Below are positions 1-64,000 of a stretch of DNA of 64,000 nucleotides, piece after piece. A program made the position numbers and the translations under genes. This DNA is from an uncultured Sediminibacterium sp. (GTDB taxonomy: Bacteria; Bacteroidota; Bacteroidia; Chitinophagales; Chitinophagaceae): contig CAZDQB010000005.1 in the NCBI GenBank assembly GCA_964507525.1, forward strand, positions 45,058 to 109,057, given 5' to 3'. The stretch's first letter is position 1; each line of letters starts with the position of its first letter. The notes below the pieces were generated by a model. That model had not been told where the DNA came from. It searched no databases and worked only from the letters and a program-made list of their open reading frames with translations.

Positions 1-844
1 TATTTATGTATAGCAGGTCGTTTGAAATAAAATCATTGGTCACAAGAATATCTTTCCATCCATCTTTATTAATGTCAGTAATATTTACACCATGTCCATA
101 ACCTTCAATCGTTAGCCCGGCCTCTTTAGTAACGTTTGTAAATACAGGATGTTTTAAAGCGTCGTTCCAGTCATTCCTGTACAACCTGCCTGTACTTGGA
201 AAGGAACCATCTGTTATTTTAGATTTGAAAACTGACGGGTTTACGGTTGGGAGGATCTGGTTTACTACCAGGTACATATCCAGATCACCGTCATTATCAT
301 AATCAAAAAAAGCAGCCATGGTAGAATGCGTAGTATCATCTAATCCGTATTCTGCAGCCATTTCTTTAAAAACGGGGACCCCGTTTTTATCCGGGCCCTG
401 GTTAATGTAAAGAAGGTTTTTTCTCTTTTCCGGATTTTTATCCATCGATGCACAAACGTAAATATCCTGCCAACTGTCATTATTGATATCTACAACAGCT
501 ATCCCCTTACACCATTTTCCCTGGCCTTTCACACCAGCTTCTTCTGTAATATCCTCAAACCGAAGATTGCCTTTATTTAAATATAATTTGTTTGATACAA
601 GGTTACCGGTAAAATAAATATCAGGCAATCCATCGTTGTTAAAGTCGGCAATCCCAACACCTCCTCCGTTGTAAATATTGGTAACCTCAATAGGATTGAG
701 CGAATCGCTTTCAACTATCTTATTATTAAAATGTATCCCAGAATGTTCGGGTGAAACCAGGTGAAACAGTTTGGTGTCTTGTTTGCAGGAAAAATGCAAA
801 AGAGAAATAACCCACGAAAGAATAATGTAACGAATAGCTTTCAT
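1..844 (-). CDS. FG-GAP/VCBS-repeat (CRTAC1 / ASPIC-UnbV-like) lipoprotein, N-terminal part; gene runs off the left edge
   Basis: Absent from the ORF track because no stop lies in the window. My minus-strand translation from the ATG at 844-842 reads MKAIRYIILSWVISLLHFSCKQD... (lipobox-like LLHFSC). Four FG-GAP-type Ca-binding loops follow: DFNNDGLPDIY, DINNDSWQDIY, DYDNDGDLDMY, DINKDGWKDIL. Confidence 0.75.
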   Translation of the reverse strand, partial: MKAIRYIILSWVISLLHFSCKQDTKLFHLVSPEHSGIHFNNKIVESDSLNPIEVTNIYNGGGVGIADFNNDGLPDIYFTGNLVSNKLYLNKGNLRFEDITEEAGVKGQGKWCKGIAVVDINNDSWQDIYVCASMDKNPEKRKNLLYINQGPDKNGVPVFKEMAAEYGLDDTTHSTMAAFFDYDNDGDLDMYLVVNQILPTVNPSVFKSKITDGSFPSTGRLYRNDWNDALKHPVFTNVTKEAGLTIEGYGHGVNITDINKDGWKDILVTNDFISNDLLYIN

Positions 845-929
845 ATGAATCAATTTGTAATGTAAGTATGGAATGAGTTGTTAAAATTAAAATTGAGGGA
901 AGGGCCACTCACTTTCTTTTAGTATCACT

Positions 930-1208
930 CTATGGAAAATTCCGCCTTTTTTTAAAGAGAGTGGCGCCAAAACAAATAATAATATTTCCTTTTCTGGAAG
1001 TTAAAGGGCATCCCATATCACAGTCGTAAAAAACTCCCTGCGATTGGGTACTTGTTCCGCCAATAGCATAAAACGAACTGTCTGCAGTAAGAAAACATCC
1101 TGGTTTATAGCCAGATCTGCCGCTCGGGAAGACATCATTTAATATATTGATAGTAAGCATGGCACTTGATCTTTCAATAAAATAATTTTTTCCGAAATGC
1201 ATGCCCAA
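930..1208 (-). pseudogene. 92-aa ORF inside repeat copy 1; probably a relic of a longer gene (a decayed homolog lies in copy 2)
   Basis: C-terminus YDCDMGCPLTSRKGNIIICFG aligns with YDGDSGYPLTFRKGNIIICFG, translated from the minus strand of 11030-11100. Several differences between the copies are synonymous. Copy 2 carries an in-frame stop and a frameshift. No signal peptide or known full-length domain. Confidence 0.3.
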
Positions 1209-1431
1209 TAAAAGCGATGTTTAAAAAAGCAAAAAAAAAATGCGAATTGTGAATTTTTCATTTAATTTTAAGTTATGTCTATATGTTTATACATACTAAG
1301 ATATTGAATTTATGCTAAAAAAGCATATCACTGTGTTTTTTGATTAGGGTGTCCGTTTTTATCCATAGGTAAATAATTGCACTTTCAATCTTGCTGGGCT
1401 AAGCGGTGAGATAGATCTTTAAAGGATAGCC
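963..1431. repeat. Copy 1 of a diverged ~470-bp repeat module (partner 11013-11490)
   Basis: By-eye alignment is colinear over the whole length, roughly 70-75% identical. Conserved blocks include aaataataatatttcc, ttgatagtaagca, gtatgtttatacatacta, attagggtgtccgttttt and cttgctgg(g)ctaagcggtgagat. Confidence 0.8.
1282..1295. promoter_or_regulatory. Operator-like palindrome TATGTTTATACATA (variant of the TATGTTnnAACATA motif)
   Basis: Arms TATGT/ACATA around TTAT. 12/14 identical to the 14-mer at 23420-23433. Lies in the intergenic DNA upstream of the GH2-GH38-GH95 gene string. Confidence 0.35.
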
Positions 1432-1690
1432 GGTTCAACGTATTTTTCTCAGGCATTATCAGCAATTGACAATACAACAAATTCCCGGGGAAAATGGGCA
1501 GGATATATTTGACATTGAACCGGGGAAAAATATTTTAGACCAGGCATGTTAAATATGCAGCATAATAAAAAAGGTATATTAATGGCCAGATTAATATTTA
1601 TCTGATATGGGTACTAATCAAAAAATGGATGTTGATAAATCACGCAGTTTTCGGCAATCGGGAGTGCTTTGAACAGATAATACAATTTAC

Positions 1691-2131
1691 ATGTGCATGA
1701 GATTTTTTTCATCAACGGGATTGTTTTTTTTGTGCATTACAGTTTTCGAACAGAATTATCAGAGAAATCCGGCTATTGCAGCGACGGATAACCTGCAGTC
1801 GGCAGTGTTCCCTTTACCGGCAGCGAGCAAAGCGTCATTTACCGACCATACTTCTCGTGCACATATTACGGCGGATCCGGATTGGTTTACATGGTATCCC
1901 AGCGTGACTCAGGGTGACGATGGCAAATATCACATGTTTCACTCGTGTTGGACCAAAATCCCGATGACACTTATTACGAAATCGATCCTTACCGGGGAGA
2001 TGCCTGCTGATGGATTGGTTGAATACTACCTGACGATTTTCGAAAGGGATACCATGGTGCGTTGGCCTGCCGAAGGGAATTTATCGTTTATCACCTGTGA
2101 AAAACAGGAATCACTGTCAAATGTCGACTAA
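1691..2131 (+). pseudogene. Truncated glycosidase-like fragment (146-aa ORF)
   Basis: The segment ITADPDWFTWYPSVTQGDDGKYHMFHSCW resembles the N-terminal blade of beta-propeller glycosidases (the DGKYHMF..RW pattern), but the ORF ends after about 60 more residues. It overlaps the extended GH2 ORF. A spot count on the 60 nt at 1801-1860 gives 33/60 G+C, well above the neighbours. Confidence 0.3.
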
Positions 2132-2162
2132 ACTTTCCTTATCCATTATAACGATCAATAAA

Positions 2163-4715
2163 ATGAACTCTATTAAACCTTTATTTTCTTTGAATGCAGC
2201 CATTCTATTTATGCTGGGTCTGATGATGGCTGCCACAACATTTTCACAAAATAAATCCATTATAAGGATGGGCGCTAAGGATACCCATTCATTTGATGAA
2301 GGCTGGTTGTTTGCCCGCTACGGGTTGCAACCTGATGGCTCAAGAATGGAAGAACCTAAAAGTTTGGAAAGTATTACCATCAATGACGACGGCTGGCAAA
2401 AACTACATCTGCCTCATGATTGGGCCATCACCGGTCCTTTCAGAATAGAATTGGAAGGCGCAACAGGTAAATTGCCTTGGAAAGGGATCGGCTGGTACAG
2501 AAAGCATTTTAAGGTTCCAGTAGCCGATTCAAATAAACAAATTCTTGTGGATTTTGATGGAGCTATGGCCAATGCGAAAATCTGGGTAAATGGCCATTAC
2601 GTGGGCACATGGCCTTACGGGTATAATTCGTTTTGCATAGATTTAACGCCTTACATCAAGGTAGGAAAAGCAAATGTATTGGCGGTTCGCCTCGATACCG
2701 AAAACTGGGATTCCCGCTGGTACCCTGGTGCCGGCATTTACCGCCATGTGTGGCTCGTCAAAACAAATCGGGTGCATGTCGGTCATTGGGGTACGTATAT
2801 TACTACGCCTGAAATTTCGGCTACTGCAGCAAGGGTTAACATGAATGTAACGATTGAAAATAAAGGCAAATTGCCTGTCGAAGCAAGCATTCAAACCGCT
2901 GTATTTGAATTGGATAGGCACAATAAAACAGGAGCAAAAGTTGCTTCTTTCAATACATCAGTGGTGAAAATTAAAGCCGGAACGAATACAACTACCACCG
3001 TACAGGCCACAGTTAAGCATCCGAGATGCTGGGATATTGTTTCGCCTAATCGCTATCTTGCCCAAACTACCGTAAGTGTAATTGGTAAAGTGGTTGATAC
3101 CTACCATACGCCATTTGGAATCCGAACAATAGAATTTACGGCCCGCAATGGTTTTCTGTTGAATGGCCGCAGGGTTAAAATTCAGGGAACCTGTAACCAT
3201 CACGATTTTGGTGCCATAGGAGCTGCCATCAACACAAGTGCTTTGCACCGGCAATTGACAATGCTGAAAGAGATGGGTTGTAACGCATTACGTACTTCAC
3301 ACAACCCCCCTGCTCCTGAATTGCTCGAACTGGCTGACCAGATGGGGTTTCTGGTTTGGGACGAGGCATTCGACTGCTGGAAAACCGGCAAAAGGAAATT
3401 GGACTACAACAAACTTTATGAAGAATGGCACAAAATGGATCTGAAAGCGATGGTTCACCGAGATCGTAACCATCCTTCCGTGTTCATCTGGTCAATCGGA
3501 AATGAGGTGATGGATCAGCGCAATGTGGGAATGACAAAACATCTGGCCGACATTGTTCGGGGTGAAGATCCAACCCGTCCGGTTTCCAATGGGTATAACG
3601 ATCCTGATGGGGGGCGTGAAGTTGGGGCTGCAGAAGCTTTAGATATTATGGGAGTGAATTATTTTTTCAGCCAGCAGCCCAAGTGGGATGCCGACCCACG
3701 GTATAAGAACAAGCCAACCATTGGCAGCGAAACATCGTCCTGTGTTTCGTCGCGTGGCGAATATTTCTTTGGAAATGAATACCAGAACTGGCAAATATCT
3801 TCTTATGATAATGCCTATCCAGGGTGGGGGTGTTCTCCTGATGAACAGTTTCGTACCAATGCCAGGTATCCGTGTCTGTTAGGCGAATTTGTATGGACGG
3901 GCTTCGATTATATTGGTGAACCAACACCTTATAATTCCGATGAAACTAATTTGCAAAATTTTCGCAATGAGCCTGAAAAGAAGAAAGAACTGGAGGCGAA
4001 ACTCATTGAAATCCGCAAAAAAAATCCGCCTTCCCGAAGCAGTTATTTTGGTATTGTAGATTTGGCGGGGTTCCCCAAAGACCGTTTTTACCTTTATCAA
4101 TCCTATTGGAGACCTGATTACCCAATGGCGCATATTTTACCACATTGGAACTGGGCAGAACGGATCGGACAGGTAACACCGGTGCATGTTTACACTTCAG
4201 GGGATGAAGCTGAATTGTTTTTAAATGGGAAAAGTCTAGGAAAAAAAAATAAAAGAAAAGAGCGAGATTTTCGGCTGGTTTGGGATAGTGTAAAATATGA
4301 ACCTGGAACTATCAAAGTTATTGTCTGGAAAGATGGAAAACAATGGGCTAGTGATGAAATAAAGACTACCGGCGATGCTGCTAAATTAAATCTTTCAACT
4401 GATCGGAATTTAATTGAAGCCAAGGGTGTTGACCTGGCCTTTATTACTGTAAAAGTTCAGGATGGGACAGGATTAACTGTTCCGCGTACCCATCCGAAAA
4501 TAAAATTCGAAGTTGAAGGCCCTGGCGAAATTGTGGCTACCGATAATGGCGATGCCACCAGCTTTGTCCCTTTCCAGAACCATGAACGCGAGGCATTCAA
4601 TGGTTTGGCATTGGTTATTGTTAAAGCCAAAAAGGGCTTCAAAGGCAATTTTAAAGTAAAAGCAATCAGTGCAGGACTTGTATCGGATGAAATTAAAGTG
4701 AAAATAGCCCAGTAA
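2163..4715 (+). CDS. GH2 family glycoside hydrolase (beta-galactosidase/beta-mannosidase-like), secreted
   Basis: ORF 2097-4715. The likely start is the ATG at 2163, giving signal peptide MNSIKPLFSLNAAILFMLGLMMAATTFSQ. GH2 hallmarks are present: NHPSVFIWSIGNE (acid/base Glu region) and FVWTGFDYIGEP (nucleophile Glu region). Confidence 0.85.
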   Translation: MNSIKPLFSLNAAILFMLGLMMAATTFSQNKSIIRMGAKDTHSFDEGWLFARYGLQPDGSRMEEPKSLESITINDDGWQKLHLPHDWAITGPFRIELEGATGKLPWKGIGWYRKHFKVPVADSNKQILVDFDGAMANAKIWVNGHYVGTWPYGYNSFCIDLTPYIKVGKANVLAVRLDTENWDSRWYPGAGIYRHVWLVKTNRVHVGHWGTYITTPEISATAARVNMNVTIENKGKLPVEASIQTAVFELDRHNKTGAKVASFNTSVVKIKAGTNTTTTVQATVKHPRCWDIVSPNRYLAQTTVSVIGKVVDTYHTPFGIRTIEFTARNGFLLNGRRVKIQGTCNHHDFGAIGAAINTSALHRQLTMLKEMGCNALRTSHNPPAPELLELADQMGFLVWDEAFDCWKTGKRKLDYNKLYEEWHKMDLKAMVHRDRNHPSVFIWSIGNEVMDQRNVGMTKHLADIVRGEDPTRPVSNGYNDPDGGREVGAAEALDIMGVNYFFSQQPKWDADPRYKNKPTIGSETSSCVSSRGEYFFGNEYQNWQISSYDNAYPGWGCSPDEQFRTNARYPCLLGEFVWTGFDYIGEPTPYNSDETNLQNFRNEPEKKKELEAKLIEIRKKNPPSRSSYFGIVDLAGFPKDRFYLYQSYWRPDYPMAHILPHWNWAERIGQVTPVHVYTSGDEAELFLNGKSLGKKNKRKERDFRLVWDSVKYEPGTIKVIVWKDGKQWASDEIKTTGDAAKLNLSTDRNLIEAKGVDLAFITVKVQDGTGLTVPRTHPKIKFEVEGPGEIVATDNGDATSFVPFQNHEREAFNGLALVIVKAKKGFKGNFKVKAISAGLVSDEIKVKIAQ

Positions 4716-4947
4716 AAAATTATCCAATGGCGGTGAAAGCGTTTGTTGGCATGATGTGAAACATAGAGATATTGTTTACGTCAATGATTGGTGTTCCTTC
4801 TTTTTAATAAGTGCCCAATCAGTGGATGTAAAGGCTCTTATAAAAAAGCATGTTTAATAAAGCATAGAAAGAGGCTGGAGTCATTATCTGACATATGATT
4901 TCTTTTAAATTCCAATACATAAAACGACAGCACTTGAATCAATAATC

Positions 4948-7900
4948 ATGAAAAAAATAAACTTAGCCTTCTTGCTATTGATTAGCATAACAGCATTTGG
5001 GCAGGATAAGCAATCCAATCCTGCACCTATCAATCCAAATGTTAAGGAGATCATTGTAATATTCAAAACGCACTTTGATATAGGCTATACCCATCGGGTA
5101 AAGGATGTAGTCCAATATTACCGTACGGATATGATTGACAAGGCTTTGGATATCATGGATAAGACCCGGGATTTGCCTAAAGCACAGCAATTTACATGGA
5201 CTGCGCCGGGCTGGGTGATGGCCAAAGTATTGGAAAACTGGCCGGGGCAAACACCTGAACGCCACCGGCGATTGGAAGAAGCTTTTAAGTCGGGACGATT
5301 TGTGAGCCATGCGATGCCTTTCTCAGTTCAGTCTCAGATATTGTTCCCCGAAGATGTTGCAAGATCCTACGAATCGTCCTCTTTCGTTTCCCGCAAATAT
5401 GGCCTGCCATTGCCGTATGCTGCAAAGATGACTGATGTGCCTTCCCAAGCAAACATATTGGCTACAGGACTGGCGCAAGGCGGCATAAAATTTATGCATA
5501 TCGGATGCAACTGGCCCAGCGGCGATGTAAATTATCCGCCACTTTTCTGGTGGCAGGGACCAGATGGAAGCCGTGTCTTGACGCTATATTCGCCTACTTA
5601 TGGAACCACCACAGGACTAGGTTGGCCAACGGAATGGGGAGGCAACGATGGGCGTGTGGGCAGGAACCTGATCCCCCCTGCTAATTGGCCGTATCAGGTA
5701 TGGCCCGCTATTTTTGTCACCCTTGATAACTCAGGACCACCCAGCCCCAAAGAGGTGAAAGCGTTATTGGATGAAGCGGCTAAAAAAATGCCTGGCGTGA
5801 AGATCAGCGTAGGACGCCTGGAGGATTTTGCCGATGCAATTCTTCCTACGCATCCTGATCTGCCCGTTATCAAAGCAGAAGCTCCTGATACATGGATCCA
5901 CGGCAATATGAGTGACCCTGGCGGAATGAAAATTTCCCGTAATATTAACCCGCTGATACCTGCTGCGGAAGGATTAAATACGCAACTCAAAAATTGGAAT
6001 ATAGCTGTTGCTGATATTACCAAAGATATTTCGAAAGCGTATGAAAATGTTTTGCTTTATGGTGAACATACCTGGGGCGGTGCAGGCTCTATTAATCAAT
6101 ATGGAGAAGCATTTAAAAAACTATCGCCTGAAAGTTATAAAGACCTTGAAGGATCATGGGAAGACAAAACCGATTATATCCGCGCCACCGAAAATATTAT
6201 ACAACCACTGCTGGCAAGCAACCTTTCTGTTCTTGTACAAAACGTAAACCGCGGAGGTAAACGTATGGTGGTCTATAATCCGTTGCCCTGGAGCCGGTCG
6301 GGATGGGTGGAAGTGAGCAACCAACACAGATTTATCTATGCCAGGAATGTTCCGCCTTCCGGCTATAAAACCTTTGGGGAAAAGGATTTGGTGGAAAACA
6401 GTTCAACCAATTTAAGCTCAAATAGGCTGGAAAACAAGTATTTCATCATTAAGCTCGATCCTGCCCGTGGCATTATTTCATCGCTGATCGACAAACGTAC
6501 CAGAAGGGAATGGGTTGATGCCAAGGCAAAATGTGGCCTGGGACAATATATGAATGAACGGTTTACCTACGAACAAACCGTAAAATATGTAACTGATTAT
6601 CAGAATAACCGGGCAATGAACGTTTTTGGCTCGAAAGGAGCGTGGCTGCATCCAGGTCTATACAAGCCTGGAATGATTTCTGAAAAACAGGTTCCTTACC
6701 GTGCGGCACTGTCTAAAAATGGCAGTTTGAGAATCACGAAAGATGCCCATCAGGAAATAGCCGTTATTGACATGCCGGCCGATACTGCTAATCATTTCCC
6801 CGCTTCTTCTTTGCGGGTAATCTTACAAAATGATGAACCGTTTATTGATATGGAGCTTATTATCAAAGATAAGGCAAAAGATAACTGGCCTGAAGCCGAC
6901 TGGTTCTGCTTCCCGTTTAAAATAAATTCCCCTGAATTCACTGTTGGGCGTTCTTTAGGGATGATGGATCCTTCTAAAGATATAATGGAAGGCGCCGACA
7001 AAGATTTGTATGCCGTTGGAACCGGAGTTACCATAGCCGGTAAGGATGGATCCGGCATTGCTTTTTGCCCGTTCGATCACTCGCTTATAAGTTTGGACAG
7101 ACCCGGGATTTGGAAGTTTACCAAAGATTTCATTTCGCGTAAACCGGTTATTTATCTTAATCTTTATAATAATCAGTGGAATACAAACTATCGTTACTGG
7201 TATCCAGGCACGTGGCGTTCAAAAGTCAGAATATGGACTTTTACCAACAACAGCACAACAGCATCGAGATTGGTAACGCCGTCTCTTGAAGCCCGTACCC
7301 CTTTGCTGGTTGCCGAAGCCGAAGGCAAAGCTGGTCATCTTCCTGCCGAACAAGCCGGAATTTCTGTTTCCAGAAAAGGGATACAAGTTACCGCCTTCCG
7401 CCATCATAGTACTGACAATCCTGTTTTTGCAACAACCACTACTCATTTAAATTCAACCCTGCTGCGGTTGTGGGAGCAAGGAGGTAATTCGGGAAATGTA
7501 ACAGTTACCCTCCCCAAAGGGTCAAATTACACGAAAGCAACTCCGGTAAACCTTCGTGGTGAAGTAACCGGTAAGCAAATCAAGATCATTGGCAGCAAAT
7601 TTAACTTCCTGCTCAAAACATATGCCCCTGCCAGCTTTGTTTTGGATATGGCTTCAACCGAAAAGAAATCTGCGCTTGTACCTGTTGGTGCCCGATTCAT
7701 CGATGCATTGCATAAGGGGAAAAAAATTACTATAGTCACAATGGGCACCAGCCTCACTGGCGGAGAATGGCGCTGGCCAGATGTCATGATGAACGACTGG
7801 CTCAACAAAGCATTTCCCGGGCAAGTTATCTGCTTTAACGAGGGTGTCGGCGCATCCTCCTCCAGTGTGGGCCCTTACAATAATTCGGCTCTATCCGGCA

Positions 7901-8355
7901 TAGACAAACTCCCTGCTGTTATCACCCATAAGCCTGATGTGGTCTTTATTGAGTTCGCCACAAACGATGCCTACCTCCCCTATAAGATATCTCGGGAAGC
8001 GTCACAGAAAAACCTCAACTTTATCATCGATCGGATCCTAGAGGCCAACAGCAAGACCGAAATTATTCTTCAAACCATGAATACGGTCATGGACAAACCG
8101 GGTTCTGCTTTCCAAGTCTCCAGCGATCGCCCAGCGCTTGTTCAATATTTCCAAGGCTATCGCGATATCGCTAAAAAGCGTAACCTGCTACTCGTGGACC
8201 ATTACCTGAATTGGGCGAAACTCATGAAGGAGGACCCGGTACGCTTCAACCAACTTGTCCCGGACGGCATCCATGTGCAGATCCCAGGTTATCAGGAAAT
8301 ACTTCTGCCCGAACTGAAGAAAATACTGGATCCTACGCTAACCCGAGCCCAATAA
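4948..8355 (+). CDS. GH38-like alpha-mannosidase fused to a C-terminal SGNH/GDSL esterase domain
   Basis: Signal peptide MKKINLAFLLLISITAFGQ. KTHFDIGYTH, KMTDVPSQ and YGEHTWG blocks are shared with the ORFs at 19768 and 28565. The paralog at 19768 ends at ...APASFVLE, whereas this ORF continues from 7648 for 236 aa carrying SGNH blocks: ITIVTMGTSLTGG (block I), GVGASSS, FIEFATNDA (block III) and PDGIHV (block V, D-x-x-H). Confidence 0.75.
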   Translation: MKKINLAFLLLISITAFGQDKQSNPAPINPNVKEIIVIFKTHFDIGYTHRVKDVVQYYRTDMIDKALDIMDKTRDLPKAQQFTWTAPGWVMAKVLENWPGQTPERHRRLEEAFKSGRFVSHAMPFSVQSQILFPEDVARSYESSSFVSRKYGLPLPYAAKMTDVPSQANILATGLAQGGIKFMHIGCNWPSGDVNYPPLFWWQGPDGSRVLTLYSPTYGTTTGLGWPTEWGGNDGRVGRNLIPPANWPYQVWPAIFVTLDNSGPPSPKEVKALLDEAAKKMPGVKISVGRLEDFADAILPTHPDLPVIKAEAPDTWIHGNMSDPGGMKISRNINPLIPAAEGLNTQLKNWNIAVADITKDISKAYENVLLYGEHTWGGAGSINQYGEAFKKLSPESYKDLEGSWEDKTDYIRATENIIQPLLASNLSVLVQNVNRGGKRMVVYNPLPWSRSGWVEVSNQHRFIYARNVPPSGYKTFGEKDLVENSSTNLSSNRLENKYFIIKLDPARGIISSLIDKRTRREWVDAKAKCGLGQYMNERFTYEQTVKYVTDYQNNRAMNVFGSKGAWLHPGLYKPGMISEKQVPYRAALSKNGSLRITKDAHQEIAVIDMPADTANHFPASSLRVILQNDEPFIDMELIIKDKAKDNWPEADWFCFPFKINSPEFTVGRSLGMMDPSKDIMEGADKDLYAVGTGVTIAGKDGSGIAFCPFDHSLISLDRPGIWKFTKDFISRKPVIYLNLYNNQWNTNYRYWYPGTWRSKVRIWTFTNNSTTASRLVTPSLEARTPLLVAEAEGKAGHLPAEQAGISVSRKGIQVTAFRHHSTDNPVFATTTTHLNSTLLRLWEQGGNSGNVTVTLPKGSNYTKATPVNLRGEVTGKQIKIIGSKFNFLLKTYAPASFVLDMASTEKKSALVPVGARFIDALHKGKKITIVTMGTSLTGGEWRWPDVMMNDWLNKAFPGQVICFNEGVGASSSSVGPYNNSALSGIDKLPAVITHKPDVVFIEFATNDAYLPYKISREASQKNLNFIIDRILEANSKTEIILQTMNTVMDKPGSAFQVSSDRPALVQYFQGYRDIAKKRNLLLVDHYLNWAKLMKEDPVRFNQLVPDGIHVQIPGYQEILLPELKKILDPTLTRAQ

Positions 8356-8540
8356 GCAAATTGTAATCAGACTATATAACTAAAGACCGGAACATTGGCC
8401 GATAACGTTTGAGTTTAAACAGTCAAGACATGTATGATAATTTCTCACTCTTTGAATATAACCAGGTCCGCAGTAAAAAACAGTGGTATGAGGCTACTAA
8501 TTTCCAAAGTTTAAGGTACAATTTCGTAAAGATCCCTGCA

Positions 8541-10865
8541 ATGATTAAAACAAGCTACTTACTTCTCCCGCTTTTGTTGAGTAACATTTTTTGGGGTTTT
8601 GCTCAAAAAAGCAATTTGGCGGAACTGCCGAAACCTTGTTACAACCTTGTATTACAAGCGCCAGTCAAAACATGGGATGAAGCAGTGCCGTTAGGCAATG
8701 GCCTAATGGGAGGGCTTTTGTGGGGCGAAAATAACACCATTCGCTTATCGTTGGATAGGGGTGATTTGTGGGATGAGCGAACTACCGGAGGAGAAGAATG
8801 GTGGAAAGAACGTACCTATCAGAAAGCAGTGGATTTAATTACGCAAAAGAAATATGATTTGGTGCAGAATTGGTGGGATGGCCCTTACAACGGAGTAACA
8901 CCAACTAAACTGCCTGCAGGTCGTATAGAAATTAAACTACCTGTTTCCGAAATTGTTAAACGTTTTGAACTAAACCTATCTGCCGCCGAAGGTATTGCAC
9001 ATTTCAATTCAAATGCGCTAATTAAAGTTATGTATAGTGCCACCCAACCAATTGTTTTACTATCCATAAAAGGAACTATCCCCGACTCAATTAACCTGTT
9101 AAGCACCATGGATGTGTATCGCCTGAAAAATGTGAATGAATCTGGGTTGAGCAGTGGCGGATCAATAAATAATTTGGGATATCCGGAAGCCGGAAAAGGA
9201 AAGTCAGGTAAAGCACAATGGTATATTCAGCAGGCTTCCGGTGGACTGAAGTACTGTGTGTATATTCAATCACAGCAAATAAATAATGAAACACTGTTAG
9301 CTATAACCATCACATCAACAAATGATGCAACTGATTTCTTGTCGTTAGCAAGTCAGCGATGTATCACTGCCTTACAAAATGGATATGCGGTTATACGGAA
9401 AACACATGCTCAATGGTGGAAAAATTTCTGGCAACAATCAAGTGTTAGTATTCCTGATACTGCCGTACAAAAGCAATATAATCTGGTGCAATATTTTTAC
9501 GGTGCAGCATCCCGTTCCGATGCACCTCCCATGCCCTTACAAGGTGTATGGACAGCCGATAACGGTACTTTACCTCCATGGAAAGGGGATTATCACAACG
9601 ACCTCAACACGCAAATGACTTACATCGCTTATCAGGAAGCAGGAAGATTTGACGAGGGTGCTTCGTACCTCAATTATTTATGGGACAGGCGGAAGGTTTT
9701 TAGCGGGTTTGCTAAAGATTTTTATGGAACCGGGGGACTGGCATGCCCCGGTGTAATGTCTTATTCAAGCCAGCCGTTGGGGGGATGGGGTCAATATAGT
9801 CTGTCGCCCACCATGAGTGCCTGGAGCGCTCATCTTTTTTATATGCATTGGTTATATACGGCAGATGAAAAATTTCTAATAGAAAAAGCTTATCCCTGGT
9901 GTTCCGGGGTAGGCGAGTGTATGTTGGGATTGTTGAAACCCGATGAAAAAAGTGTTTTGAAATTGCCTCTTTCATCTTCACCGGAAATTTTTGATAATAG
10001 CCCCAAAGCATGGCTTAAACCAAACAGCAACTACGATTTGATGTGCTTAAAAATGTTATTTCTTTCTTTAAATGAAATGGCGATTGCGTGCAGCAAGGGT
10101 GCAGCAGCAAAAAAATGGTCGGAGGCGGCATCAGCTTTGGGCAATTTTCATACAAGAACCGATGGTACATTGTTGGTAGATGCGGTTACCGAACTTCCAC
10201 ACAGTCACAGACATTTGTCCAATATCATAGGGTTGTATCCATTCAACCTCATTACGGCTGAGGGGGGAGAAAAAGATACATTAATCATAAACGCGAGCCT
10301 GAAAAAATGGGATAGTCTGGGTACCAGTCAATGGTGCGGTTATACTTTCTCATGGATGAGTTGTTTACAGGCAAGGGTTGGTAATGCCGAAGCTGCTGTT
10401 AAAAACTTGGACATTTTTACAAAAGCCTTCCTATTGCGCAATGGGTTTCATGCTAACGGTGATCAAACCAAAAGTGGCTATTCTGGTATGACCTATCGAC
10501 CGTTTACTTTAGAAGGTAATTTTTTAGCTTCGCAAGCAGTCCAAGAAATGTTGCTGCAAAGTTGGAGCCCTACACCGGGAAAAATTAACACCGGAATAAT
10601 TCGTTTTTTCCCTGCTACCCCAAAAAAGTGGGCGAATGTTTCTTTCAATAATTTAAGAGCCGAAGGCGGATACAAGGTTTCAGCCATTCGAAAAAATAAC
10701 AAAACTGTTCGGTTCAGCATCTCGGCTGGTAAAGCAGGAATTGTACGGATAAGAGATGACTTTAATGGACAAAAGCCAAAATGGAACTATCCCAATGTAC
10801 ATAAGAAGGGAAATATTTATGAAGTCAATTTGGCTAAGGGTCAACAGTTGGAAGCTATATTTTAA
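8541..10865 (+). CDS. GH95-like (alpha-L-fucosidase/galactosidase family) six-hairpin glycosidase, secreted
   Basis: The extended ORF starts at a TTG at 8409. The ATG at 8541 gives signal peptide MIKTSYLLLPLLLSNIFWGFAQ. The N-terminal block PLGNGLMGGLLWG...IRLSLDRGDLWDE and the C-terminal block FTLEGNFLASQAVQEMLLQSW...FFPATPKKW...LRAEGGYKV match the GH95 pattern (LGNG..G, QIDGNFG..EMLLQS, LPALP..W, ARGGF.V). Confidence 0.7.
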   Translation: MIKTSYLLLPLLLSNIFWGFAQKSNLAELPKPCYNLVLQAPVKTWDEAVPLGNGLMGGLLWGENNTIRLSLDRGDLWDERTTGGEEWWKERTYQKAVDLITQKKYDLVQNWWDGPYNGVTPTKLPAGRIEIKLPVSEIVKRFELNLSAAEGIAHFNSNALIKVMYSATQPIVLLSIKGTIPDSINLLSTMDVYRLKNVNESGLSSGGSINNLGYPEAGKGKSGKAQWYIQQASGGLKYCVYIQSQQINNETLLAITITSTNDATDFLSLASQRCITALQNGYAVIRKTHAQWWKNFWQQSSVSIPDTAVQKQYNLVQYFYGAASRSDAPPMPLQGVWTADNGTLPPWKGDYHNDLNTQMTYIAYQEAGRFDEGASYLNYLWDRRKVFSGFAKDFYGTGGLACPGVMSYSSQPLGGWGQYSLSPTMSAWSAHLFYMHWLYTADEKFLIEKAYPWCSGVGECMLGLLKPDEKSVLKLPLSSSPEIFDNSPKAWLKPNSNYDLMCLKMLFLSLNEMAIACSKGAAAKKWSEAASALGNFHTRTDGTLLVDAVTELPHSHRHLSNIIGLYPFNLITAEGGEKDTLIINASLKKWDSLGTSQWCGYTFSWMSCLQARVGNAEAAVKNLDIFTKAFLLRNGFHANGDQTKSGYSGMTYRPFTLEGNFLASQAVQEMLLQSWSPTPGKINTGIIRFFPATPKKWANVSFNNLRAEGGYKVSAIRKNNKTVRFSISAGKAGIVRIRDDFNGQKPKWNYPNVHKKGNIYEVNLAKGQQLEAIF

Positions 10866-11012
10866 TCAGTACCATTAGATTCATTACACAAAGGTTAAAA
10901 TTGTCATTCGGATGTATTCTTTAGATATAAAAGTCATGTCGATTTGCCTGCTTAAGTCAAGGCGACAAACTTTAAAGCAACTGCAGTCTTTTATTAAATT
11001 CAGAGCAATTGA

Positions 11013-11490
11013 GCAGTGCCAAAGCAAATAATAATATTTCCCTTCCTAAAAGTTAAAGGGTATCCAGAATCACCATCGTAAACAACTCTCTGTGGTTGGG
11101 TACTTATTCCTCCAATATCATCAAACGAACTGACTGCAGCAGGAAACCACCCTGGTTTTATAACCAGATCTGCCTCCTGCGGGACATCATCTAATATATA
11201 ATATATTGATAGTAAGCAGGGTACTTGATCTTTCCATGAAATAAGGTCGTCAAAAATGCAGGCTGATTAAGGCGAAGGTTAAAAGAGAGAGAGAAAAAAT
11301 TGCTAATTGTAAATTTTTCTATTAGATTTGAGACATGTTAGTATGTTTATACATACTAACATATAAGATTTGTTCTAAAAAAACATATCCGTGCATTTTT
11401 TAATTAGGGTGTCCGTTTTTTCTTGATAGATACATGATGGCGCTTTCCATCTTGCTGGCTAAGCGGTGAGATGGATTTTAAAAGGATGGC
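11013..11490. repeat. Copy 2 of the diverged ~470-bp repeat module (partner 963-1431)
   Basis: See the feature at 963-1431. Here the embedded minus-strand ORF is broken: MERSSTLLTINILYIR*, then a frameshift. Confidence 0.8.
11335..11362. promoter_or_regulatory. 28-bp palindrome ATGTTAGTATGT-TTAT-ACATACTAACAT containing the TATGTTTATACATA core
   Basis: Perfect 12-bp arms checked base by base. Lies about 330 bp upstream of the SusC start at 11695. Confidence 0.4.
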
Positions 11491-11694
11491 TTCTTTTATT
11501 TCACAGTAAATGAGGATACACTATGTCATGCTAATTGAATAGAACGATGAAAACAACAATGCTAACATATGGAGAAAATAAACAGCCCTTAGTAAAATGA
11601 CTAATCGTTACAATAAAGGTTGCCCATTGCAGGGTCTATAACACCAAATTATAGAACCAAAGGTTAATATTTATCAACAATTAATTGCTTACTT

Positions 11695-14600
11695 ATGAAA
11701 TGTAAACTACTAACGGGCATTTGGTATCCTACTAAATGCGCTCTTTGGGGGTTTGTTCTGCCATGTTTTTTTTCTTCTACAGTATGGGCAAATAATAAAA
11801 AGCCCTCAATAAACAATGAAGGAGAATCCCTTGTTCTTACTGAATTTGAAACTTACAATTTCCAAGACATAGTTATTACCGGAAAAGTGACAAACGAAAA
11901 TGGGGTCGTGATTCCTGGGGCTAATGTTCAGGAGAAAGGCACTAAGAAAGGTGCTGTTTCAGATCATAATGGAAATTTTGCATTAAAAGTCAAAGACAAA
12001 AATAGTATACTGGTAATTTCTTATGTCGGCTATTCGAGCCAGGAAATACGAGTAGGTACTGCGTCAAGCATTAACATAAAATTGGAATCCATTTCAAAAA
12101 GACTTGATGATGTAGTTGTAGTAGGGTATGGTACTCAGAAAAAATCGGAACTTACTAATGCTGTTGTGCAAACAACAGGCGCAGAAATCAAAAAATCCAA
12201 CGCTGTGTCACTGTCTAATTCCTTATCGGGCAGATTGGCGGGATTATATGTAAATCAAAGAAGTGCTGTTCCAGGATTTGATGATGCGGAAATTTTGGTA
12301 AGAGGATATAATACTTACCGAAACAGTGCTGCATTAATAGTTATTGATGGGGTGGCAAATGCAGATCCTGATGGGTTCAACCGGTTGGACCCAAATGATA
12401 TAGAATCTATTTCTGTATTAAAAGATGCTTCTGCCGCTATTTATGGCGCACAGTCGGCAGGTGGTGTTATATTAGTAACCACTAAACGGGGTAAAACAGG
12501 GAAACCATCTTTTGATTTTACAACTACGCAGGCATATCAATCCCCAACAATGAAAGTGAGATCTGCCAGCGCGCTAGAATATATGAAAGTTCTTAACGAT
12601 AGAAGAGCATTAGAAGGCACCCCTCCTGACTTTCCTGCAGCTTTTGTCCAAGCCTACACAGATGGAACAAGAAGAGCCGAAAATTGGTGGGACGCATTGG
12701 TTGGACCTCCAGCCAAGCAATCCAGGCAATCTCTTACAATGCGTGGGGGTACTGAAAAAATAAAATATTTTGCTTCAATTGGTACCGCCTCGCAAGGAGG
12801 AATTCTTCGCGGCGATGATAAAACAAAGCTTAAGCAATACAACGTTAGAAGTAATATAGACGTATCGGTAACGGATAATTTTGAAGTAGGACTCGACCTT
12901 TCATTGAGAGAGAAGTCCACTCAAACCCCTCAGGGTGGTCCCGGCGGAGAAATTGGATATCTTGCATTTACCAGTCCGTTGCAAGAAGCTTATATAGGTG
13001 GGGATTATCGTTACCCGGGTGAAGGTTGGTCGCAATTAAACCCAGCGGCAAGAATTCTAAGCCCCGGTTACCGTAAGTATCAAGCCGATGTTTATAGTGG
13101 TACTGTTAGGTTCAAATACAACATGCCTTTTGTAAAAGGGTTGTCTTTAGATGGTTTTGCCTCTATAGATAAAGTTATGAACTATAATAAAACATTTAAT
13201 TATACATGGTTTTATTATCAAAAAAACGCAGCAGGGGAGATTGTAAAGGTTCCATCCAGATCAGTAGAAGATATTGGATTGAGAGAGGATTTTTCTCAAA
13301 GCTTAAGAACCACTGAAAACCTGAAACTTTCTTACAATACTACTATAAATAAAGACCATAAAATTGCCGTGTTTGTTGCGTATGAGCAAATGGAATATAA
13401 CGATAATAATTTCTTTGCACAACGTCTTGGGTATGACTCTCCGTTAATCGATCAACTTTTTGCCGGTAGCACAGACCGTGCAAATTGGAGTAACAGTGGT
13501 AGTGCTAATGAATCTGCCAGGCAAAATTATTTTGGACGTGCATCCTATGCATTCAAAAATAAGTATCTTTTAGGATTAAGTGCCAGATATGATGGTTCGC
13601 CCATCTTCCCTAAAGCAACCCGATTTGGATTTTTCCCGCAGGCTTCTGCGGCATGGGTAATTAGCAAAGAATCCTTTATGCCCCCCAATTTATTTAGCGA
13701 CTTAAAAATAAGAGCTTCATGGGGACGCTTAGGCAACGACAGGGTAAATCCTTTCCAGTATATTGGTGCGTTTGGGTATGCTCCAGGTTGGGTTGTAAAC
13801 GGCGCCGATGCACGAGGTATTGCAGCTACATCAACGCCTAACCCTAATATTACCTGGGAAGTAAGTGAAAAAACAGATGTGGGTTTGGAAGCAGGTTTTT
13901 TACAGAATAGGTTAACCTTTGAGGTAGATGTTTATAAAAGTTTGACATCGCATATCCTAGGTCAAAGACAAGCATCAATTCCAGGATATACAGGATTGGT
14001 ACTTCCAGACGAAAACATCGGTAAAATGGAGAGTAAGGGAATTGAATTTCAAGCGGGATATAGACAGAATTTTGGGAAATTAAATCTTAGATTGAATGGG
14101 AATCTGTCCTATAATGAAAACAAAATTATTTTTTTCGATGAAACACCCCAGTCTGAACCCTATCAAAAATTGGAAGGAAACCCTATCGGGTCTGGTTTGG
14201 TATACAAAGCCATAGGTATTTATAGAACCGCAGCAGACTTAGCTAAATACCCAAGCTACCCAGGTGCAACAATTGGCTCATTGATTTTTGCAGATTTAAA
14301 CCATGATGGAAAGATCGATGGAAATGACAGGTATATGTTTAATGCCAGTGTGTTTCCTAAAATGCAATTCGGGTTAACCATTGGTTTAGATTACAAAAAC
14401 TTTGATTTGACCATGTTGTTACAAGGACAAAGCGGAGCTAAATGGCGAATAAACAATGGATTTAATTCTGGTGCAGCTGGTAACGGGCTTGAATATGTAG
14501 CTCAGAACAGTTATTCATTGGCCAATCCTAATTCAGTACTTCCAGAGATTGCACCAAATGGTGTAGCAGCTTCCAATAGCGACTTTTATTATCACGATGT

Positions 14601-14829
14601 AAAATGGTTTCGTTTCAAGTCGATTGAAATGGGGTACAATCTTCCAAAGAATGTAATTTCCAAAGTTAAAATTTCTGCATTAAGATTTTATTTGTCAGGC
14701 GATAACTTATTTATGTTGTTCAACAATCTTAAAAGATATGGTGCTGGTGATCCGGAATTTTTAAGTGGAAATGGAGGAACTTATCCCAATATGAAAACTT
14801 TAAATGTTGGACTTAATCTTACTTTCTAA
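11695..14829 (+). CDS. SusC/RagA-family TonB-dependent outer-membrane transporter
   Basis: 1044 aa. N-terminal carboxypeptidase-regulatory-like domain (ITGKVTNENGVVIPGANVQEKGT..GAVSDHNGNFALKV). Plug motifs VVVGYGTQKK and SISVLKDASAAIYGAQSAGGVILVTTKRG. C-terminal beta-barrel ending in LNLTF. No STN domain. Confidence 0.92.
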   Translation: MKCKLLTGIWYPTKCALWGFVLPCFFSSTVWANNKKPSINNEGESLVLTEFETYNFQDIVITGKVTNENGVVIPGANVQEKGTKKGAVSDHNGNFALKVKDKNSILVISYVGYSSQEIRVGTASSINIKLESISKRLDDVVVVGYGTQKKSELTNAVVQTTGAEIKKSNAVSLSNSLSGRLAGLYVNQRSAVPGFDDAEILVRGYNTYRNSAALIVIDGVANADPDGFNRLDPNDIESISVLKDASAAIYGAQSAGGVILVTTKRGKTGKPSFDFTTTQAYQSPTMKVRSASALEYMKVLNDRRALEGTPPDFPAAFVQAYTDGTRRAENWWDALVGPPAKQSRQSLTMRGGTEKIKYFASIGTASQGGILRGDDKTKLKQYNVRSNIDVSVTDNFEVGLDLSLREKSTQTPQGGPGGEIGYLAFTSPLQEAYIGGDYRYPGEGWSQLNPAARILSPGYRKYQADVYSGTVRFKYNMPFVKGLSLDGFASIDKVMNYNKTFNYTWFYYQKNAAGEIVKVPSRSVEDIGLREDFSQSLRTTENLKLSYNTTINKDHKIAVFVAYEQMEYNDNNFFAQRLGYDSPLIDQLFAGSTDRANWSNSGSANESARQNYFGRASYAFKNKYLLGLSARYDGSPIFPKATRFGFFPQASAAWVISKESFMPPNLFSDLKIRASWGRLGNDRVNPFQYIGAFGYAPGWVVNGADARGIAATSTPNPNITWEVSEKTDVGLEAGFLQNRLTFEVDVYKSLTSHILGQRQASIPGYTGLVLPDENIGKMESKGIEFQAGYRQNFGKLNLRLNGNLSYNENKIIFFDETPQSEPYQKLEGNPIGSGLVYKAIGIYRTAADLAKYPSYPGATIGSLIFADLNHDGKIDGNDRYMFNASVFPKMQFGLTIGLDYKNFDLTMLLQGQSGAKWRINNGFNSGAAGNGLEYVAQNSYSLANPNSVLPEIAPNGVAASNSDFYYHDVKWFRFKSIEMGYNLPKNVISKVKISALRFYLSGDNLFMLFNNLKRYGAGDPEFLSGNGGTYPNMKTLNVGLNLTF

Positions 14830-14840
14830 ATAAAAAAAAT

Positions 14841-16685
14841 ATGAAATATTTAATATTTAGTAATAAAATGGCTAAAAATACTTTTATAGTATTGCTAATA
14901 GGCTTTATTGCAACTGTCATTTCGTGTAATAAAAATACATTGGATAAAAAGCCATTGGGTGCAATATCTGAAGATGCCGTTTTTAACGACCCTGTATTTC
15001 TTCAAAACTATGTGTATAATGTATATAATGGTATAAAACCGCCCTGGAGCCCGGGAACCGGAGGGTATGAAACAATGACTGATGTTGCAGTTGATCAACC
15101 CGAAACGCATGACAGGGCTGCGGGTATTCGCGAATATTTGCAGGGGCTTCTTTCCCCGGATAATGTCACAGATCTTACTAATATTTGGAACGAAGAATAT
15201 AACTACATCAGAAAAGCTAACATTTTCTTTGAAAAAACTGTAGGTTCTACGATTAGCCCTGATAAGCTTAATCCGATGAAAGGAGAAGTACACTGCTTAC
15301 GGGCATGGATGTACTTTGAATTGATGCGTACTTATGGCGGAGTACCAATAATTAAAAACAGTTTCAATTTAAATGATCAAAGCTTTGATAAGCCTAGAAA
15401 CACTTATGATGCGTGTGCAACATTTGTATTAAGTGAATGCGATAGTTCTATTAATTTATTAAATGGGATTAAAGCTGCTCCGGGAAAAATCAGTAAGGAA
15501 GCGGCTATGGCTTTAAAAGCCAGAGTATTGTTGTATATGGCAAGTCCGTTGAACAACCCTTCAAACGATATATCAAAATGGCAAGCCGCTGCAGTCGCTA
15601 CCAAGGCTGTAATTGATGCCGGGTTTACCTTACATTCTACACTGGAAGACCTGTTTATAAAACCATTAAAAAAAGATGAAATCATTTTGGGTAAATCTTT
15701 TACACCCGGAACCAGAATACCAGATTGGGGTTATAATTACGATTATTGGCCTAGCGGTTTTGATGCCAGACAACGGATTGAGCCAACTCAGACATTGGTT
15801 AATATGTTTCAACTGACAAACGGACAATATCCCTATCTGGATGATGGTATAACCGTAAATCCTGCCTCAGGGTATGACCCGCAACAACCTAATATAAATA
15901 GAGATCCACGTTATTACGTTGATATTATTTATCCTGGCTGCAGCCCGGTAACCGTAAATGATGGTGCAAAGAGTACTAAAAGGACTTATGAATATTGGGA
16001 AGCTGCAAACCCTAACCCTAATAATGCACCTCCTTACAAAAACCCTAATAAGGTAGATCCTATTAACGGACAGCAGCTTTTTGATTTTGGCAGAGATTCT
16101 AAAACATACTGGGTAAAGGGGCTAACACCATTTCACTGGAGAGTTCAAACTGGATATACTTTTAAAAAACTAACAGATTTTAATGGACCACGTGCCAGTT
16201 TTGATTATGACTACGCTCAAGTAATTGTTTACATGAGATTGGCAGAATTTTATTTAAATTATGCCGAAATACAGATAGCGTTAGGTAACGAGGCTTTGGC
16301 ACGCGAGTATATTAATAAAATCAGAAGCAGAGCATCGGTTAATATGCCGGGTATAACCAGTTCCGGTACTGATCTGGTTCGAGATTATAGAAACGAAAGA
16401 GCTATAGAACTGCTCTTAGAAGATTCACGTTTCTTTGACCTAATGCGTTGGAAAGCAGCACCTGGGCATGTAGACATTGCAATCCGGGGTCTAAGCAGGG
16501 TAACTATGGACTGGACAGGTGCTCAACCCGGAGATTTAGTAGGTAAATTGGCTTATACGTATGATGTAATTCCTGAAGCCGAAGTAAGAACACCATGGAA
16601 AGGAGATTATTATTACTTATTCCCTATTCCAAACACTGAAATCAAAAAAAGTAATAATGCTTTGAAGCAAAATCCGGGTTACTAA
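14841..16685 (+). CDS. SusD/RagB-family nutrient-binding lipoprotein
   Basis: Starts 12 nt after SusC. Lipobox IATVISCNK. Typical SusD blocks LRAWMYFELMRTYGGVPII, RVLLYMASP, ERAIELLLEDSRFFDLMRW. Confidence 0.9.
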   Translation: MKYLIFSNKMAKNTFIVLLIGFIATVISCNKNTLDKKPLGAISEDAVFNDPVFLQNYVYNVYNGIKPPWSPGTGGYETMTDVAVDQPETHDRAAGIREYLQGLLSPDNVTDLTNIWNEEYNYIRKANIFFEKTVGSTISPDKLNPMKGEVHCLRAWMYFELMRTYGGVPIIKNSFNLNDQSFDKPRNTYDACATFVLSECDSSINLLNGIKAAPGKISKEAAMALKARVLLYMASPLNNPSNDISKWQAAAVATKAVIDAGFTLHSTLEDLFIKPLKKDEIILGKSFTPGTRIPDWGYNYDYWPSGFDARQRIEPTQTLVNMFQLTNGQYPYLDDGITVNPASGYDPQQPNINRDPRYYVDIIYPGCSPVTVNDGAKSTKRTYEYWEAANPNPNNAPPYKNPNKVDPINGQQLFDFGRDSKTYWVKGLTPFHWRVQTGYTFKKLTDFNGPRASFDYDYAQVIVYMRLAEFYLNYAEIQIALGNEALAREYINKIRSRASVNMPGITSSGTDLVRDYRNERAIELLLEDSRFFDLMRWKAAPGHVDIAIRGLSRVTMDWTGAQPGDLVGKLAYTYDVIPEAEVRTPWKGDYYYLFPIPNTEIKKSNNALKQNPGY

Positions 16686-16689
16686 AGCT

Positions 16690-17105
16690 TTACCCTTTCC
16701 GATTCCAATGCCGGGAAATGTTTTTGCGCGGTACCGGGAGAAATGATGGATAATGCATGAAAATCATCAAAGAAAACGCAACAGCATCGAAAGAAAAGCG
16801 CTTTGCCTGGACCGTATCTGGATGGTCGCAGTATGCTCAAATATTGGGGCCTTTGCAAAACCCGGAACGCAGAGCAAGGATAGAAAAGCTATAAGAGGTG
16901 GTTTATTGTTGTACAGGGGCCCCCTTTTACCATGCATACGGAATCGCTTGATGATGAAGCTTACACATGGACTTGGTTATTCGTCAAAGATTGCCCGTAC
17001 ATACGGGCAATCTTTGACGAATAAAAGCCAAGATGATCGATGCGTCTTGCCACTGTTTCAATTTTGCCGGCAATACAGTTCCTGTCAGCAATCAGCCGGA
17101 ACCAT
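16690..17105 (+). pseudogene. 5'-truncated, frameshifted fragment of a GH38-like paralog (matches residues ~50-190 of the 19768 gene)
   Basis: Nucleotide similarity to 19915-20330. One frame gives KIIKENATASKEKRFAWTVSGWSQYAQILGPLQNPERRARIEK, against KVIEKNATLPQEKRFAWTVPGWPLYAQILGSLQKPERKVRIEK in the intact gene. After a frameshift it gives GLGYSSKIARTYGQSL against GLGYSSKIAHDYGRPL. Stops and indels are present. Confidence 0.8.
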
Positions 17106-17114
17106 GACATAATT

Positions 17115-17440
17115 ATTCAACGGACCTGACCCAGTGCTGGGGCATTGCCAGAAATACGCTTCGCCACGCCATTTATAAGCTGGTAAACGAAAAACTGATA
17201 GAGAGAAAAAAACGGACGGGAACAAGGGTTTCGAAAGAAAAATTACCACTACTTAAGTAATTGGATGCGTTTTACCCATGAGATGGAAGATATGGGATTA
17301 GCTTATCTTTTAAAAACCTGGTGATTAAAGCGCAGGAAAAGAAGGCAAGCCAACAACTGCCTGGTTCAACTATGTTATGAATAATTACTGACATACAAAT
17401 TATAAAGCAGACCAGGAAGGCGTTGTTCATTACAGATAAA
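17115..17440 (+). pseudogene. Decayed fragment of a GntR/HutC-family regulator (paralog of 27718-28449)
   Basis: Translation LTQCWGIARNTLRHAIYKLVNEKLIERKKRTGTRVSKEK aligns with LANRLGVSRSTIRQATNKLENEGLIVRKKGVGTKVAEKK. It is followed by a stop and frameshifts (NWMRFTHEMEDMGL against DHWYSFTQEMQEKGI). Confidence 0.7.
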
Positions 17441-17513
17441 AAAGCACCGAAGATAAAATATACTTAATCCTGGTACTTGATACTGATTTTTAGCCCTGAC
17501 AATTATTCAAAAA

Positions 17514-19682
17514 ATGAAAAAACAAATTTGTACAGCTTATTTCATTCTTGCTTCTTCTGTTTTCAGTATACATTCGGTCTTCGCTTTGAAAAATCAGGAT
17601 CATACAGTTATTGCTGATTCTTCTTCAAAGCGTGCCATAGTATTAGGTATTCCCACACTTGATAAAATGGCTGGCGACTGGATGCCGATGGAGCAAGTTG
17701 AAAATATGCCAGCTGTGCATAACTTCAATCATATGTTAGTAGTCAACCGGGATCTGACCTCCTATTTCTATTATCCGGGTGGTATATATCCCTGGAAGAA
17801 AGGGCATCCCATAACGACACTGGTCATAGATGGGCAGGAGTATTCGGCGACGGAAACCCGCTGTTTTCCGTATAAGGTTCTTCGTCGCAACCGGTATTGC
17901 AATGGCACATCGGTAGAAACCGACGTACGAATGATCAATGAGTCAAGAAATGTACTGTGCCGTATCACTGCAACCAATACAACCATATTGGCGCGTCGCA
18001 TCACGCTTGCTCTCCGTGTGCCGGGTAAACTCATGGCTGATGGCATTGGCGTTTCTAATAGTAGCCAAAGATCCGGTGTGATAGCTATCGTTCGTCCGGC
18101 ACGCAAACCCAACGCTGTAGTAGAGGAGAAGGATACTGTTGTCTGGCGTTGGATAGTGGAACTCCCTAAGGGTGGCTCTACGCATATTGAATTTGCTGTA
18201 GGAGATGAGGCTTCGGCACAAGCCGCTCAAACCGATGCATCCGTCACCAAATGGGCTGCCAGGTTCAGCTCCTGCTTCGATGATTGTAAAACGAACTGGG
18301 AGAATCGCTGGGCTGATGCCTTCACCCCCGGAAATAAGCATTTTTCCGGACATTTGCCCGTTTTACAGAGTAATGACGCTGCACTGATGCGCAACTACTA
18401 TGTCGGCGTATGGACCATGTTAGCTTTGGAACGTACTCAGTTTCCGGTCCATCAGCGCTCTTTCATCACCAGTGGTGAACGTGAAGACGGCACTCAATAT
18501 TACTGGGATGCATCCATGCAGTCGACTGCATGGGCACTCCTTGAGCCTGCCGGAATGAAGGCAACTTTGCGCCGCTGGCTGGTGCAGCATCCGCGTAGTG
18601 GACAAGCCAGCGGATATGCGCTCAATTTACGGGATATCAAGGGGTTTGATGTAAATCATTACGACAGCATCGGTGGTTACGCTTTTAACGCATGCACTAT
18701 TTTCAAGACGGTAGACGAATACTTGCGCGTGACAAACGATCGGGCTTTCCTCGATGAAAAACTGGAAAATGGGAAAAATGTTATAGCAGCGCTTGATGCG
18801 CTTGCCACCGACTGGGAAACCCTTCCAAAGGGTCATGATGAATTGGCTAACTACGGTGGGAATAACAACCTGCTTGAATGTGCACCAGCTTATATCAATT
18901 GTGTAGCTTCTTGTAATGCGCAGAATATCTGGATGATGCGACAGACAGCGAAGTGGTATGTCTTGCATGGTAATATGGTACATGCGAAGGAACTCGAGGC
19001 AAAAGCGTCCGCTTTACTTCCCAAGGTTGTATCACTCTACAAGCCTGGTGATGGCGTTTGGAATGCCTGGCAGTTAAATGGTAAACGTGTGGAACTTCGT
19101 CATTGTGTGGACTTCATTTATACAGGTAATGCTTTGGGAAGCGACCTCTCCACAACGCAAAAGTCTGAGATGATCTCCTTTGTGAAGCACGAATTACTTA
19201 CCCGTGACTGGATGCGTGCCATGAGTCTAAAGGATGCTGCGGCCGTGAATTCAGACCGGCCGGACCATGGTCCAATGGGAGCCTATGACGGTTGGGTTCC
19301 ACTCACCGTTAATACCATGTGGAATCTGGGCGATCCTGCTGGTGCCTATGCGTTCTATTGTCGTACTGCAGTGGTTACACGCGAAGGTCCCTTTGCCCAG
19401 GCCCGTGAATTTTTTGGCCCGAACCGTACCCAATATGATGCACCCGTGCGCATCGCAGCAAGACAGGGTTGCATGAAGGAATGCATCAGTGGTGTCGCTT
19501 TCAGCGATATTGTAATGACAACTTTCTTCGGCTTCGCTCCCGAAGCCGGTAATGTTCGTATGCTTGCCGATCCATCTACGCCACGCCCCTTTTCCGGAGA
19601 GTTAAGCAATATCCATTTTGCCGGTAAGGAAATTACGCTTGAAGCTGGACCTAAAGGTGTTAAGGTGACTTCGGAACGTTGA
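17514..19682 (+). CDS. Secreted protein of unknown family (722 aa); candidate glycosidase
   Basis: Long ORF with signal peptide MKKQICTAYFILASSVFSIHSVFA. I recognise no family motif. Composition is richer in G+C than the flanks: spot counts are 31/60 at 18001-18060 and 32/60 at 19321-19380, against 23/60 at 12001-12060 and 21/60 at 21001-21060. Confidence 0.75.
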   Translation: MKKQICTAYFILASSVFSIHSVFALKNQDHTVIADSSSKRAIVLGIPTLDKMAGDWMPMEQVENMPAVHNFNHMLVVNRDLTSYFYYPGGIYPWKKGHPITTLVIDGQEYSATETRCFPYKVLRRNRYCNGTSVETDVRMINESRNVLCRITATNTTILARRITLALRVPGKLMADGIGVSNSSQRSGVIAIVRPARKPNAVVEEKDTVVWRWIVELPKGGSTHIEFAVGDEASAQAAQTDASVTKWAARFSSCFDDCKTNWENRWADAFTPGNKHFSGHLPVLQSNDAALMRNYYVGVWTMLALERTQFPVHQRSFITSGEREDGTQYYWDASMQSTAWALLEPAGMKATLRRWLVQHPRSGQASGYALNLRDIKGFDVNHYDSIGGYAFNACTIFKTVDEYLRVTNDRAFLDEKLENGKNVIAALDALATDWETLPKGHDELANYGGNNNLLECAPAYINCVASCNAQNIWMMRQTAKWYVLHGNMVHAKELEAKASALLPKVVSLYKPGDGVWNAWQLNGKRVELRHCVDFIYTGNALGSDLSTTQKSEMISFVKHELLTRDWMRAMSLKDAAAVNSDRPDHGPMGAYDGWVPLTVNTMWNLGDPAGAYAFYCRTAVVTREGPFAQAREFFGPNRTQYDAPVRIAARQGCMKECISGVAFSDIVMTTFFGFAPEAGNVRMLADPSTPRPFSGELSNIHFAGKEITLEAGPKGVKVTSER

Positions 19683-19767
19683 ATTTTTTATATGTTGAAA
19701 TAACAAAATGAACGACCCCGCCGCAAGCGGAAGGGTATCAAACCACAAAAGAGATTAAACTTTTTTT

Positions 19768-22446
19768 ATGATGAAAAAAATACGGACTTTATTTTTTTTG
19801 GGTCTAATATTAGCAACAGGCGCATTTGCACAACAGCAAAAAGAAAATAATACAAGCATTTCAAAAGTAACGGATGTATGGGTCGTATTTAAAACCCACT
19901 TTGACTTGGGGTTTACCGATTTGCCGGAGAATGTTTTTGCACGATATAGGGGGGAAATGATGGATAACGCATTAAAAGTCATAGAGAAAAATGCAACACT
20001 ACCACAAGAAAAGCGCTTTGCATGGACAGTACCCGGATGGCCTCTTTATGCTCAAATATTAGGTTCTTTGCAAAAGCCTGAACGCAAAGTAAGGATAGAA
20101 AAGGCCATTAAAGAAGGTTCAATTGTTGTACACGGACTCCCATTTACCACGCATACTGAGTCGCTTGATTATGAAGATTTGGTTCGCGGATTGGGTTATT
20201 CGTCAAAGATTGCCCATGACTATGGGCGACCTTTGCCAATAAGTGCTAAAATGACCGATGTACCCAGCCATTCCTGGATATTGCCTACTTTACTGAATCA
20301 TGCTGGTATAAAGTTCTTACAATTAGGCTGTAACCCGGCAAGCCAGTATCCGAGAGTTCCGGAACTGTTCTGGTGGGAAGGTGCCGATGGTTCAAAGATA
20401 CTATGTAGCTACACAGCTTTGTATGGCTCCGATATCAAACCAACAAAAAATTGGCCCTGCAAGAATTATTTAGCCATGCAAATGACAGGTGATAACCATG
20501 GACCACCCTCCGAGAAAGATATAGATGAATTGTTGACATACGCAAAAAAGGAGATGCCTGGGATAAAAATTCATTTTGGAACCCTCGATGATTTTGCCAA
20601 AGCCATTTTTGCCGAGAACCCCAACCTGCCTACTGTTAAAGGTGATTGTCCTGATACCTGGATTCACGGATTACTTTCAAATCCCCAGGAAACAAAGATT
20701 GCACGAAATATCCGTCCTTTAGCATCAGCACTTGATGGGTTGAATACGCAAATGGGGATTTGGGGCATACCTGCTGGATCTATTTCGGCAAAACTGGCAA
20801 AAGCTTACGAGCAGAGTCTTTTGTACGCCGAACATACCTGGGGCATGAATGCCGAGTATGGCCCTCGTTACAGCTATGGTGATGATTGGAAAACATGGTT
20901 GGCAGAAGCCGAAGCAGAACCTATTCCTGAAAATGGTGATTATTCAAAACTTAAAAATAGTGATGCGCAAAACACAAAAGTAGGAAGCAAAAGAAAATGG
21001 CTGCATTCTTATGATGAAAAACGCCAATACATCCTTCATGCCAATGACATAGTAAGTAATGAACTAAATTCACATCTTGATTTACTGGCAAAATCAGTTA
21101 ATATAGAAGGGAAACGGTTGGTAGTTTACAATCCGTTACCATGGAAAAGATCAGGAATCGTTGAAAATCCATGGGAAAAAGGGACATCATTTTATGTAAA
21201 AGAAATTGCGCCATCTGGTTATGTCACCTATGCTCAAAATGATTTAAAAGCATTAACCATTACAAATGATGAGCAATCTGCATTTAGTACACCATATTTT
21301 AACATAGTCTTTGATTTAACCCGGGGAGGGATATCTTCATTAATCGTAAAAAAAACAGGCCGTGAATTAGTTGATAAATCCTCTAAGTATGTTGTTGGCC
21401 AGTTTTTGCATGAGCGGTTCAGTACAAATGAAGTTGATAAATGGTGGAATATTTACAGTAGAATAAAAGAGGGTTGGGGTTTAAATGATTTGGGGAAACC
21501 CGGAATGATTAATGTTGAAAAAGCACCATATATAGCTTTTACTCCCAGTGATTGGAAAATCTCTGTTTCCCATTCAGACATTGCGGATATCGCAACTTTG
21601 ACTGCATTTGATACAAAAGGCCTTGCAAAAAAATATACCTTACTATTTACCTTCCCGCGAAATGCGTCTTATGTTGATGTTGAATGGTTTGTTGATACTA
21701 AAACTCCTGATAAACAACCTGAAGGTGGATGGCTTTGTTTTCCATTCGCAGTTGAAAAACCTGACTTTACCGTTGGTCGTTTGGGTGGTCCGATAAATCC
21801 TGTAACAGATATTATAGCCGGCAGTAACAGGTATTTGATGGCGGTAAATTCAGGCGTTTCAATTACACAAGCCGACAGGTCGGGGGTGGCATTAGCCCCA
21901 ATAGATGCTCCCTTGATTAGCCTCGGGGAACCCGGCTTATGGAAGTTTTCTTTGGATTATTCACCAAAAGTGCCATCTGTATTTGTCAATATTTATAATA
22001 ACATGTGGAATACTAATTTCCCATTATGGCAGGAAGGTTCATGGAGTGAAAGAGTTCATATCTGGGCTATTGATAAACACACACAAACAACCCCAAACCT
22101 GATTCAAAACTCATGGGAGGCCCGCGTACCTTTACTAACAGGGATAGCAGAAGGTGCTGCTGGAAAATTACCGGCAAAAAAGAATGGTATAGCTACTTCA
22201 AGAATCGGTGTGCTGGTAACAGCTTTCGGCGAAAACCCTGATGGGGATGGAACTATTTTGCGTTTGTGGGAACAAGGGGGGATTTCTGGCAATGTTACGA
22301 TTGAATTTCCCAAAGGGTCAACTTACACCAGGGCAACTCCCGTAAACCTTCGCAGTGAAGTAACCGGTGAGCCGATCAATATCACTGCGGGCAAACTCAC
22401 CTTTCTCCTCAAAGCATATGCACCTGCTAGTTTTGTGCTGGAGTGA
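19768..22446 (+). CDS. GH38-like alpha-mannosidase (paralog of 4948-7647), secreted
   Basis: Signal peptide MMKKIRTLFFLGLILATGAFAQ. Colinear with the 4948 product: VVFKTHFDLGFTD, KMTDVPSH, YAEHTWG, and ILRLWEQGGISGNVTIEFPKGSTYTRATPVNLRSEVTG...APASFVLE. Confidence 0.75.
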   Translation: MMKKIRTLFFLGLILATGAFAQQQKENNTSISKVTDVWVVFKTHFDLGFTDLPENVFARYRGEMMDNALKVIEKNATLPQEKRFAWTVPGWPLYAQILGSLQKPERKVRIEKAIKEGSIVVHGLPFTTHTESLDYEDLVRGLGYSSKIAHDYGRPLPISAKMTDVPSHSWILPTLLNHAGIKFLQLGCNPASQYPRVPELFWWEGADGSKILCSYTALYGSDIKPTKNWPCKNYLAMQMTGDNHGPPSEKDIDELLTYAKKEMPGIKIHFGTLDDFAKAIFAENPNLPTVKGDCPDTWIHGLLSNPQETKIARNIRPLASALDGLNTQMGIWGIPAGSISAKLAKAYEQSLLYAEHTWGMNAEYGPRYSYGDDWKTWLAEAEAEPIPENGDYSKLKNSDAQNTKVGSKRKWLHSYDEKRQYILHANDIVSNELNSHLDLLAKSVNIEGKRLVVYNPLPWKRSGIVENPWEKGTSFYVKEIAPSGYVTYAQNDLKALTITNDEQSAFSTPYFNIVFDLTRGGISSLIVKKTGRELVDKSSKYVVGQFLHERFSTNEVDKWWNIYSRIKEGWGLNDLGKPGMINVEKAPYIAFTPSDWKISVSHSDIADIATLTAFDTKGLAKKYTLLFTFPRNASYVDVEWFVDTKTPDKQPEGGWLCFPFAVEKPDFTVGRLGGPINPVTDIIAGSNRYLMAVNSGVSITQADRSGVALAPIDAPLISLGEPGLWKFSLDYSPKVPSVFVNIYNNMWNTNFPLWQEGSWSERVHIWAIDKHTQTTPNLIQNSWEARVPLLTGIAEGAAGKLPAKKNGIATSRIGVLVTAFGENPDGDGTILRLWEQGGISGNVTIEFPKGSTYTRATPVNLRSEVTGEPINITAGKLTFLLKAYAPASFVLE

Positions 22447-22715
22447 AGGAATACTATTTTTAAGGGATTCTACTAACATAAAAAAAATAGTAACAAATAA
22501 ATCAAGTTAATCAAAAAGGTCTTTATGTCTGCAAGATTATTATTTGATTGTATAGTCCTGTTAGGTTTGGAGGAGATTTTTCAAATAATCATTTTCATCA
22601 CGGTGATGTGCTCACCATTAGAGATCCTTCGGGATAACTGCAGTTGTTTTATTCAACTGAGCAAAGACAGTAAACCTGATACAATAATTGCAATAGCATC
22701 AATAAAAATAAACAG

Positions 22716-22900
22716 ATGAAAAGAATAACAGCATTCCTATTGGGCAGCCTGCTGGCATTTGCACCGATAGCGGGAGCCCTGTTCCCGGTTTAGTGTACAT
22801 TGATGTTCCGGAGTCAGTAACAGATACCTATATAACCGTATTAAAAGTAAAACTCGACAAGCCAATCAGTTTATACAAAGGGCAAGACGGTTTAAATTAA
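22716..22900 (+). pseudogene. Remnant: orphan signal peptide plus a glycosidase C-terminal tail in another frame
   Basis: The ATG at 22716 gives MKRITAFLLGSLLAFAPIAGALFPV*. The -1 frame continues VYIDVPESVTDTYITVLKVKLDKPISLYKGQDGLN*, which looks like the last strands of a glycosidase C-terminal beta-sandwich. Confidence 0.3.
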
Positions 22901-22928
22901 ATATAAATCTGCAAACAATGGAGGCCAT

Positions 22929-23260
22929 ATGAAATTGTGGTATCATCAACGGGCACAAAAAAGGGAAACGGGAGCTTTGCACATCTACACGAATGGATTT
23001 CAATTAAACAATCCCCATGGTATCGAAAACAGTTGTGCCGCGGTCAATGCACTCCATGAAATGCTTTGTATGAGTGCAGGTAATAACAGTCGTTTGTTGA
23101 TGGCTTTCAAAAAAATAGGAATGCAATTTTTTAAAACGTACAGGCTTGGGGCATCTTTTTGGGTTCCGCAAGTTTAACAAATGGGATCATTAGTGTTATC
23201 AAACATCATTCTTGTCAGGATTACCTGCGAAGTAATGAATCAAGCAATCAGGTGAGATGA
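22929..23260 (+). pseudogene. Decayed C-terminal fragment of a GH95-like six-hairpin glycosidase
   Basis: The 82-aa ORF contains ...NGFQLNNPHGIENSCAAVNALHEMLCMSAGNN..LL. Compare ...LEGNFLASQAVQEMLLQSW in the intact GH95-like gene at 8541. The downstream sequence continues only in other frames. Confidence 0.3.
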
Positions 23261-23412
23261 AAACAATAGCTGGAAAGAAGCGCAATGATTTAGTAAACCA
23301 TAAAATGACTGGTTGCAGGAGGCCGCGCAGATTACCAGTACATCACTTTTTTAGGCTGCCGACAGGCCGTGTCATATGCCCTATGTAAATAATCATTTTG
23401 TCAATTACAAAA

Positions 23413-23433
23413 ATGTTCATATGTTTGAACATA
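23413..23433. promoter_or_regulatory. Operator-like site ATGTTCATATGTTTGAACATA (contains the 14-mer TATGTTTGAACATA)
   Basis: The exact 14-mer recurs in the opposite orientation at 28490-28503. Lies about 75 nt upstream of the kinase-PMI start. Confidence 0.5.
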
Positions 23434-23506
23434 GTTAAGAAACAATAATCGCCACAATAATTATTTTACCCGTAATATTGAAATCAAACGCCCGCTGTAG
23501 AAATAA

Positions 23507-26221
23507 ATGGAAAATGTATATAAAATAGGTATTGATGTTGGCGGAAGTCATATCACTGCTTCTTTACTCGAATGTGTCCACGATAATGTTCAGGTCGTAA
23601 GCACTGAACGAAGAAATATTGACAGTTCCGGCAGCGCATACGACATAGTTTCATCCCTGACAAAATGTATCTCCAGCCTGTTAAAAAAGGGGTATCGTGT
23701 CGACGGTATCGGGATTGCTTTTCCTGGCCCCTTTGATTATCCAAAAGGAGTGAGCGCTATTCGGGATCTGGGTGGGAAATTTGGGAAAATATTCGGCTTA
23801 CATGTAAGATCAGCGTTACATTCTTTGCTGGGCACAACGGCTTGCTTTTATTTTGCCAATGATGCTCATTGCTTTGCTATCGGCAGTTGCCATTCGCTGG
23901 AAATAAAAACCAGACGGAATATTTTTCTGACGCTTGGTACAGGTTTTGGCTCTGCCTTTTTAGAGAATGGCCAATTAGTTCTTCAGCATCCTGACATTTC
24001 ATCCCCGCGGGCGCTGTATAGCGAACCGTTCGGGGAGACCATCGCAGACGATTATTTTTCTACCCGCTGGTTCCTGCATGAGTATGCGTCTTTAACGGGC
24101 GAAACGGTTGTTTCGGTAAAGCAGCTTGTGGAAGAGCACCCACAGGAGGCTGCCGTTTTATTTAAACAATTTGCCGCTAATCTTTCCGCATTCCTTTTGC
24201 AAGGGCTACACGGTTTTGATTGCGATACACTCGTGATTGGCGGTAATATTGCCAGAGCAAACCATCTTTTTTTACCTTATCTGCTGAACAATTTAATGGC
24301 TGGGGGGTGCAATACGAGGGTTGTATTCGTTGATGATACGGAGCAGATGATCATGAGGGGCGCAGCTATTATAGCTGAAGATGAGGCCTATCAAAAGTAT
24401 TTTGGAGGAAGGCAGCCATTGTCTGGGTTAAGCCATAAGAAACAGGATGCTGAACCTTTCAGAAAAACCAGCCAGCGGCTTCTGCCTGTCAGTAAATCAG
24501 ATCCATCAGGGTATGATATTTTCCCTGCCTTTGAGATCCGGCAGGGAACCATTTATAAAGGATTTGATTCCCTGTCAGCCTGGCTAACAGGACATAAAAA
24601 GATCGTTATTGATGGCTACGGAGGAGTTATCTGGGAACAGTTCCGGGAGCAATTGAACGATGTATTGCTGCAACAGGGGATCAAGGCTTTCTGGTACGAC
24701 ATTGATGCTTGCCTGAAGCAGCCTGATGAGATTGAAAAAATGATCGGCCTGAATTTAAACGGAGATGATCCGGTATTTGGGAAAAAATATGGCGGGCAGC
24801 TTGTGGATTTCTTCGATAGGGGTAAACTACTGCAATTACTGCCCGATGATACAGCCGATATCTGCATTGTATATGGTACTGGTGCCGCATTATGTGGATG
24901 GGATGGCGCTTTGGTGTATTTGGATGTGCCCAAAAATGAAATTCAATACCGCATGCGGGCGGGCAGCATTATGAATCTGGGCGCTTCATCGGCAGACATA
25001 CCGGTTCAAATGTACAAACGTTTTTATTTTGTTGACTGGCCGGTATTAAATCGACATAAACAGCATTTGTTGTCAGGCGTAAATGTCATCGTCGATGAGC
25101 AGCGGGTACATGAAATTACCTGGATGCAAGGCGATGACTTCAGGAATGCATTGGGCGAAATGCTCGAACGACCTTTCAGGGCAAGGCCCTGGTTTGAAGC
25201 GGGAGTTTGGGGAGGCGACTGGATGAAGAAAAATATTTCAGGACTGAATAATGAGGAAGTGAACTATGCCTGGTCATTTGAACTAATTACCCCGGAAAAC
25301 GGAATTGTCATGGAAGGTAAGGGAAATTTATTGGAGATGTCCTTTGACTACCTGTTGTTTTATGATAACAGAAAACTGCTGGGCAAAGCCGCCCAGCGGT
25401 TTGGATTGGAATTTCCTATCCGTTTTGATTTTTTGGATACTTACAACGGAGGTAACCTTTCCATCCAATGCCATCCGCGTACAAAGTATATCCGGGAAAA
25501 CTTCGGAGAAAATTTTACGCAAGATGAAACGTATTACATCCTGGATTGTGAACCGGATGCTAAAGTTTACCTGGGTTTTCAGGATGATATCGAACCTGCC
25601 GGGTTTAAACGAGCTTTAGTCGATGCAGAAGATAACAACAGGGAGTTGCCGGTTGAAAAATATGTACAGGTGCTTGATAGCCATAAGCATGATCTGTTTC
25701 TCATTCCCTGCGGTACGATTCATGCCTCCGGAAAAAACAACCTTGTGCTGGAGATCAGCAGTACGCCCTACATCTACACCTTTAAGATATACGACTGGCT
25801 GCGCCTTGACCTGAACGGACAGACACGCCCCATCAATATCGGGCATGCATTTAATAACCTGTATTTTGACCGTAAAGGAAGCTATGTTCAGGAGCAACTG
25901 GTATCAAAACAATTAATGGAAGAAGAATGGCAGGGTGGACGGAGGATAAGACTTTCAACACACGAAGAACACTTCTATACAATAGCCAGGTACGAGTTTA
26001 CAGGGGTAGTGCAAATCAATACTAATGAACAATGCCATGTGTGCATGCTGGTGGAAGGCGAACAGGTTGAGGTAATTGCCAACGGGCAACGTGAAATATT
26101 TCACTATGCAGAAACTTTCGTTGTTCCGGCCCGTGTAAAAACGTATGAACTGAAACAGCAGGGAGATAAGCGGGCATTTGTGGTAATTGCGCATGTAAAA
26201 GATGAATATTCCAGAAATTGA
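23507..26221 (+). CDS. Fusion protein: N-terminal ROK-like (ASKHA) sugar kinase domain, central uncharacterised region, C-terminal class I mannose-6-phosphate isomerase (cupin)
   Basis: N-terminus has IGIDVGGSHITASLL and ANDAHCFAIG...LTLGTGFGSAF (ROK/glucokinase phosphate motifs). I do not see the ROK CxCGxxGCxE zinc motif. The C-terminus has PMI zinc and active-site blocks NLSIQCHP, ETYYILDCEPDAKVYLGF and GTIHASGKNNLVLEISS. Confidence 0.7.
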   Translation: MENVYKIGIDVGGSHITASLLECVHDNVQVVSTERRNIDSSGSAYDIVSSLTKCISSLLKKGYRVDGIGIAFPGPFDYPKGVSAIRDLGGKFGKIFGLHVRSALHSLLGTTACFYFANDAHCFAIGSCHSLEIKTRRNIFLTLGTGFGSAFLENGQLVLQHPDISSPRALYSEPFGETIADDYFSTRWFLHEYASLTGETVVSVKQLVEEHPQEAAVLFKQFAANLSAFLLQGLHGFDCDTLVIGGNIARANHLFLPYLLNNLMAGGCNTRVVFVDDTEQMIMRGAAIIAEDEAYQKYFGGRQPLSGLSHKKQDAEPFRKTSQRLLPVSKSDPSGYDIFPAFEIRQGTIYKGFDSLSAWLTGHKKIVIDGYGGVIWEQFREQLNDVLLQQGIKAFWYDIDACLKQPDEIEKMIGLNLNGDDPVFGKKYGGQLVDFFDRGKLLQLLPDDTADICIVYGTGAALCGWDGALVYLDVPKNEIQYRMRAGSIMNLGASSADIPVQMYKRFYFVDWPVLNRHKQHLLSGVNVIVDEQRVHEITWMQGDDFRNALGEMLERPFRARPWFEAGVWGGDWMKKNISGLNNEEVNYAWSFELITPENGIVMEGKGNLLEMSFDYLLFYDNRKLLGKAAQRFGLEFPIRFDFLDTYNGGNLSIQCHPRTKYIRENFGENFTQDETYYILDCEPDAKVYLGFQDDIEPAGFKRALVDAEDNNRELPVEKYVQVLDSHKHDLFLIPCGTIHASGKNNLVLEISSTPYIYTFKIYDWLRLDLNGQTRPINIGHAFNNLYFDRKGSYVQEQLVSKQLMEEEWQGGRRIRLSTHEEHFYTIARYEFTGVVQINTNEQCHVCMLVEGEQVEVIANGQREIFHYAETFVVPARVKTYELKQQGDKRAFVVIAHVKDEYSRN

Positions 26222-26273
26222 ACGGGATGCCTTTAGGTCATTAGCATATCATTATACTACAAACAACAACGCT

Positions 26274-27665
26274 ATGTCAGGAAGCCGAACCAAACATTTT
26301 ATTTCCCTCATCACACTTATTGCTGCGTTGGGGGGCTTTTTATTCGGTTTTGATATGGCTGTGATCAGCGGCATAATTGGACCGGTAAAACAGCAATACG
26401 GGTTATCTGCTTCCCAGGAAGGCTTGTTTGTTTCCTGTGCTTTATTAGGCTGTATAGCCGGGGTGGCCTTCTCCGGTTATCTCAGCGATAAGATCGGCAG
26501 AAAAAAAGTGCTGTTCACTGCAGCCGTATTGTTTCTTATCAGCGCGATAGGTTTTTCATTGGCAGGGGCATATCCTGTACTTATCTTTTTTCGAATCATT
26601 GCGGGTGTTGGTGTCGGGGTGGCTTCTAATATATCACCCCTTTATATTTCTGAAGTGGCGCCTGCCAAAAAGCGCGGCGGATTGGTCACGTTTTACCAGC
26701 TTGCCATTACCATCGGCATATTAGCGGCCTATATCAGCAATTTATTTTTGATGCATTATGCCGCGACCCATATGAGTGGGCAAGACGGACTGCTGCACCA
26801 GTTATTTGCCGGACAGGTCTGGCGGGGTATGTTCCTTGTCGGGGTAATACCGGCATCTGTATTTTGTTTGCTATTATTGATTGTGCCCGAAAGCCCCCGC
26901 TGGTTGGCACAGTACGGCAGGAATAAGGAAGCGCTTGACATTCTTACCAGGATAAACGGCATCGAAGAAGGGCGTGTTGAGTTGAATAGTATTAAAGAAA
27001 TGGCCACGCAAAAATCAGGAGGCTTCAGGGAATTGATGCGCCTGCCTTTAAGCCGGTTATTATCGAGGGCGATGATACTGACAGCCCTCTCGCAATTCAG
27101 TGGTATTAACGGAGTGATTTTTTACGGCCCGACCATTTTAAAATCGGCGGGTATTGGTACCGGCAACGCATTGCTGTACCAGGTGATGCTTGGGGCAGCC
27201 AACATGATGTTCACCTTTATTGCTATCTGGAAAGTAGATACCTGGGGCCGGAGGCCGCTATACATCGTAGGTTCGTTGTGTGCAGCGGTGGCATTGGCCT
27301 TGACAGGCTTGTGTTTTATGCTGGAAATAAAGGGATGGGTCATGTTGCTGTCCATCATGTTGTTCCTCCTTTTCTTTGCATTCTCACTGGGTCCTTTAAA
27401 ATTTGTCATTGCAACGGAAATTTTCCCTACGCATGTCAGAGGAACGGCTTTGTCGGTATGTATTATGACGATGTGGGTGGCCGATTGGCTGGTGAATCTT
27501 TTGTTTCCTGTATTGAGAGATGGGTTGGGAGTAGCTGCGACATTCTTTATTTTCTCTTTCTTTTGTATTCTTTCCTTTGCGTATGCTAAAAGAAGGCTAT
27601 TTGAAACCAAAGGCAAAACACTAGAAGAAATCAGTTTTCTGGAAGCAACCGGGTCAATGAAGTGA
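26274..27665 (+). CDS. MFS sugar-porter family transporter
   Basis: The ORF track starts at 26202 and overlaps the upstream gene. The ATG at 26274 (MSGSRTKHFISL...) is more plausible. Sugar-porter signatures are present: GFLFGFDMAVISG, LSDKIGRKK, PESPRWL, and FETKGKTLEEI (a PETKG-like variant). About 12 hydrophobic segments. Confidence 0.88.
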   Translation: MSGSRTKHFISLITLIAALGGFLFGFDMAVISGIIGPVKQQYGLSASQEGLFVSCALLGCIAGVAFSGYLSDKIGRKKVLFTAAVLFLISAIGFSLAGAYPVLIFFRIIAGVGVGVASNISPLYISEVAPAKKRGGLVTFYQLAITIGILAAYISNLFLMHYAATHMSGQDGLLHQLFAGQVWRGMFLVGVIPASVFCLLLLIVPESPRWLAQYGRNKEALDILTRINGIEEGRVELNSIKEMATQKSGGFRELMRLPLSRLLSRAMILTALSQFSGINGVIFYGPTILKSAGIGTGNALLYQVMLGAANMMFTFIAIWKVDTWGRRPLYIVGSLCAAVALALTGLCFMLEIKGWVMLLSIMLFLLFFAFSLGPLKFVIATEIFPTHVRGTALSVCIMTMWVADWLVNLLFPVLRDGLGVAATFFIFSFFCILSFAYAKRRLFETKGKTLEEISFLEATGSMK

Positions 27666-27686
27666 GCTTTTTTGGAATATTCTTTT

Positions 27687-27706
27687 TTGTTCGTATGTTT
27701 AGATAA
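27687..27706. promoter_or_regulatory. Operator-like site TTGTTCGTATGTTTAGATAA
   Basis: The first 14 nt are identical to the reverse complement of 28497-28510. Sits in the 52-nt gap between the MFS gene and the gntR start. Confidence 0.45.
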
Positions 27707-27717
27707 TCTTTTGAATT

Positions 27718-28449
27718 ATGCTGGTGATTGACCATAAAAGTAAAATTCCCTTGCATGTGCAGGTGGAGGAGCATTTTCGGAAATTGATCGGATCTAAAAA
27801 ATTTGAGAACGGGGCTCTCTTGCCCAAGGAGGTGGAACTGGCTAACAGATTGGGGGTATCCCGAAGTACCATCCGTCAGGCTACGAATAAGCTGGAAAAC
27901 GAGGGATTGATTGTTCGCAAGAAAGGGGTGGGTACTAAAGTAGCGGAAAAAAAAGGGCTACTTACCGGACTTGATCATTGGTATAGTTTTACACAGGAAA
28001 TGCAGGAGAAGGGTATTCGGGTTACTAATTTATCATTAAAGGCGGAATGGGTGGATGCCAATGAAACCATCCGGACTTTCTTTAATTCAAAGAGTGATAA
28101 AAAGATTCTCAAGTTATCTAAGTTAAAAGGAGCGGCATCCGGAGAACCCATTGTATATTTTGAAAGCTATTTTCATCCCAGGATAGGGTTAAGTGAAAAG
28201 GATGAATTTAACAGGCCTTTGTATGCAATGCTGGAAGAGAAGTACGGCATTATTGTGAACCGGTCTTATGAAAATATCAGCGCTAAACTGGCGGGTGCGA
28301 TGGCAAAGAAGCTGAAAACAGACCCTGCTTCACCGGTCTTGTTCAGGGAGCGGTTCGTTTATGATATCGGGGATAGGGCAGTTGAATACAATATTGGCTA
28401 TTATCGTTCAGATAAATTTACTTATTCCATTAACATTAAGAAAGTGTAA
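27718..28449 (+). CDS. GntR-family transcriptional regulator, HutC subfamily (wHTH + UTRA effector domain)
   Basis: 243 aa. LPKEVELANRLGVSRSTIRQATNKLENEGLIVRKKGVGTKV is the GntR wHTH. The length and the C-terminal pattern (VYFESYF...NIGYYRSDKF) fit a UTRA domain. Confidence 0.88.
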   Translation: MLVIDHKSKIPLHVQVEEHFRKLIGSKKFENGALLPKEVELANRLGVSRSTIRQATNKLENEGLIVRKKGVGTKVAEKKGLLTGLDHWYSFTQEMQEKGIRVTNLSLKAEWVDANETIRTFFNSKSDKKILKLSKLKGAASGEPIVYFESYFHPRIGLSEKDEFNRPLYAMLEEKYGIIVNRSYENISAKLAGAMAKKLKTDPASPVLFRERFVYDIGDRAVEYNIGYYRSDKFTYSINIKKV

Positions 28450-28489
28450 AAAATAAACAGCGTTTGCGAATGGATTTTTTATCTTTTAA

Positions 28490-28510
28490 TATGTTCAAAC
28501 ATACGAACAA
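28490..28510. promoter_or_regulatory. Operator-like site (reverse complement = TTGTTCGTATGTTTGAACATA)
   Basis: Contains the exact reverse complement of the 14-mer at 23420-23433. Lies 55 nt upstream of the GH38 start at 28565. Confidence 0.5.
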
Positions 28511-28564
28511 GTAACTGTAATAGTAAACTGAAAAAAATATCATATTTATCTTAAAATAACTCGT

Positions 28565-31500
28565 ATGTATAGAAGCCTCCTAAAAGACGCCCAAATTTGT
28601 CTGACGTTTATTATGCTCTTTGTTGTTGGGTTGTCCTCAACTGTTGACGCCCAAAATTCCAGACAGCATTTGCTTTGGCAGATAGGTAAGCCGGATAATG
28701 AAATGCGCGAGTTCGCCCTGGCCCCGGACCGGCTAAAGGAATTTACGAAGGATGGCTTTTTTGTCGTGGGACGATCAAATGAAAAAAATGATTGGCCGTA
28801 TTGCCATCCAGGGCCGGACGATGCTTGGGCTGGCAATAAGCAACACGCTTTTTCTGTTTTTTTTGGTATTAAGCATTTGGTCAAAACGGGAAATTGCCAA
28901 CTGAAATTTAAATTAATGGATGTTGGTAATGCAGCTGTTAAATTAAGTATTCAGATCAACGGTCAGGAATTTAAATCAGTACTGCCGAAAGGTGCAGGAA
29001 CAGGCATAAAGGGTGATGTTGAAAAAGGGAAAAAATATGCATTTGAAATAACCATTCCCGCATCCATCCTGGTGAGGGGCGACAATAAGATTACCATAAC
29101 GACTGAAGCGGGAAGCTGGTTTATTTATGATTGGGTGGGATTCGAAGCCCCTTCCGGTATTACTTTAGGATCTGTACGTACAGCTGTTGCAATAGCAGCC
29201 TTGAAGGGACTCCCGTTTATCTCCGCTAAGGGAAATCTTCATTGTCAATCGGCGGAATTATCCCTCACCAATACGGGCGATTCAACGGATATAACCATAC
29301 ATGTACCAGGGCTTCCGGCTCAGGTATTTGGCGTAGCGAGGGGAAATCAACAAATAGAAATACTTACGCCGGCAGTTGCCAAAGATTCATCCCTGAAAAT
29401 TACCATCGGCAAGGAGGGGAAAATGATTGATCGCAGGACAGTTACGATACGACCGGTTGCCCAAATGACCATTTATATTCTTCCCCATTCACATAATGAT
29501 ATCGGCTATACGGAGATCCAAACGAATGTAGAAAAGAAGCAGATAAATAATTTATTACAGGGGATCGAATATGCTAAAAGAACAAAGGATTACCCGGAAG
29601 GCGCCCGGTTTGTTTGGAACCTGGAAGGATCGTATGCAGCAGACCTATACCTGCAGCGAATGAATGAGCAACAAAAAAAGGACTTTTATGAAGCTGTGAA
29701 GAATGGGGGGGTGGCTTTGAACGGTATGTATTTGAATACGCTGACTGGTCTTTGCCGGCCTGAGGAACTATTACAGCTCTTCAAATTTTCGAATGGATTA
29801 GCCAGGAAATGCGACGTCAAGGTAGACGCCGCGATGATCAGCGATGTACCCGGCTATACCTGGGGAACGGTCACTGCGATGGCCCAGGCCGGGATTAAAT
29901 ATTTTTCTGCGGCGCCTAATTATTTTGACCGGATAGGCGATATTTTGCAAAAATGGGAGGACAAACCCTTTTACTGGGTATCCCCTTCTGGCAAAGAAAA
30001 GGTATTGGTTTGGATTCCTTACAAAGGATATGCATTGTCTCATGGCATAGCCCGTCTTTCGGAAAAGTTCGTTTCGGCTTACGTCGGTCAGTTGAAAAGT
30101 ATCGGTTATCCCTATGATATCTCCTACATTCGTTGGAGCGGACATGGGGACAATGCAGTCCCTGAAATCGAAATCTGTGATTTTGTAAAGCAATGGAATG
30201 AGAAATATGAATGGCCGCGGTTTATTATTTCATCGACAAGTACTGCATTCAGTGCATTTGAAAATAAGTATGGAAGCCAATTACCCAGTGTAAAAGGGGA
30301 TTGGACAGGGTATTGGGAAGACGGTGCGGGTTCATCTGCTTTTGAAACAGCGCAGAACAGGGCCAGTTCCTCCCGGTTAACCCAAGCAGAAACACTTTGG
30401 GCGATGGTCGACCCGGATCATTATCCTATAGACAAAATTAAAGCGGCATGGCGGCATGTGATTTTATACTCCGAACACACCTGGGGAGCTGACATCAGTA
30501 TTATGAATCCCTTAAGTCAAAAAACCATAGAACAATGGGATATTAAGAAATCTTATGCCACTGCTGCCAGCGACCTGTCGACGGAGCTTTTGGCCGGGGC
30601 GCTTCCTAAGACAGGCGATGAAGCTGCGGCTGGGGCGATTGATGTATTCAATACCAATTCCTGGGAAAGGACCAATTTGGTGCTTGTTACCCCGCTACTG
30701 TCCGCTAGCGGTGATGTGGTAAAAGATGCGCAGGGAAAGACCATCCCTTCCCAGCGGCTTTCCACTGGCGAACTGGCCTTTGTTGCAAAGGACGTACCTC
30801 CTTTTGCAGCCAGGCGATTCTTTATTTCCACCGGCAAGTCCGTTTTTAAAGGCGAAGTGCATGCTTCGGATCATTCATTGGATAATGGAGTCCTTCGGAT
30901 AGGTATGGATGATACGACCGGCGCCATAAAAAGCATCAGGAACTATACAATCAATAACAATTTTGTGGATTCCGTTTCTGGCAACTATGCGAATGATTAT
31001 CTGTTCTTAAATGGGAATAACCTGGCCAATTTGCAGCGCAACGGCCCAGTAAAGATATCCGTGAAAGAAAAAGGACCGGTTTTAGCTACCCTGCTCATTG
31101 AATCTGCCGCACCGGGGTGTAATAAACTAGCCAGGGAGATCCGGCTCGTTAATGGGTTTGATTATGTTGAAATGACCAATATCCTGGATAAAAAGCCCGC
31201 TACCTTAAATCCGCACCCGGGCGATTATGCCTGGGCCAATACAGGAGGTAAGGAGAGTATCAATTTTGGATTTCCTTTTAATGTGTCGGATGGGGCCATG
31301 AAATTGGGCTTGCCGATGGCGATCATGCGGCCGGAAATTGAGCAGATCCCGGGATCCTGTAAAAATTGGCTGGAAGTGGATGGATGGGCAGATGTCTCTA
31401 ATAAGGATTTTGGAATAACCTGGGCTACCCTGGACGCCCCGCTTGTACAGGTCGGAGGTATTACGGCAACCATGCTGGGAGGACAAACCAATCCCGATGT

Positions 31501-31960
31501 TTGGCGCAAAAAGATCGATCCTACCCAAAAATTGTATTCATGGGCCTTAAATAATCATTGGGAAACGAATTACAGGGCTTACCAGGATGGCGTCATCACC
31601 TTCCGTTATGCCCTGAAACCCCATCACATATTTGAACCGGTAGATGCAACAAAATTTGCAGCCGGTTTAGCTCAGCCCTTGATTATAAAAAAGGCCCTTG
31701 GCAAAGAGCGGTCGGTTCCCAAGCTGATGCTGAGTTCGAAAAACATCGTGGTATTCGTATTGAAGCCCAGCGAGGATGGGAAAGCCTGGATTGTAACGCT
31801 TTTTAATTCATCGGATAAACCGGAGAAGACAACCTTGCATTGGTCCGAACCTGTAAAGGCGACCAGCTACAGCAATACCGGGGAAATGTCCCTGGCTCCG
31901 CTGCCGGGTGAGATTGAGATGGGGACCTTGGAGGTGGTTACCATTAGAGTGGATAAGTAA
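28565..31960 (+). CDS. GH38 alpha-mannosidase with a ~300-aa N-terminal accessory (CBM/lectin-like) module
   Basis: 1131 aa. The GH38 core begins at IYILPHSHNDIGYTE (~29470), then ISDVPGYTWG (nucleophile Asp region), YSEHTWG and a C-terminal beta-sandwich. The N-terminal module has WQIGKPDNEMREF...DWPYCHPGPDD...IYDWVGFEAP. Confidence 0.82.
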   Translation: MYRSLLKDAQICLTFIMLFVVGLSSTVDAQNSRQHLLWQIGKPDNEMREFALAPDRLKEFTKDGFFVVGRSNEKNDWPYCHPGPDDAWAGNKQHAFSVFFGIKHLVKTGNCQLKFKLMDVGNAAVKLSIQINGQEFKSVLPKGAGTGIKGDVEKGKKYAFEITIPASILVRGDNKITITTEAGSWFIYDWVGFEAPSGITLGSVRTAVAIAALKGLPFISAKGNLHCQSAELSLTNTGDSTDITIHVPGLPAQVFGVARGNQQIEILTPAVAKDSSLKITIGKEGKMIDRRTVTIRPVAQMTIYILPHSHNDIGYTEIQTNVEKKQINNLLQGIEYAKRTKDYPEGARFVWNLEGSYAADLYLQRMNEQQKKDFYEAVKNGGVALNGMYLNTLTGLCRPEELLQLFKFSNGLARKCDVKVDAAMISDVPGYTWGTVTAMAQAGIKYFSAAPNYFDRIGDILQKWEDKPFYWVSPSGKEKVLVWIPYKGYALSHGIARLSEKFVSAYVGQLKSIGYPYDISYIRWSGHGDNAVPEIEICDFVKQWNEKYEWPRFIISSTSTAFSAFENKYGSQLPSVKGDWTGYWEDGAGSSAFETAQNRASSSRLTQAETLWAMVDPDHYPIDKIKAAWRHVILYSEHTWGADISIMNPLSQKTIEQWDIKKSYATAASDLSTELLAGALPKTGDEAAAGAIDVFNTNSWERTNLVLVTPLLSASGDVVKDAQGKTIPSQRLSTGELAFVAKDVPPFAARRFFISTGKSVFKGEVHASDHSLDNGVLRIGMDDTTGAIKSIRNYTINNNFVDSVSGNYANDYLFLNGNNLANLQRNGPVKISVKEKGPVLATLLIESAAPGCNKLAREIRLVNGFDYVEMTNILDKKPATLNPHPGDYAWANTGGKESINFGFPFNVSDGAMKLGLPMAIMRPEIEQIPGSCKNWLEVDGWADVSNKDFGITWATLDAPLVQVGGITATMLGGQTNPDVWRKKIDPTQKLYSWALNNHWETNYRAYQDGVITFRYALKPHHIFEPVDATKFAAGLAQPLIIKKALGKERSVPKLMLSSKNIVVFVLKPSEDGKAWIVTLFNSSDKPEKTTLHWSEPVKATSYSNTGEMSLAPLPGEIEMGTLEVVTIRVDK

Positions 31961-32231
31961 GGAAAACCAGTAGTTTGAGATCAATTGCTGACGGGTGGCA
32001 GTGTGCTCCATTCCGGAACTTCCATTTGAAGCTTCTGGTGCATATCTGTCAAGTGGGTCAAACAAAATTGATTTCGCCCTGTGCACATGATTATTTACAT
32101 TTTAACGGAGATGATTATCCTGACTTATCAATAACCACTTCACGATAATCAAAATAGCATAAGAAACGATCAATAAAGCAGCAGGTAATTTTGCCTTTGT
32201 ATCGCTTGAAAATCTTTTTTTTAACGAATTT

Positions 32232-33134
32232 GTGGGGGTGGATTTTCCCATCAATTTAAATAAGATAGTACTGGGCACCAGTGGCATTGGAGGGGTTTGG
32301 GGACCTGTTGATTCCCATGAATCCGTAGCAACTATTGTGAGGGCACTCGAGGCAGGTATTACCCGGATTGATACGGCACCTGCTTACGGTAATGCCGAAA
32401 TGTATATTGGCCAGGCTTTAAAAGAGTGGAAGGGACCCCGACCAGCCATCCATTCAAAAGTGGGCCGCCTTAAGTGCTTTTCACCTGATCAGGCTTTGTT
32501 TAATTACGATCGTCAGGCTATGTTGGAAAGCGTAGAAAATTCACTTTCGACATTGGCTGTTGAACAATTGGATACACTTTTCTTACACGATCCGTTGCAC
32601 CTGCCAAAAGATAGGTTCCAGTCTGTAATTGACAATTTATTGTACTTGAGGGAAAGGGGCTACGCAAAAAAAGTAGGATTGGGTGGTAATCTCCCGGATT
32701 GGATGGCTCCCCTTTTAGATTCCTATCCTTTCGACGCTCTTATGGAATTCAACAGGCTGAATGCCTGTTGTACAGAAGCCATGCAAGACCATCTCCCCTA
32801 TTGTATCCGGCACCAGATAAATTACTATGTAGCAAGCCCTTTGAATATGGGATTGCTTGGTATCAATTACGGAAAGTTTACTTTTGAAAAGCCATCATGG
32901 CTGGATAAAAAATATGTTGAAGTTGCCAGGCAGGCCAAATGCTTAGCTGACGCGAATGGGATGGAGCTTTCCAGTATGGCACACAGGTTCCTGTTTTCAT
33001 TTGACTTGCCGATATCCATTGTTATAGGGGCTGCTAACAGACAGGAACTGGAAGCTACATTGGGCGATCTGCACGCTGGTCCGCTGCCGGAGAATTTAGT
33101 GAATGAAATCAGGAATTGTACCATAAGAAAATGA
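32232..33134 (+). CDS. Aldo-keto reductase (candidate sugar 1-dehydrogenase)
   Basis: GTG start. Context for the AKR catalytic tetrad is present: IDTAPAYGNAE (Asp, Tyr), HSKVG (Lys), LFLHDP (His). Confidence 0.8.
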   Translation: MGVDFPINLNKIVLGTSGIGGVWGPVDSHESVATIVRALEAGITRIDTAPAYGNAEMYIGQALKEWKGPRPAIHSKVGRLKCFSPDQALFNYDRQAMLESVENSLSTLAVEQLDTLFLHDPLHLPKDRFQSVIDNLLYLRERGYAKKVGLGGNLPDWMAPLLDSYPFDALMEFNRLNACCTEAMQDHLPYCIRHQINYYVASPLNMGLLGINYGKFTFEKPSWLDKKYVEVARQAKCLADANGMELSSMAHRFLFSFDLPISIVIGAANRQELEATLGDLHAGPLPENLVNEIRNCTIRK

Positions 33135-33141
33135 AAATTTG

Positions 33142-34314
33142 ATGAGTTGCATTGGTAATGAAATATTTAATATTTCGCGGGTAAGTTTAAGAGTGCTTGA
33201 ACCTGTAAAAGTGGTTACTCCTTTTCAGGATGCTACGATGGGGCCATTTGTTTCATTTGGATTGGCACTCCTTATCTTGGAAGATGAAGATGGCAATATA
33301 GGGGAGTCGCCGGTTTACAGCACTTACACAAACATTTTGGAAACCTGTTTGCTGCCAATTTTATTGCATAACAAGACGGTTCCCTATCATATGTTGTATC
33401 AGCGGTTGTATTGGTCAATCAGGAATGAAGGATTTCGCGGACCAGCCTCAGCCTTATTGGGACAGATTGACCTGGCACTGCATGACCTGGCTGCAAGGCG
33501 TTCAAAATTGCCATTGCATAAATATTTGAAGGCATCGCGTAACCATGTGCGGGTATACGGCAGTGGAGGTGGCACCAACTATACACTAGAAAATCTTGAG
33601 GAGGAAATCAATGGATTCCTGGAAGCTGGTATTGATTGTTATAAGATGAAGGTTGGTAAAGACTTTGGGAAAAAAATGAACGAAGATATTGACCGGGTGA
33701 AGTTTGTAAGAAGCCTTTTAGGAAAAGAGGTGAGGCTGGCGGTAGATGCAAACCAAGTATGGAATATAAATGAAGCATTGAAATTTATAGACCTGGTTGC
33801 CGATCAGGAAATAGCATGGTTTGAAGAGCCATTGCATTCTGCAGCTTACGAGCAAATAGCTCAGTTGTGTGAGCAATCTCCAGTTAAAATATCATACGGA
33901 GAATCTGAACGTACGTCAAAAATGTTTCCAACGCTACTGAATATTGGTGTAAAACACTTACAGCCGGTGCCTACGCATTTAGGTAGTGTGAAAGAATGGA
34001 TGGATGTTAGGGATATGGCCAATAATTCTTCTCTTGATTTTTCATCCGGAGGGTATACGATGTATACAGCTTCTTTGATGGCATCCGCACCTGAGCATTT
34101 TCGGGTTGAATACCTGTATTCAATTATGGTTGGGTTGGAGTTCTATTTTGAAGTTTGTCCGAAGTTGGAAAATGGAAAATTTCTGCTGCCCGAAATAGAT
34201 GGCTTGCCCATACGTGTTGACTGGGAATATTGGTTTCGGATGAACAAGGTAGTCAAGTCACAATCCTGGCAGCGTGAAAATGTAAAAGAATATCTTCCTA
34301 ACGTAACCATGTAA
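33142..34314 (+). CDS. Enolase-superfamily enzyme (mandelate racemase / sugar-acid dehydratase-like)
   Basis: CYKMKVGKD (K-x-K), AVDANQVW (metal Asp), WFEEP (metal Glu), SYGESE (metal Glu). The track start at 33139 is a TTG; an ATG follows at 33142. Confidence 0.78.
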   Translation: MSCIGNEIFNISRVSLRVLEPVKVVTPFQDATMGPFVSFGLALLILEDEDGNIGESPVYSTYTNILETCLLPILLHNKTVPYHMLYQRLYWSIRNEGFRGPASALLGQIDLALHDLAARRSKLPLHKYLKASRNHVRVYGSGGGTNYTLENLEEEINGFLEAGIDCYKMKVGKDFGKKMNEDIDRVKFVRSLLGKEVRLAVDANQVWNINEALKFIDLVADQEIAWFEEPLHSAAYEQIAQLCEQSPVKISYGESERTSKMFPTLLNIGVKHLQPVPTHLGSVKEWMDVRDMANNSSLDFSSGGYTMYTASLMASAPEHFRVEYLYSIMVGLEFYFEVCPKLENGKFLLPEIDGLPIRVDWEYWFRMNKVVKSQSWQRENVKEYLPNVTM

Positions 34315-34333
34315 AAAAATTATAACGATTGCA

Positions 34334-35896
34334 GTGAATTTTGCCTTTAAGAATATAGATTACCTGGTATTGGTTATTTATCTGGTGGCTTTATTTGTTA
34401 CCGGCTTTTATCTTAGTGAGCATAAAACCAGGGAAAACGGGGATATGTTCCTGGGTGGAAGATCATTGAAGTGGTGGCAGATCGGGTTCTCCCTGTTTAG
34501 TGCCAATGCCGGGCCAATGATGCTCGTCGGATTTGCAAGCCTTGGTTTTTCACAGGGTGTTGTTGGAAGTAACTTTGAATGGCTGGCCTGGGTCTTCCTC
34601 TTGCTGCTCGCAATGTTTTTTTTACCTCATTATCTTTCTACTAAGATAAGTACCATGCCCCAGTTCCTGTTGTTGCGATTTGGGCAGCGCTCTTTTAATT
34701 TCCTGGTGATCTATAGTTTATTCTCGATACTATTTGTTTGGTTGGGTAGTGCGCTGTATGCCGGTGGATTAATTATTTCGCAGATATTTGGATGGACCCT
34801 GTTAAAATCGATTATACTTGTTGCTTTGATTGCTTGCAGTTTTACGGCAATGGGTGGTTTTAAAGCGGTTGTAAGGACAGGTATTTTTCAATCTGCAGTG
34901 ATCATTCTTTCATCAATGCTGCTAACTTTTTTTGCCTTTAAAAAAATAGGAGGGGTTTCCGCCCTTATTAGCGCAACACCGCCTCATTATTGGAAATTGT
35001 TCAGAAGCGTTGCCGATCCTGAATATTCCTGGGTGGCAATACTTACAGGCTATCCAGTTGTTGCCATCTATTATTGGTGTACTGATCAAACTATTGTGCA
35101 AAAAGTACTTGCAGCTAAAGATTTAAGAGAAGGCCAGCGTGGTGCAATGTTCATTGCATTCCTGAAGATCCTTATGCCATTCATTTTTATTTTCCCAGGC
35201 ATATTTTGTTACGTACTTTTCAAAGATATTGCAAAGCCAGACAACGCTTATATAACACTTGTTCAACAATTGATGCCAGGTGGTTTGCAGGGTTTGTGCA
35301 TTGCGGCTTTGGTTGCAGCACTGATCGATACTGTTTCGTCCGGGCTCAATTCTTTCAGCACCATCCTTACTTTGGATGTAGTGGCAAAAATCCGTCCGAT
35401 GGATGCAGCCTCCAGCAGAAACATGGGGAGATGGCTTACACTGGTGGCCGCAGTTTTGTCGGTCGGAATAGCTTATTTGTATGCCAACTCAGGCAAAGGT
35501 TTTTTTGAATTGAGTCAGGGTTTGGTGTCTATTCTTGCACCGCCATTATCTGTCGTATTCCTGGCAGGTATCATGTGGAAAAGAGTAAACAGCCTGGCGG
35601 CGGAATCGGTATTGTACGGAGGCGGGATTATTTGCCTCATTGTAGGAGCTTGTCATATATTGAATTATCCCTCGCCCAATTTCTGGCCGCATTTCCTTCG
35701 GCTCTCCGTTTATCTTTTTGTTCTTTTGACTGTTGTTATAATATTGGTAACACTATGTACAAAGAAGCAGGAAGGTTATGACCTGCCATCGCCTTTCGAA
35801 TCAAAAAAACCGGGAACTAAAAATGCAAGTGCTGTATGGTTGGGTTGGGCTATTCTTGCTGCAATAATGTTCCTGTTGTATATGTTGTTCAGTTAA
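34334..35896 (+). CDS. Sodium:solute symporter (SSS) family transporter
   Basis: 520 aa, GTG start, about 13-14 hydrophobic segments. SSS-like N-terminal pattern FLGGRSLKWWQIGFSLFSANAG. Confidence 0.82.
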   Translation: MNFAFKNIDYLVLVIYLVALFVTGFYLSEHKTRENGDMFLGGRSLKWWQIGFSLFSANAGPMMLVGFASLGFSQGVVGSNFEWLAWVFLLLLAMFFLPHYLSTKISTMPQFLLLRFGQRSFNFLVIYSLFSILFVWLGSALYAGGLIISQIFGWTLLKSIILVALIACSFTAMGGFKAVVRTGIFQSAVIILSSMLLTFFAFKKIGGVSALISATPPHYWKLFRSVADPEYSWVAILTGYPVVAIYYWCTDQTIVQKVLAAKDLREGQRGAMFIAFLKILMPFIFIFPGIFCYVLFKDIAKPDNAYITLVQQLMPGGLQGLCIAALVAALIDTVSSGLNSFSTILTLDVVAKIRPMDAASSRNMGRWLTLVAAVLSVGIAYLYANSGKGFFELSQGLVSILAPPLSVVFLAGIMWKRVNSLAAESVLYGGGIICLIVGACHILNYPSPNFWPHFLRLSVYLFVLLTVVIILVTLCTKKQEGYDLPSPFESKKPGTKNASAVWLGWAILAAIMFLLYMLFS

Positions 35897-35905
35897 AAAA
35901 ATGAT

Positions 35906-36346
35906 ATGAAAAATTTCAGGACAACTACCTTATTGTTTTTTTTCGCTGTGCTTATATTTTTTTCAACTTGTAAGAACAGGCAGAACAACGATACACAACA
36001 GAAAATGGAACAGAAAGTTTTTGTTGTAAAGATTGTACCGGATACTGATAGCATGCAGCGTTATATCGATTATCACCAACACGTTTGGCCCCAGGTAGAA
36101 CAGGGGTTTAGAAAAGCGGGTTACAAAAAGATTGCATTGTATCGGTACGGGCAACTGATAGTAATGACCATCCTCGTGCCGGAGGGATCAGATCTGGCAG
36201 AGATGGGTAAAGTGGCAGAATCTTACGACAAACGTTGTGCGGAATGGAGCCAGCTAATGAGTAATTACCACGTGGGTGTGGATGGAACCAAACCCGGGGA
36301 GAAATGGGTAGAGGCACAGCTTATTTATAACTTTACGCGTGAATGA
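35906..36346 (+). CDS. rhaM: L-rhamnose mutarotase-like protein with a lipoprotein-type N-terminal extension
   Basis: The core YIDYHQHVWPQVEQGFRKAGYKKIALYRYGQLIVMTILVPEG...AEW fits the RhaM pattern (Y..H..vWPe...G..nysIf). The first 22 aa, MKNFRTTTLLFFFAVLIFFSTC, look like a signal peptide with a lipobox. An alternative start, MEQKVF at 36005, would give the canonical ~113-aa cytoplasmic form. Confidence 0.7.
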   Translation: MKNFRTTTLLFFFAVLIFFSTCKNRQNNDTQQKMEQKVFVVKIVPDTDSMQRYIDYHQHVWPQVEQGFRKAGYKKIALYRYGQLIVMTILVPEGSDLAEMGKVAESYDKRCAEWSQLMSNYHVGVDGTKPGEKWVEAQLIYNFTRE

Positions 36347-36349
36347 GCT

Positions 36350-37216
36350 TCAGGCTTCCACCTGGTATTGTTTTAGAAAATCTCTTGGTGATAATTTTTT
36401 TACTTCCTTGAAGTGTTTATTAAAGTTAGAGATGTTATTATAACCACTTTGGTAACAGGCTTCCGTAACATTGTGATTCCCTTCCAATAATAATTTTGCA
36501 GCATGGCTAATGCGTACCTCCTTTACAAAGTCGATCAGCGTGCGGTTGGTTTTTGATTTAAAGAACCGGCAGAAGGCTGCAGGAGACATGGGGATAATGC
36601 CCGCTACTTCCTGAAGCGAAATTTCTTTTTTAAAGTTTTGGAAAATATGATCGAATACTTTGTTTATTTTCTGCGCTTCACCTGAATTGTCGATAGCATT
36701 GTAATAAGGAGAGGATAAGATTTGTTTGGAATTGGATTGTGTAAGAATATCAAGGAGCCTTAACATCAGGGCCGCCCTGCCCAATCCTGTTTCCAGTAAC
36801 ATCTGTTGCATAACCATTTTTGCTTTTTCAATGGTTGAACCTGTAAACAGCATGCCCTTTGCCGCATTTGCAAACAGCTCATTTAACTGTTTACCTTCCG
36901 GTTTTCCCAATAATTGTTTGCCAAGAAAATCAGGAAAAAAATGAATTACAATTGCCCGTGCCTGTACAAATGGGTCAATCGTTTTATAGTATTGCCAGCA
37001 ATGCGGAAGATAACTTCCGAGTAATACGAGTTCCGTTCCTTCAAAGTCCTGTATATGATCGCCAATAAAGCGCTTTCCACTACAGTTTTCCAACAAGGCT
37101 ATTTCAAAATTTATATGCGATTTCAGTGTCGTGAATTTTTTTATCTCCAGGAACTCTGATCTTATCGTAAAAGACTGATCGGGGGGGAAGGTGAAATTCT
37201 CATAAAGGTATTGCAT
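36350..37216 (-). CDS. AraC-family transcriptional regulator
   Basis: 288 aa. C-terminal dual HTH: LQEVAGIIPMSPAAFCRFFKSKTNRTLIDFVKEVRISHAAKLLLEGNHNVTEACYQSGYNNISNFNKHFKEVKKLSPRDF. Divergent from the SusC at 37385. Confidence 0.88.
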   Translation of the reverse strand: MQYLYENFTFPPDQSFTIRSEFLEIKKFTTLKSHINFEIALLENCSGKRFIGDHIQDFEGTELVLLGSYLPHCWQYYKTIDPFVQARAIVIHFFPDFLGKQLLGKPEGKQLNELFANAAKGMLFTGSTIEKAKMVMQQMLLETGLGRAALMLRLLDILTQSNSKQILSSPYYNAIDNSGEAQKINKVFDHIFQNFKKEISLQEVAGIIPMSPAAFCRFFKSKTNRTLIDFVKEVRISHAAKLLLEGNHNVTEACYQSGYNNISNFNKHFKEVKKLSPRDFLKQYQVEA

Positions 37217-37284
37217 ATTTAGCCAGCGTTTGTTCCAATTAGCAGCTAGTAAAAATACAAAAAACTATCGTGTTGCATGCATGT

Positions 37285-37298
37285 ATATGTATGAACAT
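37285..37298. promoter_or_regulatory. Operator-like site ATATGTATGAACAT (13/14 match to 23419-23432)
   Basis: Lies in the AraC/SusC divergent intergenic region, about 90 nt upstream of the SusC start. Confidence 0.3.
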
Positions 37299-37384
37299 GC
37301 AAATAAAGCATCAGAAGCAGTCAAATTATGGGTTGTTAAGGGCTTTAACTAAGTGGAAATTTAAGTTCAAAAAATTACCAGATA

Positions 37385-40300
37385 ATGAAAAATGCCAAAC
37401 GACTGTTATGGATTATTGGTATACTCTGTATGCTGTTCCAGACCAATTATGCGCAAGGACCTGTGACCGTCAAGGGGGCGGTTACAAATAAGAATAAAGT
37501 ACCCCTGTCGGGCGCTACAATTACCGAAGTCGGGAGACAAGGCAGATCAACCCTGTCAGATGCTAATGGAAGCTTTCAGATCGCAACAGTGTTGAATAGC
37601 CGACTGAAAATTACCATGATCGGCTACAAGGAATTTGAGGTGGTAGTTAAGACCCAGCAATTGAATATCCAACTAGATGCTGAAGTAAAGGAACTGGAAG
37701 AAGCGGTAGTTGTTGGTTATGGAACGCAGAAAAAAGCCAGCTTTACTTCTGCTGTAAGCAATATTAAGGCCTCAGAAATTACCGATATCCCTACTTCCAA
37801 TTTGAGTAATGTATTGGCGGGGCGTTTGTCGGGTACATTTGTTGCAACTAATACTGGTACGCCGGGTATTTCATCTACAGTAAGGATAAGATCCAATTCT
37901 TCGTGGAATACTGCACCGCCTGTGTACGTAATTGATGGGGTGGTAAGAGATAAACAAAGTTTTGATGCACTTGACCCCAATGAAGTGGCGGAAATCACCG
38001 TCTTAAAAGATGCAGCTTCGGCAGCAATTTATGGTTCCCGTTCATCGAACGGTGTAATATTGGTAACCACGAAAACAGGAAAGAAAGGAAAACCCGAAAT
38101 TGGTTTTTCTGCAATTACCAATACTTCGCGAACCGGCAAAGTACCGGAGTATATGGACGTGAGTAAGGCTTTGGACTATTCAATTGCAGTCAATGGAGGA
38201 ATTTCGCCCGAAGAAAAAGCGTGGGTATTAAAAAATAACCCCAATGGCGACAACTATTTTAAAGCAGCTTACCAGAACCCTAACAACCAGCGTTATGCGC
38301 TTAGTGCCTCAGGTGGTGGCGATATGGTTACCTATTATATTGGGGGCTCGTTTTATAATGAAAATGGCTTTTTGCCTAATGTGGGGTTCAAGAAGTACAA
38401 TTTAAGGAGTAATGTAAGTGCAAAGCTTACAAAAGACCTAACGGTTAATCTCAATCTTAGTAATAGTTATGGTACCCGGAACAGATTTAATTTCACCTAT
38501 GATTATGGTTCTGCTGATTTAAATAATCTGTGGGGAAAATTATTGTATTGGGATGCCTGGGCGCCTCCTTATATCAATGGAAAACCGGTTGACCCGGGCT
38601 GGCTTGGTAATCCCGTAGAAATGATGAAAAACGGAGGGTATTGGAAAAATAATAACCAGCAGCTCGATGCCCTTTTATCGGCTGAATATAAACTTCCTTT
38701 CGTGCCGGGGTTAAGCGCAAAATTTGCCTACAGTAAAAACTTCAATAATAGTTTTGTCAAGAATTTTGCGAAAAAACAGCCGCTTTATAAATTCAAAACT
38801 ACCGGTGCAAATAACCGCATTTACACCGACGAAATTATCAGTCAGACGATGAGTGGCGACCCTGGCACCGAATATATAGGAAATGAATACGGCAGGTCCA
38901 ATACCTATCAGTTAAATGGCCAGCTTTCTTACGACCATCGGTTTGGTGAGCATAATATTAGCGCTACCGCTGTTTATGAACAGTGGGAGGCTTATTATAA
39001 CAACTTTTCCATGTATCGTTATAACTTTCCCCTGAGCCCCAATGATCAGTTTTTTGCAGCGAGTGCCAACAACTCAGACTGGTCAACAGGTGGCGGTGAG
39101 GATCAGGATGGAAGACTATCATATATTGGTAGGATAAACTACGATTATGCAGAGAAATACTTTTTGTCCACAAGCGCCAGATATGATGGTTCTGTAAAAT
39201 TTGCACCCAATAAAAGATGGGGGTTATTTCCAACACTAAGCGGTGGCTGGGCTATTTCAAAAGAAAACTTCTTTAGAAATGTGAAGACATTGAAGTTTAT
39301 AGATTTTATGAAGCTGCGTTTTTCGTATGGTTCTACAGGAAACGACGCAATAGGTGGCTGGCAGTGGCTGGAGCAATACCGTATTCAGGGTGGTACTTAT
39401 TATCTTGGCCAAAATGGAACCACTGCTCCAAGGCTGGCTTTTGGTGGTACTCCGAATGCAAACCTTACCTGGGAAAAATCAAATTCCTATAATGCCGGGT
39501 TGGATATAGTGGCACTTAAACATCTGAACCTGACGGTTGAATTGTGGAAGCGGCACACCTATGATATTCTCGGATCCAGGGTTCTGGTATTGCCTTCTGA
39601 ATACGGCGCTTCACTGCCTGCTGTTAACTATGGTATCGTAGACTCAAAAGGTATAGAAATAGAGCTGGGTTATAATAATACAATCGGGCGGGATTTTGAA
39701 TATCGGGCAAAAGGAAACTTTGGGGTTTCAACAAACAAGGTAATTAGCAGGGATGCAGCTCAAAACGCGCAATTTGTAGATAATCCGAATGGGAAGACCC
39801 TGAGCTATGGAACAGGCTATCAGGCTATAGGCATTATCCGTACGCAGGATGAGCTTTCCAAACTACCTGCCGGGTACAAGATTTTTGGTGCGACTCCTGA
39901 ACTTGGTATGATGAACTTTGCCGATATAAGCGGGCCTGACGGAAAGCCCGACGGTAAAATTGACAGTTACGACAGAATTGTTTTAGGAAATTATTTTGGA
40001 AGTAACAGTGCGCCCATCACTTATGGACTACAGCTTAATTTTTCTTATAAGGGAATTTCTGTTGATATGCTTTTTGCAGGGCTGTCAGGATTTAAAACAT
40101 CATATAGCGATGCATGGGGCCGCAATTTCGGCGGAGGTGCAAAAATTCCTAAATATCATGACGATGCATGGAGTACAGATAATCCCAATGGTACTACACC
40201 AAAACTTTTCCCCTGGGGAGACGCCAGATCAAGTGGCTATACACAAACTTCAACATTTAATGTTTATGACGGCAGCTTTATGCGGATGAAGTATTTAAAC

Positions 40301-40483
40301 ATTGGCTACAATCTGCCCGCAAAATATTTAAATAAAATAAAGGTCAAAGGAATTAAGCTTTTTGCATCGGGAACAAATCTGTTTACCCTTTCCAAATTTA
40401 AATTCTACGATCCTGAAATTTCGGGTTTTATGAGTTACCCATTAATGAAAAACTTTTCAATGGGGATTGATGTGAGACTTTAA
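37385..40483 (+). CDS. SusC/RagA-family TonB-dependent outer-membrane transporter
   Basis: 1032 aa. Signal peptide, CarboxypepD_reg-like VKGAVTNKNKVPLSGATITEVG..STLSDANGSFQI. Plug motifs VVVGYGTQKK and ITVLKDAASAAIYGSRSSNGVILVTTKTG. Confidence 0.92.
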   Translation: MKNAKRLLWIIGILCMLFQTNYAQGPVTVKGAVTNKNKVPLSGATITEVGRQGRSTLSDANGSFQIATVLNSRLKITMIGYKEFEVVVKTQQLNIQLDAEVKELEEAVVVGYGTQKKASFTSAVSNIKASEITDIPTSNLSNVLAGRLSGTFVATNTGTPGISSTVRIRSNSSWNTAPPVYVIDGVVRDKQSFDALDPNEVAEITVLKDAASAAIYGSRSSNGVILVTTKTGKKGKPEIGFSAITNTSRTGKVPEYMDVSKALDYSIAVNGGISPEEKAWVLKNNPNGDNYFKAAYQNPNNQRYALSASGGGDMVTYYIGGSFYNENGFLPNVGFKKYNLRSNVSAKLTKDLTVNLNLSNSYGTRNRFNFTYDYGSADLNNLWGKLLYWDAWAPPYINGKPVDPGWLGNPVEMMKNGGYWKNNNQQLDALLSAEYKLPFVPGLSAKFAYSKNFNNSFVKNFAKKQPLYKFKTTGANNRIYTDEIISQTMSGDPGTEYIGNEYGRSNTYQLNGQLSYDHRFGEHNISATAVYEQWEAYYNNFSMYRYNFPLSPNDQFFAASANNSDWSTGGGEDQDGRLSYIGRINYDYAEKYFLSTSARYDGSVKFAPNKRWGLFPTLSGGWAISKENFFRNVKTLKFIDFMKLRFSYGSTGNDAIGGWQWLEQYRIQGGTYYLGQNGTTAPRLAFGGTPNANLTWEKSNSYNAGLDIVALKHLNLTVELWKRHTYDILGSRVLVLPSEYGASLPAVNYGIVDSKGIEIELGYNNTIGRDFEYRAKGNFGVSTNKVISRDAAQNAQFVDNPNGKTLSYGTGYQAIGIIRTQDELSKLPAGYKIFGATPELGMMNFADISGPDGKPDGKIDSYDRIVLGNYFGSNSAPITYGLQLNFSYKGISVDMLFAGLSGFKTSYSDAWGRNFGGGAKIPKYHDDAWSTDNPNGTTPKLFPWGDARSSGYTQTSTFNVYDGSFMRMKYLNIGYNLPAKYLNKIKVKGIKLFASGTNLFTLSKFKFYDPEISGFMSYPLMKNFSMGIDVRL

Positions 40484-40506
40484 TGTTTTAAACTAAAAAT
40501 GGAAAA

Positions 40507-42258
40507 ATGAAAGTTAAATCTTTAATATACAGTACAACCGTCCTTAGCTGCTTCCTGATGCTGGGTTCCTGTAATAAGGTGTTAGATAAATCTAATTTGG
40601 CAGCAGTTAATCCATCGCAGGTATGGAGTGATGCAAAGTATGCAAACGGATACCTGAATAATATTTATTCAGCTATGATGCCCGGTAATACCTATGGGTC
40701 GGGAAATGGTACCGACGAAGGAGTGCCTTATCAAAAACAAACCAACAGTTGGTTTATGGGAACAGGCACTTTTGATTCCTGGGACAACTTCGGTCAGTAT
40801 GGAAATATTCGCACGATTAATATTTTATTAGACAATATTGACAAAGCATCTTTTGATGAAACGTCTAAAAAAAGTATTAAAGGGCAGGGACTTTTCTGGA
40901 GGGCTTGGGCCTACTATTCTATGGTGAATGGTTATGGAGGCGTGCCTTTAATTCTTAAAGCACAAGAACCCACAACAGATTTAAGCTCCCTCGCAATGCC
41001 GCGAAGCAAAACTTCTGAATGTGTAACACAAATCATTAAAGATTTAGATGATGCTATCTCTTCGTTGCCCGATAACTGGAGCGGCGAAGATATCGGACGC
41101 ATAGACAAAGGAGCTGCCATGGCCTTTAAAGGAAGGGTGTTGTTGTTTTTTGCAAGCCCCTTGTTTAACGGATTGGGAGGTGTGGCCAGCTGGCAAAAAG
41201 CTTACGATGCAAATCTGGCAGCGAAAATTTTTTTAGAAGCTCATGGAAAAGGATTGCAGACGGCGTATAACAAGATCTGGGACGAAAAGTTGAATAAAGA
41301 AGTGATCATGGTGCGCCGCTTTAATTATCCGCAGGCTACCTATTTTCAGGGAGGTTTAATACCCCTCGATTTTTCAAAGGATGATGTTGGGTATGACCGT
41401 CCATCGCTGGAATTGGTAAATGCGTTTCCCATGAAAGATGGTTCAGCATGGTCGGATGTTCCAAGAGTTTATGATACTCTTTTCAGAAACAGGGATGATC
41501 GTTTTTATGAAACCATTTATTATAATGGATCACCTTATCAGTATCTGGCTGCAATGAAAGCTGCAAATACTTACTTGTGGACTTATTTTAATAAAGTAAC
41601 CGATTATAACGGCAATATTGGAATAATGGGACAGCACAATCAGATAACTCCTGATCCATTATGGTCTAACTCCAGCTTTTATAGAATTAAAGCAATTGAT
41701 AAAGTAAGTATTAAAGACAAGGGAACCGTATATAACGCGGCGGTTGACTGGCCCGAAATTAGATATGCGGAAGTGTTGATGAACTATGGTGAAGCTGCCA
41801 ATGAGTTGGGCAAAACAACAGAGGCATTGAGTGCCTTGTACGCAATACGTAACCGCGCAGGTATTCTGCCGGGGATGACTAACAATTATGGCATCACAGC
41901 CCAGACAACTGATGGTATCAGGACTGTGTACCAAAACGAACGATTTGTTGAATTTGCATTTGAAGGAAAAAGATGGAATGACCTGAGAAGATGGAAAATG
42001 TTTGGTTATTTAAGAGGTCTGCCCCAAAGGCATGGACTTGGTATTGAGTTGAAGGCAGGTGAAACTGATGTTGCGCCTATGGCCGATATTAATACAGTGT
42101 GGAATAAGTTTACTTATACCGTAATGCCAACCGACCGGCAGAATATAGCGGTGCAGGATCAATACTATATCTATGGTATTCCCAAAGCAAGGCTGGATAG
42201 GAATCCTAAATTGTTGCAAAATAATAACTGGAGCGGTAGTTTCGATCCCCTGCAATAA
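40507..42258 (+). CDS. SusD/RagB-family nutrient-binding lipoprotein
   Basis: Lipobox FLMLGSCNK. Blocks FWRAWAYYSMVNGYGGVPLI, RVLLFFASPLFN, ERFVEFAFEGKRWNDLRRW. Confidence 0.9.
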   Translation: MKVKSLIYSTTVLSCFLMLGSCNKVLDKSNLAAVNPSQVWSDAKYANGYLNNIYSAMMPGNTYGSGNGTDEGVPYQKQTNSWFMGTGTFDSWDNFGQYGNIRTINILLDNIDKASFDETSKKSIKGQGLFWRAWAYYSMVNGYGGVPLILKAQEPTTDLSSLAMPRSKTSECVTQIIKDLDDAISSLPDNWSGEDIGRIDKGAAMAFKGRVLLFFASPLFNGLGGVASWQKAYDANLAAKIFLEAHGKGLQTAYNKIWDEKLNKEVIMVRRFNYPQATYFQGGLIPLDFSKDDVGYDRPSLELVNAFPMKDGSAWSDVPRVYDTLFRNRDDRFYETIYYNGSPYQYLAAMKAANTYLWTYFNKVTDYNGNIGIMGQHNQITPDPLWSNSSFYRIKAIDKVSIKDKGTVYNAAVDWPEIRYAEVLMNYGEAANELGKTTEALSALYAIRNRAGILPGMTNNYGITAQTTDGIRTVYQNERFVEFAFEGKRWNDLRRWKMFGYLRGLPQRHGLGIELKAGETDVAPMADINTVWNKFTYTVMPTDRQNIAVQDQYYIYGIPKARLDRNPKLLQNNNWSGSFDPLQ

Positions 42259-42284
42259 TTGCTTCTCTCTCCATTCCCAAATAA

Positions 42285-42325
42285 AAAGAGGTTGCCCACT
42301 CATTTTGAGGCAACCTCTTTTATTC
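42285..42325 (+). terminator. Rho-independent terminator after SusD
   Basis: Perfect 12-bp stem AAAGAGGTTGCC (42285-42296) / GGCAACCTCTTT (42309-42320) with a 12-nt loop, followed by TATTC. Confidence 0.7.
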
Positions 42326-42763
42326 ATATGAATGAGCAATAAAATTTCCACGCTTTTTTACAGGATCCAGGGCGGAATTCGCGATTTATCTGTGAAAACG
42401 TCATTTAATCTATCCTTTCCCTGCAAATGTCCATATCATTCTCTTGAAATAAAGTCTAAGTTCGGGCTCCGATACTATTTAAATGTTGAATTGTTTGTAA
42501 TATGAAGGGAAAATCAGCTAATAATAATTATATCATCGTCCTTTCATTTATTTTACTGTATTTGTGAATGTTAAAATGATTCTTAATGGAAAACCGGAAT
42601 GGTCGTATATCGGAAAAAACCTTATGCTGTGAGAAGACCCTGGATTTGTTGATGTTGAGAAAATGAATTTTTAAATAAACTCATCCTCCGAAGCATTTAA
42701 ATTATTACCCTATTTTAAGTCAATACCCTTTAATAAAATTGGAATCCAGAAAAAAAGTAAATA

Positions 42764-44665
42764 ATGATCTCAAGATTCTTTTCTATCACACGCATTTCGT
42801 TTTTGATAACAGTTAGCTTCCTGGCTTTGAAAGTGCGTGCCCAGGATAGCCTGTCCCTTTCATCGCCTGACGGAAAAACAGTTTTTAGTTGCCAACTTGA
42901 TGAAAAAGGTGGCCTGTCATACCAGGTAACTTTTGCAGGGCAGCCGCTGGTACTTAAGTCTTCACTTGGAGTGGAGGGCTGGCAGCAATCTTTCGTATTA
43001 AAAAGAGTAGCAAGAAAAGAGCAGGATAACAACTGGAGACCGGTATATGGCGAACGGGCCCTGGTCATAGACAAGTACCGTGAGGCCAGTTTTGTGCTAT
43101 GGCGCCAAAACAAGGAGAGACAGCAAATGAACCTGCAGGTAAGGGCTTATAATGAAGGACTGGCTTTTCGCTACGTATTTCCTGAGTATCCTGAGGGCGG
43201 GCAGGATATTTCCATTGGAAAAGAATATACCAGTTTTGTGATGCCATCGGGAACAAAGGCCTGGTTTACCGATCATGCGCAAGGTGCCTATCAACTGCTT
43301 CCGTTACAAGCCTGGCCAGGCCAGGCAGAGCGACCGCTTACGATGCAGCTGCCTAATGGGAAATATGTGGCCATCGCAGAAGCCGGTTTGGCAGATTATG
43401 CACGCACCAAATTTTCTCTCGACGCTGCCGAACCCAACAACATCCGGTGCAGTATGTACGATCGGGTAGACCTTACCACTCCGTTTGCTACACCCTGGCG
43501 GGTGATCATGCCGGCAGAAAAACCAACCGGGTTATTGGCAAACAATGATATTTTTCTCAACCTGAATGAACCCTGCCAAATTGAACATACCAATTGGATA
43601 AAACCGGGTAAGATCATGCGTGAGGTGACCCTTTCAACCAAGGGTGCAAAAGAATTGGTTGACTTTGCGGTAAAACGCCACCTGCAGTATATTCATTTTG
43701 ATGCCGGATGGTATGGATTTGAATATGTCAAGGGTTCTGATGCTTCGGCGGTAAATGTTGATCCAAGACGCAACCCTAAAAAGGATCTGGATTTAACTGA
43801 GGTGATCCGTTATGCGAAGGAAAAAGGAATAAGTGTGTTCTTATATGTTAACCAACGGGCTTTGGAGCAGCAATTAGACCAATTGTTACCCCTATACCAG
43901 CAATGGGGCGTTGCAGGTATAAAATTCGGGTTTGTACATGTGGGGTCGCATCGCTGGACCACCTGGTTGCATGAAGCCATAAAAAAATGTGCACGGTATC
44001 ATTTGATGGTAGATATTCATGACGAATACAGGCCTACCGGTTTTAGCCGCACCTATCCTAACTTACTTACACAGGAAGGGGTGAGGGGTAATGAAGAAAT
44101 GCCGGAGGCCAATAACAATGCAGTACTTCCTTTCACTAGATTTTTATGCGGTGCAGCAGATTATACCATCTGCTATTATCACCGTCCCGAGTTAAAACGA
44201 CAGCTTGCTGAAACACAAAATGCAAGGGTGCTTAAGACTACTTCCATGCACCAGATGGCATTATCGGTTGTGTATTATAGTCCATTGCAATTTATGTATT
44301 GGTACGACAAGCCGGAAGATTCAAAAGATGAACCTGAGCTGGAATTTTTTGATCATGTTCCCACAATTTGGGATGATACAAAAGTGATGGATGGGGAAAT
44401 AGGCCAATTCATTACGGTTGCCCGACGCAGCGGTGAAGAATGGTTTTTGGGATCCATTACCAACAATGACGCAAGGGATATTAAGATTAATTTTTCTTTT
44501 TTAATGCCCGGAAGAAAATATAAAGCCACTGTCTATTACGACGATCCTACATCGTCAGTGCGCACCCGTGTTTCTATCAAGCACATTACGGTTGAAGCCT
44601 CAACGGTATTGGACACTCATTTGCTTGCATCCGGCGGACAAACCATCTGGGTTAAACCCCTTTAA
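42764..44665 (+). CDS. GH97 family glycoside hydrolase (alpha-glucosidase/alpha-galactosidase type), secreted
   Basis: Signal peptide ...SFLALKVRAQ. Blocks WIKPGK, YIHFDAGWY, WGVAGIKFGFV and MVDIHDEYRPTGFSRTYPNLLTQEGVRGNE match GH97 (SusB-like ...KPTGL.RTYPN..T.EGV.G.E). Confidence 0.82.
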   Translation: MISRFFSITRISFLITVSFLALKVRAQDSLSLSSPDGKTVFSCQLDEKGGLSYQVTFAGQPLVLKSSLGVEGWQQSFVLKRVARKEQDNNWRPVYGERALVIDKYREASFVLWRQNKERQQMNLQVRAYNEGLAFRYVFPEYPEGGQDISIGKEYTSFVMPSGTKAWFTDHAQGAYQLLPLQAWPGQAERPLTMQLPNGKYVAIAEAGLADYARTKFSLDAAEPNNIRCSMYDRVDLTTPFATPWRVIMPAEKPTGLLANNDIFLNLNEPCQIEHTNWIKPGKIMREVTLSTKGAKELVDFAVKRHLQYIHFDAGWYGFEYVKGSDASAVNVDPRRNPKKDLDLTEVIRYAKEKGISVFLYVNQRALEQQLDQLLPLYQQWGVAGIKFGFVHVGSHRWTTWLHEAIKKCARYHLMVDIHDEYRPTGFSRTYPNLLTQEGVRGNEEMPEANNNAVLPFTRFLCGAADYTICYYHRPELKRQLAETQNARVLKTTSMHQMALSVVYYSPLQFMYWYDKPEDSKDEPELEFFDHVPTIWDDTKVMDGEIGQFITVARRSGEEWFLGSITNNDARDIKINFSFLMPGRKYKATVYYDDPTSSVRTRVSIKHITVEASTVLDTHLLASGGQTIWVKPL

Positions 44666-44759
44666 TTGGGCCATATTATTGGGGATCATGTCAAAGTACT
44701 GTGGATCAACTTGTTAAGTGTTTAGCTGGTTGGTTACAGCTCATTAATCCATTTGTTGA

Positions 44760-44835
44760 CCATGTCTCAAGTATGCTATTTTACCGGGTTTGAGACATGG
44801 ATAAGACATGGATGAGACATGGTTGAGGTATGCGA
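44760..44835. repeat. 11-bp inverted repeat followed by 3-4 tandem 11-bp direct repeats (GAGACATGGAT units)
   Basis: CCATGTCTCAA (44760-44770) and TTGAGACATGG (44790-44800) are perfect complements. Tandem units then follow: gagacatggat (44792), aagacatggat (44803), gagacatggtt (44814) and a degenerate gaggtatgcga (44825). Confidence 0.75.
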
Positions 44836-44965
44836 GTTGGTAAAATTGCATCAATGAATGTCAATTTAATGGAACTGATGTAGCCGCTTATTCGGATAAT
44901 TTTATGCCTCAGAACCAGTGAATTAGCCTATTATTCAATTTCCACCTATTCAAACAGACCATTTA

Positions 44966-47518
44966 ATGAAGTATTCCAATTGGCCCTTGCGGCGTTGCTG
45001 CTTTTGTGTAACATTATTGTTAGGATTTGGTACGCTTAATGCGCAAACCTATTATTTGCAAACACAATTTGCCAGGCTTAGCTTAAATGGCAAAGGCTAT
45101 ATCACCTCCATCATTGATAGAAAATCAGGAAAGGAATATTGTCCCAAAGGGGAGATGTCTCCGCTGCTTGCGTTACAGAAAAACAAGCAGCACCTTATGC
45201 CGGTGAAGGCACAGTATGTTGGTTCCAAAAATGAATTTTCCATCAGCTTCTCCAATGGCGCTGCGGCCCGGGTAAAAGTGGAACAAAAGCAGCAGTATCT
45301 GCGTTTGCAATTGGTTTCACTAACGCCTCGCAATGGCGTGGATAATGTGGTGTGGGGGCCTTATAAAACAAATATATCTAAAACGATCGGGGACCTGCTG
45401 TCTGTCGTGCGCAGTGATGTTTTTGCCATTGGCATGCTTGGCCTGAACGACAATACTACCATCGGACCACCTACGGAGGGCGATATGTCATTCATGTATT
45501 ATTACATTCATTCGCCAGATCCCCAAAAATATCCGGTACCACCGCATCTGAAAGAAGGTCAGACCTTCAGCATAGGTGGTGACGGGGTGAATGACGTGGC
45601 TTTTTACTCACAGCCAGAAGCGTATTTCAGGATGAACTATGGCAACGGTGCCAAACTGGAACCGGCATTCGGTTCAAGCATATGCATGCATTCTCGCGAC
45701 CGTCGTAAGGAACAGATGATTCGTTTTCCCTATTATCCTGACAATATTGAAGGCAAGGCCAATTCGGCCCGTTACCAGTTGGTGACACCCACAAATGCGG
45801 ATTTCCTTGGTTCAACCATTGCTTTGTATGCCTGTCCTGATTCATTGGGTCTGAACGTTATAGAAAAAATAGTATTGAATGAAGGGCTACCACATCCCAC
45901 CATTAATGGAAAATGGATAAAAAACCCTGCCGCTTATCGTCCCGATATGGCCTGGTGGGGGCCGCATGATAGCCTTGCCAGTTATGCAAAACAACTGAAG
46001 ATCAAAAATGTGCAGGATGAAGGCTGGGGGGAGTATTATCCCAACCCGGTCAACCGATGGAGTAATAAAAAGATCAGCTTCCATGGTTCAGACGCTATGA
46101 GTATTCCCGCATACGGAACGCTCATGCAAAAGGAAGGGGTCCGTTACGGATTACACACGCTTTGCGAATTCCTGCAGCCCAACAACAACAGTGATGTGAC
46201 GCCGGTGCCTAGCGACAGTCTCGCTATCATGCAGCGTACCTACCTTACAAAGAATATTTCACCCAACGATACCATCATCACGGTGAGGGACACTGCCTAT
46301 TTCAACGAGTTTGGTGGTTGGGAAGGCAATCATACCAACGTGCTTAAGATTGGTAAGGAGCTAATTGAGTATGATGGGATCACCAGGATACCTCCCTACA
46401 CTTTTCTTAAAGTGAAAAGAGGTTTCCACCATACGATACGCGGCACCTATAAAGCAGGAACTACGATCGTGAAGCTGCAGCCCAACTGTTACCGTGGATT
46501 TGTACCTGATATGAACCTGCAGGATGTTTACGCCGATTATTATGGCAAATGGCTCACAGAAGGAAGCATGGATTATATCGATTTTGATGGTCTGGAAAGT
46601 TGTATGTACCAGGGGCATGGCCAGTATTCCTTTAAGCGATTTTTCCGCGGCCTGTTCGACAGCTATTATCGCAATGGTGGCAAATACCTGCGCGTGATGG
46701 GCAGTGCCGTGCAGGAGGGCAGTTGGCATTACATGAGTGTATGCAATGTTGGGGGCGGCGATCACATGTTCAGCCCTATACTCAACAAATGGGGCATTGA
46801 AGGAAAAGATATGCGTTACGTGTTCGAGAGCAGTTATTTCCCCGCTACATTCGGCATTCAAAATTACCAGGTCGACTGGAACCTGTATGATGCAGAGAAC
46901 CTGCAGGCCAAATCAATCGGCTGGAATGCCACTTATATGCTTGGACTTAGCCAGCAAACTGTGGAAGCCAATGCGGAGAAAGGGGCCATCTTCAATGCTT
47001 ACCGTACCTGGGAAGAGGCACGGGAGGCCGGGGTATTTACCAAAGCCCGCAAAGAAAAGCTCAAAGACCTCAACTACAAATTTCATTTGGAAAAGGCAGG
47101 AAACAAATCTTTCTTGCTGTACGCGGTAAAAGAAAACCGTTTCAGAGATATGGCTTTGAATACAAACAATGTGGAAGTAACCTTGATGAATGAGTTCGAT
47201 GCTCAGCCATTGGCTTTTGCGTTAAAAGTGCACGCGCCAAAAGATTCAACTATCAATGGGTTAGAGATCATAGTGGGCAATAGCTCGTTCATCAAAGTGC
47301 AGAAAAAATTATATGCTGGCCAGTATGTGATCTGTAAGAATGGCCAGTGGTATGTTGCCGATCAAGGACGCAAAATGATCGAGCTAATTCCGGCGACTGG
47401 AGACTGGCAGCTCCCTAAAGGGCAAACCCGGGTGCTGGTGAAATCATTGCATTCAAACCCGGAAAATGTGAAGCTGGAACTGGTAGTGCTGGTGATAGGG
47501 AGCGCTGAAAAGATTTAG
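44966..47518 (+). CDS. Secreted protein of unknown family (850 aa); paralog of 47590-50064; candidate glycoside hydrolase
   Basis: Signal peptide ...LLLGFGTLNAQ. Colinear similarity to the next ORF: VKVEQKQQYLRLQLVSL / VKVQQQENYLSFELVGL; VWGPY / LWGPY; LPHPTINGKW / LPHPLLDGKW; GLHTL / GVHTL; IDFDGLESC / LSFDGLEGC; FHLEKAG / FHLEMAG. Confidence 0.8.
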   Translation: MKYSNWPLRRCCFCVTLLLGFGTLNAQTYYLQTQFARLSLNGKGYITSIIDRKSGKEYCPKGEMSPLLALQKNKQHLMPVKAQYVGSKNEFSISFSNGAAARVKVEQKQQYLRLQLVSLTPRNGVDNVVWGPYKTNISKTIGDLLSVVRSDVFAIGMLGLNDNTTIGPPTEGDMSFMYYYIHSPDPQKYPVPPHLKEGQTFSIGGDGVNDVAFYSQPEAYFRMNYGNGAKLEPAFGSSICMHSRDRRKEQMIRFPYYPDNIEGKANSARYQLVTPTNADFLGSTIALYACPDSLGLNVIEKIVLNEGLPHPTINGKWIKNPAAYRPDMAWWGPHDSLASYAKQLKIKNVQDEGWGEYYPNPVNRWSNKKISFHGSDAMSIPAYGTLMQKEGVRYGLHTLCEFLQPNNNSDVTPVPSDSLAIMQRTYLTKNISPNDTIITVRDTAYFNEFGGWEGNHTNVLKIGKELIEYDGITRIPPYTFLKVKRGFHHTIRGTYKAGTTIVKLQPNCYRGFVPDMNLQDVYADYYGKWLTEGSMDYIDFDGLESCMYQGHGQYSFKRFFRGLFDSYYRNGGKYLRVMGSAVQEGSWHYMSVCNVGGGDHMFSPILNKWGIEGKDMRYVFESSYFPATFGIQNYQVDWNLYDAENLQAKSIGWNATYMLGLSQQTVEANAEKGAIFNAYRTWEEAREAGVFTKARKEKLKDLNYKFHLEKAGNKSFLLYAVKENRFRDMALNTNNVEVTLMNEFDAQPLAFALKVHAPKDSTINGLEIIVGNSSFIKVQKKLYAGQYVICKNGQWYVADQGRKMIELIPATGDWQLPKGQTRVLVKSLHSNPENVKLELVVLVIGSAEKI

Positions 47519-47589
47519 TGTCAATAAGAAACCGTACGGCTCCCGGCGCATTTGTGCAGGTAGGGGGCCGGTTAAACTGAAATAACGAA

Positions 47590-50064
47590 ATGATTAAGAA
47601 AAGTTTGACTGATAAAGTGCTGTGGTGCTTCCTGCTGATTTTTTCGGGGATAGTACAATTGCAGGTAAATGCACAGGTTAATTTTAAAACCCGGCAATGG
47701 AGCCTGCAATTGGATGCTTCAGGTAAGCTAACCAGTATGAAGAGCATTAAGCTGCAGAAAGAATTTCTGGTGGCGGATAAAGCTGCGGCATTGATGAGCA
47801 TAAAAACGGATGGAAAAATACTGGCACCCCAAAGCAGCGTGTGGAAGGCAAAAAACTCGGAGTTGATCTTGACATACCCGAAGGTTGGGGTAGAAGCAAG
47901 GGTAAAAGTGCAGCAGCAGGAAAACTACCTGAGCTTTGAACTAGTCGGGTTGACAAAGGCTGAAACAATTGATTTAATATTGTGGGGTCCATATCCTACC
48001 AGTATAGCCGATACGGTGGGAGAAGTGGTGGGCGTTGTGCGCAACAAAGATTTTGCGATCGGTATCCAGGCGCTGAATGTAAAAACGCTGGGTGGTTATC
48101 CCAATGCGGAAAGCGACATTGAGCCATCGTATGATGTGTTTGCAGGAGGCAACAAAGTGGATGTGAAGCAGGATGACATGCACAAGCAATTGTTCCGGGG
48201 CGATGTGGCCCGTCCCACCGAATACGGTTCTGTACTTCAGGCATATTGCCGTAACAGGAACAAGACCCGGGTCATTGAAAATTGGGGACATACATCTTAT
48301 CTGGCGCCGGCATTTAATGATGGAGGTGTACTGGGCAGTAAGATCGCCCTTTTCGGAGTGGCTGATGCCGATGCGTTGTCAACAATTTCACAGATAGAAC
48401 TGAAGGAAGGATTGCCTCATCCCCTGCTTGACGGCAAATGGGGAAAGCAGGCCGTCACGGCCTCCGAATCCTACCTTATCATGGATTTTGGGGTTGATAA
48501 TCTACAGGAGGCGATGGCAGTAACCCGGCAGGCGGGACTTCGTTATCTCTATCATGGCGATCCCTTTGAAACCTGGGGACACTTTAAGTTACACAGCAAA
48601 GCATTTCCGCAAAACTGGGCCAGTATGAAACAGTGCGTGGCAATGGCCAGGGAAAAAGGATTGAGACTGGGTGTTCACACTTTGTCCAACTTTATTACTA
48701 CCAACGATCCCTATGTGACCCCCCTACCTGATGCCCGCCTCGCGAAAGTGGGTTATACAAGGCTTAGTGCAGCCGTTGATGCCAACGCAAAGGAAATCGG
48801 AATTGAAGATCCTGTTTTTTTTAACCAGTTTCAAAACAATACACTGAAGGCGGCTGAGATCGGCAATGAAATCATTCGGTATGGTGCGGTGTCCGCATCA
48901 ACTCCCTGGAAACTGCTCGATTGCCAGCGGGGGGTCTTTGGTACTAACGCTGCGGAACACTCGAAAAGTGATACGATCGGCAAACTGATGGATCATCCTT
49001 ACAAAGTATTTCTTACCAGTTATGCACTGCAGGAAGAAATGGCAAAGACCATTGCGCGGCTCTTTAATGAAACGGGTCTGATGCAGCTATCTTTTGACGG
49101 ACTTGAAGGTTGTTGGTCTTCTGGTATGGGCCAATACGCCAGGCACCTATTTACGAAAACCTGGTACGATAATCTTAAACCTGAATTGAAAGGAGCAGTG
49201 ATTAATGATGCCAGCATGCCGGGTCATTACTTCTGGCATATTTATACAAGAATGAACTGGGGCGAACCCTGGTATGCCGGCTTTAGGGAAAGCCAGCTGC
49301 AATTGCGTCTCAAAAACCAACAGTTCTTCCGCCGCAACCTGATGCCTGCCATGCTGGGTTGGTTCAGCCTTCGTCCAGAAACCACACCCGAAGATATAGA
49401 ATGGATGCTAGCCATGGGCGCCGGTTATCATGCGGGCTTTGGCTTATCAACCAGTTTGGAAACATTGCGTAAACATGGAAAGAAAGATGAGATGCTTGCA
49501 CTGATAAAAATATGGGAACAGGTACGCATGAACAGCCTATTTAGCGAAACACAAAAAGAACGCATGCGGAGCCTGAGGAACGAATTTCACCTGGAGATGG
49601 CCGGCGATCATGCTTATAAACTAACCCCGGTGTACAACGCTTACTTCAAACACACCCAGCAATTGAAGCAGCCCGGCGAGCCCGTGTTTTCTACTTTTAC
49701 TTTTAATAATCCAGCTACCACTCAGCCTGCTGCTTTTATTATTACGCTGGCGACTGGTAAAGAATTCGATCCGGACGTCAGTTTCGATCAAATATCCATA
49801 GCTATCAACCGGCAGGACGCATTAGCACTACCGGTGAGTTTGAAAAGGAATCAGATCTTAAAATGCGATGGTAAATCGGTGCAGTTATACAACAAACAGT
49901 GGCAGTTGCTGCAAACCGTTGCGTTAAACAAGTGTTTACCCAATTTAAACAATGGCATAAACGAAATTGTTTTCGATGGAAAATATTCTGGCGAAAACGG
50001 GGCTGATGTGAAACTGGAGATTCGCGTCAACGGTGAGCCGGAGCTAATTCAGAAAAAACAATAA
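47590..50064 (+). CDS. Secreted protein of unknown family (824 aa); paralog of 44966-47518
   Basis: Signal peptide ...IFSGIVQLQVNAQ. See the shared blocks listed for 44966-47518. Confidence 0.8.
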   Translation: MIKKSLTDKVLWCFLLIFSGIVQLQVNAQVNFKTRQWSLQLDASGKLTSMKSIKLQKEFLVADKAAALMSIKTDGKILAPQSSVWKAKNSELILTYPKVGVEARVKVQQQENYLSFELVGLTKAETIDLILWGPYPTSIADTVGEVVGVVRNKDFAIGIQALNVKTLGGYPNAESDIEPSYDVFAGGNKVDVKQDDMHKQLFRGDVARPTEYGSVLQAYCRNRNKTRVIENWGHTSYLAPAFNDGGVLGSKIALFGVADADALSTISQIELKEGLPHPLLDGKWGKQAVTASESYLIMDFGVDNLQEAMAVTRQAGLRYLYHGDPFETWGHFKLHSKAFPQNWASMKQCVAMAREKGLRLGVHTLSNFITTNDPYVTPLPDARLAKVGYTRLSAAVDANAKEIGIEDPVFFNQFQNNTLKAAEIGNEIIRYGAVSASTPWKLLDCQRGVFGTNAAEHSKSDTIGKLMDHPYKVFLTSYALQEEMAKTIARLFNETGLMQLSFDGLEGCWSSGMGQYARHLFTKTWYDNLKPELKGAVINDASMPGHYFWHIYTRMNWGEPWYAGFRESQLQLRLKNQQFFRRNLMPAMLGWFSLRPETTPEDIEWMLAMGAGYHAGFGLSTSLETLRKHGKKDEMLALIKIWEQVRMNSLFSETQKERMRSLRNEFHLEMAGDHAYKLTPVYNAYFKHTQQLKQPGEPVFSTFTFNNPATTQPAAFIITLATGKEFDPDVSFDQISIAINRQDALALPVSLKRNQILKCDGKSVQLYNKQWQLLQTVALNKCLPNLNNGINEIVFDGKYSGENGADVKLEIRVNGEPELIQKKQ

Positions 50065-50084
50065 TGCGTTAATTCAATATAGCA

Positions 50085-52703
50085 ATGAAGAAACTGGTAT
50101 TCAGTATTTTGTTGAGCTGCTTCGGCATTAGCCTGCTTCAGGCTCAGACGTACAAAACTTATCCCATGTGGCATGCTTCCCTGCCCATTGAGCAGCGCGT
50201 GAACGATTTGGTTAGTCGATTGACACTGGAAGAAAAAGTGGCGCAGATGTTGAACGCAGCGCCGGCGATACCTCGCCTGGGTGTGCCTGCTTATGAGTGG
50301 TGGAATGAAATATTGCATGGAGTGGCACGTACTCCCTATAAAACTACCGTGTTTCCACAAGCTATTGGTATGGCTGCAACATGGGATACTGCTTCGCTTA
50401 AACTGATGGCACATTACTCGGGTATGGAAGGGCGAGCCATTAACAACAAAGCCGTTGCTGAAGGAAAAACCAAAGACCGCTACCACGGACTTACTTACTG
50501 GACACCCAACATCAATATCTTCCGTGATCCCAGATGGGGAAGGGGACAGGAGACCTACGGAGAAGATCCGTTCCTTACAGCAAAATTAGGCGCTGCATTT
50601 GTTCGGGGCTTACAAGGCGATGATCCGAACTACCTGCTGGCTGCCGCATGTGCTAAACATTATGCGGTACATAGCGGACCAGAGCCAAGCAGGCATACCG
50701 ATAACCTCAATCCCTCTTCCTATGATTTGTGGGATACCTACTTGCCTGCTTTTAAAGAGCTGGTGGTTAAGGCAAAAGTGGCCGGCGTTATGTGTGCTTA
50801 CAATGCGCTAAATGGCCAACCCTGTTGTGGCAATGATCTGCTGATGACGGATATTTTGCGTAACCAGTGGAAGTTTACCGGTTATGTAACCAGCGACTGC
50901 TGGGCTATTGATGATTTCGTGAAGTTTCATAAAACACATGCCACAAGAGTATCGGCCGCTGCCGATGCAGTGATGCATGGGACCGATGTGGAATGTGGAA
51001 CAGCGGTGTATAAAACGCTCGTAGATGCGGTGAGACAGGGACTTATTTCCGAAAAGCAGATTGATCTGTCGCTGAAACGTTTATTTACCATTCGCTATCG
51101 CCTTGGTATGTTCGATCCGCCGCAAAAGGTGAAATACACGAATATACCTTTTAGCACTTTGGAAGCGCCAGAACACAAAGCGCATGCATTGAAAATGGCG
51201 CAGCAGTCGATCGTATTGCTGAAAAATGAACACCAGTTGTTACCTCTTCATAAGCATATCAAAAAGATTGCAGTCATTGGCCCGAATGCCGATAATCGCA
51301 TTGCGCTGCTGGGCAATTACAATGGCTTCCCTTCCCGCATCGTATCGCTGTTAGAAGGTATTAAAGAGAAATTTGGTCCAGCTGTGGCCGTGCAATATCA
51401 GGCTGGTGTCGGTTATACTTCCGATGTTTTGTTTACACCCGACATGGATGCTTCATTTTATTCCTTCAATCGGAAAGCGGGTATCCAGGCGCAATATTTT
51501 AACAATGAAAAGCTAGAAGGAAAACCTGACTATGAAACTACGCTTAGCGATATTAATTTTTATTACACCGAAGGTCAGCAACCTGCGCCTGCCGTGAATG
51601 CCCGTCATTTTTCTGTACGCTTTACTTCTATGGTTACCATAAACAAAGATACTACACTGCTATGGCAAATGGAAGGCGATGACGGTTACCGGCTTTTCAT
51701 CAACGACAGCCTGGTGCTGAATGCATGGCGTGGTGAAACTGCCGTACGCGATTTTAAATGGAAAGCGCAGCAGGGTAAAACGTATAAAATGGTATTGGAG
51801 TACTGGCAAAGCGAAGATGGCGCCCGGGTTCGTATGCAGAAGGGTTCATATAAAAAAGCGGATATGGCTGCGATTGCAACAAAAGCTGCCGATGCCGATG
51901 TAATCGTTTTTGCTGGCGGCATTTCGCCCGAGTTGGAAGGAGAGGAAATGTCTGTAAATGCTTCCGGTTTTTACGGTGGCGACCGCACATCAATACTGCT
52001 GCCGGCTGTGCAAACGGAATTAATGAAACAATTAAAAGCTACTGGCAAACCGGTGGTGTTTGTGATGCTTGCCGGCAGTGCGATAGCTACTACCTGGGAG
52101 CAGGAAAATATTCCCGCCATTGTAAATGCCTGGTATGGCGGACAAAGTGCCGGAACCGCCATTGCCGATGTATTGTTTGGCGATTACAATCCTGGAGGTC
52201 GCCTGCCTGTTACATTTTATAAGCGTGATGCAGACCTGCCCGACTTTAAGGATTATAACATGGAAGAACATACGTATCGTTACTTCAAAGGCGAGGTGTT
52301 GTATCCTTTTGGTTATGGACTGAGCTATACTACTTTCAACTACGGAAAATTAAATGTGCGGAAGGAAGTTAAAAAAGAAGCATCCGTTATTGTTTCAACC
52401 AGGGTGACCAATACGGGTAAGTATGATGGAGATGAGGTGGTACAGTTGTACCTGTCTTACCCCGATGTAAAAGGAAAAGCGCCTGTCCGTGCATTGAAAG
52501 GATTTCAGCGTATTCATTTGAGGAAAGACGAAACAAAACGGATGCAGTTTGTGCTTGGCCCCGAACAGTTGATGTTGGTAAATGAAGCGGGACAATTGTA
52601 CCAACCAGCCGGAAAATTATTGATTAGTGTTGGTGGAGGGCAGCCCGGCATGAAACAAACAGGTGCGTCTCCTGTAGTACAAGAGACCGTACAAATTAAG
52701 TAA
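50085..52703 (+). CDS. GH3 family beta-glycosidase (beta-glucosidase/xylosidase type) with an inserted PA14 domain
   Basis: Signal peptide ...GISLLQAQ. GH3 blocks NIFRDPRWGRGQETYGEDP, KHYAVHSGPE and GYVTSDCWAI (nucleophile Asp). The PA14-like insert is GIQAQYFNNEKLEGKP...MEGDDGYRLFINDSLVLNAW. C-terminal Fn3-like domain VVQLYLSYP...ALKGFQRIHL. Confidence 0.88.
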   Translation: MKKLVFSILLSCFGISLLQAQTYKTYPMWHASLPIEQRVNDLVSRLTLEEKVAQMLNAAPAIPRLGVPAYEWWNEILHGVARTPYKTTVFPQAIGMAATWDTASLKLMAHYSGMEGRAINNKAVAEGKTKDRYHGLTYWTPNINIFRDPRWGRGQETYGEDPFLTAKLGAAFVRGLQGDDPNYLLAAACAKHYAVHSGPEPSRHTDNLNPSSYDLWDTYLPAFKELVVKAKVAGVMCAYNALNGQPCCGNDLLMTDILRNQWKFTGYVTSDCWAIDDFVKFHKTHATRVSAAADAVMHGTDVECGTAVYKTLVDAVRQGLISEKQIDLSLKRLFTIRYRLGMFDPPQKVKYTNIPFSTLEAPEHKAHALKMAQQSIVLLKNEHQLLPLHKHIKKIAVIGPNADNRIALLGNYNGFPSRIVSLLEGIKEKFGPAVAVQYQAGVGYTSDVLFTPDMDASFYSFNRKAGIQAQYFNNEKLEGKPDYETTLSDINFYYTEGQQPAPAVNARHFSVRFTSMVTINKDTTLLWQMEGDDGYRLFINDSLVLNAWRGETAVRDFKWKAQQGKTYKMVLEYWQSEDGARVRMQKGSYKKADMAAIATKAADADVIVFAGGISPELEGEEMSVNASGFYGGDRTSILLPAVQTELMKQLKATGKPVVFVMLAGSAIATTWEQENIPAIVNAWYGGQSAGTAIADVLFGDYNPGGRLPVTFYKRDADLPDFKDYNMEEHTYRYFKGEVLYPFGYGLSYTTFNYGKLNVRKEVKKEASVIVSTRVTNTGKYDGDEVVQLYLSYPDVKGKAPVRALKGFQRIHLRKDETKRMQFVLGPEQLMLVNEAGQLYQPAGKLLISVGGGQPGMKQTGASPVVQETVQIK

Positions 52704-52771
52704 ACGCATAGGGATAGGAATCTATGTTTGAAAACAACCAATTCTATTTTGTGCATATTAATAAGAATCAA

Positions 52772-55108
52772 ATGAAAGGGTATATGCGAAAATGTTACCT
52801 GCTTTTGACTGTGGGTGTTTTGGGGCAAATAAACCTGCATGCGCAGTTTAGCAAAGAAGCAGCAGTACAGCGAATGCTGCAATCAGTAAGCGGCAGCATG
52901 CGGCTAAGCATACAACAATATTCCGGCACCAACCTGGTAGCTGAAAAAATATTTCAGCAAAATAAACTTCAATCCAACGGTGAAAGCTGGCAGTTGCAAT
53001 TGCAAACTGCGAAAGTGACCGGGCACCCCGAGGCAGTGGATGTTACGGCGGGGTTCACTTTGGAAAAAGGAACAGCTCCTGCTACGGCTGCAGCGGTTTC
53101 CTTTGATTTCAGTAACTGGAGCCGGGATAATTACGTGCTGGTGCCTGCCATTGTGTATAATGGTAACCGTTATCACGCAATCGGTACATCGTACAACCCT
53201 CCTTATCCCAAGGAAATGTATTATAACCCGAAAGTGCCGCTCACCATTTCCAATAATCCACGGCTTTCCATCGAGAAGGGAAAAGCTTCAGTTGTAGCAT
53301 TGCAAACAACAAATACGGCCACACCGGCCATCTGCTTTTATTCTCCGACGGCGCAGCAGGGTTTTATTGTACTCACCGACCAGCAATCGAAATGGGGCAA
53401 TCATGGTTTAACGATTGCAGAGAATGCAACACAGGATAGTTGCCGTTTCAGCATAACATCTCCTTCTGTACGAAAGCTGGCGGCTGGATTTGGCGATTTT
53501 CATTCCAGTGGTGATACAGCGCCCGACTGGAAAGCCGGTGATGCCCTCACACTGCGTTTCAGGATTTATGTTTTCCAAGCCAATAGTATTCCTGATCTGC
53601 TCTCCAAATTCATGAAAGTGCGGAAAGCGTTTATAGGTCCCACTCATCCCCGCAACCAGCTTCCCATGAGCAGGCAGGTGGAAATGGCCACTACCATTTG
53701 CAGCAACAATTTTGTAACTGTGCCTGCAGGCAGTTATTATCTGCCCGAAAACAATAAAGATTTTCAGTTGGGATGGGTAAGCGGAATGATGAACAGTTAT
53801 CCTATGCTTGCGCTCAATAATGAAAAAGAACGCAACCGGGTAGCTGCTGAACTTGATTTTGTGGTGAACAGATTGCAGGGCAAGAGTGGCTATTTCTATG
53901 GAGGCATTACAGCCAATGGCGCGCTGCGTCCGGAAAAAATGCATCCCGATTTTCCGGCTATACAGGCCATGGTGCGTAAAAACAGCGATGCATTACTGTG
54001 GCTGATGAAGCATCTGCTTCTGCTTAAAGCGCAAGGCTATGGCAGTATGATTAAACCTGAATGGGAAAATGCGGCCCGTAAACTTGCAGCAGCATTTACT
54101 GCTACCTGGAAAAAAGATGGCGAGTTTGGACAATTCATTGCGCCCGAAACCGGCGAAATAGCCGTGTATAATTCCACTGCGGGCGCCATTGCTCCGGCAG
54201 GATTGGCCATTGCTTCTGCCTATTTTAAAGAACCGGAATGGTTGAAGGTGGCAAAAGCAGCGGCAAATTTTTATTTCAACCGGGATGTGGCAAAGCAGGG
54301 ACTGACCGGTGGTGATTGCGGCGATATTTCGATGGATGCCAATTCTGAATCGGCTTTTGGATTCTTGGAGTCATTAATGGCGCTTTATTATTTCACGGGC
54401 AATAAAAGCTGGCTGCAAAAAGCCGAAGTGCAGGCTGCTCTTTGCGCCACCTGGACCATTTCTTACGACCCTGTTTTTCCGGCACAAAGTCAAATCGGTA
54501 AATTGAAATGCAACATGGCAGGAGCCGTTTGGGCCAGCATTCAAAACAAGCATGCGGCGCCGGGCATTTGCACGGCATCGGGCGATTACCTGTTTAAATT
54601 ATTCCGTGCCACAGATAATACGTTGTATGCCGACCTGATAAGGGATATACAACATGCGCATGCCGAAGCGGTGAACATGCCACCTGATCACATAACTGCC
54701 AGCCAACTGGTGGGTTCAAGTATGGAACGCATTCAGCCCAGTGATGCGGAAGGAAAAGGAAGTATCGGCAACTTTATCAATACCCGCAACTCATGGACGG
54801 AAACCAACGGTGTGCTGATGGGGCTGGAACTGCCGGGCATTTATCTGCAAACCGATAAAAAGAAATTGTATGTATTCGACCATATTGCAACAAAAATCAT
54901 TAAACGGGATGCAAAGGGAATAGTGCTGCTGTTAAAGAATAAAACCATGTATGACGCCAGCGTGTCGGTGTTTGCAGAAACCAGTGTGCAGGCCGCCAAA
55001 CCTTTGGGTTATACGAATTTTCCCAACTGGCCCAAAATAACAGTGAAGGCAGGTGAAAGCCTTCAACTGTTAGTGAGCAAAAATGGCAAGATCAGCCCAA
55101 TGCCCTGA
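52772..55108 (+). CDS. Secreted protein of unknown family (~778 aa); candidate glycan-active enzyme
   Basis: The track ORF starts at 52724. The ATG at 52772 gives MKGYMRKCYLLLTVGVLGQINLHAQ. I recognise no family motif. The C-terminal half is helix-rich by composition, a possible alpha/alpha toroid (weak inference). Confidence 0.75.
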   Translation: MKGYMRKCYLLLTVGVLGQINLHAQFSKEAAVQRMLQSVSGSMRLSIQQYSGTNLVAEKIFQQNKLQSNGESWQLQLQTAKVTGHPEAVDVTAGFTLEKGTAPATAAAVSFDFSNWSRDNYVLVPAIVYNGNRYHAIGTSYNPPYPKEMYYNPKVPLTISNNPRLSIEKGKASVVALQTTNTATPAICFYSPTAQQGFIVLTDQQSKWGNHGLTIAENATQDSCRFSITSPSVRKLAAGFGDFHSSGDTAPDWKAGDALTLRFRIYVFQANSIPDLLSKFMKVRKAFIGPTHPRNQLPMSRQVEMATTICSNNFVTVPAGSYYLPENNKDFQLGWVSGMMNSYPMLALNNEKERNRVAAELDFVVNRLQGKSGYFYGGITANGALRPEKMHPDFPAIQAMVRKNSDALLWLMKHLLLLKAQGYGSMIKPEWENAARKLAAAFTATWKKDGEFGQFIAPETGEIAVYNSTAGAIAPAGLAIASAYFKEPEWLKVAKAAANFYFNRDVAKQGLTGGDCGDISMDANSESAFGFLESLMALYYFTGNKSWLQKAEVQAALCATWTISYDPVFPAQSQIGKLKCNMAGAVWASIQNKHAAPGICTASGDYLFKLFRATDNTLYADLIRDIQHAHAEAVNMPPDHITASQLVGSSMERIQPSDAEGKGSIGNFINTRNSWTETNGVLMGLELPGIYLQTDKKKLYVFDHIATKIIKRDAKGIVLLLKNKTMYDASVSVFAETSVQAAKPLGYTNFPNWPKITVKAGESLQLLVSKNGKISPMP

Positions 55109-55129
55109 AACATCATGCACTCCGGATTT

Positions 55130-55426
55130 TGATAGCTAAATTGAGCCGGGTGATCGTTATGTTCCGGCCCTTATTACAAAAGACGATGAGCTGATTGGGG
55201 AGCTTTGCGTTATAAGGCTAATGACGCCGTTAACTTTATGGAAACGGATTTGGATAAGGGTGAGCAACTGGCGGCCTTTGTGAAGAAAAATGGCAGCGTG
55301 GTTATATTGTTTTATAATCATGGAGAGGAATTGCCAGCGAATATTTTACTGGGCAAACAAAAGGTGCAAACGATACTGCCTGCACGTAAACTGGTTGCAC
55401 TGGAGATAAATAAAATCAAGCTTTAA
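55130..55426 (+). pseudogene. C-terminal remnant of a GH30-like glycosidase
   Basis: The open frame (TTG at 55205) reads ...QLAAFVKKNGSVVILFYNHGEELPANILLGKQKVQTILPARKLVALEI. This resembles the C-terminal beta-sandwich of GH30 enzymes (..AF.N.DGS.VVV..N......V.L.....LPA.S..T). Another frame upstream reads IEPGDRYV (compare FIRPGA.RI). There is no N-terminal catalytic part. Confidence 0.35.
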
Positions 55427-55430
55427 ACCA

Positions 55431-57242
55431 ATGCGATTAAAATATCTTTTGATTTTTATTGTTTCCTCGCTTTGTACTGCAGATACTGTTCTTTCCCAAA
55501 CAATCATTAAAGTGGTTGATTACGGAGTAAGGTCCAATGATCGCAGGAACGCTGCTATGGGGATCAGGAAAGCCATCGAAGCTTGCAAGGCAAAAAAGGA
55601 TGCTATTTTATTGTTGCCGGGCGGCCGCATTGATGTATGGCCGGAAGACGCGGTGGAACGTGAATTGTATATTTCAAACTGTACTGAAAATGATACATCA
55701 TCCAAAGTGAAGAAAATAGCTTTTTCGTTTGAACATTGCAGCAACATCACGCTTGATGGAAACAATAGCCTGGTGGTGTTGCATGGAAAAATGGTTTCGT
55801 TTGCATTGCTCAATAGCTCCAATATTAAGGTCAGGAATATTCAATTCGATTATGAAAGGCCAACTGTATCGGAACTCACTATCCGGTCTGTAAGTGATAG
55901 CGTTATTGAAACTGAAATTCATCCCGATTCAAAATACACCATTGAAAACGGTCGTATCAGTTTTTATGGAGAGGGCTGGCGAAGCAGGTCTTATCATACG
56001 ATCCTGTTTGACTCCCAAAAACAAAGATTGTATTACAGCAGTTTAAACCCTTTGCTCGAAAGCAGGGCTGTGCAGCGCAGCCTTTTACATGTAAGATTTG
56101 AGGGACGTTTCGCCAACGCGAACTATCATATCGGTGATGTGCTTAGTTTCAGGGATCCTTATCGCGATAACTGCGGCGGCTTTATCTCACTTAGCAGGAA
56201 CATAACATTGGAAAACGTGCAGATGCATTTTATGCATGGGCTGGGTATTGTATCACAATTTTCAGAAAATATTTCTTTATTCAAAGTAGCCGTAGCACCG
56301 CGTAAAAACAGCGGCCGGGTGATTGCTTCCTTTGCCGACTGTTTTCATTTTTCAGGGTGCAAAGGCCTGGTAAAAATTGACAGTTGTTTTACTTCTGGTT
56401 CGCATGATGACCCGGTGAATGTGCATGGCACTCATTTGCAGATAACAGCTATCGACTCTACCCAAAAAATAAAAGCCCGCTTCATGCACAACCAGACCTA
56501 TGGTTTTGAAGCTTTCTTTGCAGGCGATAGCATTGCTTTTATCAACCCGCAAACATTAGTGTCTTTAGGTTTTGCTAAACTGAGAACCGCAAAGCTGATC
56601 AACCGGCGGGAGATGGAAATTGAGGTGGAAGGCAATTTAGCTCCCTTTGTTAAGACCGGGCTTTGTGCAGAAAACATTACGTGGACGCCCAAAGTAATCA
56701 TCCGAAACAGCCACTTTGAGCGAACCAACACAAGAGGTTTACTCATCACCACAGGTCGGAAAGTTTTAATCGAGCATAATGTTTTTTATCATGCCGGTAT
56801 GTTTCCCATATTGATCGCCGATGACGCTTCCAGTTGGTTCGAGTCGGGACCGGTGCAGGATGTGACTATTCGAAACAATGTATTTGAAGACTGCGGTTAC
56901 AATTCAGGCAGCGGCGCCATCAATATTGCACCTGAGAACCATGAATTGATCGTGGGCAATATGGTACACCGGAACATTCGCATAGTTGGCAACCGTTTTA
57001 AACTGGTCAATAACACCGTGCTTTCAGCAAGGAGCGTGGACAATCTTTTGTTCGCCAACAATGCGTTTACATACAGCGATCCCTCATCACCACAAAAGAA
57101 AATAGTACTCAATCTAACGGCTTGTAAAAACGTAAATATTCAAAAGAATAACACTGAACAAATCGGGGAGCTGGAAGTGAATGCGACAAAGATGAAGAAG
57201 AGCGATCTGAAAGCTGATTGCAAAGTGAACCTGAAAGAATAA
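55431..57242 (+). CDS. Right-handed beta-helix glycosidase, GH110-like (alpha-1,3-galactosidase B-like)
   Basis: 603 aa with a signal peptide. The N-terminal pattern VVDYGVRSNDRRNAAMGIRKAIEAC...LLLPGGRIDVW...ELYISNCTEND..KKIAFSFEHCSNITLDGNNSLVVLHGKMVSFALLNSSNIKVRNIQFDYERP resembles, from memory, Bacteroides GlaB proteins (YYISNHDQDNPKKVGIALE...LTIDGQGSEFVFYGRMIP). Later PbH1-type repeats: IRNSHFERTNTRG, IRNNVFEDCG, IVGNRF. Confidence 0.6.
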   Translation: MRLKYLLIFIVSSLCTADTVLSQTIIKVVDYGVRSNDRRNAAMGIRKAIEACKAKKDAILLLPGGRIDVWPEDAVERELYISNCTENDTSSKVKKIAFSFEHCSNITLDGNNSLVVLHGKMVSFALLNSSNIKVRNIQFDYERPTVSELTIRSVSDSVIETEIHPDSKYTIENGRISFYGEGWRSRSYHTILFDSQKQRLYYSSLNPLLESRAVQRSLLHVRFEGRFANANYHIGDVLSFRDPYRDNCGGFISLSRNITLENVQMHFMHGLGIVSQFSENISLFKVAVAPRKNSGRVIASFADCFHFSGCKGLVKIDSCFTSGSHDDPVNVHGTHLQITAIDSTQKIKARFMHNQTYGFEAFFAGDSIAFINPQTLVSLGFAKLRTAKLINRREMEIEVEGNLAPFVKTGLCAENITWTPKVIIRNSHFERTNTRGLLITTGRKVLIEHNVFYHAGMFPILIADDASSWFESGPVQDVTIRNNVFEDCGYNSGSGAINIAPENHELIVGNMVHRNIRIVGNRFKLVNNTVLSARSVDNLLFANNAFTYSDPSSPQKKIVLNLTACKNVNIQKNNTEQIGELEVNATKMKKSDLKADCKVNLKE

Positions 57243-57379
57243 TACATCAGATGTTGGACCCTGACTGTGCTAATAGAATAAATACTGTATTTTCATATGG
57301 TCTGATCTCTAAAATTTTTGACAATACAGTTCATGAGTTTATGTGTTTACTAGACTGACAGAAATTATAAACCGAATAC

Positions 57380-57841
57380 ATGAAAACAACAATTTCATTT
57401 GTATTTATTATCACTTTGTTAATGTCGTGCGAAGGAAAAACAGAGGGTGATAAAGCAAAACCAATGCCGATAGCAGGTACCTGGCAATTGATTACCGGAA
57501 CTGTTATAGAGAAAGGCGATACGGTTATTACCGATTACACCAAGAATGTATCCTTCATTAAGATCATCAATGATACTCATTTTGCTTTTTTACAGCATGA
57601 TTTGAAAAAAGGGAAGGATTCTGCTGCTGTTTTTGTTTCAGGAGGTGGCAGGTATTCAATTACCGGTAATTCGTATACCGAACACCTGGAATATTGCAGT
57701 GCAAGGGACTGGGAGGGTCATGATTTTACCTTTACAGTTACCCTGAAAAATGATACGCTCATTCAAAGCGGGGTGGAGAAAGTTGAAGGCTCAACAATAA
57801 ACAGGGTAAACACTGAAAAGTATATCAGGGTGAAAAACTAA
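57380..57841 (+). CDS. Lipocalin-like small lipoprotein
   Basis: 153 aa with lipobox LLMSCEG. IAGTWQLITG... is a typical lipocalin-like domain start. The rest is beta-rich. Confidence 0.6.
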   Translation: MKTTISFVFIITLLMSCEGKTEGDKAKPMPIAGTWQLITGTVIEKGDTVITDYTKNVSFIKIINDTHFAFLQHDLKKGKDSAAVFVSGGGRYSITGNSYTEHLEYCSARDWEGHDFTFTVTLKNDTLIQSGVEKVEGSTINRVNTEKYIRVKN

Positions 57842-58912
57842 CTACCTGTAGTAATGATTCACGGCATACTCAAACTGTTCAATAAACAGTTGCTTATATA
57901 AGGCAATATTATTCTGTTCATAGAAAAGGATCATCGCTTTTTTGTAGTCTATCGGTTTTACACTCCGGTAAGATAAAGGGCAATAACCGTTTTCAATCAA
58001 CAAGCCATTACCCGTAATCCGCCCGGTTCTTTTGTTGCCATCCTCAAAGGGCTGGATATAAGAGATCAGAAGCACTGCTAATAAAGCTTTTTCAAAAACA
58101 TTTGGTCGCTTATTAATTAAATGACAGGATTGCTCAAGGTATTCTCGGATTTGGTGCTGATTATCTGGCGGTGTATAACTAGTTCCTGTAATACCTACTA
58201 TTCGGGTGCGTATGTTACGACTTACTCCCAGTTCATCTATTAATAGACTGTGGATGTTTTCTATCGAAGCTACCTGCAACGGATCGAGACTTATGCGATG
58301 ATTAAACAAATAGTCCAATGCCTTTTTATGGTTGAGCAGCATTAGTGCTTCACCGTTTGTTTTTCCTTCTGCAGGAATATGTTGTTCAATTAATACTTCG
58401 GTTTCAAGAAGTGAATACGTGTTGCCTTCAATTTGAGAAGATTTCCAGCTGAGCTCTATGGATAGCCTTTCGTTTTCTTTCTGGCGCAAAACCGGTGAAA
58501 GCGTGCTGATCCTTTCCATGTGTAATGCCTGCAGATCGCTAAGCTTTCTCAGTTCTGCAGGCGTGAAAATGGAAACATCAGATAATTCTGCAAATACATC
58601 TGGATTGATACGCGTCTTACCTTTGCGTTCATCTATGTCTTTATCGAAATAAGAATCACCGATATCTGTATGCAGAAATTTGTGATCTTTCGGCACAGAA
58701 TAGGCCGTGCTTCTGCCTGTCCCACTTACTATAAGCTTTCCTTCTGTTACAAGCGTTTTTAGATACCGGTTAATAGTTGAGTGTGAGATATCAGATAATA
58801 AAACCTGGATTCCCGAGACTTGTATACCTGGATTTTCCCATATGACTTGTAATAATTGTGATATTCTGCTATTCTTTGCCACAGATAAAATTTTCATGTC
58901 AAAAATATGCAT
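57842..58912 (-). CDS. Fic/Doc-family protein with an N-terminal wHTH; the Fic motif histidine is replaced by glutamine
   Basis: The motif reads IQPFEDGNKRTGR, against the canonical HxFx(D/E)GN(G/K)RxxR. Codon CAG was verified on the minus strand at about 58046-58048. An inhibitory-helix-type motif SSQIEGN is present upstream. The N-terminal wHTH is HSTINRYLKTLVTEGKLIVSGTGRSTAYSV. Confidence 0.8.
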   Translation of the reverse strand: MHIFDMKILSVAKNSRISQLLQVIWENPGIQVSGIQVLLSDISHSTINRYLKTLVTEGKLIVSGTGRSTAYSVPKDHKFLHTDIGDSYFDKDIDERKGKTRINPDVFAELSDVSIFTPAELRKLSDLQALHMERISTLSPVLRQKENERLSIELSWKSSQIEGNTYSLLETEVLIEQHIPAEGKTNGEALMLLNHKKALDYLFNHRISLDPLQVASIENIHSLLIDELGVSRNIRTRIVGITGTSYTPPDNQHQIREYLEQSCHLINKRPNVFEKALLAVLLISYIQPFEDGNKRTGRITGNGLLIENGYCPLSYRSVKPIDYKKAMILFYEQNNIALYKQLFIEQFEYAVNHYYR

Positions 58913-58958
58913 TTTTCATGTCAATTGACATGAAAAATGCATATTTTTGACATGAAAA
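58891..58958. repeat. Perfect 68-bp palindrome spanning the Fic start codon
   Basis: The sequence ttttcatgtcaaaaatatgcatttttcatgtcaa|ttgacatgaaaaatgcatatttttgacatgaaaa equals its own reverse complement (checked base by base). Each arm holds two copies of TTTCATGTCAA. Confidence 0.95.
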
Positions 58959-59364
58959 GCCGTCTTGATGCTTAATTTTCCAGGAATTTGAAATCCTTCA
59001 CCCAAAAAAGCGAAATGGATTGCACTCATCGAGGAATACCAACATTTTTCAAACCATGACTTTGTGCATACCAACCAGCATCTTCGGCGATTTAGTAGTT
59101 AGATATCCTCGCCAGCAAAAAAGGGGAGTACCAGGTCATTGAATATTAATTTAAACAAGGGAATATTATCTGTCTGGTCCCAGGTAGTGTTCATAATTAA
59201 GCGCATCATTAACTGAAAACTTAAATGCTTCTTCGTTAGCCATACTGTTTTTTTATGATGCTGCGCTGGCATACAAGTTAAAAATAATGCTGTAAATTTT
59301 ACATATAATTCCCATAATTCTGTAAACCATGGATGTTTAAGTATCGTATCTTTGTAGTAAGCAA

Positions 59365-59751
59365 ATGAAAAAAGCCGCACTCATATTACTCCTCAGCCTT
59401 TATACCCTCTCTGTTGCGGGTATAGGCATCAGGCAGTTTTATTGCTGTGGCAAACTCAAATCCACCAACATCAGTTTTACCCGGGACTCAAAGCAAAAAT
59501 GCAAAAATGGTGATGAGAAGAGCGATTGCTGCAAAACAAAGTACCAGACCTTTAAAGTAAAAGACAGCCATATTGCTGCTAAAGATATCAGCAGCCCTGC
59601 TAATCAGTTTATTGATTTACACATTATTACTCCTTCGTTCGACATAACAGCATTGGTTACCAGGCCGGTAAATCATACCAATGAAAGTCACGCGCCACCC
59701 TTACATCATGGCGTACCCATTTATATCCTCAACTGCGTCTACCGGATCTGA
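59365..59751 (+). CDS. Small Cys-rich exported protein (resembles the HYC_CC_PP-type family seen next to metal efflux genes)
   Basis: Signal/TM segment MKKAALILLLSLYTLSVAG. Motifs QFYCCGK, SDCCKTK, HAPPLHHG. A TAtcTTTG box (Bacteroidetes -7 consensus TAnnTTTG) lies at 59347-59354. Confidence 0.6.
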   Translation: MKKAALILLLSLYTLSVAGIGIRQFYCCGKLKSTNISFTRDSKQKCKNGDEKSDCCKTKYQTFKVKDSHIAAKDISSPANQFIDLHIITPSFDITALVTRPVNHTNESHAPPLHHGVPIYILNCVYRI

Positions 59752-59859
59752 TATCAGTCTTACACTGATTTGAACAGGCCTATGTTCCAGCCTGTTGTTG
59801 CTGTTATGATACAATTACAGTAACTATTATACAATCTATACATTCAAAAACTTATCGCC

Positions 59860-60222
59860 ATGAAAACAACTAAATTATTGTTTGCAATGCTTATTGTATT
59901 TGCAACAATCCCATTTGTCAATGCACAAAGTGACAAATACGAAAGAATCATCGGTATAAAAACACAGGCCATCAAAGTAAATGGTGTCTGTAACATGTGC
60001 AAAATGCGCATTGAGAAAGCTGCATTAACGGTAGAAGGCGTAAAATCTGCGAGCTGGAATGAGGATGCAAAAGTACTTACCGTCAAATATGACCTGTTTA
60101 AGAAAGAGGCGGTCAATAATGTTCAAAAGAAAATTGCATTAGCAGGACATGATACTGAAATGTACAAAGCTGAGGATAATGCGTACCAGAAATTACACAA
60201 TTGCTGCCATTACAGAGGGTAA
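59860..60222 (+). CDS. Heavy-metal-associated (HMA) domain protein, exported
   Basis: Signal peptide, then a ferredoxin-like HMA fold with the CxxC motif (VNGVCNMCKMRIEKAALTVEGV). The C-terminus is HNCCHYRG. Confidence 0.8.
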   Translation: MKTTKLLFAMLIVFATIPFVNAQSDKYERIIGIKTQAIKVNGVCNMCKMRIEKAALTVEGVKSASWNEDAKVLTVKYDLFKKEAVNNVQKKIALAGHDTEMYKAEDNAYQKLHNCCHYRG

Positions 60223-60232
60223 CTAAGCAAGA

Positions 60233-60266
60233 AAGAAGGCGGCTATGCTAAAAGCCGCCTTCTTTT
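60233..60266 (+). terminator. Rho-independent terminator after the HMA gene
   Basis: Perfect 12-bp stem AAGAAGGCGGCT (60233-60244) / AGCCGCCTTCTT (60253-60264) with an 8-nt loop, then TT. Confidence 0.7.
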
Positions 60267-60312
60267 AACATTTAATCCGACGCATTTTTTAATCAATAAA
60301 ACCAAACAACAA

Positions 60313-60561
60313 ATGAAAAAAGCAATCATCATCCTGGGTATCCTCTTAGTGGCAACCACAGGTACTTTTGCACAGGCAAAAAAAGACAGTACTGCTAAAA
60401 AGAGCAAAATGGTTATGACCCAGTACACCTGCTCTATGCACCCGGAAGTTGTCTCGGATAAGCCAGGCAAATGCCCCAAGTGCGGAATGGCACTTGTGGT
60501 GAAGAAAAAAGAGAGCCACAAAACACAGCCCATGCACAAGAAGCCGGCAATGAACATGTAA
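60313..60561 (+). CDS. Small exported heavy-metal-binding-domain protein
   Basis: [25 protein letters not shown] is the metal-binding motif found at the N-termini of CusB-type adaptors and Cu-ATPases. Confidence 0.8.
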
Positions 60562-60580
60562 ACCAGCTAAACAAACAATC

Positions 60581-61858
60581 ATGGTTCAAAAACTTATTGA
60601 ACTGTCCCTGCGTAACAGGCTGGCTGTACTTATGCTTGCAGCCGGTTTGTTTGCCTGGGGGTTTTATTCAGTCAAACAAAATCCCATAGATGCCATCCCC
60701 GACCTGTCTGAAAACCAGGTGATCGTTTTTACCGAGTGGATGGGGCGAAGCCCGCAGGTAATAGAAGACCAGGTCACTTACCCATTGGTAAGCAACCTGC
60801 AGGGTATTCCGAAAGTCAAAAACATACGCGGCACTTCCATGTTCGGGATGAGTTTTGTATACATCATTTTTGAAGACAATGCAGATGTGTATTGGGCGAG
60901 AACAAGGGTGCTGGAACGATTGAATTATGCCCAGCGCCTGTTACCCCCCGGTATAACGCCCTCATTGGGCCCCGATGGAACAGGTGTAGGGCACGTATTC
61001 TGGTACACCCTCGACGCAAAGCATATGGACCTGGGAGAACAAAGGGCGTTGCAGGACTGGTATGTAAAACTGGCGCTGCAAACTGTTCCGGGCGTAGCGG
61101 AAGTGGCTTCTTTCGGCGGCTTTGAAAAACAATACCAGTTAATCGTTGATCCGTTGAAGCTGCAGTTCTACAAAGTGTCGCTGACAGACGTGATGAACAA
61201 AGTAAAAGCCAATAACAATGATGTAGGCGGAAGAAAGTTTGAAATGAGCGATATGGCTTACATCATCCGCGGATTGGGCTATATAAAAAACAAAGAAGAC
61301 CTGGAAAGTATTGCGGTGGGTAATTACAACGGCATACCGGTGCGGGTAAAAGACGTGGCATCTGTACAAATGGGTGGCGATCTGCGGCTTGGCATATTTG
61401 ATGAGAACGGAACAGGAGAAAAAGTAGGCGGCATCGTGGTTATGCGGTATGGCGAAAATGCCGATAAAGTGATCAGTGCCATCAAAAAGAAAATGGGCGA
61501 TGTGCAAAAAGGATTACCGCCGGGAGTAAGTTTTAAAGTGGCTTATGACAGGAGTACATTAATTGAAGCGTCTGTTGACAATATCAAAAACAAACTGGCT
61601 GAGGAGATTGCCGTGGTTTGCCTGATCGTGATCCTCTTTTTATTTCACTGGCGCAGCGCATTAAGCATTATCATACAAATTCCGATCACTATTGCCGTCA
61701 GTTTTATTTTACTGAATGCGTTCGGTGTATCATCCAATATCATGTCGCTTACCGGTATTGCCCTGGCCATCGGGGTCATTGTAGATAACGGGATCATTAT
61801 GTCGGAAAACGCCTACAGGAATTTATCGGCATGGCAAAACGATCCGGCTAACAAATAA
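60581..61858 (+). CDS. cusA: CusA/CzcA-family heavy-metal RND pump, N-terminal 425 aa (TM1, periplasmic PN domains, TM2-4); ends at an in-frame TAA
   Basis: LIELSLRNRLAVLMLAAGL..., AIPDLSENQVIVFTEWMGRSPQ and SLTGIALAIGVIVDNGIIMSENAYRNL are colinear with E. coli CusA as I recall it. Same reading frame as the next ORF. Confidence 0.85.
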   Translation: MVQKLIELSLRNRLAVLMLAAGLFAWGFYSVKQNPIDAIPDLSENQVIVFTEWMGRSPQVIEDQVTYPLVSNLQGIPKVKNIRGTSMFGMSFVYIIFEDNADVYWARTRVLERLNYAQRLLPPGITPSLGPDGTGVGHVFWYTLDAKHMDLGEQRALQDWYVKLALQTVPGVAEVASFGGFEKQYQLIVDPLKLQFYKVSLTDVMNKVKANNNDVGGRKFEMSDMAYIIRGLGYIKNKEDLESIAVGNYNGIPVRVKDVASVQMGGDLRLGIFDENGTGEKVGGIVVMRYGENADKVISAIKKKMGDVQKGLPPGVSFKVAYDRSTLIEASVDNIKNKLAEEIAVVCLIVILFLFHWRSALSIIIQIPITIAVSFILLNAFGVSSNIMSLTGIALAIGVIVDNGIIMSENAYRNLSAWQNDPANK

Positions 61859-61867
61859 ACAGCAGCA

Positions 61868-63793
61868 ATGAAAAATATATTCAAAAAAAACTACGTAAAA
61901 ATACCGGAAGCAGTCCGGATGGATATCATTGAACGATCCTGCAAACAGGTGTCGAGAGGGGTGTTCTTTTCTACCATTATTATTATTGCTTCTTTTCTGC
62001 CTGTTTTCCTGCTTACCGGCCAGGAAGGAAAGTTATTCGGTCCGTTGGCTTATACCAAAACATTCATCATGATAGTAGATGCTGTTCTGGTCATCACATT
62101 AGCGCCTGTATTGATTTCCTTTTTTATGAAAGGAAGGTTCAGGCCGGAAAGCGCCAACCCTGTAAACCGGGTATTGGAGAGAATCTATGAGCCGCTGATC
62201 CGGCTATGCCTCAAATGGCGCAAGACCACCATCGGTATCAATCTCATTGCTCTATTGGTCAGCATTCCATTGCTCATGAGCTTAGGAAAAGAGTTCATGC
62301 CGCCATTAGATGAGGGGTCTGTTTTATTTATGCCGGTTACTTTACCGGATGTTTCTAATGCAGAAGTGAAACGGTTGTTGCAGGTGCAGGATAAGATCAT
62401 CAAGTCGGTGCCGGAAGTAGAAAATGTATTGGGTAAAGCCGGAAGGGCCAATACAGCTACGGACAATTCTCCCATCAGTATGATTGAAACGATCATCCTG
62501 CTGAAGCCAAAAGCGCAGTGGCGAAAAGGAATGGAGAAGAAAGATATTATCAATGAACTCAATGCCAAACTGCAGATACCAGGCGTAACCAATGGGTGGA
62601 CGCAACCTATTATCAACCGCATCAACATGCTTTCAACCGGTATCCGTACAGATGTTGGGGTAAAAGTATATGGCCAGCATTTAGACACCATCAACCTGTT
62701 TTCGCAGGCCATCAAAAAAGAATTAGAAGGCATCGACGGTGTGAAGGATTTATATGCCGAACCCATTACCGGTGGCAAATACATTGATATTGTTGTAAAA
62801 CGCGATGAAATCGGCCGCTATGGGTTAAGTGTAGATGATGTGAACGCAGTAGTAGAAAGCGCCCTGGGCGGAGCAAAACTAACCACTGCCATCGAGGGCC
62901 GCCAGCGGTTTTCAGTCAATGCCAGGTTCGGACAGGATTTTCGCAACAGTATAGATGAGCTGAAGCAACTGCAGGTGCAAACCATGAATTTTGGGCCCGT
63001 TCCTTTGGAAACAGTCGCTGATATCAGGATCAGTGAAGGCCCGCCCATGATCAATTCTGAAAATGCGCTGTTGCGGGGTACGGTATTGTTCAACGTGAGG
63101 GACAGGGACCTGGGAAGCACGGTAGCAGAAGCGCAGCAGAAGTTAGATAAGATGCTGCAGCAATTGCCCAAGGGATATTTCTTAGAATGGAGCGGCCAGT
63201 ACGAAAACCTGATCCGCAGCGAAAAAACATTGAAGCTGATCCTCCCCATCGTACTGCTGATCATTTTTACCTGTATGTATTTTGCGTTTCACTCGGCAAG
63301 GGAAGCGTTCTTCAGTTTAATCTCCGTACCCTTTGCTTTAATAGGCGGCGCGTATATGATCTATTTCTGGGGGGTGAATTTATCGGTAGCTGTTTCAGTA
63401 GGCTTTATTGCACTGTTCGGACTGGCTGTTGAAACAGGAATAGTAATGGTCATCTACCTGAACGATGCCATGCAGCAATTGGTGGAACTGAAAGGGAATT
63501 CAAAAGAAACCATCACAAAAGAAGATTTAAAAGCGTACGTCATAGCCGGCGCTGCCAAACGGCTGCGTCCTAAACTGATGACTGTAAGCGTATCGCTGTT
63601 TGCATTGATACCGATCCTGTGGAGCAGTGGTGTGGGAAGCGATGTGATGAAACCGATTGTACTGCCCATGATTGGCGGTGTATTGACTTCTGCCACACAT
63701 ATACTGCTGGTTACACCGCTCATTTTTTTAATGACGAAAGAATATGAGTTAAGGAAACATGGAAAGTTGGAAGTATTAGAAACAAAACATTAA
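61868..63793 (+). CDS. cusA: CusA/CzcA-family heavy-metal RND pump, C-terminal 641 aa (TM5-12, PC domains)
   Basis: SFLPVFLLTGQEGKLFGPLAYTKTF, PPLDEGSVLFMP, NMLSTGIRTDVGVKVYG and GFIALFGLAVETGIVMVIYL are colinear with the CusA C-terminal two thirds. The ATG lies 3 codons after the TAA, in the same frame. Confidence 0.85.
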   Translation: MKNIFKKNYVKIPEAVRMDIIERSCKQVSRGVFFSTIIIIASFLPVFLLTGQEGKLFGPLAYTKTFIMIVDAVLVITLAPVLISFFMKGRFRPESANPVNRVLERIYEPLIRLCLKWRKTTIGINLIALLVSIPLLMSLGKEFMPPLDEGSVLFMPVTLPDVSNAEVKRLLQVQDKIIKSVPEVENVLGKAGRANTATDNSPISMIETIILLKPKAQWRKGMEKKDIINELNAKLQIPGVTNGWTQPIINRINMLSTGIRTDVGVKVYGQHLDTINLFSQAIKKELEGIDGVKDLYAEPITGGKYIDIVVKRDEIGRYGLSVDDVNAVVESALGGAKLTTAIEGRQRFSVNARFGQDFRNSIDELKQLQVQTMNFGPVPLETVADIRISEGPPMINSENALLRGTVLFNVRDRDLGSTVAEAQQKLDKMLQQLPKGYFLEWSGQYENLIRSEKTLKLILPIVLLIIFTCMYFAFHSAREAFFSLISVPFALIGGAYMIYFWGVNLSVAVSVGFIALFGLAVETGIVMVIYLNDAMQQLVELKGNSKETITKEDLKAYVIAGAAKRLRPKLMTVSVSLFALIPILWSSGVGSDVMKPIVLPMIGGVLTSATHILLVTPLIFLMTKEYELRKHGKLEVLETKH

Positions 63794-63797
63794 TACC

Positions 63798-64000
63798 ATG
63801 AACAGGAAAATCATATTGATACTTGTATTCGGCTGCAGCCTGCTTGCAGGAACAGCGCAAACAGTCAGCCTCGATAATATCTTAGACCAGGTGCAGCAGG
63901 CGAATCCCTCGTTAAAGATCTACGATGCAGAAATCCGTGCTGCCGATGAAACGGCCAAAGGGGCAAGGAACTGGGAGGCGCCACAGCTGGGAACCGGTTT
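63798..64000 (+). CDS. TolC-family outer-membrane efflux protein, N-terminal part (runs off the right edge)
   Basis: My translation is MNRKIILILVFGCSLLAGTAQTVSLDNILDQVQQANPSLKIYDAEIRAADETAKGARNWEAPQLGTG. This is a typical OMF start, 5 nt after the cusA stop. Confidence 0.7.
   Translation, partial: MNRKIILILVFGCSLLAGTAQTVSLDNILDQVQQANPSLKIYDAEIRAADETAKGARNWEAPQLGTG

What the first reader, a model, noticed from the sequence alone, without database searches (positions are those of the whole stretch)
44966..50064. Tandem paralogous ~830-aa secreted proteins of no recognisable family at the core of a PUL
Two adjacent genes encode signal-peptide proteins that are colinear homologs but clearly diverged. 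Shared blocks include VWGPY/LWGPY, LPHPxxxGKW, G(L/V)HTL, (D/S)FDGLE(S/G)C and FHLExAG. They sit between a GH97 and a GH3, downstream of SusC/SusD, where PULs normally carry the backbone-cleaving enzyme. I cannot assign them to any CAZy family from motifs. The conserved FDGLE and HTL strand-end motifs are the kind of acidic signatures seen at TIM-barrel active sites. This is my best candidate for an undescribed glycoside hydrolase or lyase family in the window.
Basis: partly seen in the sequence, partly recalled or inferred. Interest (0 to 1): 0.72.

Follow-up and report, generated by a model that had tools for sequence, protein, structure and literature searches.

The report
Two orphan TIM-barrel glycosidase-like paralogs
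Two adjacent secreted proteins in a sugar-harvesting gene cluster belong to a very large, widespread bacterial family that no domain library names. Its predicted shape is that of enzymes that cut alpha-linked sugars, so it is a good candidate for an undescribed glycoside hydrolase family.

Summary
ORFs 44966-47518 (A, 850 aa) and 47590-50064 (B, 824 aa) are colinear paralogs (25% identity, E 2e-72). Both have signal peptides and carry all the quoted motifs. They lie in the order SusC-SusD-GH97-A-B-GH3-orphan794-GH110.

Neither matches Pfam, NCBIfam or any PDB sequence, even as a 46-sequence profile. The family is large: 2,446 clusters at 50% identity, across Bacteroidota, Verrucomicrobiota, Planctomycetota, KSB1, Acidobacteriota and Paenibacillus. 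Some members are fused to CBM32-like or LamG modules.

AlphaFold (pLDDT 87) predicts an N-terminal beta-sandwich, a linker helix, a (beta/alpha)8 barrel with a roughly 110-residue beta-domain inserted after strand 3, and C-terminal beta-sandwiches. The best full-length structural matches are GH101, GH36, GH129, GH31 and GH13.

The Asp of FDGLE follows barrel strand 4, which is the nucleophile position in those families. The His of HTL ends strand 3. An invariant Glu and Arg sit on the inserted domain.

Family members recur beside alpha-galactosidases of several families, fucosidases, sulfatases and a second orphan protein.

My best reading is a new GH36/GH101-like family of retaining glycosidases that is mostly periplasmic. 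Its specificity is unknown. I could not check CAZy or dbCAN, so prior classification is not excluded.

The parts
44966..47518 (+). Gene A: 850-aa secreted protein, the 'A-type' subfamily of the orphan family
   Evidence: ORF and translation. No Pfam, NCBIfam or PDB hit. At least 907 homologs, all named 'hypothetical'.
44966..45043 (+). A signal peptide (aa 1-26, MKYSNWPLRRCCFCVTLLLGFGTLNA|Q), type I, no lipobox
   Evidence: Read from the sequence.
45884..47071 (+). A predicted (beta/alpha)8 barrel region, about aa 307-702. Boundaries are approximate and transferred from B by alignment.
   Evidence: Alignment of A to B and the AlphaFold model of B. A itself was not modelled.
46148..46162 (+). 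A GLHTL motif (His397), equivalent to the end of barrel strand 3 in B
   Evidence: His is present in 53/53 A-type, 56/56 B-type and 75/97 diverse representatives.
46358..46360 (+). A Glu465, the invariant Glu of the inserted beta-domain (equals B Glu427)
46583..46597 (+). A FDGLE motif. Asp541 is the predicted catalytic nucleophile; Glu544 is also conserved.
47590..50064 (+). Gene B: 824-aa secreted protein, the 'B-type' subfamily. Orthologs share 47-87% identity across several phyla.
47590..47673 (+). B signal peptide (aa 1-28, ...VQLQVNA|Q), type I
47677..48363 (+). B N-terminal beta-sandwich domain (aa 30-258). It carries the WGPY motif and is the most variable domain in distant relatives.
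   Evidence: AlphaFold secondary structure. Distant representatives match mainly from about profile position 225 onwards.
48364..48408 (+). B linker helix (aa 259-273) leading to the conserved EGLPHPxxDGKWxK segment
   Evidence: Glu273, Trp284 and Lys286 are nearly invariant.
48409..49575 (+). B (beta/alpha)8 barrel (aa 274-662). Strands fall at about 295-297, 319-322, 359-365, 499-503, 538-542, 588-593 and 616-620.
   Evidence: AlphaFold models: full length, pLDDT 87.2; domain only, pLDDT 82.6. Foldseek matches to TIM-barrel enzymes.
48670..48684 (+). B GVHTL motif (His363) at the C-terminal end of barrel strand 3
48685..49020 (+). B beta-rich domain inserted between barrel strand 3 and its following helix (aa 366-477). 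It carries the invariant Glu427, Arg447, Thr452 and Tyr471.
   Evidence: A weak Pfam Rcc01698_C hit appears in 18/46 members. The insertion is at the same position as in pyruvate kinase.
49093..49107 (+). B FDGLE motif. Asp503 comes right after strand 499-502 and is the predicted nucleophile; Glu506 is also conserved.
   Evidence: hhalign pairs this Asp with the K-x-D Asp of a GH36-like family.
49207..49209 (+). B Asp540 just after strand 5 (Glu584 in A), one candidate general acid/base
   Evidence: Asp in 56/56 B-type, Glu in 52/53 A-type, Asp or Glu in 53/97 representatives
49576..50061 (+). B C-terminal beta-sandwich region (aa 663-824)
52724..55108 (+). Orphan 794-aa protein, a recurrent partner of A or B in at least six genera. 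Possibly an (alpha/alpha)6-barrel enzyme.
   Evidence: No Pfam, NCBIfam or PDB hit. Weak GH76, GH127 and GlcNAc-2-epimerase hits. Co-occurrence is shown.
55431..57242 (+). GH110-type alpha-1,3-galactosidase-like gene, a recurrent partner of the family
   Evidence: Pfam GLAA-B barrel domains plus beta-helix. Orthologs lie next to A or B in L011, L013, L063 and L091.
42764..44665 (+). GH97 gene directly upstream of A. Whether it is an alpha-glucosidase or an alpha-galactosidase is not resolved.
50085..52703 (+). GH3 gene with a PA14 insert, 20 nt downstream of B
37385..42258 (+). SusC/SusD-like transporter pair of this locus
   Evidence: The Pseudarcicella pair, 56% and 65% identical, is directly followed by an A ortholog.
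36350..37216 (-). AraC-family regulator, conserved with A in Chitinophaga oryzae (74% identity)
32232..35896 (+). Aldo-keto reductase, enolase-superfamily enzyme and Na+/solute symporter: a likely oxidative catabolic module for a released sugar. It is conserved next to an A ortholog in C. oryzae.

Best explanation
A and B are two old subfamilies of one large, uncharacterised family of secreted glycoside hydrolases. Most members are probably periplasmic.

Each protein is built like GH36, GH101, GH129 and GH31 enzymes. It has an N-terminal beta-sandwich, a linker helix, a (beta/alpha)8 catalytic barrel and C-terminal beta-sandwiches. In addition, a conserved beta-domain of about 110 residues is inserted after barrel strand 3 and probably covers the active site.

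I infer a retaining, double-displacement mechanism. The Asp of the FDGLE motif (B Asp503, A Asp541), at the end of strand 4, would be the nucleophile.

The general acid/base is not settled. The candidates are:
- the acidic residue after strand 5 (B Asp540, A Glu584);
- the invariant Glu on the inserted domain (B Glu427, A Glu465);
- Glu506/Glu544 of the FDGLE motif itself.

The His of HTL, Trp284/Lys286, Trp549-His550 and Arg447 would bind substrate.

The two proteins probably cut different linkages in oligosaccharides imported through SusC/SusD. They would act together with exo-alpha-galactosidases (GH110 and possibly GH97 here), GH3 and the orphan 794-aa protein. The target would be a heteroglycan carrying alpha-galactose, and fucose or sulfate in other lineages.

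What is shown: homology, fold prediction, conservation and gene neighbourhoods. What is inferred: hydrolase activity, the catalytic residues, stereochemistry, cellular location and substrate.
For: - Paralogy is clear: E 2e-72.
- The family is large and conserved. There are 2,446 clusters at 50% identity, and B orthologs share 47-50% identity across phyla.
- The AlphaFold model is confident: pLDDT 87.2, pTM 0.84.
- Full-length Foldseek hits with probability 1.0 are GH101 (E 4e-15), GH36 galactosaminidase and alpha-galactosidases (6e-14 to 2e-10), GH129 (5e-12), GH31 and GH13. By my own knowledge, all of these are retaining enzymes with an Asp nucleophile after strand 4.
- Asp503 directly follows strand 499-502, and His363 ends strand 359-365.
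- Asp503 is Asp in 201 of 206 aligned members, and Glu427 is Glu in 205 of 206.
- Profile-profile alignment to a GH36-like orphan family pairs Asp503 with the Asp of that family's K-x-D motif. The score is 44.4 (P 3.4e-4), against 16-19 for reversed controls.
- Long members are fused to F5/8-type-C (CBM32-like), LamG and NEW3 modules, as carbohydrate-active enzymes often are.
- Family members sit right after SusC/SusD in many loci. In Larkinella, one is the only enzyme of a SusC/SusD locus.
- Neighbours across 87 loci include sulfatases (18 loci), GH29 (11), GH20 (10), GH109 (8) and a GH36-like family (9).
- Close relatives sit beside GH110, GH27, GH97, GH95 and GH2.
- About 90% of members have type-I signal peptides.
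Against: - No sequence-level link to any glycoside hydrolase family reaches significance in Pfam, NCBIfam or PDB searches.
- Foldseek TM-scores are low: at most 0.40 for the full-length model and at most 0.42 for the barrel alone.
- For the barrel alone, the lowest E-values go to pyruvate kinases, because they share the insertion after strand 3. The barrel is therefore not close to any solved glycosidase.
- I could not read model coordinates. Whether the conserved residues line one pocket is untested.
- No acid/base candidate is clean. Asp540/Glu584 is acidic in only about half of the distant representatives, and Glu559 is absent from A-type proteins.
- The small-profile hhalign run found nothing, and the larger run reaches only 38% probability.
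- Neighbourhoods are heterogeneous, so no single substrate emerges.
- A 2026 screen of more than 400 PUL proteins lists an 'unk' 85-kDa protein (ZOBELLIA_335) next to a new alpha-galactosidase and reports no activity for it. If that protein is a B ortholog, which I could not verify, the family resisted a broad substrate panel.
Confidence: 0.55

Rival explanations
1. A and B belong to a CAZy family that already exists but is not yet represented in Pfam, NCBIfam or the PDB. It would be a recently created family or one pending in a preprint. On this reading the family is known and only looks orphan with the libraries available here.
For: CAZy numbering had passed GH195 by 2026. A May 2026 preprint created four families from PUL 'unknowns'. 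One of them, GH_New2, is an alpha-galactosidase family with the same three-domain layout, remotely related to GH36/GH27, and found in Zobellia, Bacteroides ovatus, Sedimentisphaera and Paenibacillus. Two UniRef entries of B orthologs are already titled 'Glycoside hydrolase'. I could not run dbCAN or CAZy BLAST.
Against: - The defining active-site motifs of GH_New2 are Lys435-x-Asp437 and Asp345-Asp346. Neither is in A or B, which have S/D-F-D at the nucleophile motif.
- GH_New2 proteins are about 80 kDa, and the family had only 92 non-redundant GenBank sequences.
- A 690-aa family with DDGW and FKLDG motifs fits GH_New2 better. It is a separate gene adjacent to B orthologs.
- That family aligns to the A/B family only at 38% hhalign probability.
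- GH174 and GH187, the fucanases found in similar contexts, have beta-sheet folds rather than barrels.
- All named A and B homologs in the two searches are 'hypothetical', apart from the two UniRef 'Glycoside hydrolase' titles among B homologs.
Confidence: 0.2
2. The barrel carries out a different chemistry on glycans or sugars. Candidates are a transglycosylase, an inverting hydrolase with Glu residues as the catalytic pair, an endo-acting alpha-L-fucanase or galactanase of GH29/GH107/GH168 type with an Asp/His pair, or a non-hydrolytic sugar-modifying enzyme.
For: - Several invariant carboxylates and a His remain unassigned: Glu273, Glu427, Glu506, Glu604 and Trp549-His550.
- By my own knowledge, GH107 fucanases use an Asp/His pair, and here His550 lies 47 residues after Asp503.
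- Sulfatases and GH29 are frequent neighbours.
- Weak Pfam hits to the xylose-isomerase-like TIM barrel (5 of 46 members) and to GH71 (3 of 46) appear.
- The barrel alone is not close to any glycosidase structure.
Against: - The full-length architecture matches GH101, GH36, GH129 and GH31 best.
- GH107, GH29 and GH168 structures are not among the top 50 matches.
- The proteins are secreted and PUL-encoded, which argues against a cytoplasmic-type isomerase.
- The weak Pfam hits are all far below their thresholds.
Confidence: 0.15
3. A and B are non-catalytic glycan-binding or scaffold proteins of the PUL, of the SusE/F or SGBP type, that have kept an inactive barrel.
For: In several loci a family member lies directly after SusD, the usual place for surface glycan-binding proteins. 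No activity has been shown for any member.
Against: - About 90% of members lack a lipoprotein signal.
- Sequence conservation is far higher than is typical for SGBPs: 47-50% identity across phyla, with invariant Asp, Glu, Arg and His at strand ends.
- Members occur outside Bacteroidota without SusC/SusD.
- Members are themselves fused to carbohydrate-binding modules.
Confidence: 0.07

Closest known systems
GH36 / GH27 alpha-galactosidases and alpha-N-acetylgalactosaminidases (clan GH-D), including the GH36 galactosaminidase of Flavonifractor plautii (PDB 8x1b, 9awt)
   Same: [quoted passage not shown] Both have an Asp directly after barrel strand 4. GH36 gives the highest TM-score for the isolated barrel (0.42) and E 6e-14 for the full-length model. 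A and B orthologs also sit next to GH27, GH110 and GH36-like alpha-galactosidase genes.
   Different: There is no Melibiase HMM hit. The K-x-D and DD-x-W signature motifs are missing. A and B have an extra 110-residue beta-domain after strand 3 and a larger C-terminal region. Structure-based identity is only 8-11%.
GH101 endo-alpha-N-acetylgalactosaminidases (EngBF 2zxq; SpGH101 3ecq, 5a55)
   Same: These are the best full-length structural matches (E 4e-15 to 1e-11, probability 1.0) and share the multidomain layout around a barrel. By my own knowledge, GH101 has an Asp nucleophile after strand 4 and an acid/base about 32 residues later. That spacing resembles Asp503 to Asp540.
   Different: TM-scores are only 0.26-0.40 and identity is 9%. 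No GH101 HMM hit was found. GH101 enzymes are much larger, Gram-positive, surface-exposed proteins. The acid after strand 5 is not universally conserved in the A/B family.
GH129 (the Zobellia 3,6-anhydro-D-galactosidase, PDB 5opq)
   Same: There is a structural match at E 5e-12, and GH129 is PUL-encoded in Bacteroidota. The neighbouring orphan 794-aa protein gives weak GH127-like hits. The neighbouring enolase-superfamily enzyme is closest to a 3,6-anhydro-L-galactonate cycloisomerase. By my own knowledge, this set of hits loosely echoes the Zobellia carrageenan regulon.
   Different: There is no sequence-level match. The source organisms are mostly soil Chitinophagaceae, where anhydro-galactans are not expected. 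The echo rests on weak hits only.
'GH_New2' alpha-galactosidases (B2K_10610, zobellia_334, Bovatus_03161, STSP1_01769; bioRxiv 10.64898/2026.05.19.726164)
   Same: [quoted passage not shown] Both are remotely GH36-like, found in PULs with GH29, GH95, GH97, GH3 and sulfatases, and occur in overlapping phyla.
   Different: GH_New2 has Lys435-x-Asp437, Asp345-Asp346, Asp470, Thr472 and Asn492. Its proteins are about 80 kDa and the family holds only 92 sequences. A and B lack these motifs, are 92-96 kDa by my estimate from their lengths, and belong to a far larger family. The protein family that does fit GH_New2 is a different gene adjacent to B orthologs.
GH13 alpha-amylase family and pyruvate kinase (topology only)
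   Same: Both have a beta-domain inserted between barrel strand 3 and helix 3. By my own knowledge, this is 'domain B' of GH13 and of pyruvate kinase. GH13 also has a His at the end of strand 3 and an Asp after strand 4.
   Different: There is no sequence similarity. The conserved GH13 regions are absent. Pyruvate kinase is a cytoplasmic phosphotransferase, so that match reflects shared topology and not function.

Membership tests
GH36 / GH27 (clan GH-D) | Significant match to the family HMMs (Pfam Melibiase PF02065, Melibiase_2 PF16499) | tested here: not met
   No hit at E<=1 for A, for B or for any of 46 family members. No PDB GH36 or GH27 sequence was hit by the family profile at E<=10.
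GH36 / GH27 (clan GH-D) | (beta/alpha)8 barrel with flanking beta-sandwich domains | tested here: met
   AlphaFold model. Foldseek against GH36 gives E 6e-14, and the barrel alone gives TM 0.42.
GH36 / GH27 (clan GH-D) | Nucleophile Asp in a K-x-D motif after strand 4, and a DD-x-W motif after strand 2 | tested here: not met
   An Asp is present after strand 4, but in S-F-D (B) or D-F-D (A). There is no Lys and no DDxW. A neighbouring 690-aa family does carry both motifs.
GH36 / GH27 (clan GH-D) | Alpha-galactosidase or alpha-GalNAc-ase activity with retention | not testable with these tools
   This needs enzyme assays.
GH101 | Sequence match to the GH101 catalytic domain | tested here: not met
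   No Pfam hit. No PDB GH101 chain was found by phmmer or the family profile.
GH101 | Close structural similarity of the catalytic domain | tested here: inconclusive
   GH101 gives the best full-length Foldseek E-values (4e-15), but TM is only 0.26-0.40 and RMSD is about 20 A over multidomain alignments. GH101 is not among the top 50 hits for the barrel alone.
GH101 / GH129 / GH13 type active site | Asp nucleophile after strand 4 plus a carboxylate acid/base after strand 5 | tested here: inconclusive
   Asp503/Asp541 is conserved in 201 of 206 members. Asp540 (B) / Glu584 (A) follows strand 5 but is acidic in only 53 of 97 distant representatives. No coordinates were available to check the geometry.
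GH_New2 (2026 preprint) | Lys435-x-Asp437, Asp345-Asp346, Asp470/Thr472/Asn492 active-site set | tested here: not met
   The motifs are taken and are absent from A and B.
GH_New2 (2026 preprint) | Direct sequence similarity to the founding members (AFH61168.1, CAZ94407.1, ALJ47769.1, ARN57364.1) | not testable with these tools
   These sequences and PDB entries 29RM and 29SO are not in the libraries available here. As a proxy, hhalign to the GH36-like 690-aa family gives only 38% probability.
GH174 / GH187 endo-fucanases | Beta-sheet-dominated catalytic fold | tested here: not met
   The literature describes beta-sheet folds for both families. A and B are predicted to be barrels.
SusE/F-like surface glycan-binding proteins | Lipoprotein signal peptide, tandem beta-sandwich modules only, low sequence conservation | tested here: not met
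   A and B have type-I signal peptides, as do about 90% of members. They have a barrel core and high conservation.
Polysaccharide lyases | A known lyase fold and a uronate-processing gene context | tested here: not met
   By my own knowledge, a (beta/alpha)8 barrel is not a known lyase fold. No lyase hits appeared in Pfam or Foldseek. No uronate-pathway genes were seen in the neighbourhoods.
Any current CAZy family (dbCAN HMMs, CAZy BLAST) | Significant hit to a CAZy family model | not testable with these tools
   Neither dbCAN nor the CAZy sequence sets are available here. Pfam, NCBIfam and PDB served as partial substitutes.

The most novel reading that the evidence does not exclude
A and B would found a new glycoside hydrolase family, a distant relative of clan GH-D and of GH101/GH129. 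Its active site would be completed by an invariant Glu/Arg pair on a beta-domain inserted after barrel strand 3. Together with the equally orphan 794-aa partner and exo-alpha-galactosidases, the family would form a conserved, cross-phylum module for a heteroglycan linkage that has no assigned enzyme today. One example would be an endo-acting cleavage in alpha-galactose-capped, fucosylated or sulfated glycans from fungi, algae or animals.
Probability: 0.4. Interest if true: 0.75.

Novelty: new variant of a known kind. Interest (0 to 1): 0.58.

Why it matters
If this is right, thousands of 'hypothetical' PUL proteins gain a fold, a testable catalytic residue and a set of partner enzymes. These proteins occur in soil, marine and gut Bacteroidota, Planctomycetota, Verrucomicrobiota and Paenibacillus.

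A family this large, this conserved, and this often placed right after SusC/SusD probably handles a common glycan linkage that current CAZyme annotation misses. That gap would bias substrate predictions for many PULs, including those ascribed to fucoidan or mucin-like glycans.

The window also offers a compact experimental system: A, B, the orphan 794-aa protein, GH110, GH97 and GH3, apparently under an AraC-type regulator.

Tried and rejected
1. Pfam, NCBIfam and PDB sequence searches with single sequences and a 46-sequence profile gave only noise.
2. I asked whether the third large orphan, the 794-aa protein, is another paralog. It is not.
3. I considered identity with the new GH_New2 alpha-galactosidase family. 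I rejected it on active-site motifs, protein size and family size, and because a different neighbouring family fits GH_New2 better. I could not obtain the founder sequences, so this was not a direct test.
4. I considered GH174 and GH187 fucanases because of the sulfatase and GH29 context. I rejected them because the literature describes beta-sheet folds for both. GH195 is GH99-like and unrelated.
5. A barrel-only model was meant to sharpen the family assignment. Instead, the lowest E-values went to pyruvate kinases. That was useful only for showing where the insertion sits.
6. I tried to infer the substrate from GH97, GH3 and the enolase-superfamily neighbour. GH97 is equally distant from alpha-glucosidases and alpha-galactosidases. 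GH3 falls between beta-glucosidases and beta-xylosidases. The enolase-family enzyme reaches no equivalog threshold.
7. The terminator and promoter scan did not exceed chance.
8. Literature searches for a characterised member found none.
9. Model coordinates are not exposed. I therefore could not check whether the conserved residues cluster in one pocket.

Full report
**Observation.** The two ORFs are real and sit exactly where reported: A at 44966-47518 (850 aa) and B at 47590-50064 (824 aa), both on the + strand. BLASTP aligns them end to end at 25% identity, 45% positives and E 2e-72. Every quoted motif is present: WGPY, LPHPxxxGKW, G(L/V)HTL, FDGLE and FHLExAG. Both N-termini are type-I signal peptides, ending ...LNA|Q and ...VNA|Q. 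The gene order is AraC-type regulator (- strand), SusC, SusD, GH97, A, B, GH3 with PA14, an orphan 794-aa protein, then GH110. Intergenic gaps are 71 nt (A-B), 20 nt (B-GH3) and 20 nt (GH3-orphan794). That is compatible with co-transcription. The terminator scan shows nothing above chance.

**No library names the family.** Pfam-A and NCBIfam give no hit for A or B, and none for 46 family members scanned individually at E<=1. PDB sequence searches with each protein and with a 46-sequence profile return only noise. Among the listed homologs that carry a name, all are 'hypothetical' apart from two UniRef records titled 'Glycoside hydrolase'.

**The family is large and widespread.**
- At least 2,356 (B) and 907 (A) clusters at 90% identity pass E<=1e-3 in searches that scored only the first 8,000 candidates.
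- A profile search of 1.84 billion representatives finds 2,446 clusters at 50% identity, 753 of them below 1e-30.
- A scan of one genome per species finds at least 490 relatives.
- B orthologs of 47-87% identity occur in all major orders of Bacteroidota and in Verrucomicrobiota, Planctomycetota, KSB1 and Acidobacteriota.
- More distant members occur in gut Millionella and in Paenibacillus.
- Long members are fused to F5/8-type-C (CBM32-like), LamG and NEW3 modules, the usual appendages of carbohydrate-active enzymes.

A and B are old subfamilies and not a local duplication. Each has orthologs at 65-87% identity elsewhere, and other genomes keep only one of the two in the same block. Other family pairs in tandem also occur, for example in Maribellus and Solitalea.

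**Predicted fold.** AlphaFold2 on a 46-sequence alignment gives a confident model of B, with pLDDT 87.2 and pTM 0.84. Its parts are:
- a beta-sandwich (residues 30-258);
- a linker helix (259-273);
- a (beta/alpha)8-type barrel (about 274-662);
- a beta-rich domain (366-477) inserted between the strand ending in GVHTL and the next barrel helix;
- C-terminal beta-sandwiches (663-824).

**Structural matches.** Foldseek of the full model against the PDB gives probability-1.0 matches to GH101 endo-alpha-GalNAc-ases (E 4e-15), GH36 galactosaminidase and alpha-galactosidases (6e-14 to 2e-10), the Zobellia GH129 (5e-12), GH31 and GH13. TM-scores are at most 0.40 because the alignments span several domains.

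A barrel-only model (pLDDT 82.6) gives its lowest E-values to pyruvate kinases (1e-7) and its highest TM-scores to GH36 (0.42). By my own knowledge, pyruvate kinase and GH13 both carry a 'domain B' inserted after strand 3. This result therefore fixes strand 359-365 as strand 3 and strand 499-502 as strand 4. It also shows that the barrel is not close to any solved glycosidase.

**Conserved residues.** In an alignment of 56 B-type, 53 A-type and 97 diverse representatives, the near-invariant polar residues are as follows, in B/A numbering:
- Glu273/306, Trp284/317 and Lys286/319;
- His363/397, at the end of strand 3;
- Glu427/465, Arg447/485, Thr452/490 and Tyr471/509, all on the inserted domain;
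- Asp503/541 and Glu506/544, the FDGLE motif immediately after strand 4;
- Trp549-His550, Arg566, Glu604/644 and Trp642.

An acidic residue follows strand 5: Asp540 in all B-type and Glu584 in 52 of 53 A-type proteins, but it is acidic in only about half of the distant representatives.

B-type proteins carry extra charged or polar residues: Glu270, Asp373, His457, Glu559, Asn583 and Glu601. In A-type proteins these positions are Val, Asn, Tyr/Phe, Ser/Asn, Ser and Tyr. That pattern suggests the two subfamilies have different subsite specificities.

**Mechanistic inference.** By my own knowledge, the nucleophile in GH13, GH27, GH31, GH36, GH101 and GH129 is an Asp right after strand 4. Asp503/541 occupies that position. 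Independent support comes from a profile-profile comparison with a 690-aa family that lies next to B orthologs in marine genomes.
- That family has the clan GH-D signatures DDGW and F-K-L-D-G.
- Its profile weakly hits GH36 and GH27 PDB chains at those motifs.
- Some of its members are named alpha-galactosidase by NCBI.
- hhalign of 60 A/B-family sequences against 60 of these scores 44.4 (P 3.4e-4, 38% probability), against 16-19 for reversed controls.
- Its best-supported barrel segment aligns Asp503 with the Asp of the K-x-D motif.
- A smaller profile comparison had found nothing, so this link is suggestive only.

I therefore propose a retaining hydrolase with Asp503/541 as nucleophile. The acid/base cannot be assigned without coordinates, which the tools do not expose. 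The candidates are Asp540/Glu584, Glu427/465 and Glu506/544.

**Location.** About 90% of full-length members, including A and B, have type-I signal peptides, and about 10% have a lipobox. By my own knowledge of Bacteroidota PULs, that suggests periplasmic processing of imported oligosaccharides rather than cleavage at the cell surface.

**Gene neighbourhoods.** I analysed 87 loci, mostly B orthologs, by ORF clustering and Pfam annotation of the cluster representatives. The recurrent neighbours were:

| Neighbour | Loci |
|---|---|
| SusC/SusD | 23-26 |
| Sulfatases | 18 |
| Anti-sigma FecR | 18 |
| Orphan 929-aa protein | 12 |
| GH29 | 11 |
| GH20 | 10 |
| DUF2961 | 9 |
| GH36-like 690-aa family | 9 |
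| GH109 | 8 |
| GH123-like | 5 |

In Larkinella the B ortholog is the only enzyme of an ECF-sigma/FecR/SusC/SusD locus, and that locus is flanked by TldD/PmbA peptidase pairs.

Close relatives of the window show a tighter regulon:
- Terrimonas pollutisoli: SusC, SusD, orphan794, a 270-aa ORF, GH110, B.
- Solitalea: B, an A-like protein, A, orphan794.
- Mucilaginibacter: SusC, SusD, A, orphan794.
- Niabella: GH2, GH97, A, GH3, orphan794, GH110, GH95.
- Chitinophaga oryzae: SusC, SusD, A, GH27, aldo-keto reductase, enolase-superfamily enzyme, SSF symporter, RhaM-like protein, AraC regulator, orphan794.
- Pedobacter: A, an AraC-family regulator, then a 76%-identical ortholog of the window's GH38-like protein.

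Much of the 64-kb window therefore recurs next to A or B elsewhere, which suggests one co-functional supercluster: GH2, a GDSL protein, GH95, a second SusC/SusD pair, GH38-like proteins, the reductase/enolase/symporter trio and this PUL.

Alpha-galactosidases or candidates from four families lie next to family members in different lineages: GH110, GH27, the GH36-like family and possibly GH97. This suggests a glycan capped with alpha-galactose. It also suggests that A and B do something other than simple exo-alpha-galactosidase work. The substrate remains unknown. GH97, GH3 and the enolase-family enzyme could not be typed.

**Comparison with known families.** The closest described system is the 'GH_New2' alpha-galactosidase family of a May 2026 preprint. 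It has the same three-domain layout, is placed in clan GH-D, and is found in PULs rich in GH29, GH95, GH97, GH3 and sulfatases. A and B lack its Lys-x-Asp, Asp-Asp and Asp/Thr/Asn residues. They are larger and belong to a much bigger family. The neighbouring 690-aa family fits GH_New2 better.

In Zobellia the GH_New2 gene (ZOBELLIA_334) is followed by an 'unk' 85-kDa protein with no activity reported. That mirrors the order '690-aa gene, then B ortholog' in Arenibacter and Kriegella. I could not verify that the two genes are orthologous.

GH174 and GH187 fucanases are excluded by fold. Membership of GH36, GH27, GH101, GH129, GH13 and GH31 fails at the sequence level.

**Verdict.** This is a credible candidate for an uncharacterised glycoside hydrolase family of a known architectural kind. 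It has a specific, testable nucleophile, the Asp of FDGLE rather than the Glu. It also has an unusual conserved inserted domain.

Three things remain unproven. No activity has been shown for any member. The substrate is unknown. Absence from the current CAZy classification could not be tested here.

Noticed in passing
window 52724-55108 (+): A 794-aa secreted protein with no Pfam, NCBIfam or PDB match. It is not a paralog of A or B. Orthologs at 64-85% identity accompany A or B in Terrimonas, Solitalea, Mucilaginibacter, Niabella and Chitinophaga oryzae. Weak sub-threshold hits to GH76, the GH127 catalytic domain and GlcNAc 2-epimerase hint at an (alpha/alpha)6 barrel. It is a second candidate for an orphan carbohydrate-active enzyme family.
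   Followed up: partly
window 44758-44824 (GH97-A intergenic region): Three perfect tandem 11-mers, GAGACATGGAT, AAGACATGGAT and GAGACATGGTT, lie at 44792-44824. An inverted copy with one mismatch lies at 44758-44768. The window holds 11 matches, against 4.2 expected by chance. This may be a regulator binding site or an internal promoter element in front of A.
   Followed up: partly
loci L045, L056, L058, L067, L071, L076, L079 (e.g. L076:7844-9916): A 690-aa family with no Pfam hit carries the clan GH-D motifs DDGW and F-K-L-D-G. It lies directly beside B orthologs in marine Bacteroidota. Its profile weakly hits GH36 and GH27 structures, and NCBI names some members alpha-galactosidase. It may be the 'GH_New2' family of the 2026 preprint.
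   Followed up: partly
window 32232-35896 (+): An aldo-keto reductase, an enolase-superfamily enzyme and a Na+/solute symporter lie just upstream of the AraC regulator. The same trio, at 47-65% identity, follows an A ortholog in Chitinophaga oryzae, together with a RhaM-like protein. The enolase-family enzyme's best PDB relative is a 3,6-anhydro-L-galactonate cycloisomerase (E 3e-33). It reaches no NCBIfam equivalog threshold. This looks like an oxidative sugar pathway of unknown specificity.
   Followed up: partly
window 4948-8355 (+) and 17514-19682 (+): A 1,135-aa protein has only a C-terminal GDSL esterase domain recognised, leaving about 900 residues unassigned. Relatives lie next to B orthologs in L011 and L023. 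A 722-aa protein after the first SusC/SusD pair has no Pfam or NCBIfam hit at all.
   Followed up: no
window 19768-22446 (+) and 28565-31960 (+): Two divergent GH38-N-domain proteins are present. One also matches DUF5054. The other has an N-terminal 'PL4 domain III / CBM-like' module. A 76%-identical ortholog of the first lies one gene downstream of an A ortholog, after an AraC-family regulator, in Pedobacter.
   Followed up: no
window 60581-63793 (+): An AcrB-type RND pump is split into two in-frame ORFs. They cover Pfam ACR_tran positions 2-419 and 418-1019. A stop codon at 61856-61858 separates them, followed by three codons and an ATG. This could be a nonsense mutation or pseudogene, a sequencing error, or a naturally split pump.
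   Followed up: partly
locus L002 (Larkinella arboricola), 1-15710: A minimal locus of ECF sigma, FecR, SusC, SusD and a B ortholog is flanked on both sides by TldD/PmbA peptidase pairs. This hints at a glycopeptide or glycoprotein substrate in that lineage.
   Followed up: no
window 23507-26221 (+): A 904-aa protein has a ROK-family sugar kinase/regulator match only in its first 160 or so residues. Its 3' end overlaps the start of the following MFS sugar transporter ORF by 20 nt.
   Followed up: no

What the first reader, a model, noticed from the sequence alone, without database searches (positions are those of the whole stretch)
58891..58958. Perfect 68-bp palindrome covering the Fic start codon
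The sequence 58891-58958 is exactly self-complementary, with 34-nt arms and no spacer. It contains four copies of TTTCATGTCAA, two per arm. The left arm includes the first seven codons of the Fic gene (MHIFDMK). The right arm therefore encodes a mirror-image MHIFDMK start on the plus strand that terminates after five more codons.

Long spacer-less perfect palindromes are rare and unstable in bacteria because of cruciform formation and SbcCD cleavage. Possible explanations are an autoregulatory operator array for the wHTH-Fic protein, an mRNA hairpin occluding the start codon, the scar of an inverted duplication, or an assembly artefact.
Basis: seen in the sequence. Interest (0 to 1): 0.62.

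Follow-up and report, generated by a model that had tools for sequence, protein, structure and literature searches.

The report
Four-site operator of a Fic gene
The perfect 68-base palindrome is real and is most likely the four-site binding array through which a DNA-binding Fic protein represses its own promoter; this layout is shared by the whole protein family and is unusual here only in being perfectly symmetrical.

Summary
Window 58891-58958 is a perfect 68-bp palindrome with no spacer and four copies of TTTCATGTCAA. It is the longest perfect palindrome in the 3.64-Mb genome.

The claim that it covers the Fic start codon does not hold. Six close relatives share a GTG start that aligns with window 58882-58880, and the upstream ATG is out of frame or absent in most of them. 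The palindrome therefore lies 8 nt upstream of the gene.

The site nearest the gene overlaps a Bacteroidota -7 promoter box, TATTTTTG. This puts the predicted transcription start at about 58895.

The layout is typical of the family. Among 70 homologous loci, 21 have at least two inverted sites upstream of at least two direct sites, spaced 22 or 32 bp apart, which is 2 or 3 helical turns. The site sequence differs between clades and changes together with the recognition helix of the N-terminal winged helix.

In the own genome the motif clusters only at this promoter. An autoregulatory operator is therefore the best reading, and CccR is an experimental precedent.

The relatives' arrays are only 39-76% self-complementary. 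Here even the non-conserved spacers are mirrored, which suggests a recent inverted copying event.

An assembly artefact is unlikely, but no raw reads were available. Binding, repression and the transcription start are inferred, not shown.

The parts
58891..58958 (.). Perfect 68-bp palindrome, read as a four-site operator array (O1-O4) in the Fic promoter region
   Evidence: for the palindrome itself. The family-wide four-site layout is shown.
58891..58902 (-). O1, the proximal site (TTGACATGAAAA on the Fic sense strand). It overlaps the TTTG of the -7 box and the predicted transcription start.
   Evidence: Invariant in 7 of 7 close lineages, at -20 from the conserved GTG.
58913..58924 (-). O2, the second direct site, 22 bp upstream of O1
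   Evidence: Invariant in close lineages, at -42 from the GTG.
58925..58936 (+). O3, the inner inverted site. It is intact here and degenerate in the closest relatives.
   Evidence: alignment: L097 has TTTTCATTTCA and L108 has TTTTCGCTTCA. An intact inner inverted site is common in more distant family members.
58947..58958 (+). O4, the outer inverted site
   Evidence: Present at the same position (-73 to -75) in 6 of 7 close lineages as TTTTC[A/C]TGTCAA.
58900..58907 (-). Bacteroidota sigma-A -7 box TAnnTTTG (TATTTTTG on the Fic sense strand)
   Evidence: The sequence is read. The box is invariant in close relatives and sits at -19 to -25 from the start codon in other Bacteroidota family members. 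The consensus and its position, -12 to -5, come from PMC9723704.
58895..58895 (-). Predicted transcription start (+/- 2 nt), giving a 5' UTR of about 13 nt
   Evidence: Inferred from the position of the -7 box. It has not been mapped, and the RNA-labelled runs were uninformative.
58880..58882 (-). Most likely true start codon (GTG), giving the 346-aa protein MAKNSRISQLL...
   Evidence: Most homologues are 346-347 aa. The GTG aligns in all 7 close lineages. The upstream ATG is out of frame, followed by a stop, or absent in L017, L019, L097, L106 and L104.
57842..58882 (-). Gene for the wHTH-Fic protein: N-terminal winged helix, class II inhibitory motif SSQIEGN, and Fic motif QPFEDGNKRTGR with Gln in place of the catalytic His
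   Evidence: Pfam Fic, E = 2.4e-13. Alignment to FICD. AF2 model with pLDDT 89.7 and N-terminal H-H-H-strand-strand topology. Foldseek hits to FICD, BT_2513 and SoFic. Weak wHTH hits from HMM searches.
58942..58949 (+). Mirror copy of the -7 box on the plus strand, a by-product of the perfect symmetry. It is a possible divergent promoter with a predicted start near 58954.
   Evidence: The sequence is read. An equivalent mirrored box is not seen in relatives L097 and L108, judged by eye. Function unknown.
59067..59301 (-). Deletion remnant of a methyltransferase gene that fills the upstream 'intergenic' space. It is not part of the operator.
   Evidence: Three collinear blastn fragments (84-93% identity) match a methyltransferase gene that is intact in the syntenic locus L108.

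Best explanation
The palindrome is the promoter-operator region of the adjacent gene. That gene encodes a protein with an N-terminal winged helix-turn-helix and a C-terminal class II Fic domain.

Four copies of the asymmetric site TTGACATGAAA(A) are arranged as two inverted copies (O4, O3) followed by two direct copies (O2, O1). Start-to-start spacing is 22, 12 and 22 bp, which puts all four on roughly one face of the helix.

O1 overlaps the sigma-A -7 box TATTTTTG and the predicted transcription start, about 58895. This lies 13 nt upstream of the true GTG start at 58882. The protein's own winged helix is inferred to occupy the four sites, probably as two dimers or a tetramer, and to block RNA polymerase. 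That would be negative autoregulation.

The four-site layout is ancestral to the protein family. Its perfection here, with spacers mirrored and no central spacer, is inferred to come from a recent intramolecular template switch or inverted gene conversion that copied the proximal arm onto the distal arm of an ancestral quasi-palindrome.

Shown here: the sequence anatomy, the conservation, the co-variation and the uniqueness of the site cluster. Inferred: binding, repression, stoichiometry, the transcription start and the conversion mechanism.
For: 1. Phylogenetic footprint. In seven lineages whose proteins are 78-85% identical, O1, the -7 box and O2 are invariant and O4 is nearly so. The spacers between sites vary (TGCA, AATA, GATG, TTAA, TTGA, TGTA). 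Sites sit at fixed distances of -20, -42 and -73 from a conserved GTG.

2. Family-wide arrays. 39 of 69 upstream regions carry an exact 8-mer at least three times. Control regions of the same loci give 2/63 and 3/69, and shuffles give 12/1380.

3. Canonical layout. 21 of 70 loci have at least two inverted copies upstream of at least two direct copies of an exact 7-mer. Same-orientation spacing of the direct pair is exactly 22 bp in 16 of them and 32 bp in 5. A further 15 loci have three sites.

4. Co-variation of specificity. The site core differs by clade: TTGACATGA, TTGACACGA, TGAGAGGA, TGATAGGA, TTGAGCCGA, TTGTCCCGA, GGCGCGAT, TGTAGCTC and others. The recognition helix and wing differ in step: SLSTINRDLKAL, AVSTLNRDLKAL, SIPTLNRDLAxL, PSxATLKRLIA, ISDRTLKRIIS, IGYATTKRSL and others.

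5. Uniqueness in the own genome. The motif is not enriched genome-wide, with 121 hits against 131 for a reversed control. The only cluster is this promoter.

6. DNA-binding domain. The N-terminal 70 residues are modelled as helix-helix-helix-strand-strand at pLDDT about 85. They give weak hits to HTH_24, Penicillinase_R, DeoR and MarR.

7. Precedent. The Fic protein CccR, which has a C-terminal HTH, represses its own promoter as a dimer by binding palindromes near the -35 and -10 boxes (PMC9755527).

8. Recent homogenisation. The relatives' four-site arrays are 39-76% self-complementary and this one is 100%, including spacers that are not conserved between lineages.

9. The palindrome is in the data. 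An independent k=31 assembly of the holder run breaks exactly at the palindrome borders and yields a separate 68-bp contig identical to it. This is the topology expected for a true palindrome.
Against: No binding, expression or transcription-start data exist. RNA-labelled runs either lack the locus or look like DNA.

No canonical -33 TTTG lies at the usual distance from the -7 box. This judgement rests on reading the sequence against a remembered consensus spacing.

A symmetric dimer does not obviously explain pairs of direct repeats, so the stoichiometry is open.

The 68-bp Logan contig has word depth 10.9, against 9.6 and 8.0 for the flanks. About twice the flank depth is expected if every word were counted from both arms. 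Under-representation of hairpin-forming fragments, or the counting method, could explain this, but it remains unresolved.

The only run that holds the locus is probably the source sample, so support for the exact sequence is not independent. The central junction was not found in any other metagenome contig.
Confidence: 0.75

Rival explanations
1. Assembly or library artefact. The true sequence is a quasi-palindrome or a single arm, and the perfect mirror was produced by a chimeric inverted read or by mis-traversal of the assembly graph.
For: Only one public run, probably the source sample, holds the locus. The depth of the palindrome contig is 1.2 times the flanks, not 2 times. The central junction is absent from other metagenome contigs.
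Against: Every 31-mer of the palindrome, including those spanning the centre, is present in an independent k=31 assembly. Both unique flanks attach to it, and no alternative path is reported. The outer borders and site positions coincide exactly with the ancestral array at -20, -42 and -73. A true quasi-palindrome would not collapse in a de Bruijn graph.
Confidence: 0.05
2. An RNA or DNA hairpin is the functional element. The 68-nt stem-loop in the 5' leader would hide the start codon as a translational control, or a DNA cruciform would serve as a supercoiling-sensitive switch or as a recombination or nicking site for a mobile Fic cassette.
For: The stem is very stable, at -33.9 kcal/mol and z = -9.5. 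The centre is AT-rich. The operator-plus-Fic unit behaves like a movable cassette: the genomic context differs between close relatives, and a flank fragment is duplicated in L108.
Against: The conserved start is GTG 58882, outside the palindrome, and the predicted transcription start lies inside the proximal arm. Relatives keep the sites but not the base-pairing: they are 39-76% self-complementary, and L017 has three direct copies. What is conserved is site sequence and helical phasing, not stem complementarity. There is no compensatory pattern, because the spacers simply differ.
Confidence: 0.07
3. The repeats are operators, but for a different regulator, or they mark a bidirectional promoter. 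In the second case the mirrored -7 box at 58942-58949 would drive the divergent metal-efflux cluster that starts at 59365.
For: Perfect mirroring creates a second TATTTTTG box facing the DUF8199-HMA-HMBD-CusA genes.
Against: The motif class tracks the sequence of the adjacent protein's own recognition helix across clades. The motif is found nowhere else in clusters in this genome. The mirrored box is not conserved in relatives, and the neighbouring upstream gene differs between relatives: glyoxalase, TonB receptor, methyltransferase, TatD, His_Phos. About 410 nt of methyltransferase remnant separate the box from the next gene.
Confidence: 0.08

Closest known systems
CccR of Yersinia pseudotuberculosis, a Fic protein with an HTH domain that represses its own promoter (PMC9755527)
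   Same: It is a class II Fic protein fused to a DNA-binding HTH. Inverted repeats overlap its own core promoter elements. Negative autoregulation by an oligomer has been shown experimentally for CccR.
   Different: In CccR the HTH is C-terminal, and here it is N-terminal. CccR keeps the catalytic His and AMPylates FtsZ, whereas this protein has Gln (QPFEDGNKRTGR). CccR has two palindromes near the -35 and -10 boxes of a sigma-70 promoter. Here there are four phased asymmetric sites over a Bacteroidota -7 box. The only sequence similarity is the generic Fic fold. CccR is a T6SS effector, and nothing here suggests secretion.
SoFic (SO_4266, PDB 3EQX/3ZCN) and BT_2513 (PDB 3CUC), Fic proteins with a winged-helix domain
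   Same: They have the Fic fold with an inhibitory helix and an accessory winged helix. They are structural neighbours of the model and give weak sequence hits.
   Different: Their wHTH is C-terminal and their catalytic motif is canonical. The NCBIfam SoFic score is 33.7 bits against a cut-off of 550. No operator array was found described for them in the papers searched.
Multi-site autoregulatory operators of type II/IV toxin-antitoxin and Abi systems, for example AbiEi, which binds two inverted repeats cooperatively
   Same: These are arrays of short repeats overlapping the promoter of a potentially toxic gene. They are bound cooperatively by a wHTH, give negative feedback, and the modules are mobile and patchily distributed.
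   Different: Here a single polypeptide carries both the DNA-binding and the Fic domain. No partner gene is conserved next to it.
Quasipalindrome-associated template-switch mutation, described in E. coli by Ripley and by Lovett and colleagues (cited from general knowledge)
   Same: It converts an imperfect inverted repeat into a perfect one by copying one arm from the other. That would produce exactly the mirrored spacers seen here.
   Different: This is a mutational mechanism, not a functional class. Its action here is inferred only from comparison with the relatives' quasi-palindromes.

Membership tests
Autoregulated HTH-Fic transcription factor (CccR-like) | One polypeptide carries a Fic domain and a DNA-binding HTH domain | tested here: met
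   Pfam Fic, E = 2.4e-13. The AF2 model shows an N-terminal three-helix plus two-strand winged helix. wHTH families give weak hits below threshold. The domain order is the reverse of CccR.
Autoregulated HTH-Fic transcription factor (CccR-like) | Repeated or inverted sites overlap the gene's own core promoter | tested here: met
   O1 overlaps the conserved TAnnTTTG box 13-25 nt upstream of the conserved GTG. The promoter is predicted, not mapped.
Autoregulated HTH-Fic transcription factor (CccR-like) | The protein binds those sites and represses its own transcription | not testable with these tools
   Only indirect support exists: co-variation of site and recognition helix and uniqueness of the site cluster in the genome.
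Catalytically canonical Fic AMP-transferase | Motif HxFx(D/E)GNGRxxR with the catalytic His | tested here: not met
   The motif reads QPFEDGNKRTGR and aligns to FICD's HPFIDGNGRTSR. Gln is nearly invariant in the family alignment. The distant member P0117 keeps His.
Class II Fic (intramolecular N-terminal inhibitory helix) | (S/T)xxxE(G/N) motif N-terminal to the Fic core | tested here: met
   SSQIEGN is invariant in 35 homologues and aligns with FICD's inhibitory helix region.
Long palindromes that are SbcCD substrates or replication-lethal | A perfect palindrome long enough to be cleaved or inviable, about 150-200 bp or more in E. coli by general knowledge | tested here: not met
   The palindrome is 68 bp. 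The genome tolerates other perfect palindromes of 52-56 bp. A divergent SbcD-like plus SMC-like gene pair exists in the genome, but the SbcC Pfam model finds nothing, so SbcCD status is inconclusive.
Intrinsic (bidirectional) terminator hairpin | A G+C-rich stem followed by a T-run at the 3' end of a gene | tested here: not met
   The scan found no terminator-like sites in 58500-59500. The element is AT-rich and lies at the 5' end of the gene.
Two-gene type II toxin-antitoxin operon | An adjacent small antitoxin gene co-transcribed with the toxin | tested here: not met
   No partner ORF is conserved. Upstream lies a gene remnant and downstream a convergent lipocalin-like gene. Neighbours differ in every relative.

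The most novel reading that the evidence does not exclude
The N-terminal-wHTH, His-less Fic proteins may form a large, undescribed class of single-gene, self-repressing mobile cassettes. In this reading the four-site, helically phased operator and the recognition helix diversify together so that paralogues stay insulated from one another. The Fic-like domain would act as a sensor or non-canonical effector rather than an AMP-transferase. In this genome, a template-switch event would have turned the operator into a perfect 68-bp palindrome that could also extrude as a cruciform and create a second, divergent promoter.
Probability: 0.2. Interest if true: 0.6.

Novelty: new variant of a known kind. 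Interest (0 to 1): 0.36.

Why it matters
On its own, the palindrome is an ordinary regulatory element in an unusually perfect state. It is not an unstable oddity, and it does not overlap the coding sequence. This corrects the gene start from the longest-ORF ATG at 58912 to GTG 58882.

The wider value lies at the family level. The family is very large: 8000 of 8000 scored candidates hit. Its members lack the catalytic histidine and carry a stereotyped four-site operator with 22- or 32-bp phasing, whose sequence co-evolves with the recognition helix. This gives a ready-made natural data set of paired protein and DNA specificities for a winged helix. It also gives a testable hypothesis that these Fic proteins are tightly self-repressed. 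Finally, it offers a natural candidate example of a quasi-palindrome made perfect by template switching.

Tried and rejected
1. sigma-70 promoter and terminator scan of 58500-59500. It found nothing relevant, because the consensus does not suit Bacteroidota.

2. Mapping the transcription start from public RNA runs. No RNA run holds the window's locus. For the orthologue L017, the runs labelled RNA give contigs that run evenly across genes and spacers, so they look like DNA carry-over and are uninformative.

3. Looking for the same junction elsewhere. The exact 22-mer centre gave 0 hits in metagenome contigs. A relaxed pattern, TTCATGTCA-N0-6-TTGACATGAA, matched 112 stretches. In the 112 loci examined, none lay next to a Fic homologue or had three or more sites, so they are chance matches.

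4. Searching for a regulon. The motif is not enriched in the genome and has no second cluster.

5. Same-genus orthologues. Five of the 36 other same-genus genomes have a homologue, at 47-51% identity, so they are not useful for fine comparison.

6. SbcCD presence. Only a divergent SbcD-like and SMC-like gene pair was found, which is inconclusive.

7. PADLOC gave partial SoFic and PDC-S04 hits to the Fic domain only. This is not evidence of a defence role.

8. A canonical -33 box was not found at the spacing I recall for Bacteroidota promoters.

Full report
**1. Observation**

Window 58891-58958 is a perfect palindrome of 68 bp, with 34-nt arms and no spacer. Each arm has the form site-10 nt-site. 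The 11-mer TTTCATGTCAA occurs at 58892 and 58914 on the plus strand and at 58925 and 58947 on the minus strand, and nowhere else in the window even with one mismatch allowed.

It is the longest perfect palindrome in the 3.64-Mb, 30-contig genome. The next longest, at 52-56 bp, look like terminators. As single-stranded DNA it folds at -33.9 kcal/mol, against -11.7 +/- 2.3 for shuffles. The longest minus-strand ORF does begin inside the left arm, at ATG 58912 (MHIFDMK), and the mirrored plus-strand mini-ORF exists.

**2. Is the palindrome real?**

Only one public run holds the locus. It is a wastewater metagenome and probably the source sample. Logan's independent k=31 contigs of that run break exactly at the palindrome:
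- one contig ends at 58920;
- one contig starts at 58929;
- a separate 68-bp contig is identical to 58891-58958.

This is the graph topology expected for a true perfect palindrome, in which the words of one arm are the reverse complements of the words of the other. It also means that all 31-mers, including those across the centre, occur in reads.

A quasi-palindrome would not collapse in this way. One detail is unexplained: the word depth of the 68-mer is 10.9, against 9.6 and 8.0 for the flanks, where about twice the flank depth would be expected. No raw reads were available. I rate an artefact at about 5%.

**3. The gene and its start**

The adjacent minus-strand gene encodes a Fic-domain protein (Pfam E = 2.4e-13).
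- It has a class II inhibitory motif, SSQIEGN.
- Its core motif is QPFEDGNKRTGR, which aligns to HPFIDGNGRTSR of FICD. The catalytic His is Gln and the second Gly is Lys.
- An AF2 model (pLDDT 89.7) shows an N-terminal helix-helix-helix-strand-strand winged helix followed by the Fic fold.
- The N-terminus gives weak hits to wHTH families.

Homologues are overwhelmingly 346-347 aa. In six close lineages (76-84% DNA identity; 78-85% protein identity) the called start is a GTG that aligns with window 58882-58880, giving MAKNSRISQLL.

The ATG inside the operator is out of frame in L017, L019 and L097, is followed by a stop in L106, and is absent in L104 and L018. MHIFDMK is therefore an artefact of taking the longest ORF. 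The palindrome ends 8 nt upstream of the real start.

**4. What the palindrome is**

*Footprint in close relatives.* Aligning the upstream regions of the seven close lineages gives a textbook phylogenetic footprint.
- TTGACATGAAAAA (O2) and TATTTTTGACATGAAAA (the -7 box plus O1) are invariant.
- The outer inverted site TTTTC[A/C]TGTCAA (O4) is kept at the same position in six of seven.
- The spacers between sites differ in every lineage.
- Sites lie at -20, -42 and -73 from the GTG in all of them. This genome adds an intact inner inverted site at -51, which is degenerate in the nearest relatives.

*Promoter.* TATTTTTG matches the Bacteroidota sigma-A -7 box TAnnTTTG, which occupies -12 to -5 (PMC9723704). 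This predicts a transcription start near 58895 and a 13-nt leader. O1 would then cover the -7 box and the start, which is the position of a repressor site.

*Family-wide pattern.*
- 39 of 69 upstream regions contain an exact 8-mer at least three times. Control regions give 2/63 and 3/69, and shuffles give 12/1380.
- 21 of 70 loci show the same design as here, with at least two inverted copies followed by at least two direct copies. Spacing of the direct pair is exactly 22 bp in 16 of them and 32 bp in 5, which is 2 or 3 helical turns. A further 15 loci show a three-site version.
- The site sequence is clade-specific: TTGACATGA, TTGACACGA, TGAGAGGA, TGATAGGA, TTGAGCCGA, TTGTCCCGA, GGCGCGAT, TGTAGCTC and others. 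It changes together with the recognition helix and wing of the N-terminal domain.

*Own genome.* The motif is not enriched (121 hits against 131 for a reversed control), and its only cluster is this promoter.

*Conclusion.* Together these results point to a dedicated operator array bound by the gene's own product, giving negative autoregulation. There is an experimental precedent. CccR of Yersinia pseudotuberculosis is a class II Fic protein with a C-terminal HTH. As a dimer it represses its own promoter through palindromes near the -35 and -10 boxes (PMC9755527).

**5. Why it is perfect here**

Four-site arrays in other family members are 39-76% self-complementary, because only the sites are symmetric. 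Against the mirror of the proximal arm, the distal arm matches:

| Locus | Matching positions |
|---|---|
| L097 | 29/34 |
| L106 | 25/33 |
| L108 | 21/27 |
| This genome | 34/34 |

The spacers are not conserved between lineages, yet they are mirrored exactly within this genome. The symmetry therefore cannot be explained by selection on the sites alone. It indicates a recent event that copied one arm from the other. An intrastrand template switch, which is the known way quasi-palindromes become perfect, is the most economical mechanism. This is inference.

A relaxed search for arrays with an intact, closely apposed inner pair of this motif found none next to a Fic gene in metagenome contigs.

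**6. Rivals**

- *mRNA hairpin masking the start.* This is unlikely. The start codon lies outside the palindrome, the predicted transcription start lies inside the proximal arm, and relatives conserve sites and phasing rather than pairing. L017 has three direct copies.
- *Terminator.* Excluded by position and composition.
- *Cruciform-based or recombination function.* Not excluded, but nothing supports it.
- *Divergent promoter.* The mirrored -7 box (58942-58949) could make the region bidirectional. It is not conserved in relatives, and about 410 nt of gene remnant separate it from the next gene.
- *SbcCD instability.* The argument is weak for 68 bp. The genome has only a divergent SbcD-like/SMC-like pair, so its SbcCD status is unclear.

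**7. Context**

The gene is patchy. Five of the 36 other same-genus genomes have a homologue, at 47-51% identity. Proteins with 84-85% identity occur in other Bacteroidota MAGs, for example a Sediminibacterium MAG.

The upstream neighbours differ in every relative. The space between the palindrome and the next gene is a deletion remnant of a methyltransferase gene that is intact in the syntenic locus L108. L108 also carries a copy of the 3' end of the lipocalin-like gene, which lies downstream of Fic here, just upstream of its own operator. This fits earlier scan notes that operator-plus-Fic units move as small cassettes.

**8. Verdict**

The palindrome is a real, well-explained regulatory element: the canonical four-site autoregulatory operator of a wHTH-Fic family, in an unusually perfect state. 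It is a new variant of a known kind, autoregulated HTH-Fic proteins. Binding, repression, the transcription start and the conversion mechanism remain to be shown.

Confidence in the main explanation is 0.75, and interest is 0.36.

Noticed in passing
window 59067-59301 (minus strand): Three collinear fragments (84-93% identity) match a methyltransferase gene of about 270 aa that is intact at the same place in the syntenic locus L108. The 'intergenic' 400 bp upstream of the palindrome is therefore a deletion-riddled gene remnant.
   Followed up: partly
L108 2840-2890 versus window 57797-57846: L108 has a stretch of about 50 bp, 88% identical to the 3' end of the lipocalin-like gene, immediately upstream of its Fic operator. 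That gene lies downstream of Fic here and in L100. This suggests the operator-plus-Fic unit moves as a cassette bounded by a duplicated host-gene end. The arrangement is not resolved.
   Followed up: partly
window 57842-58882 and family alignment A1: The Fic core motif reads QPFEDGNKRTGR. Gln replaces the catalytic His and the Lys is Doc-like. Gln is nearly invariant across the family, while the distant member P0117 retains His (IHPFMDGNKRTAR). The inhibitory SSQIEGN motif is invariant.
   Followed up: partly
L104 about 2800-2900: Upstream of its own CGTGTCAA-type array, this relative carries four copies of TTGTAGCTA. A different clade of the family (L086, L090) uses that site type. It may be a relic of another cassette, or a sign of cross-regulation.
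   Followed up: no
L106 3001-5192 and L107: Two convergent Fic paralogues (346 and 338 aa) sit side by side. In L107, which covers the same region, an AbiEii/NTP_transf_5-like gene lies a little further on. The context resembles a defence island.
   Followed up: no
own genome C18:13910-13965, C4:143267-143318, C22:6630-6681, C1:187408-187461: These are other perfect palindromes of 52-56 bp, with arms of 25-27 nt and loops of 0-4 nt. They are probably bidirectional terminators. They show that this genome tolerates palindromes of that size.
   Followed up: no
own genome C11:18704-23494: An SbcD-like metallophosphoesterase (443 aa) lies next to a 1152-aa protein with weak SMC_N/AAA_23 hits. The SbcC_Walker_B model finds nothing in the genome, although it hits 12 of 14 control genomes. 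The genome may have a divergent SbcCD or none.
   Followed up: partly
window 57380-57841 (plus strand): A 153-aa lipocalin-like, probably lipoprotein, gene ends exactly where the convergent Fic gene ends: the two stop codons abut at 57841/57842. The same pairing is seen in the Sediminibacterium-type locus L100.
   Followed up: no
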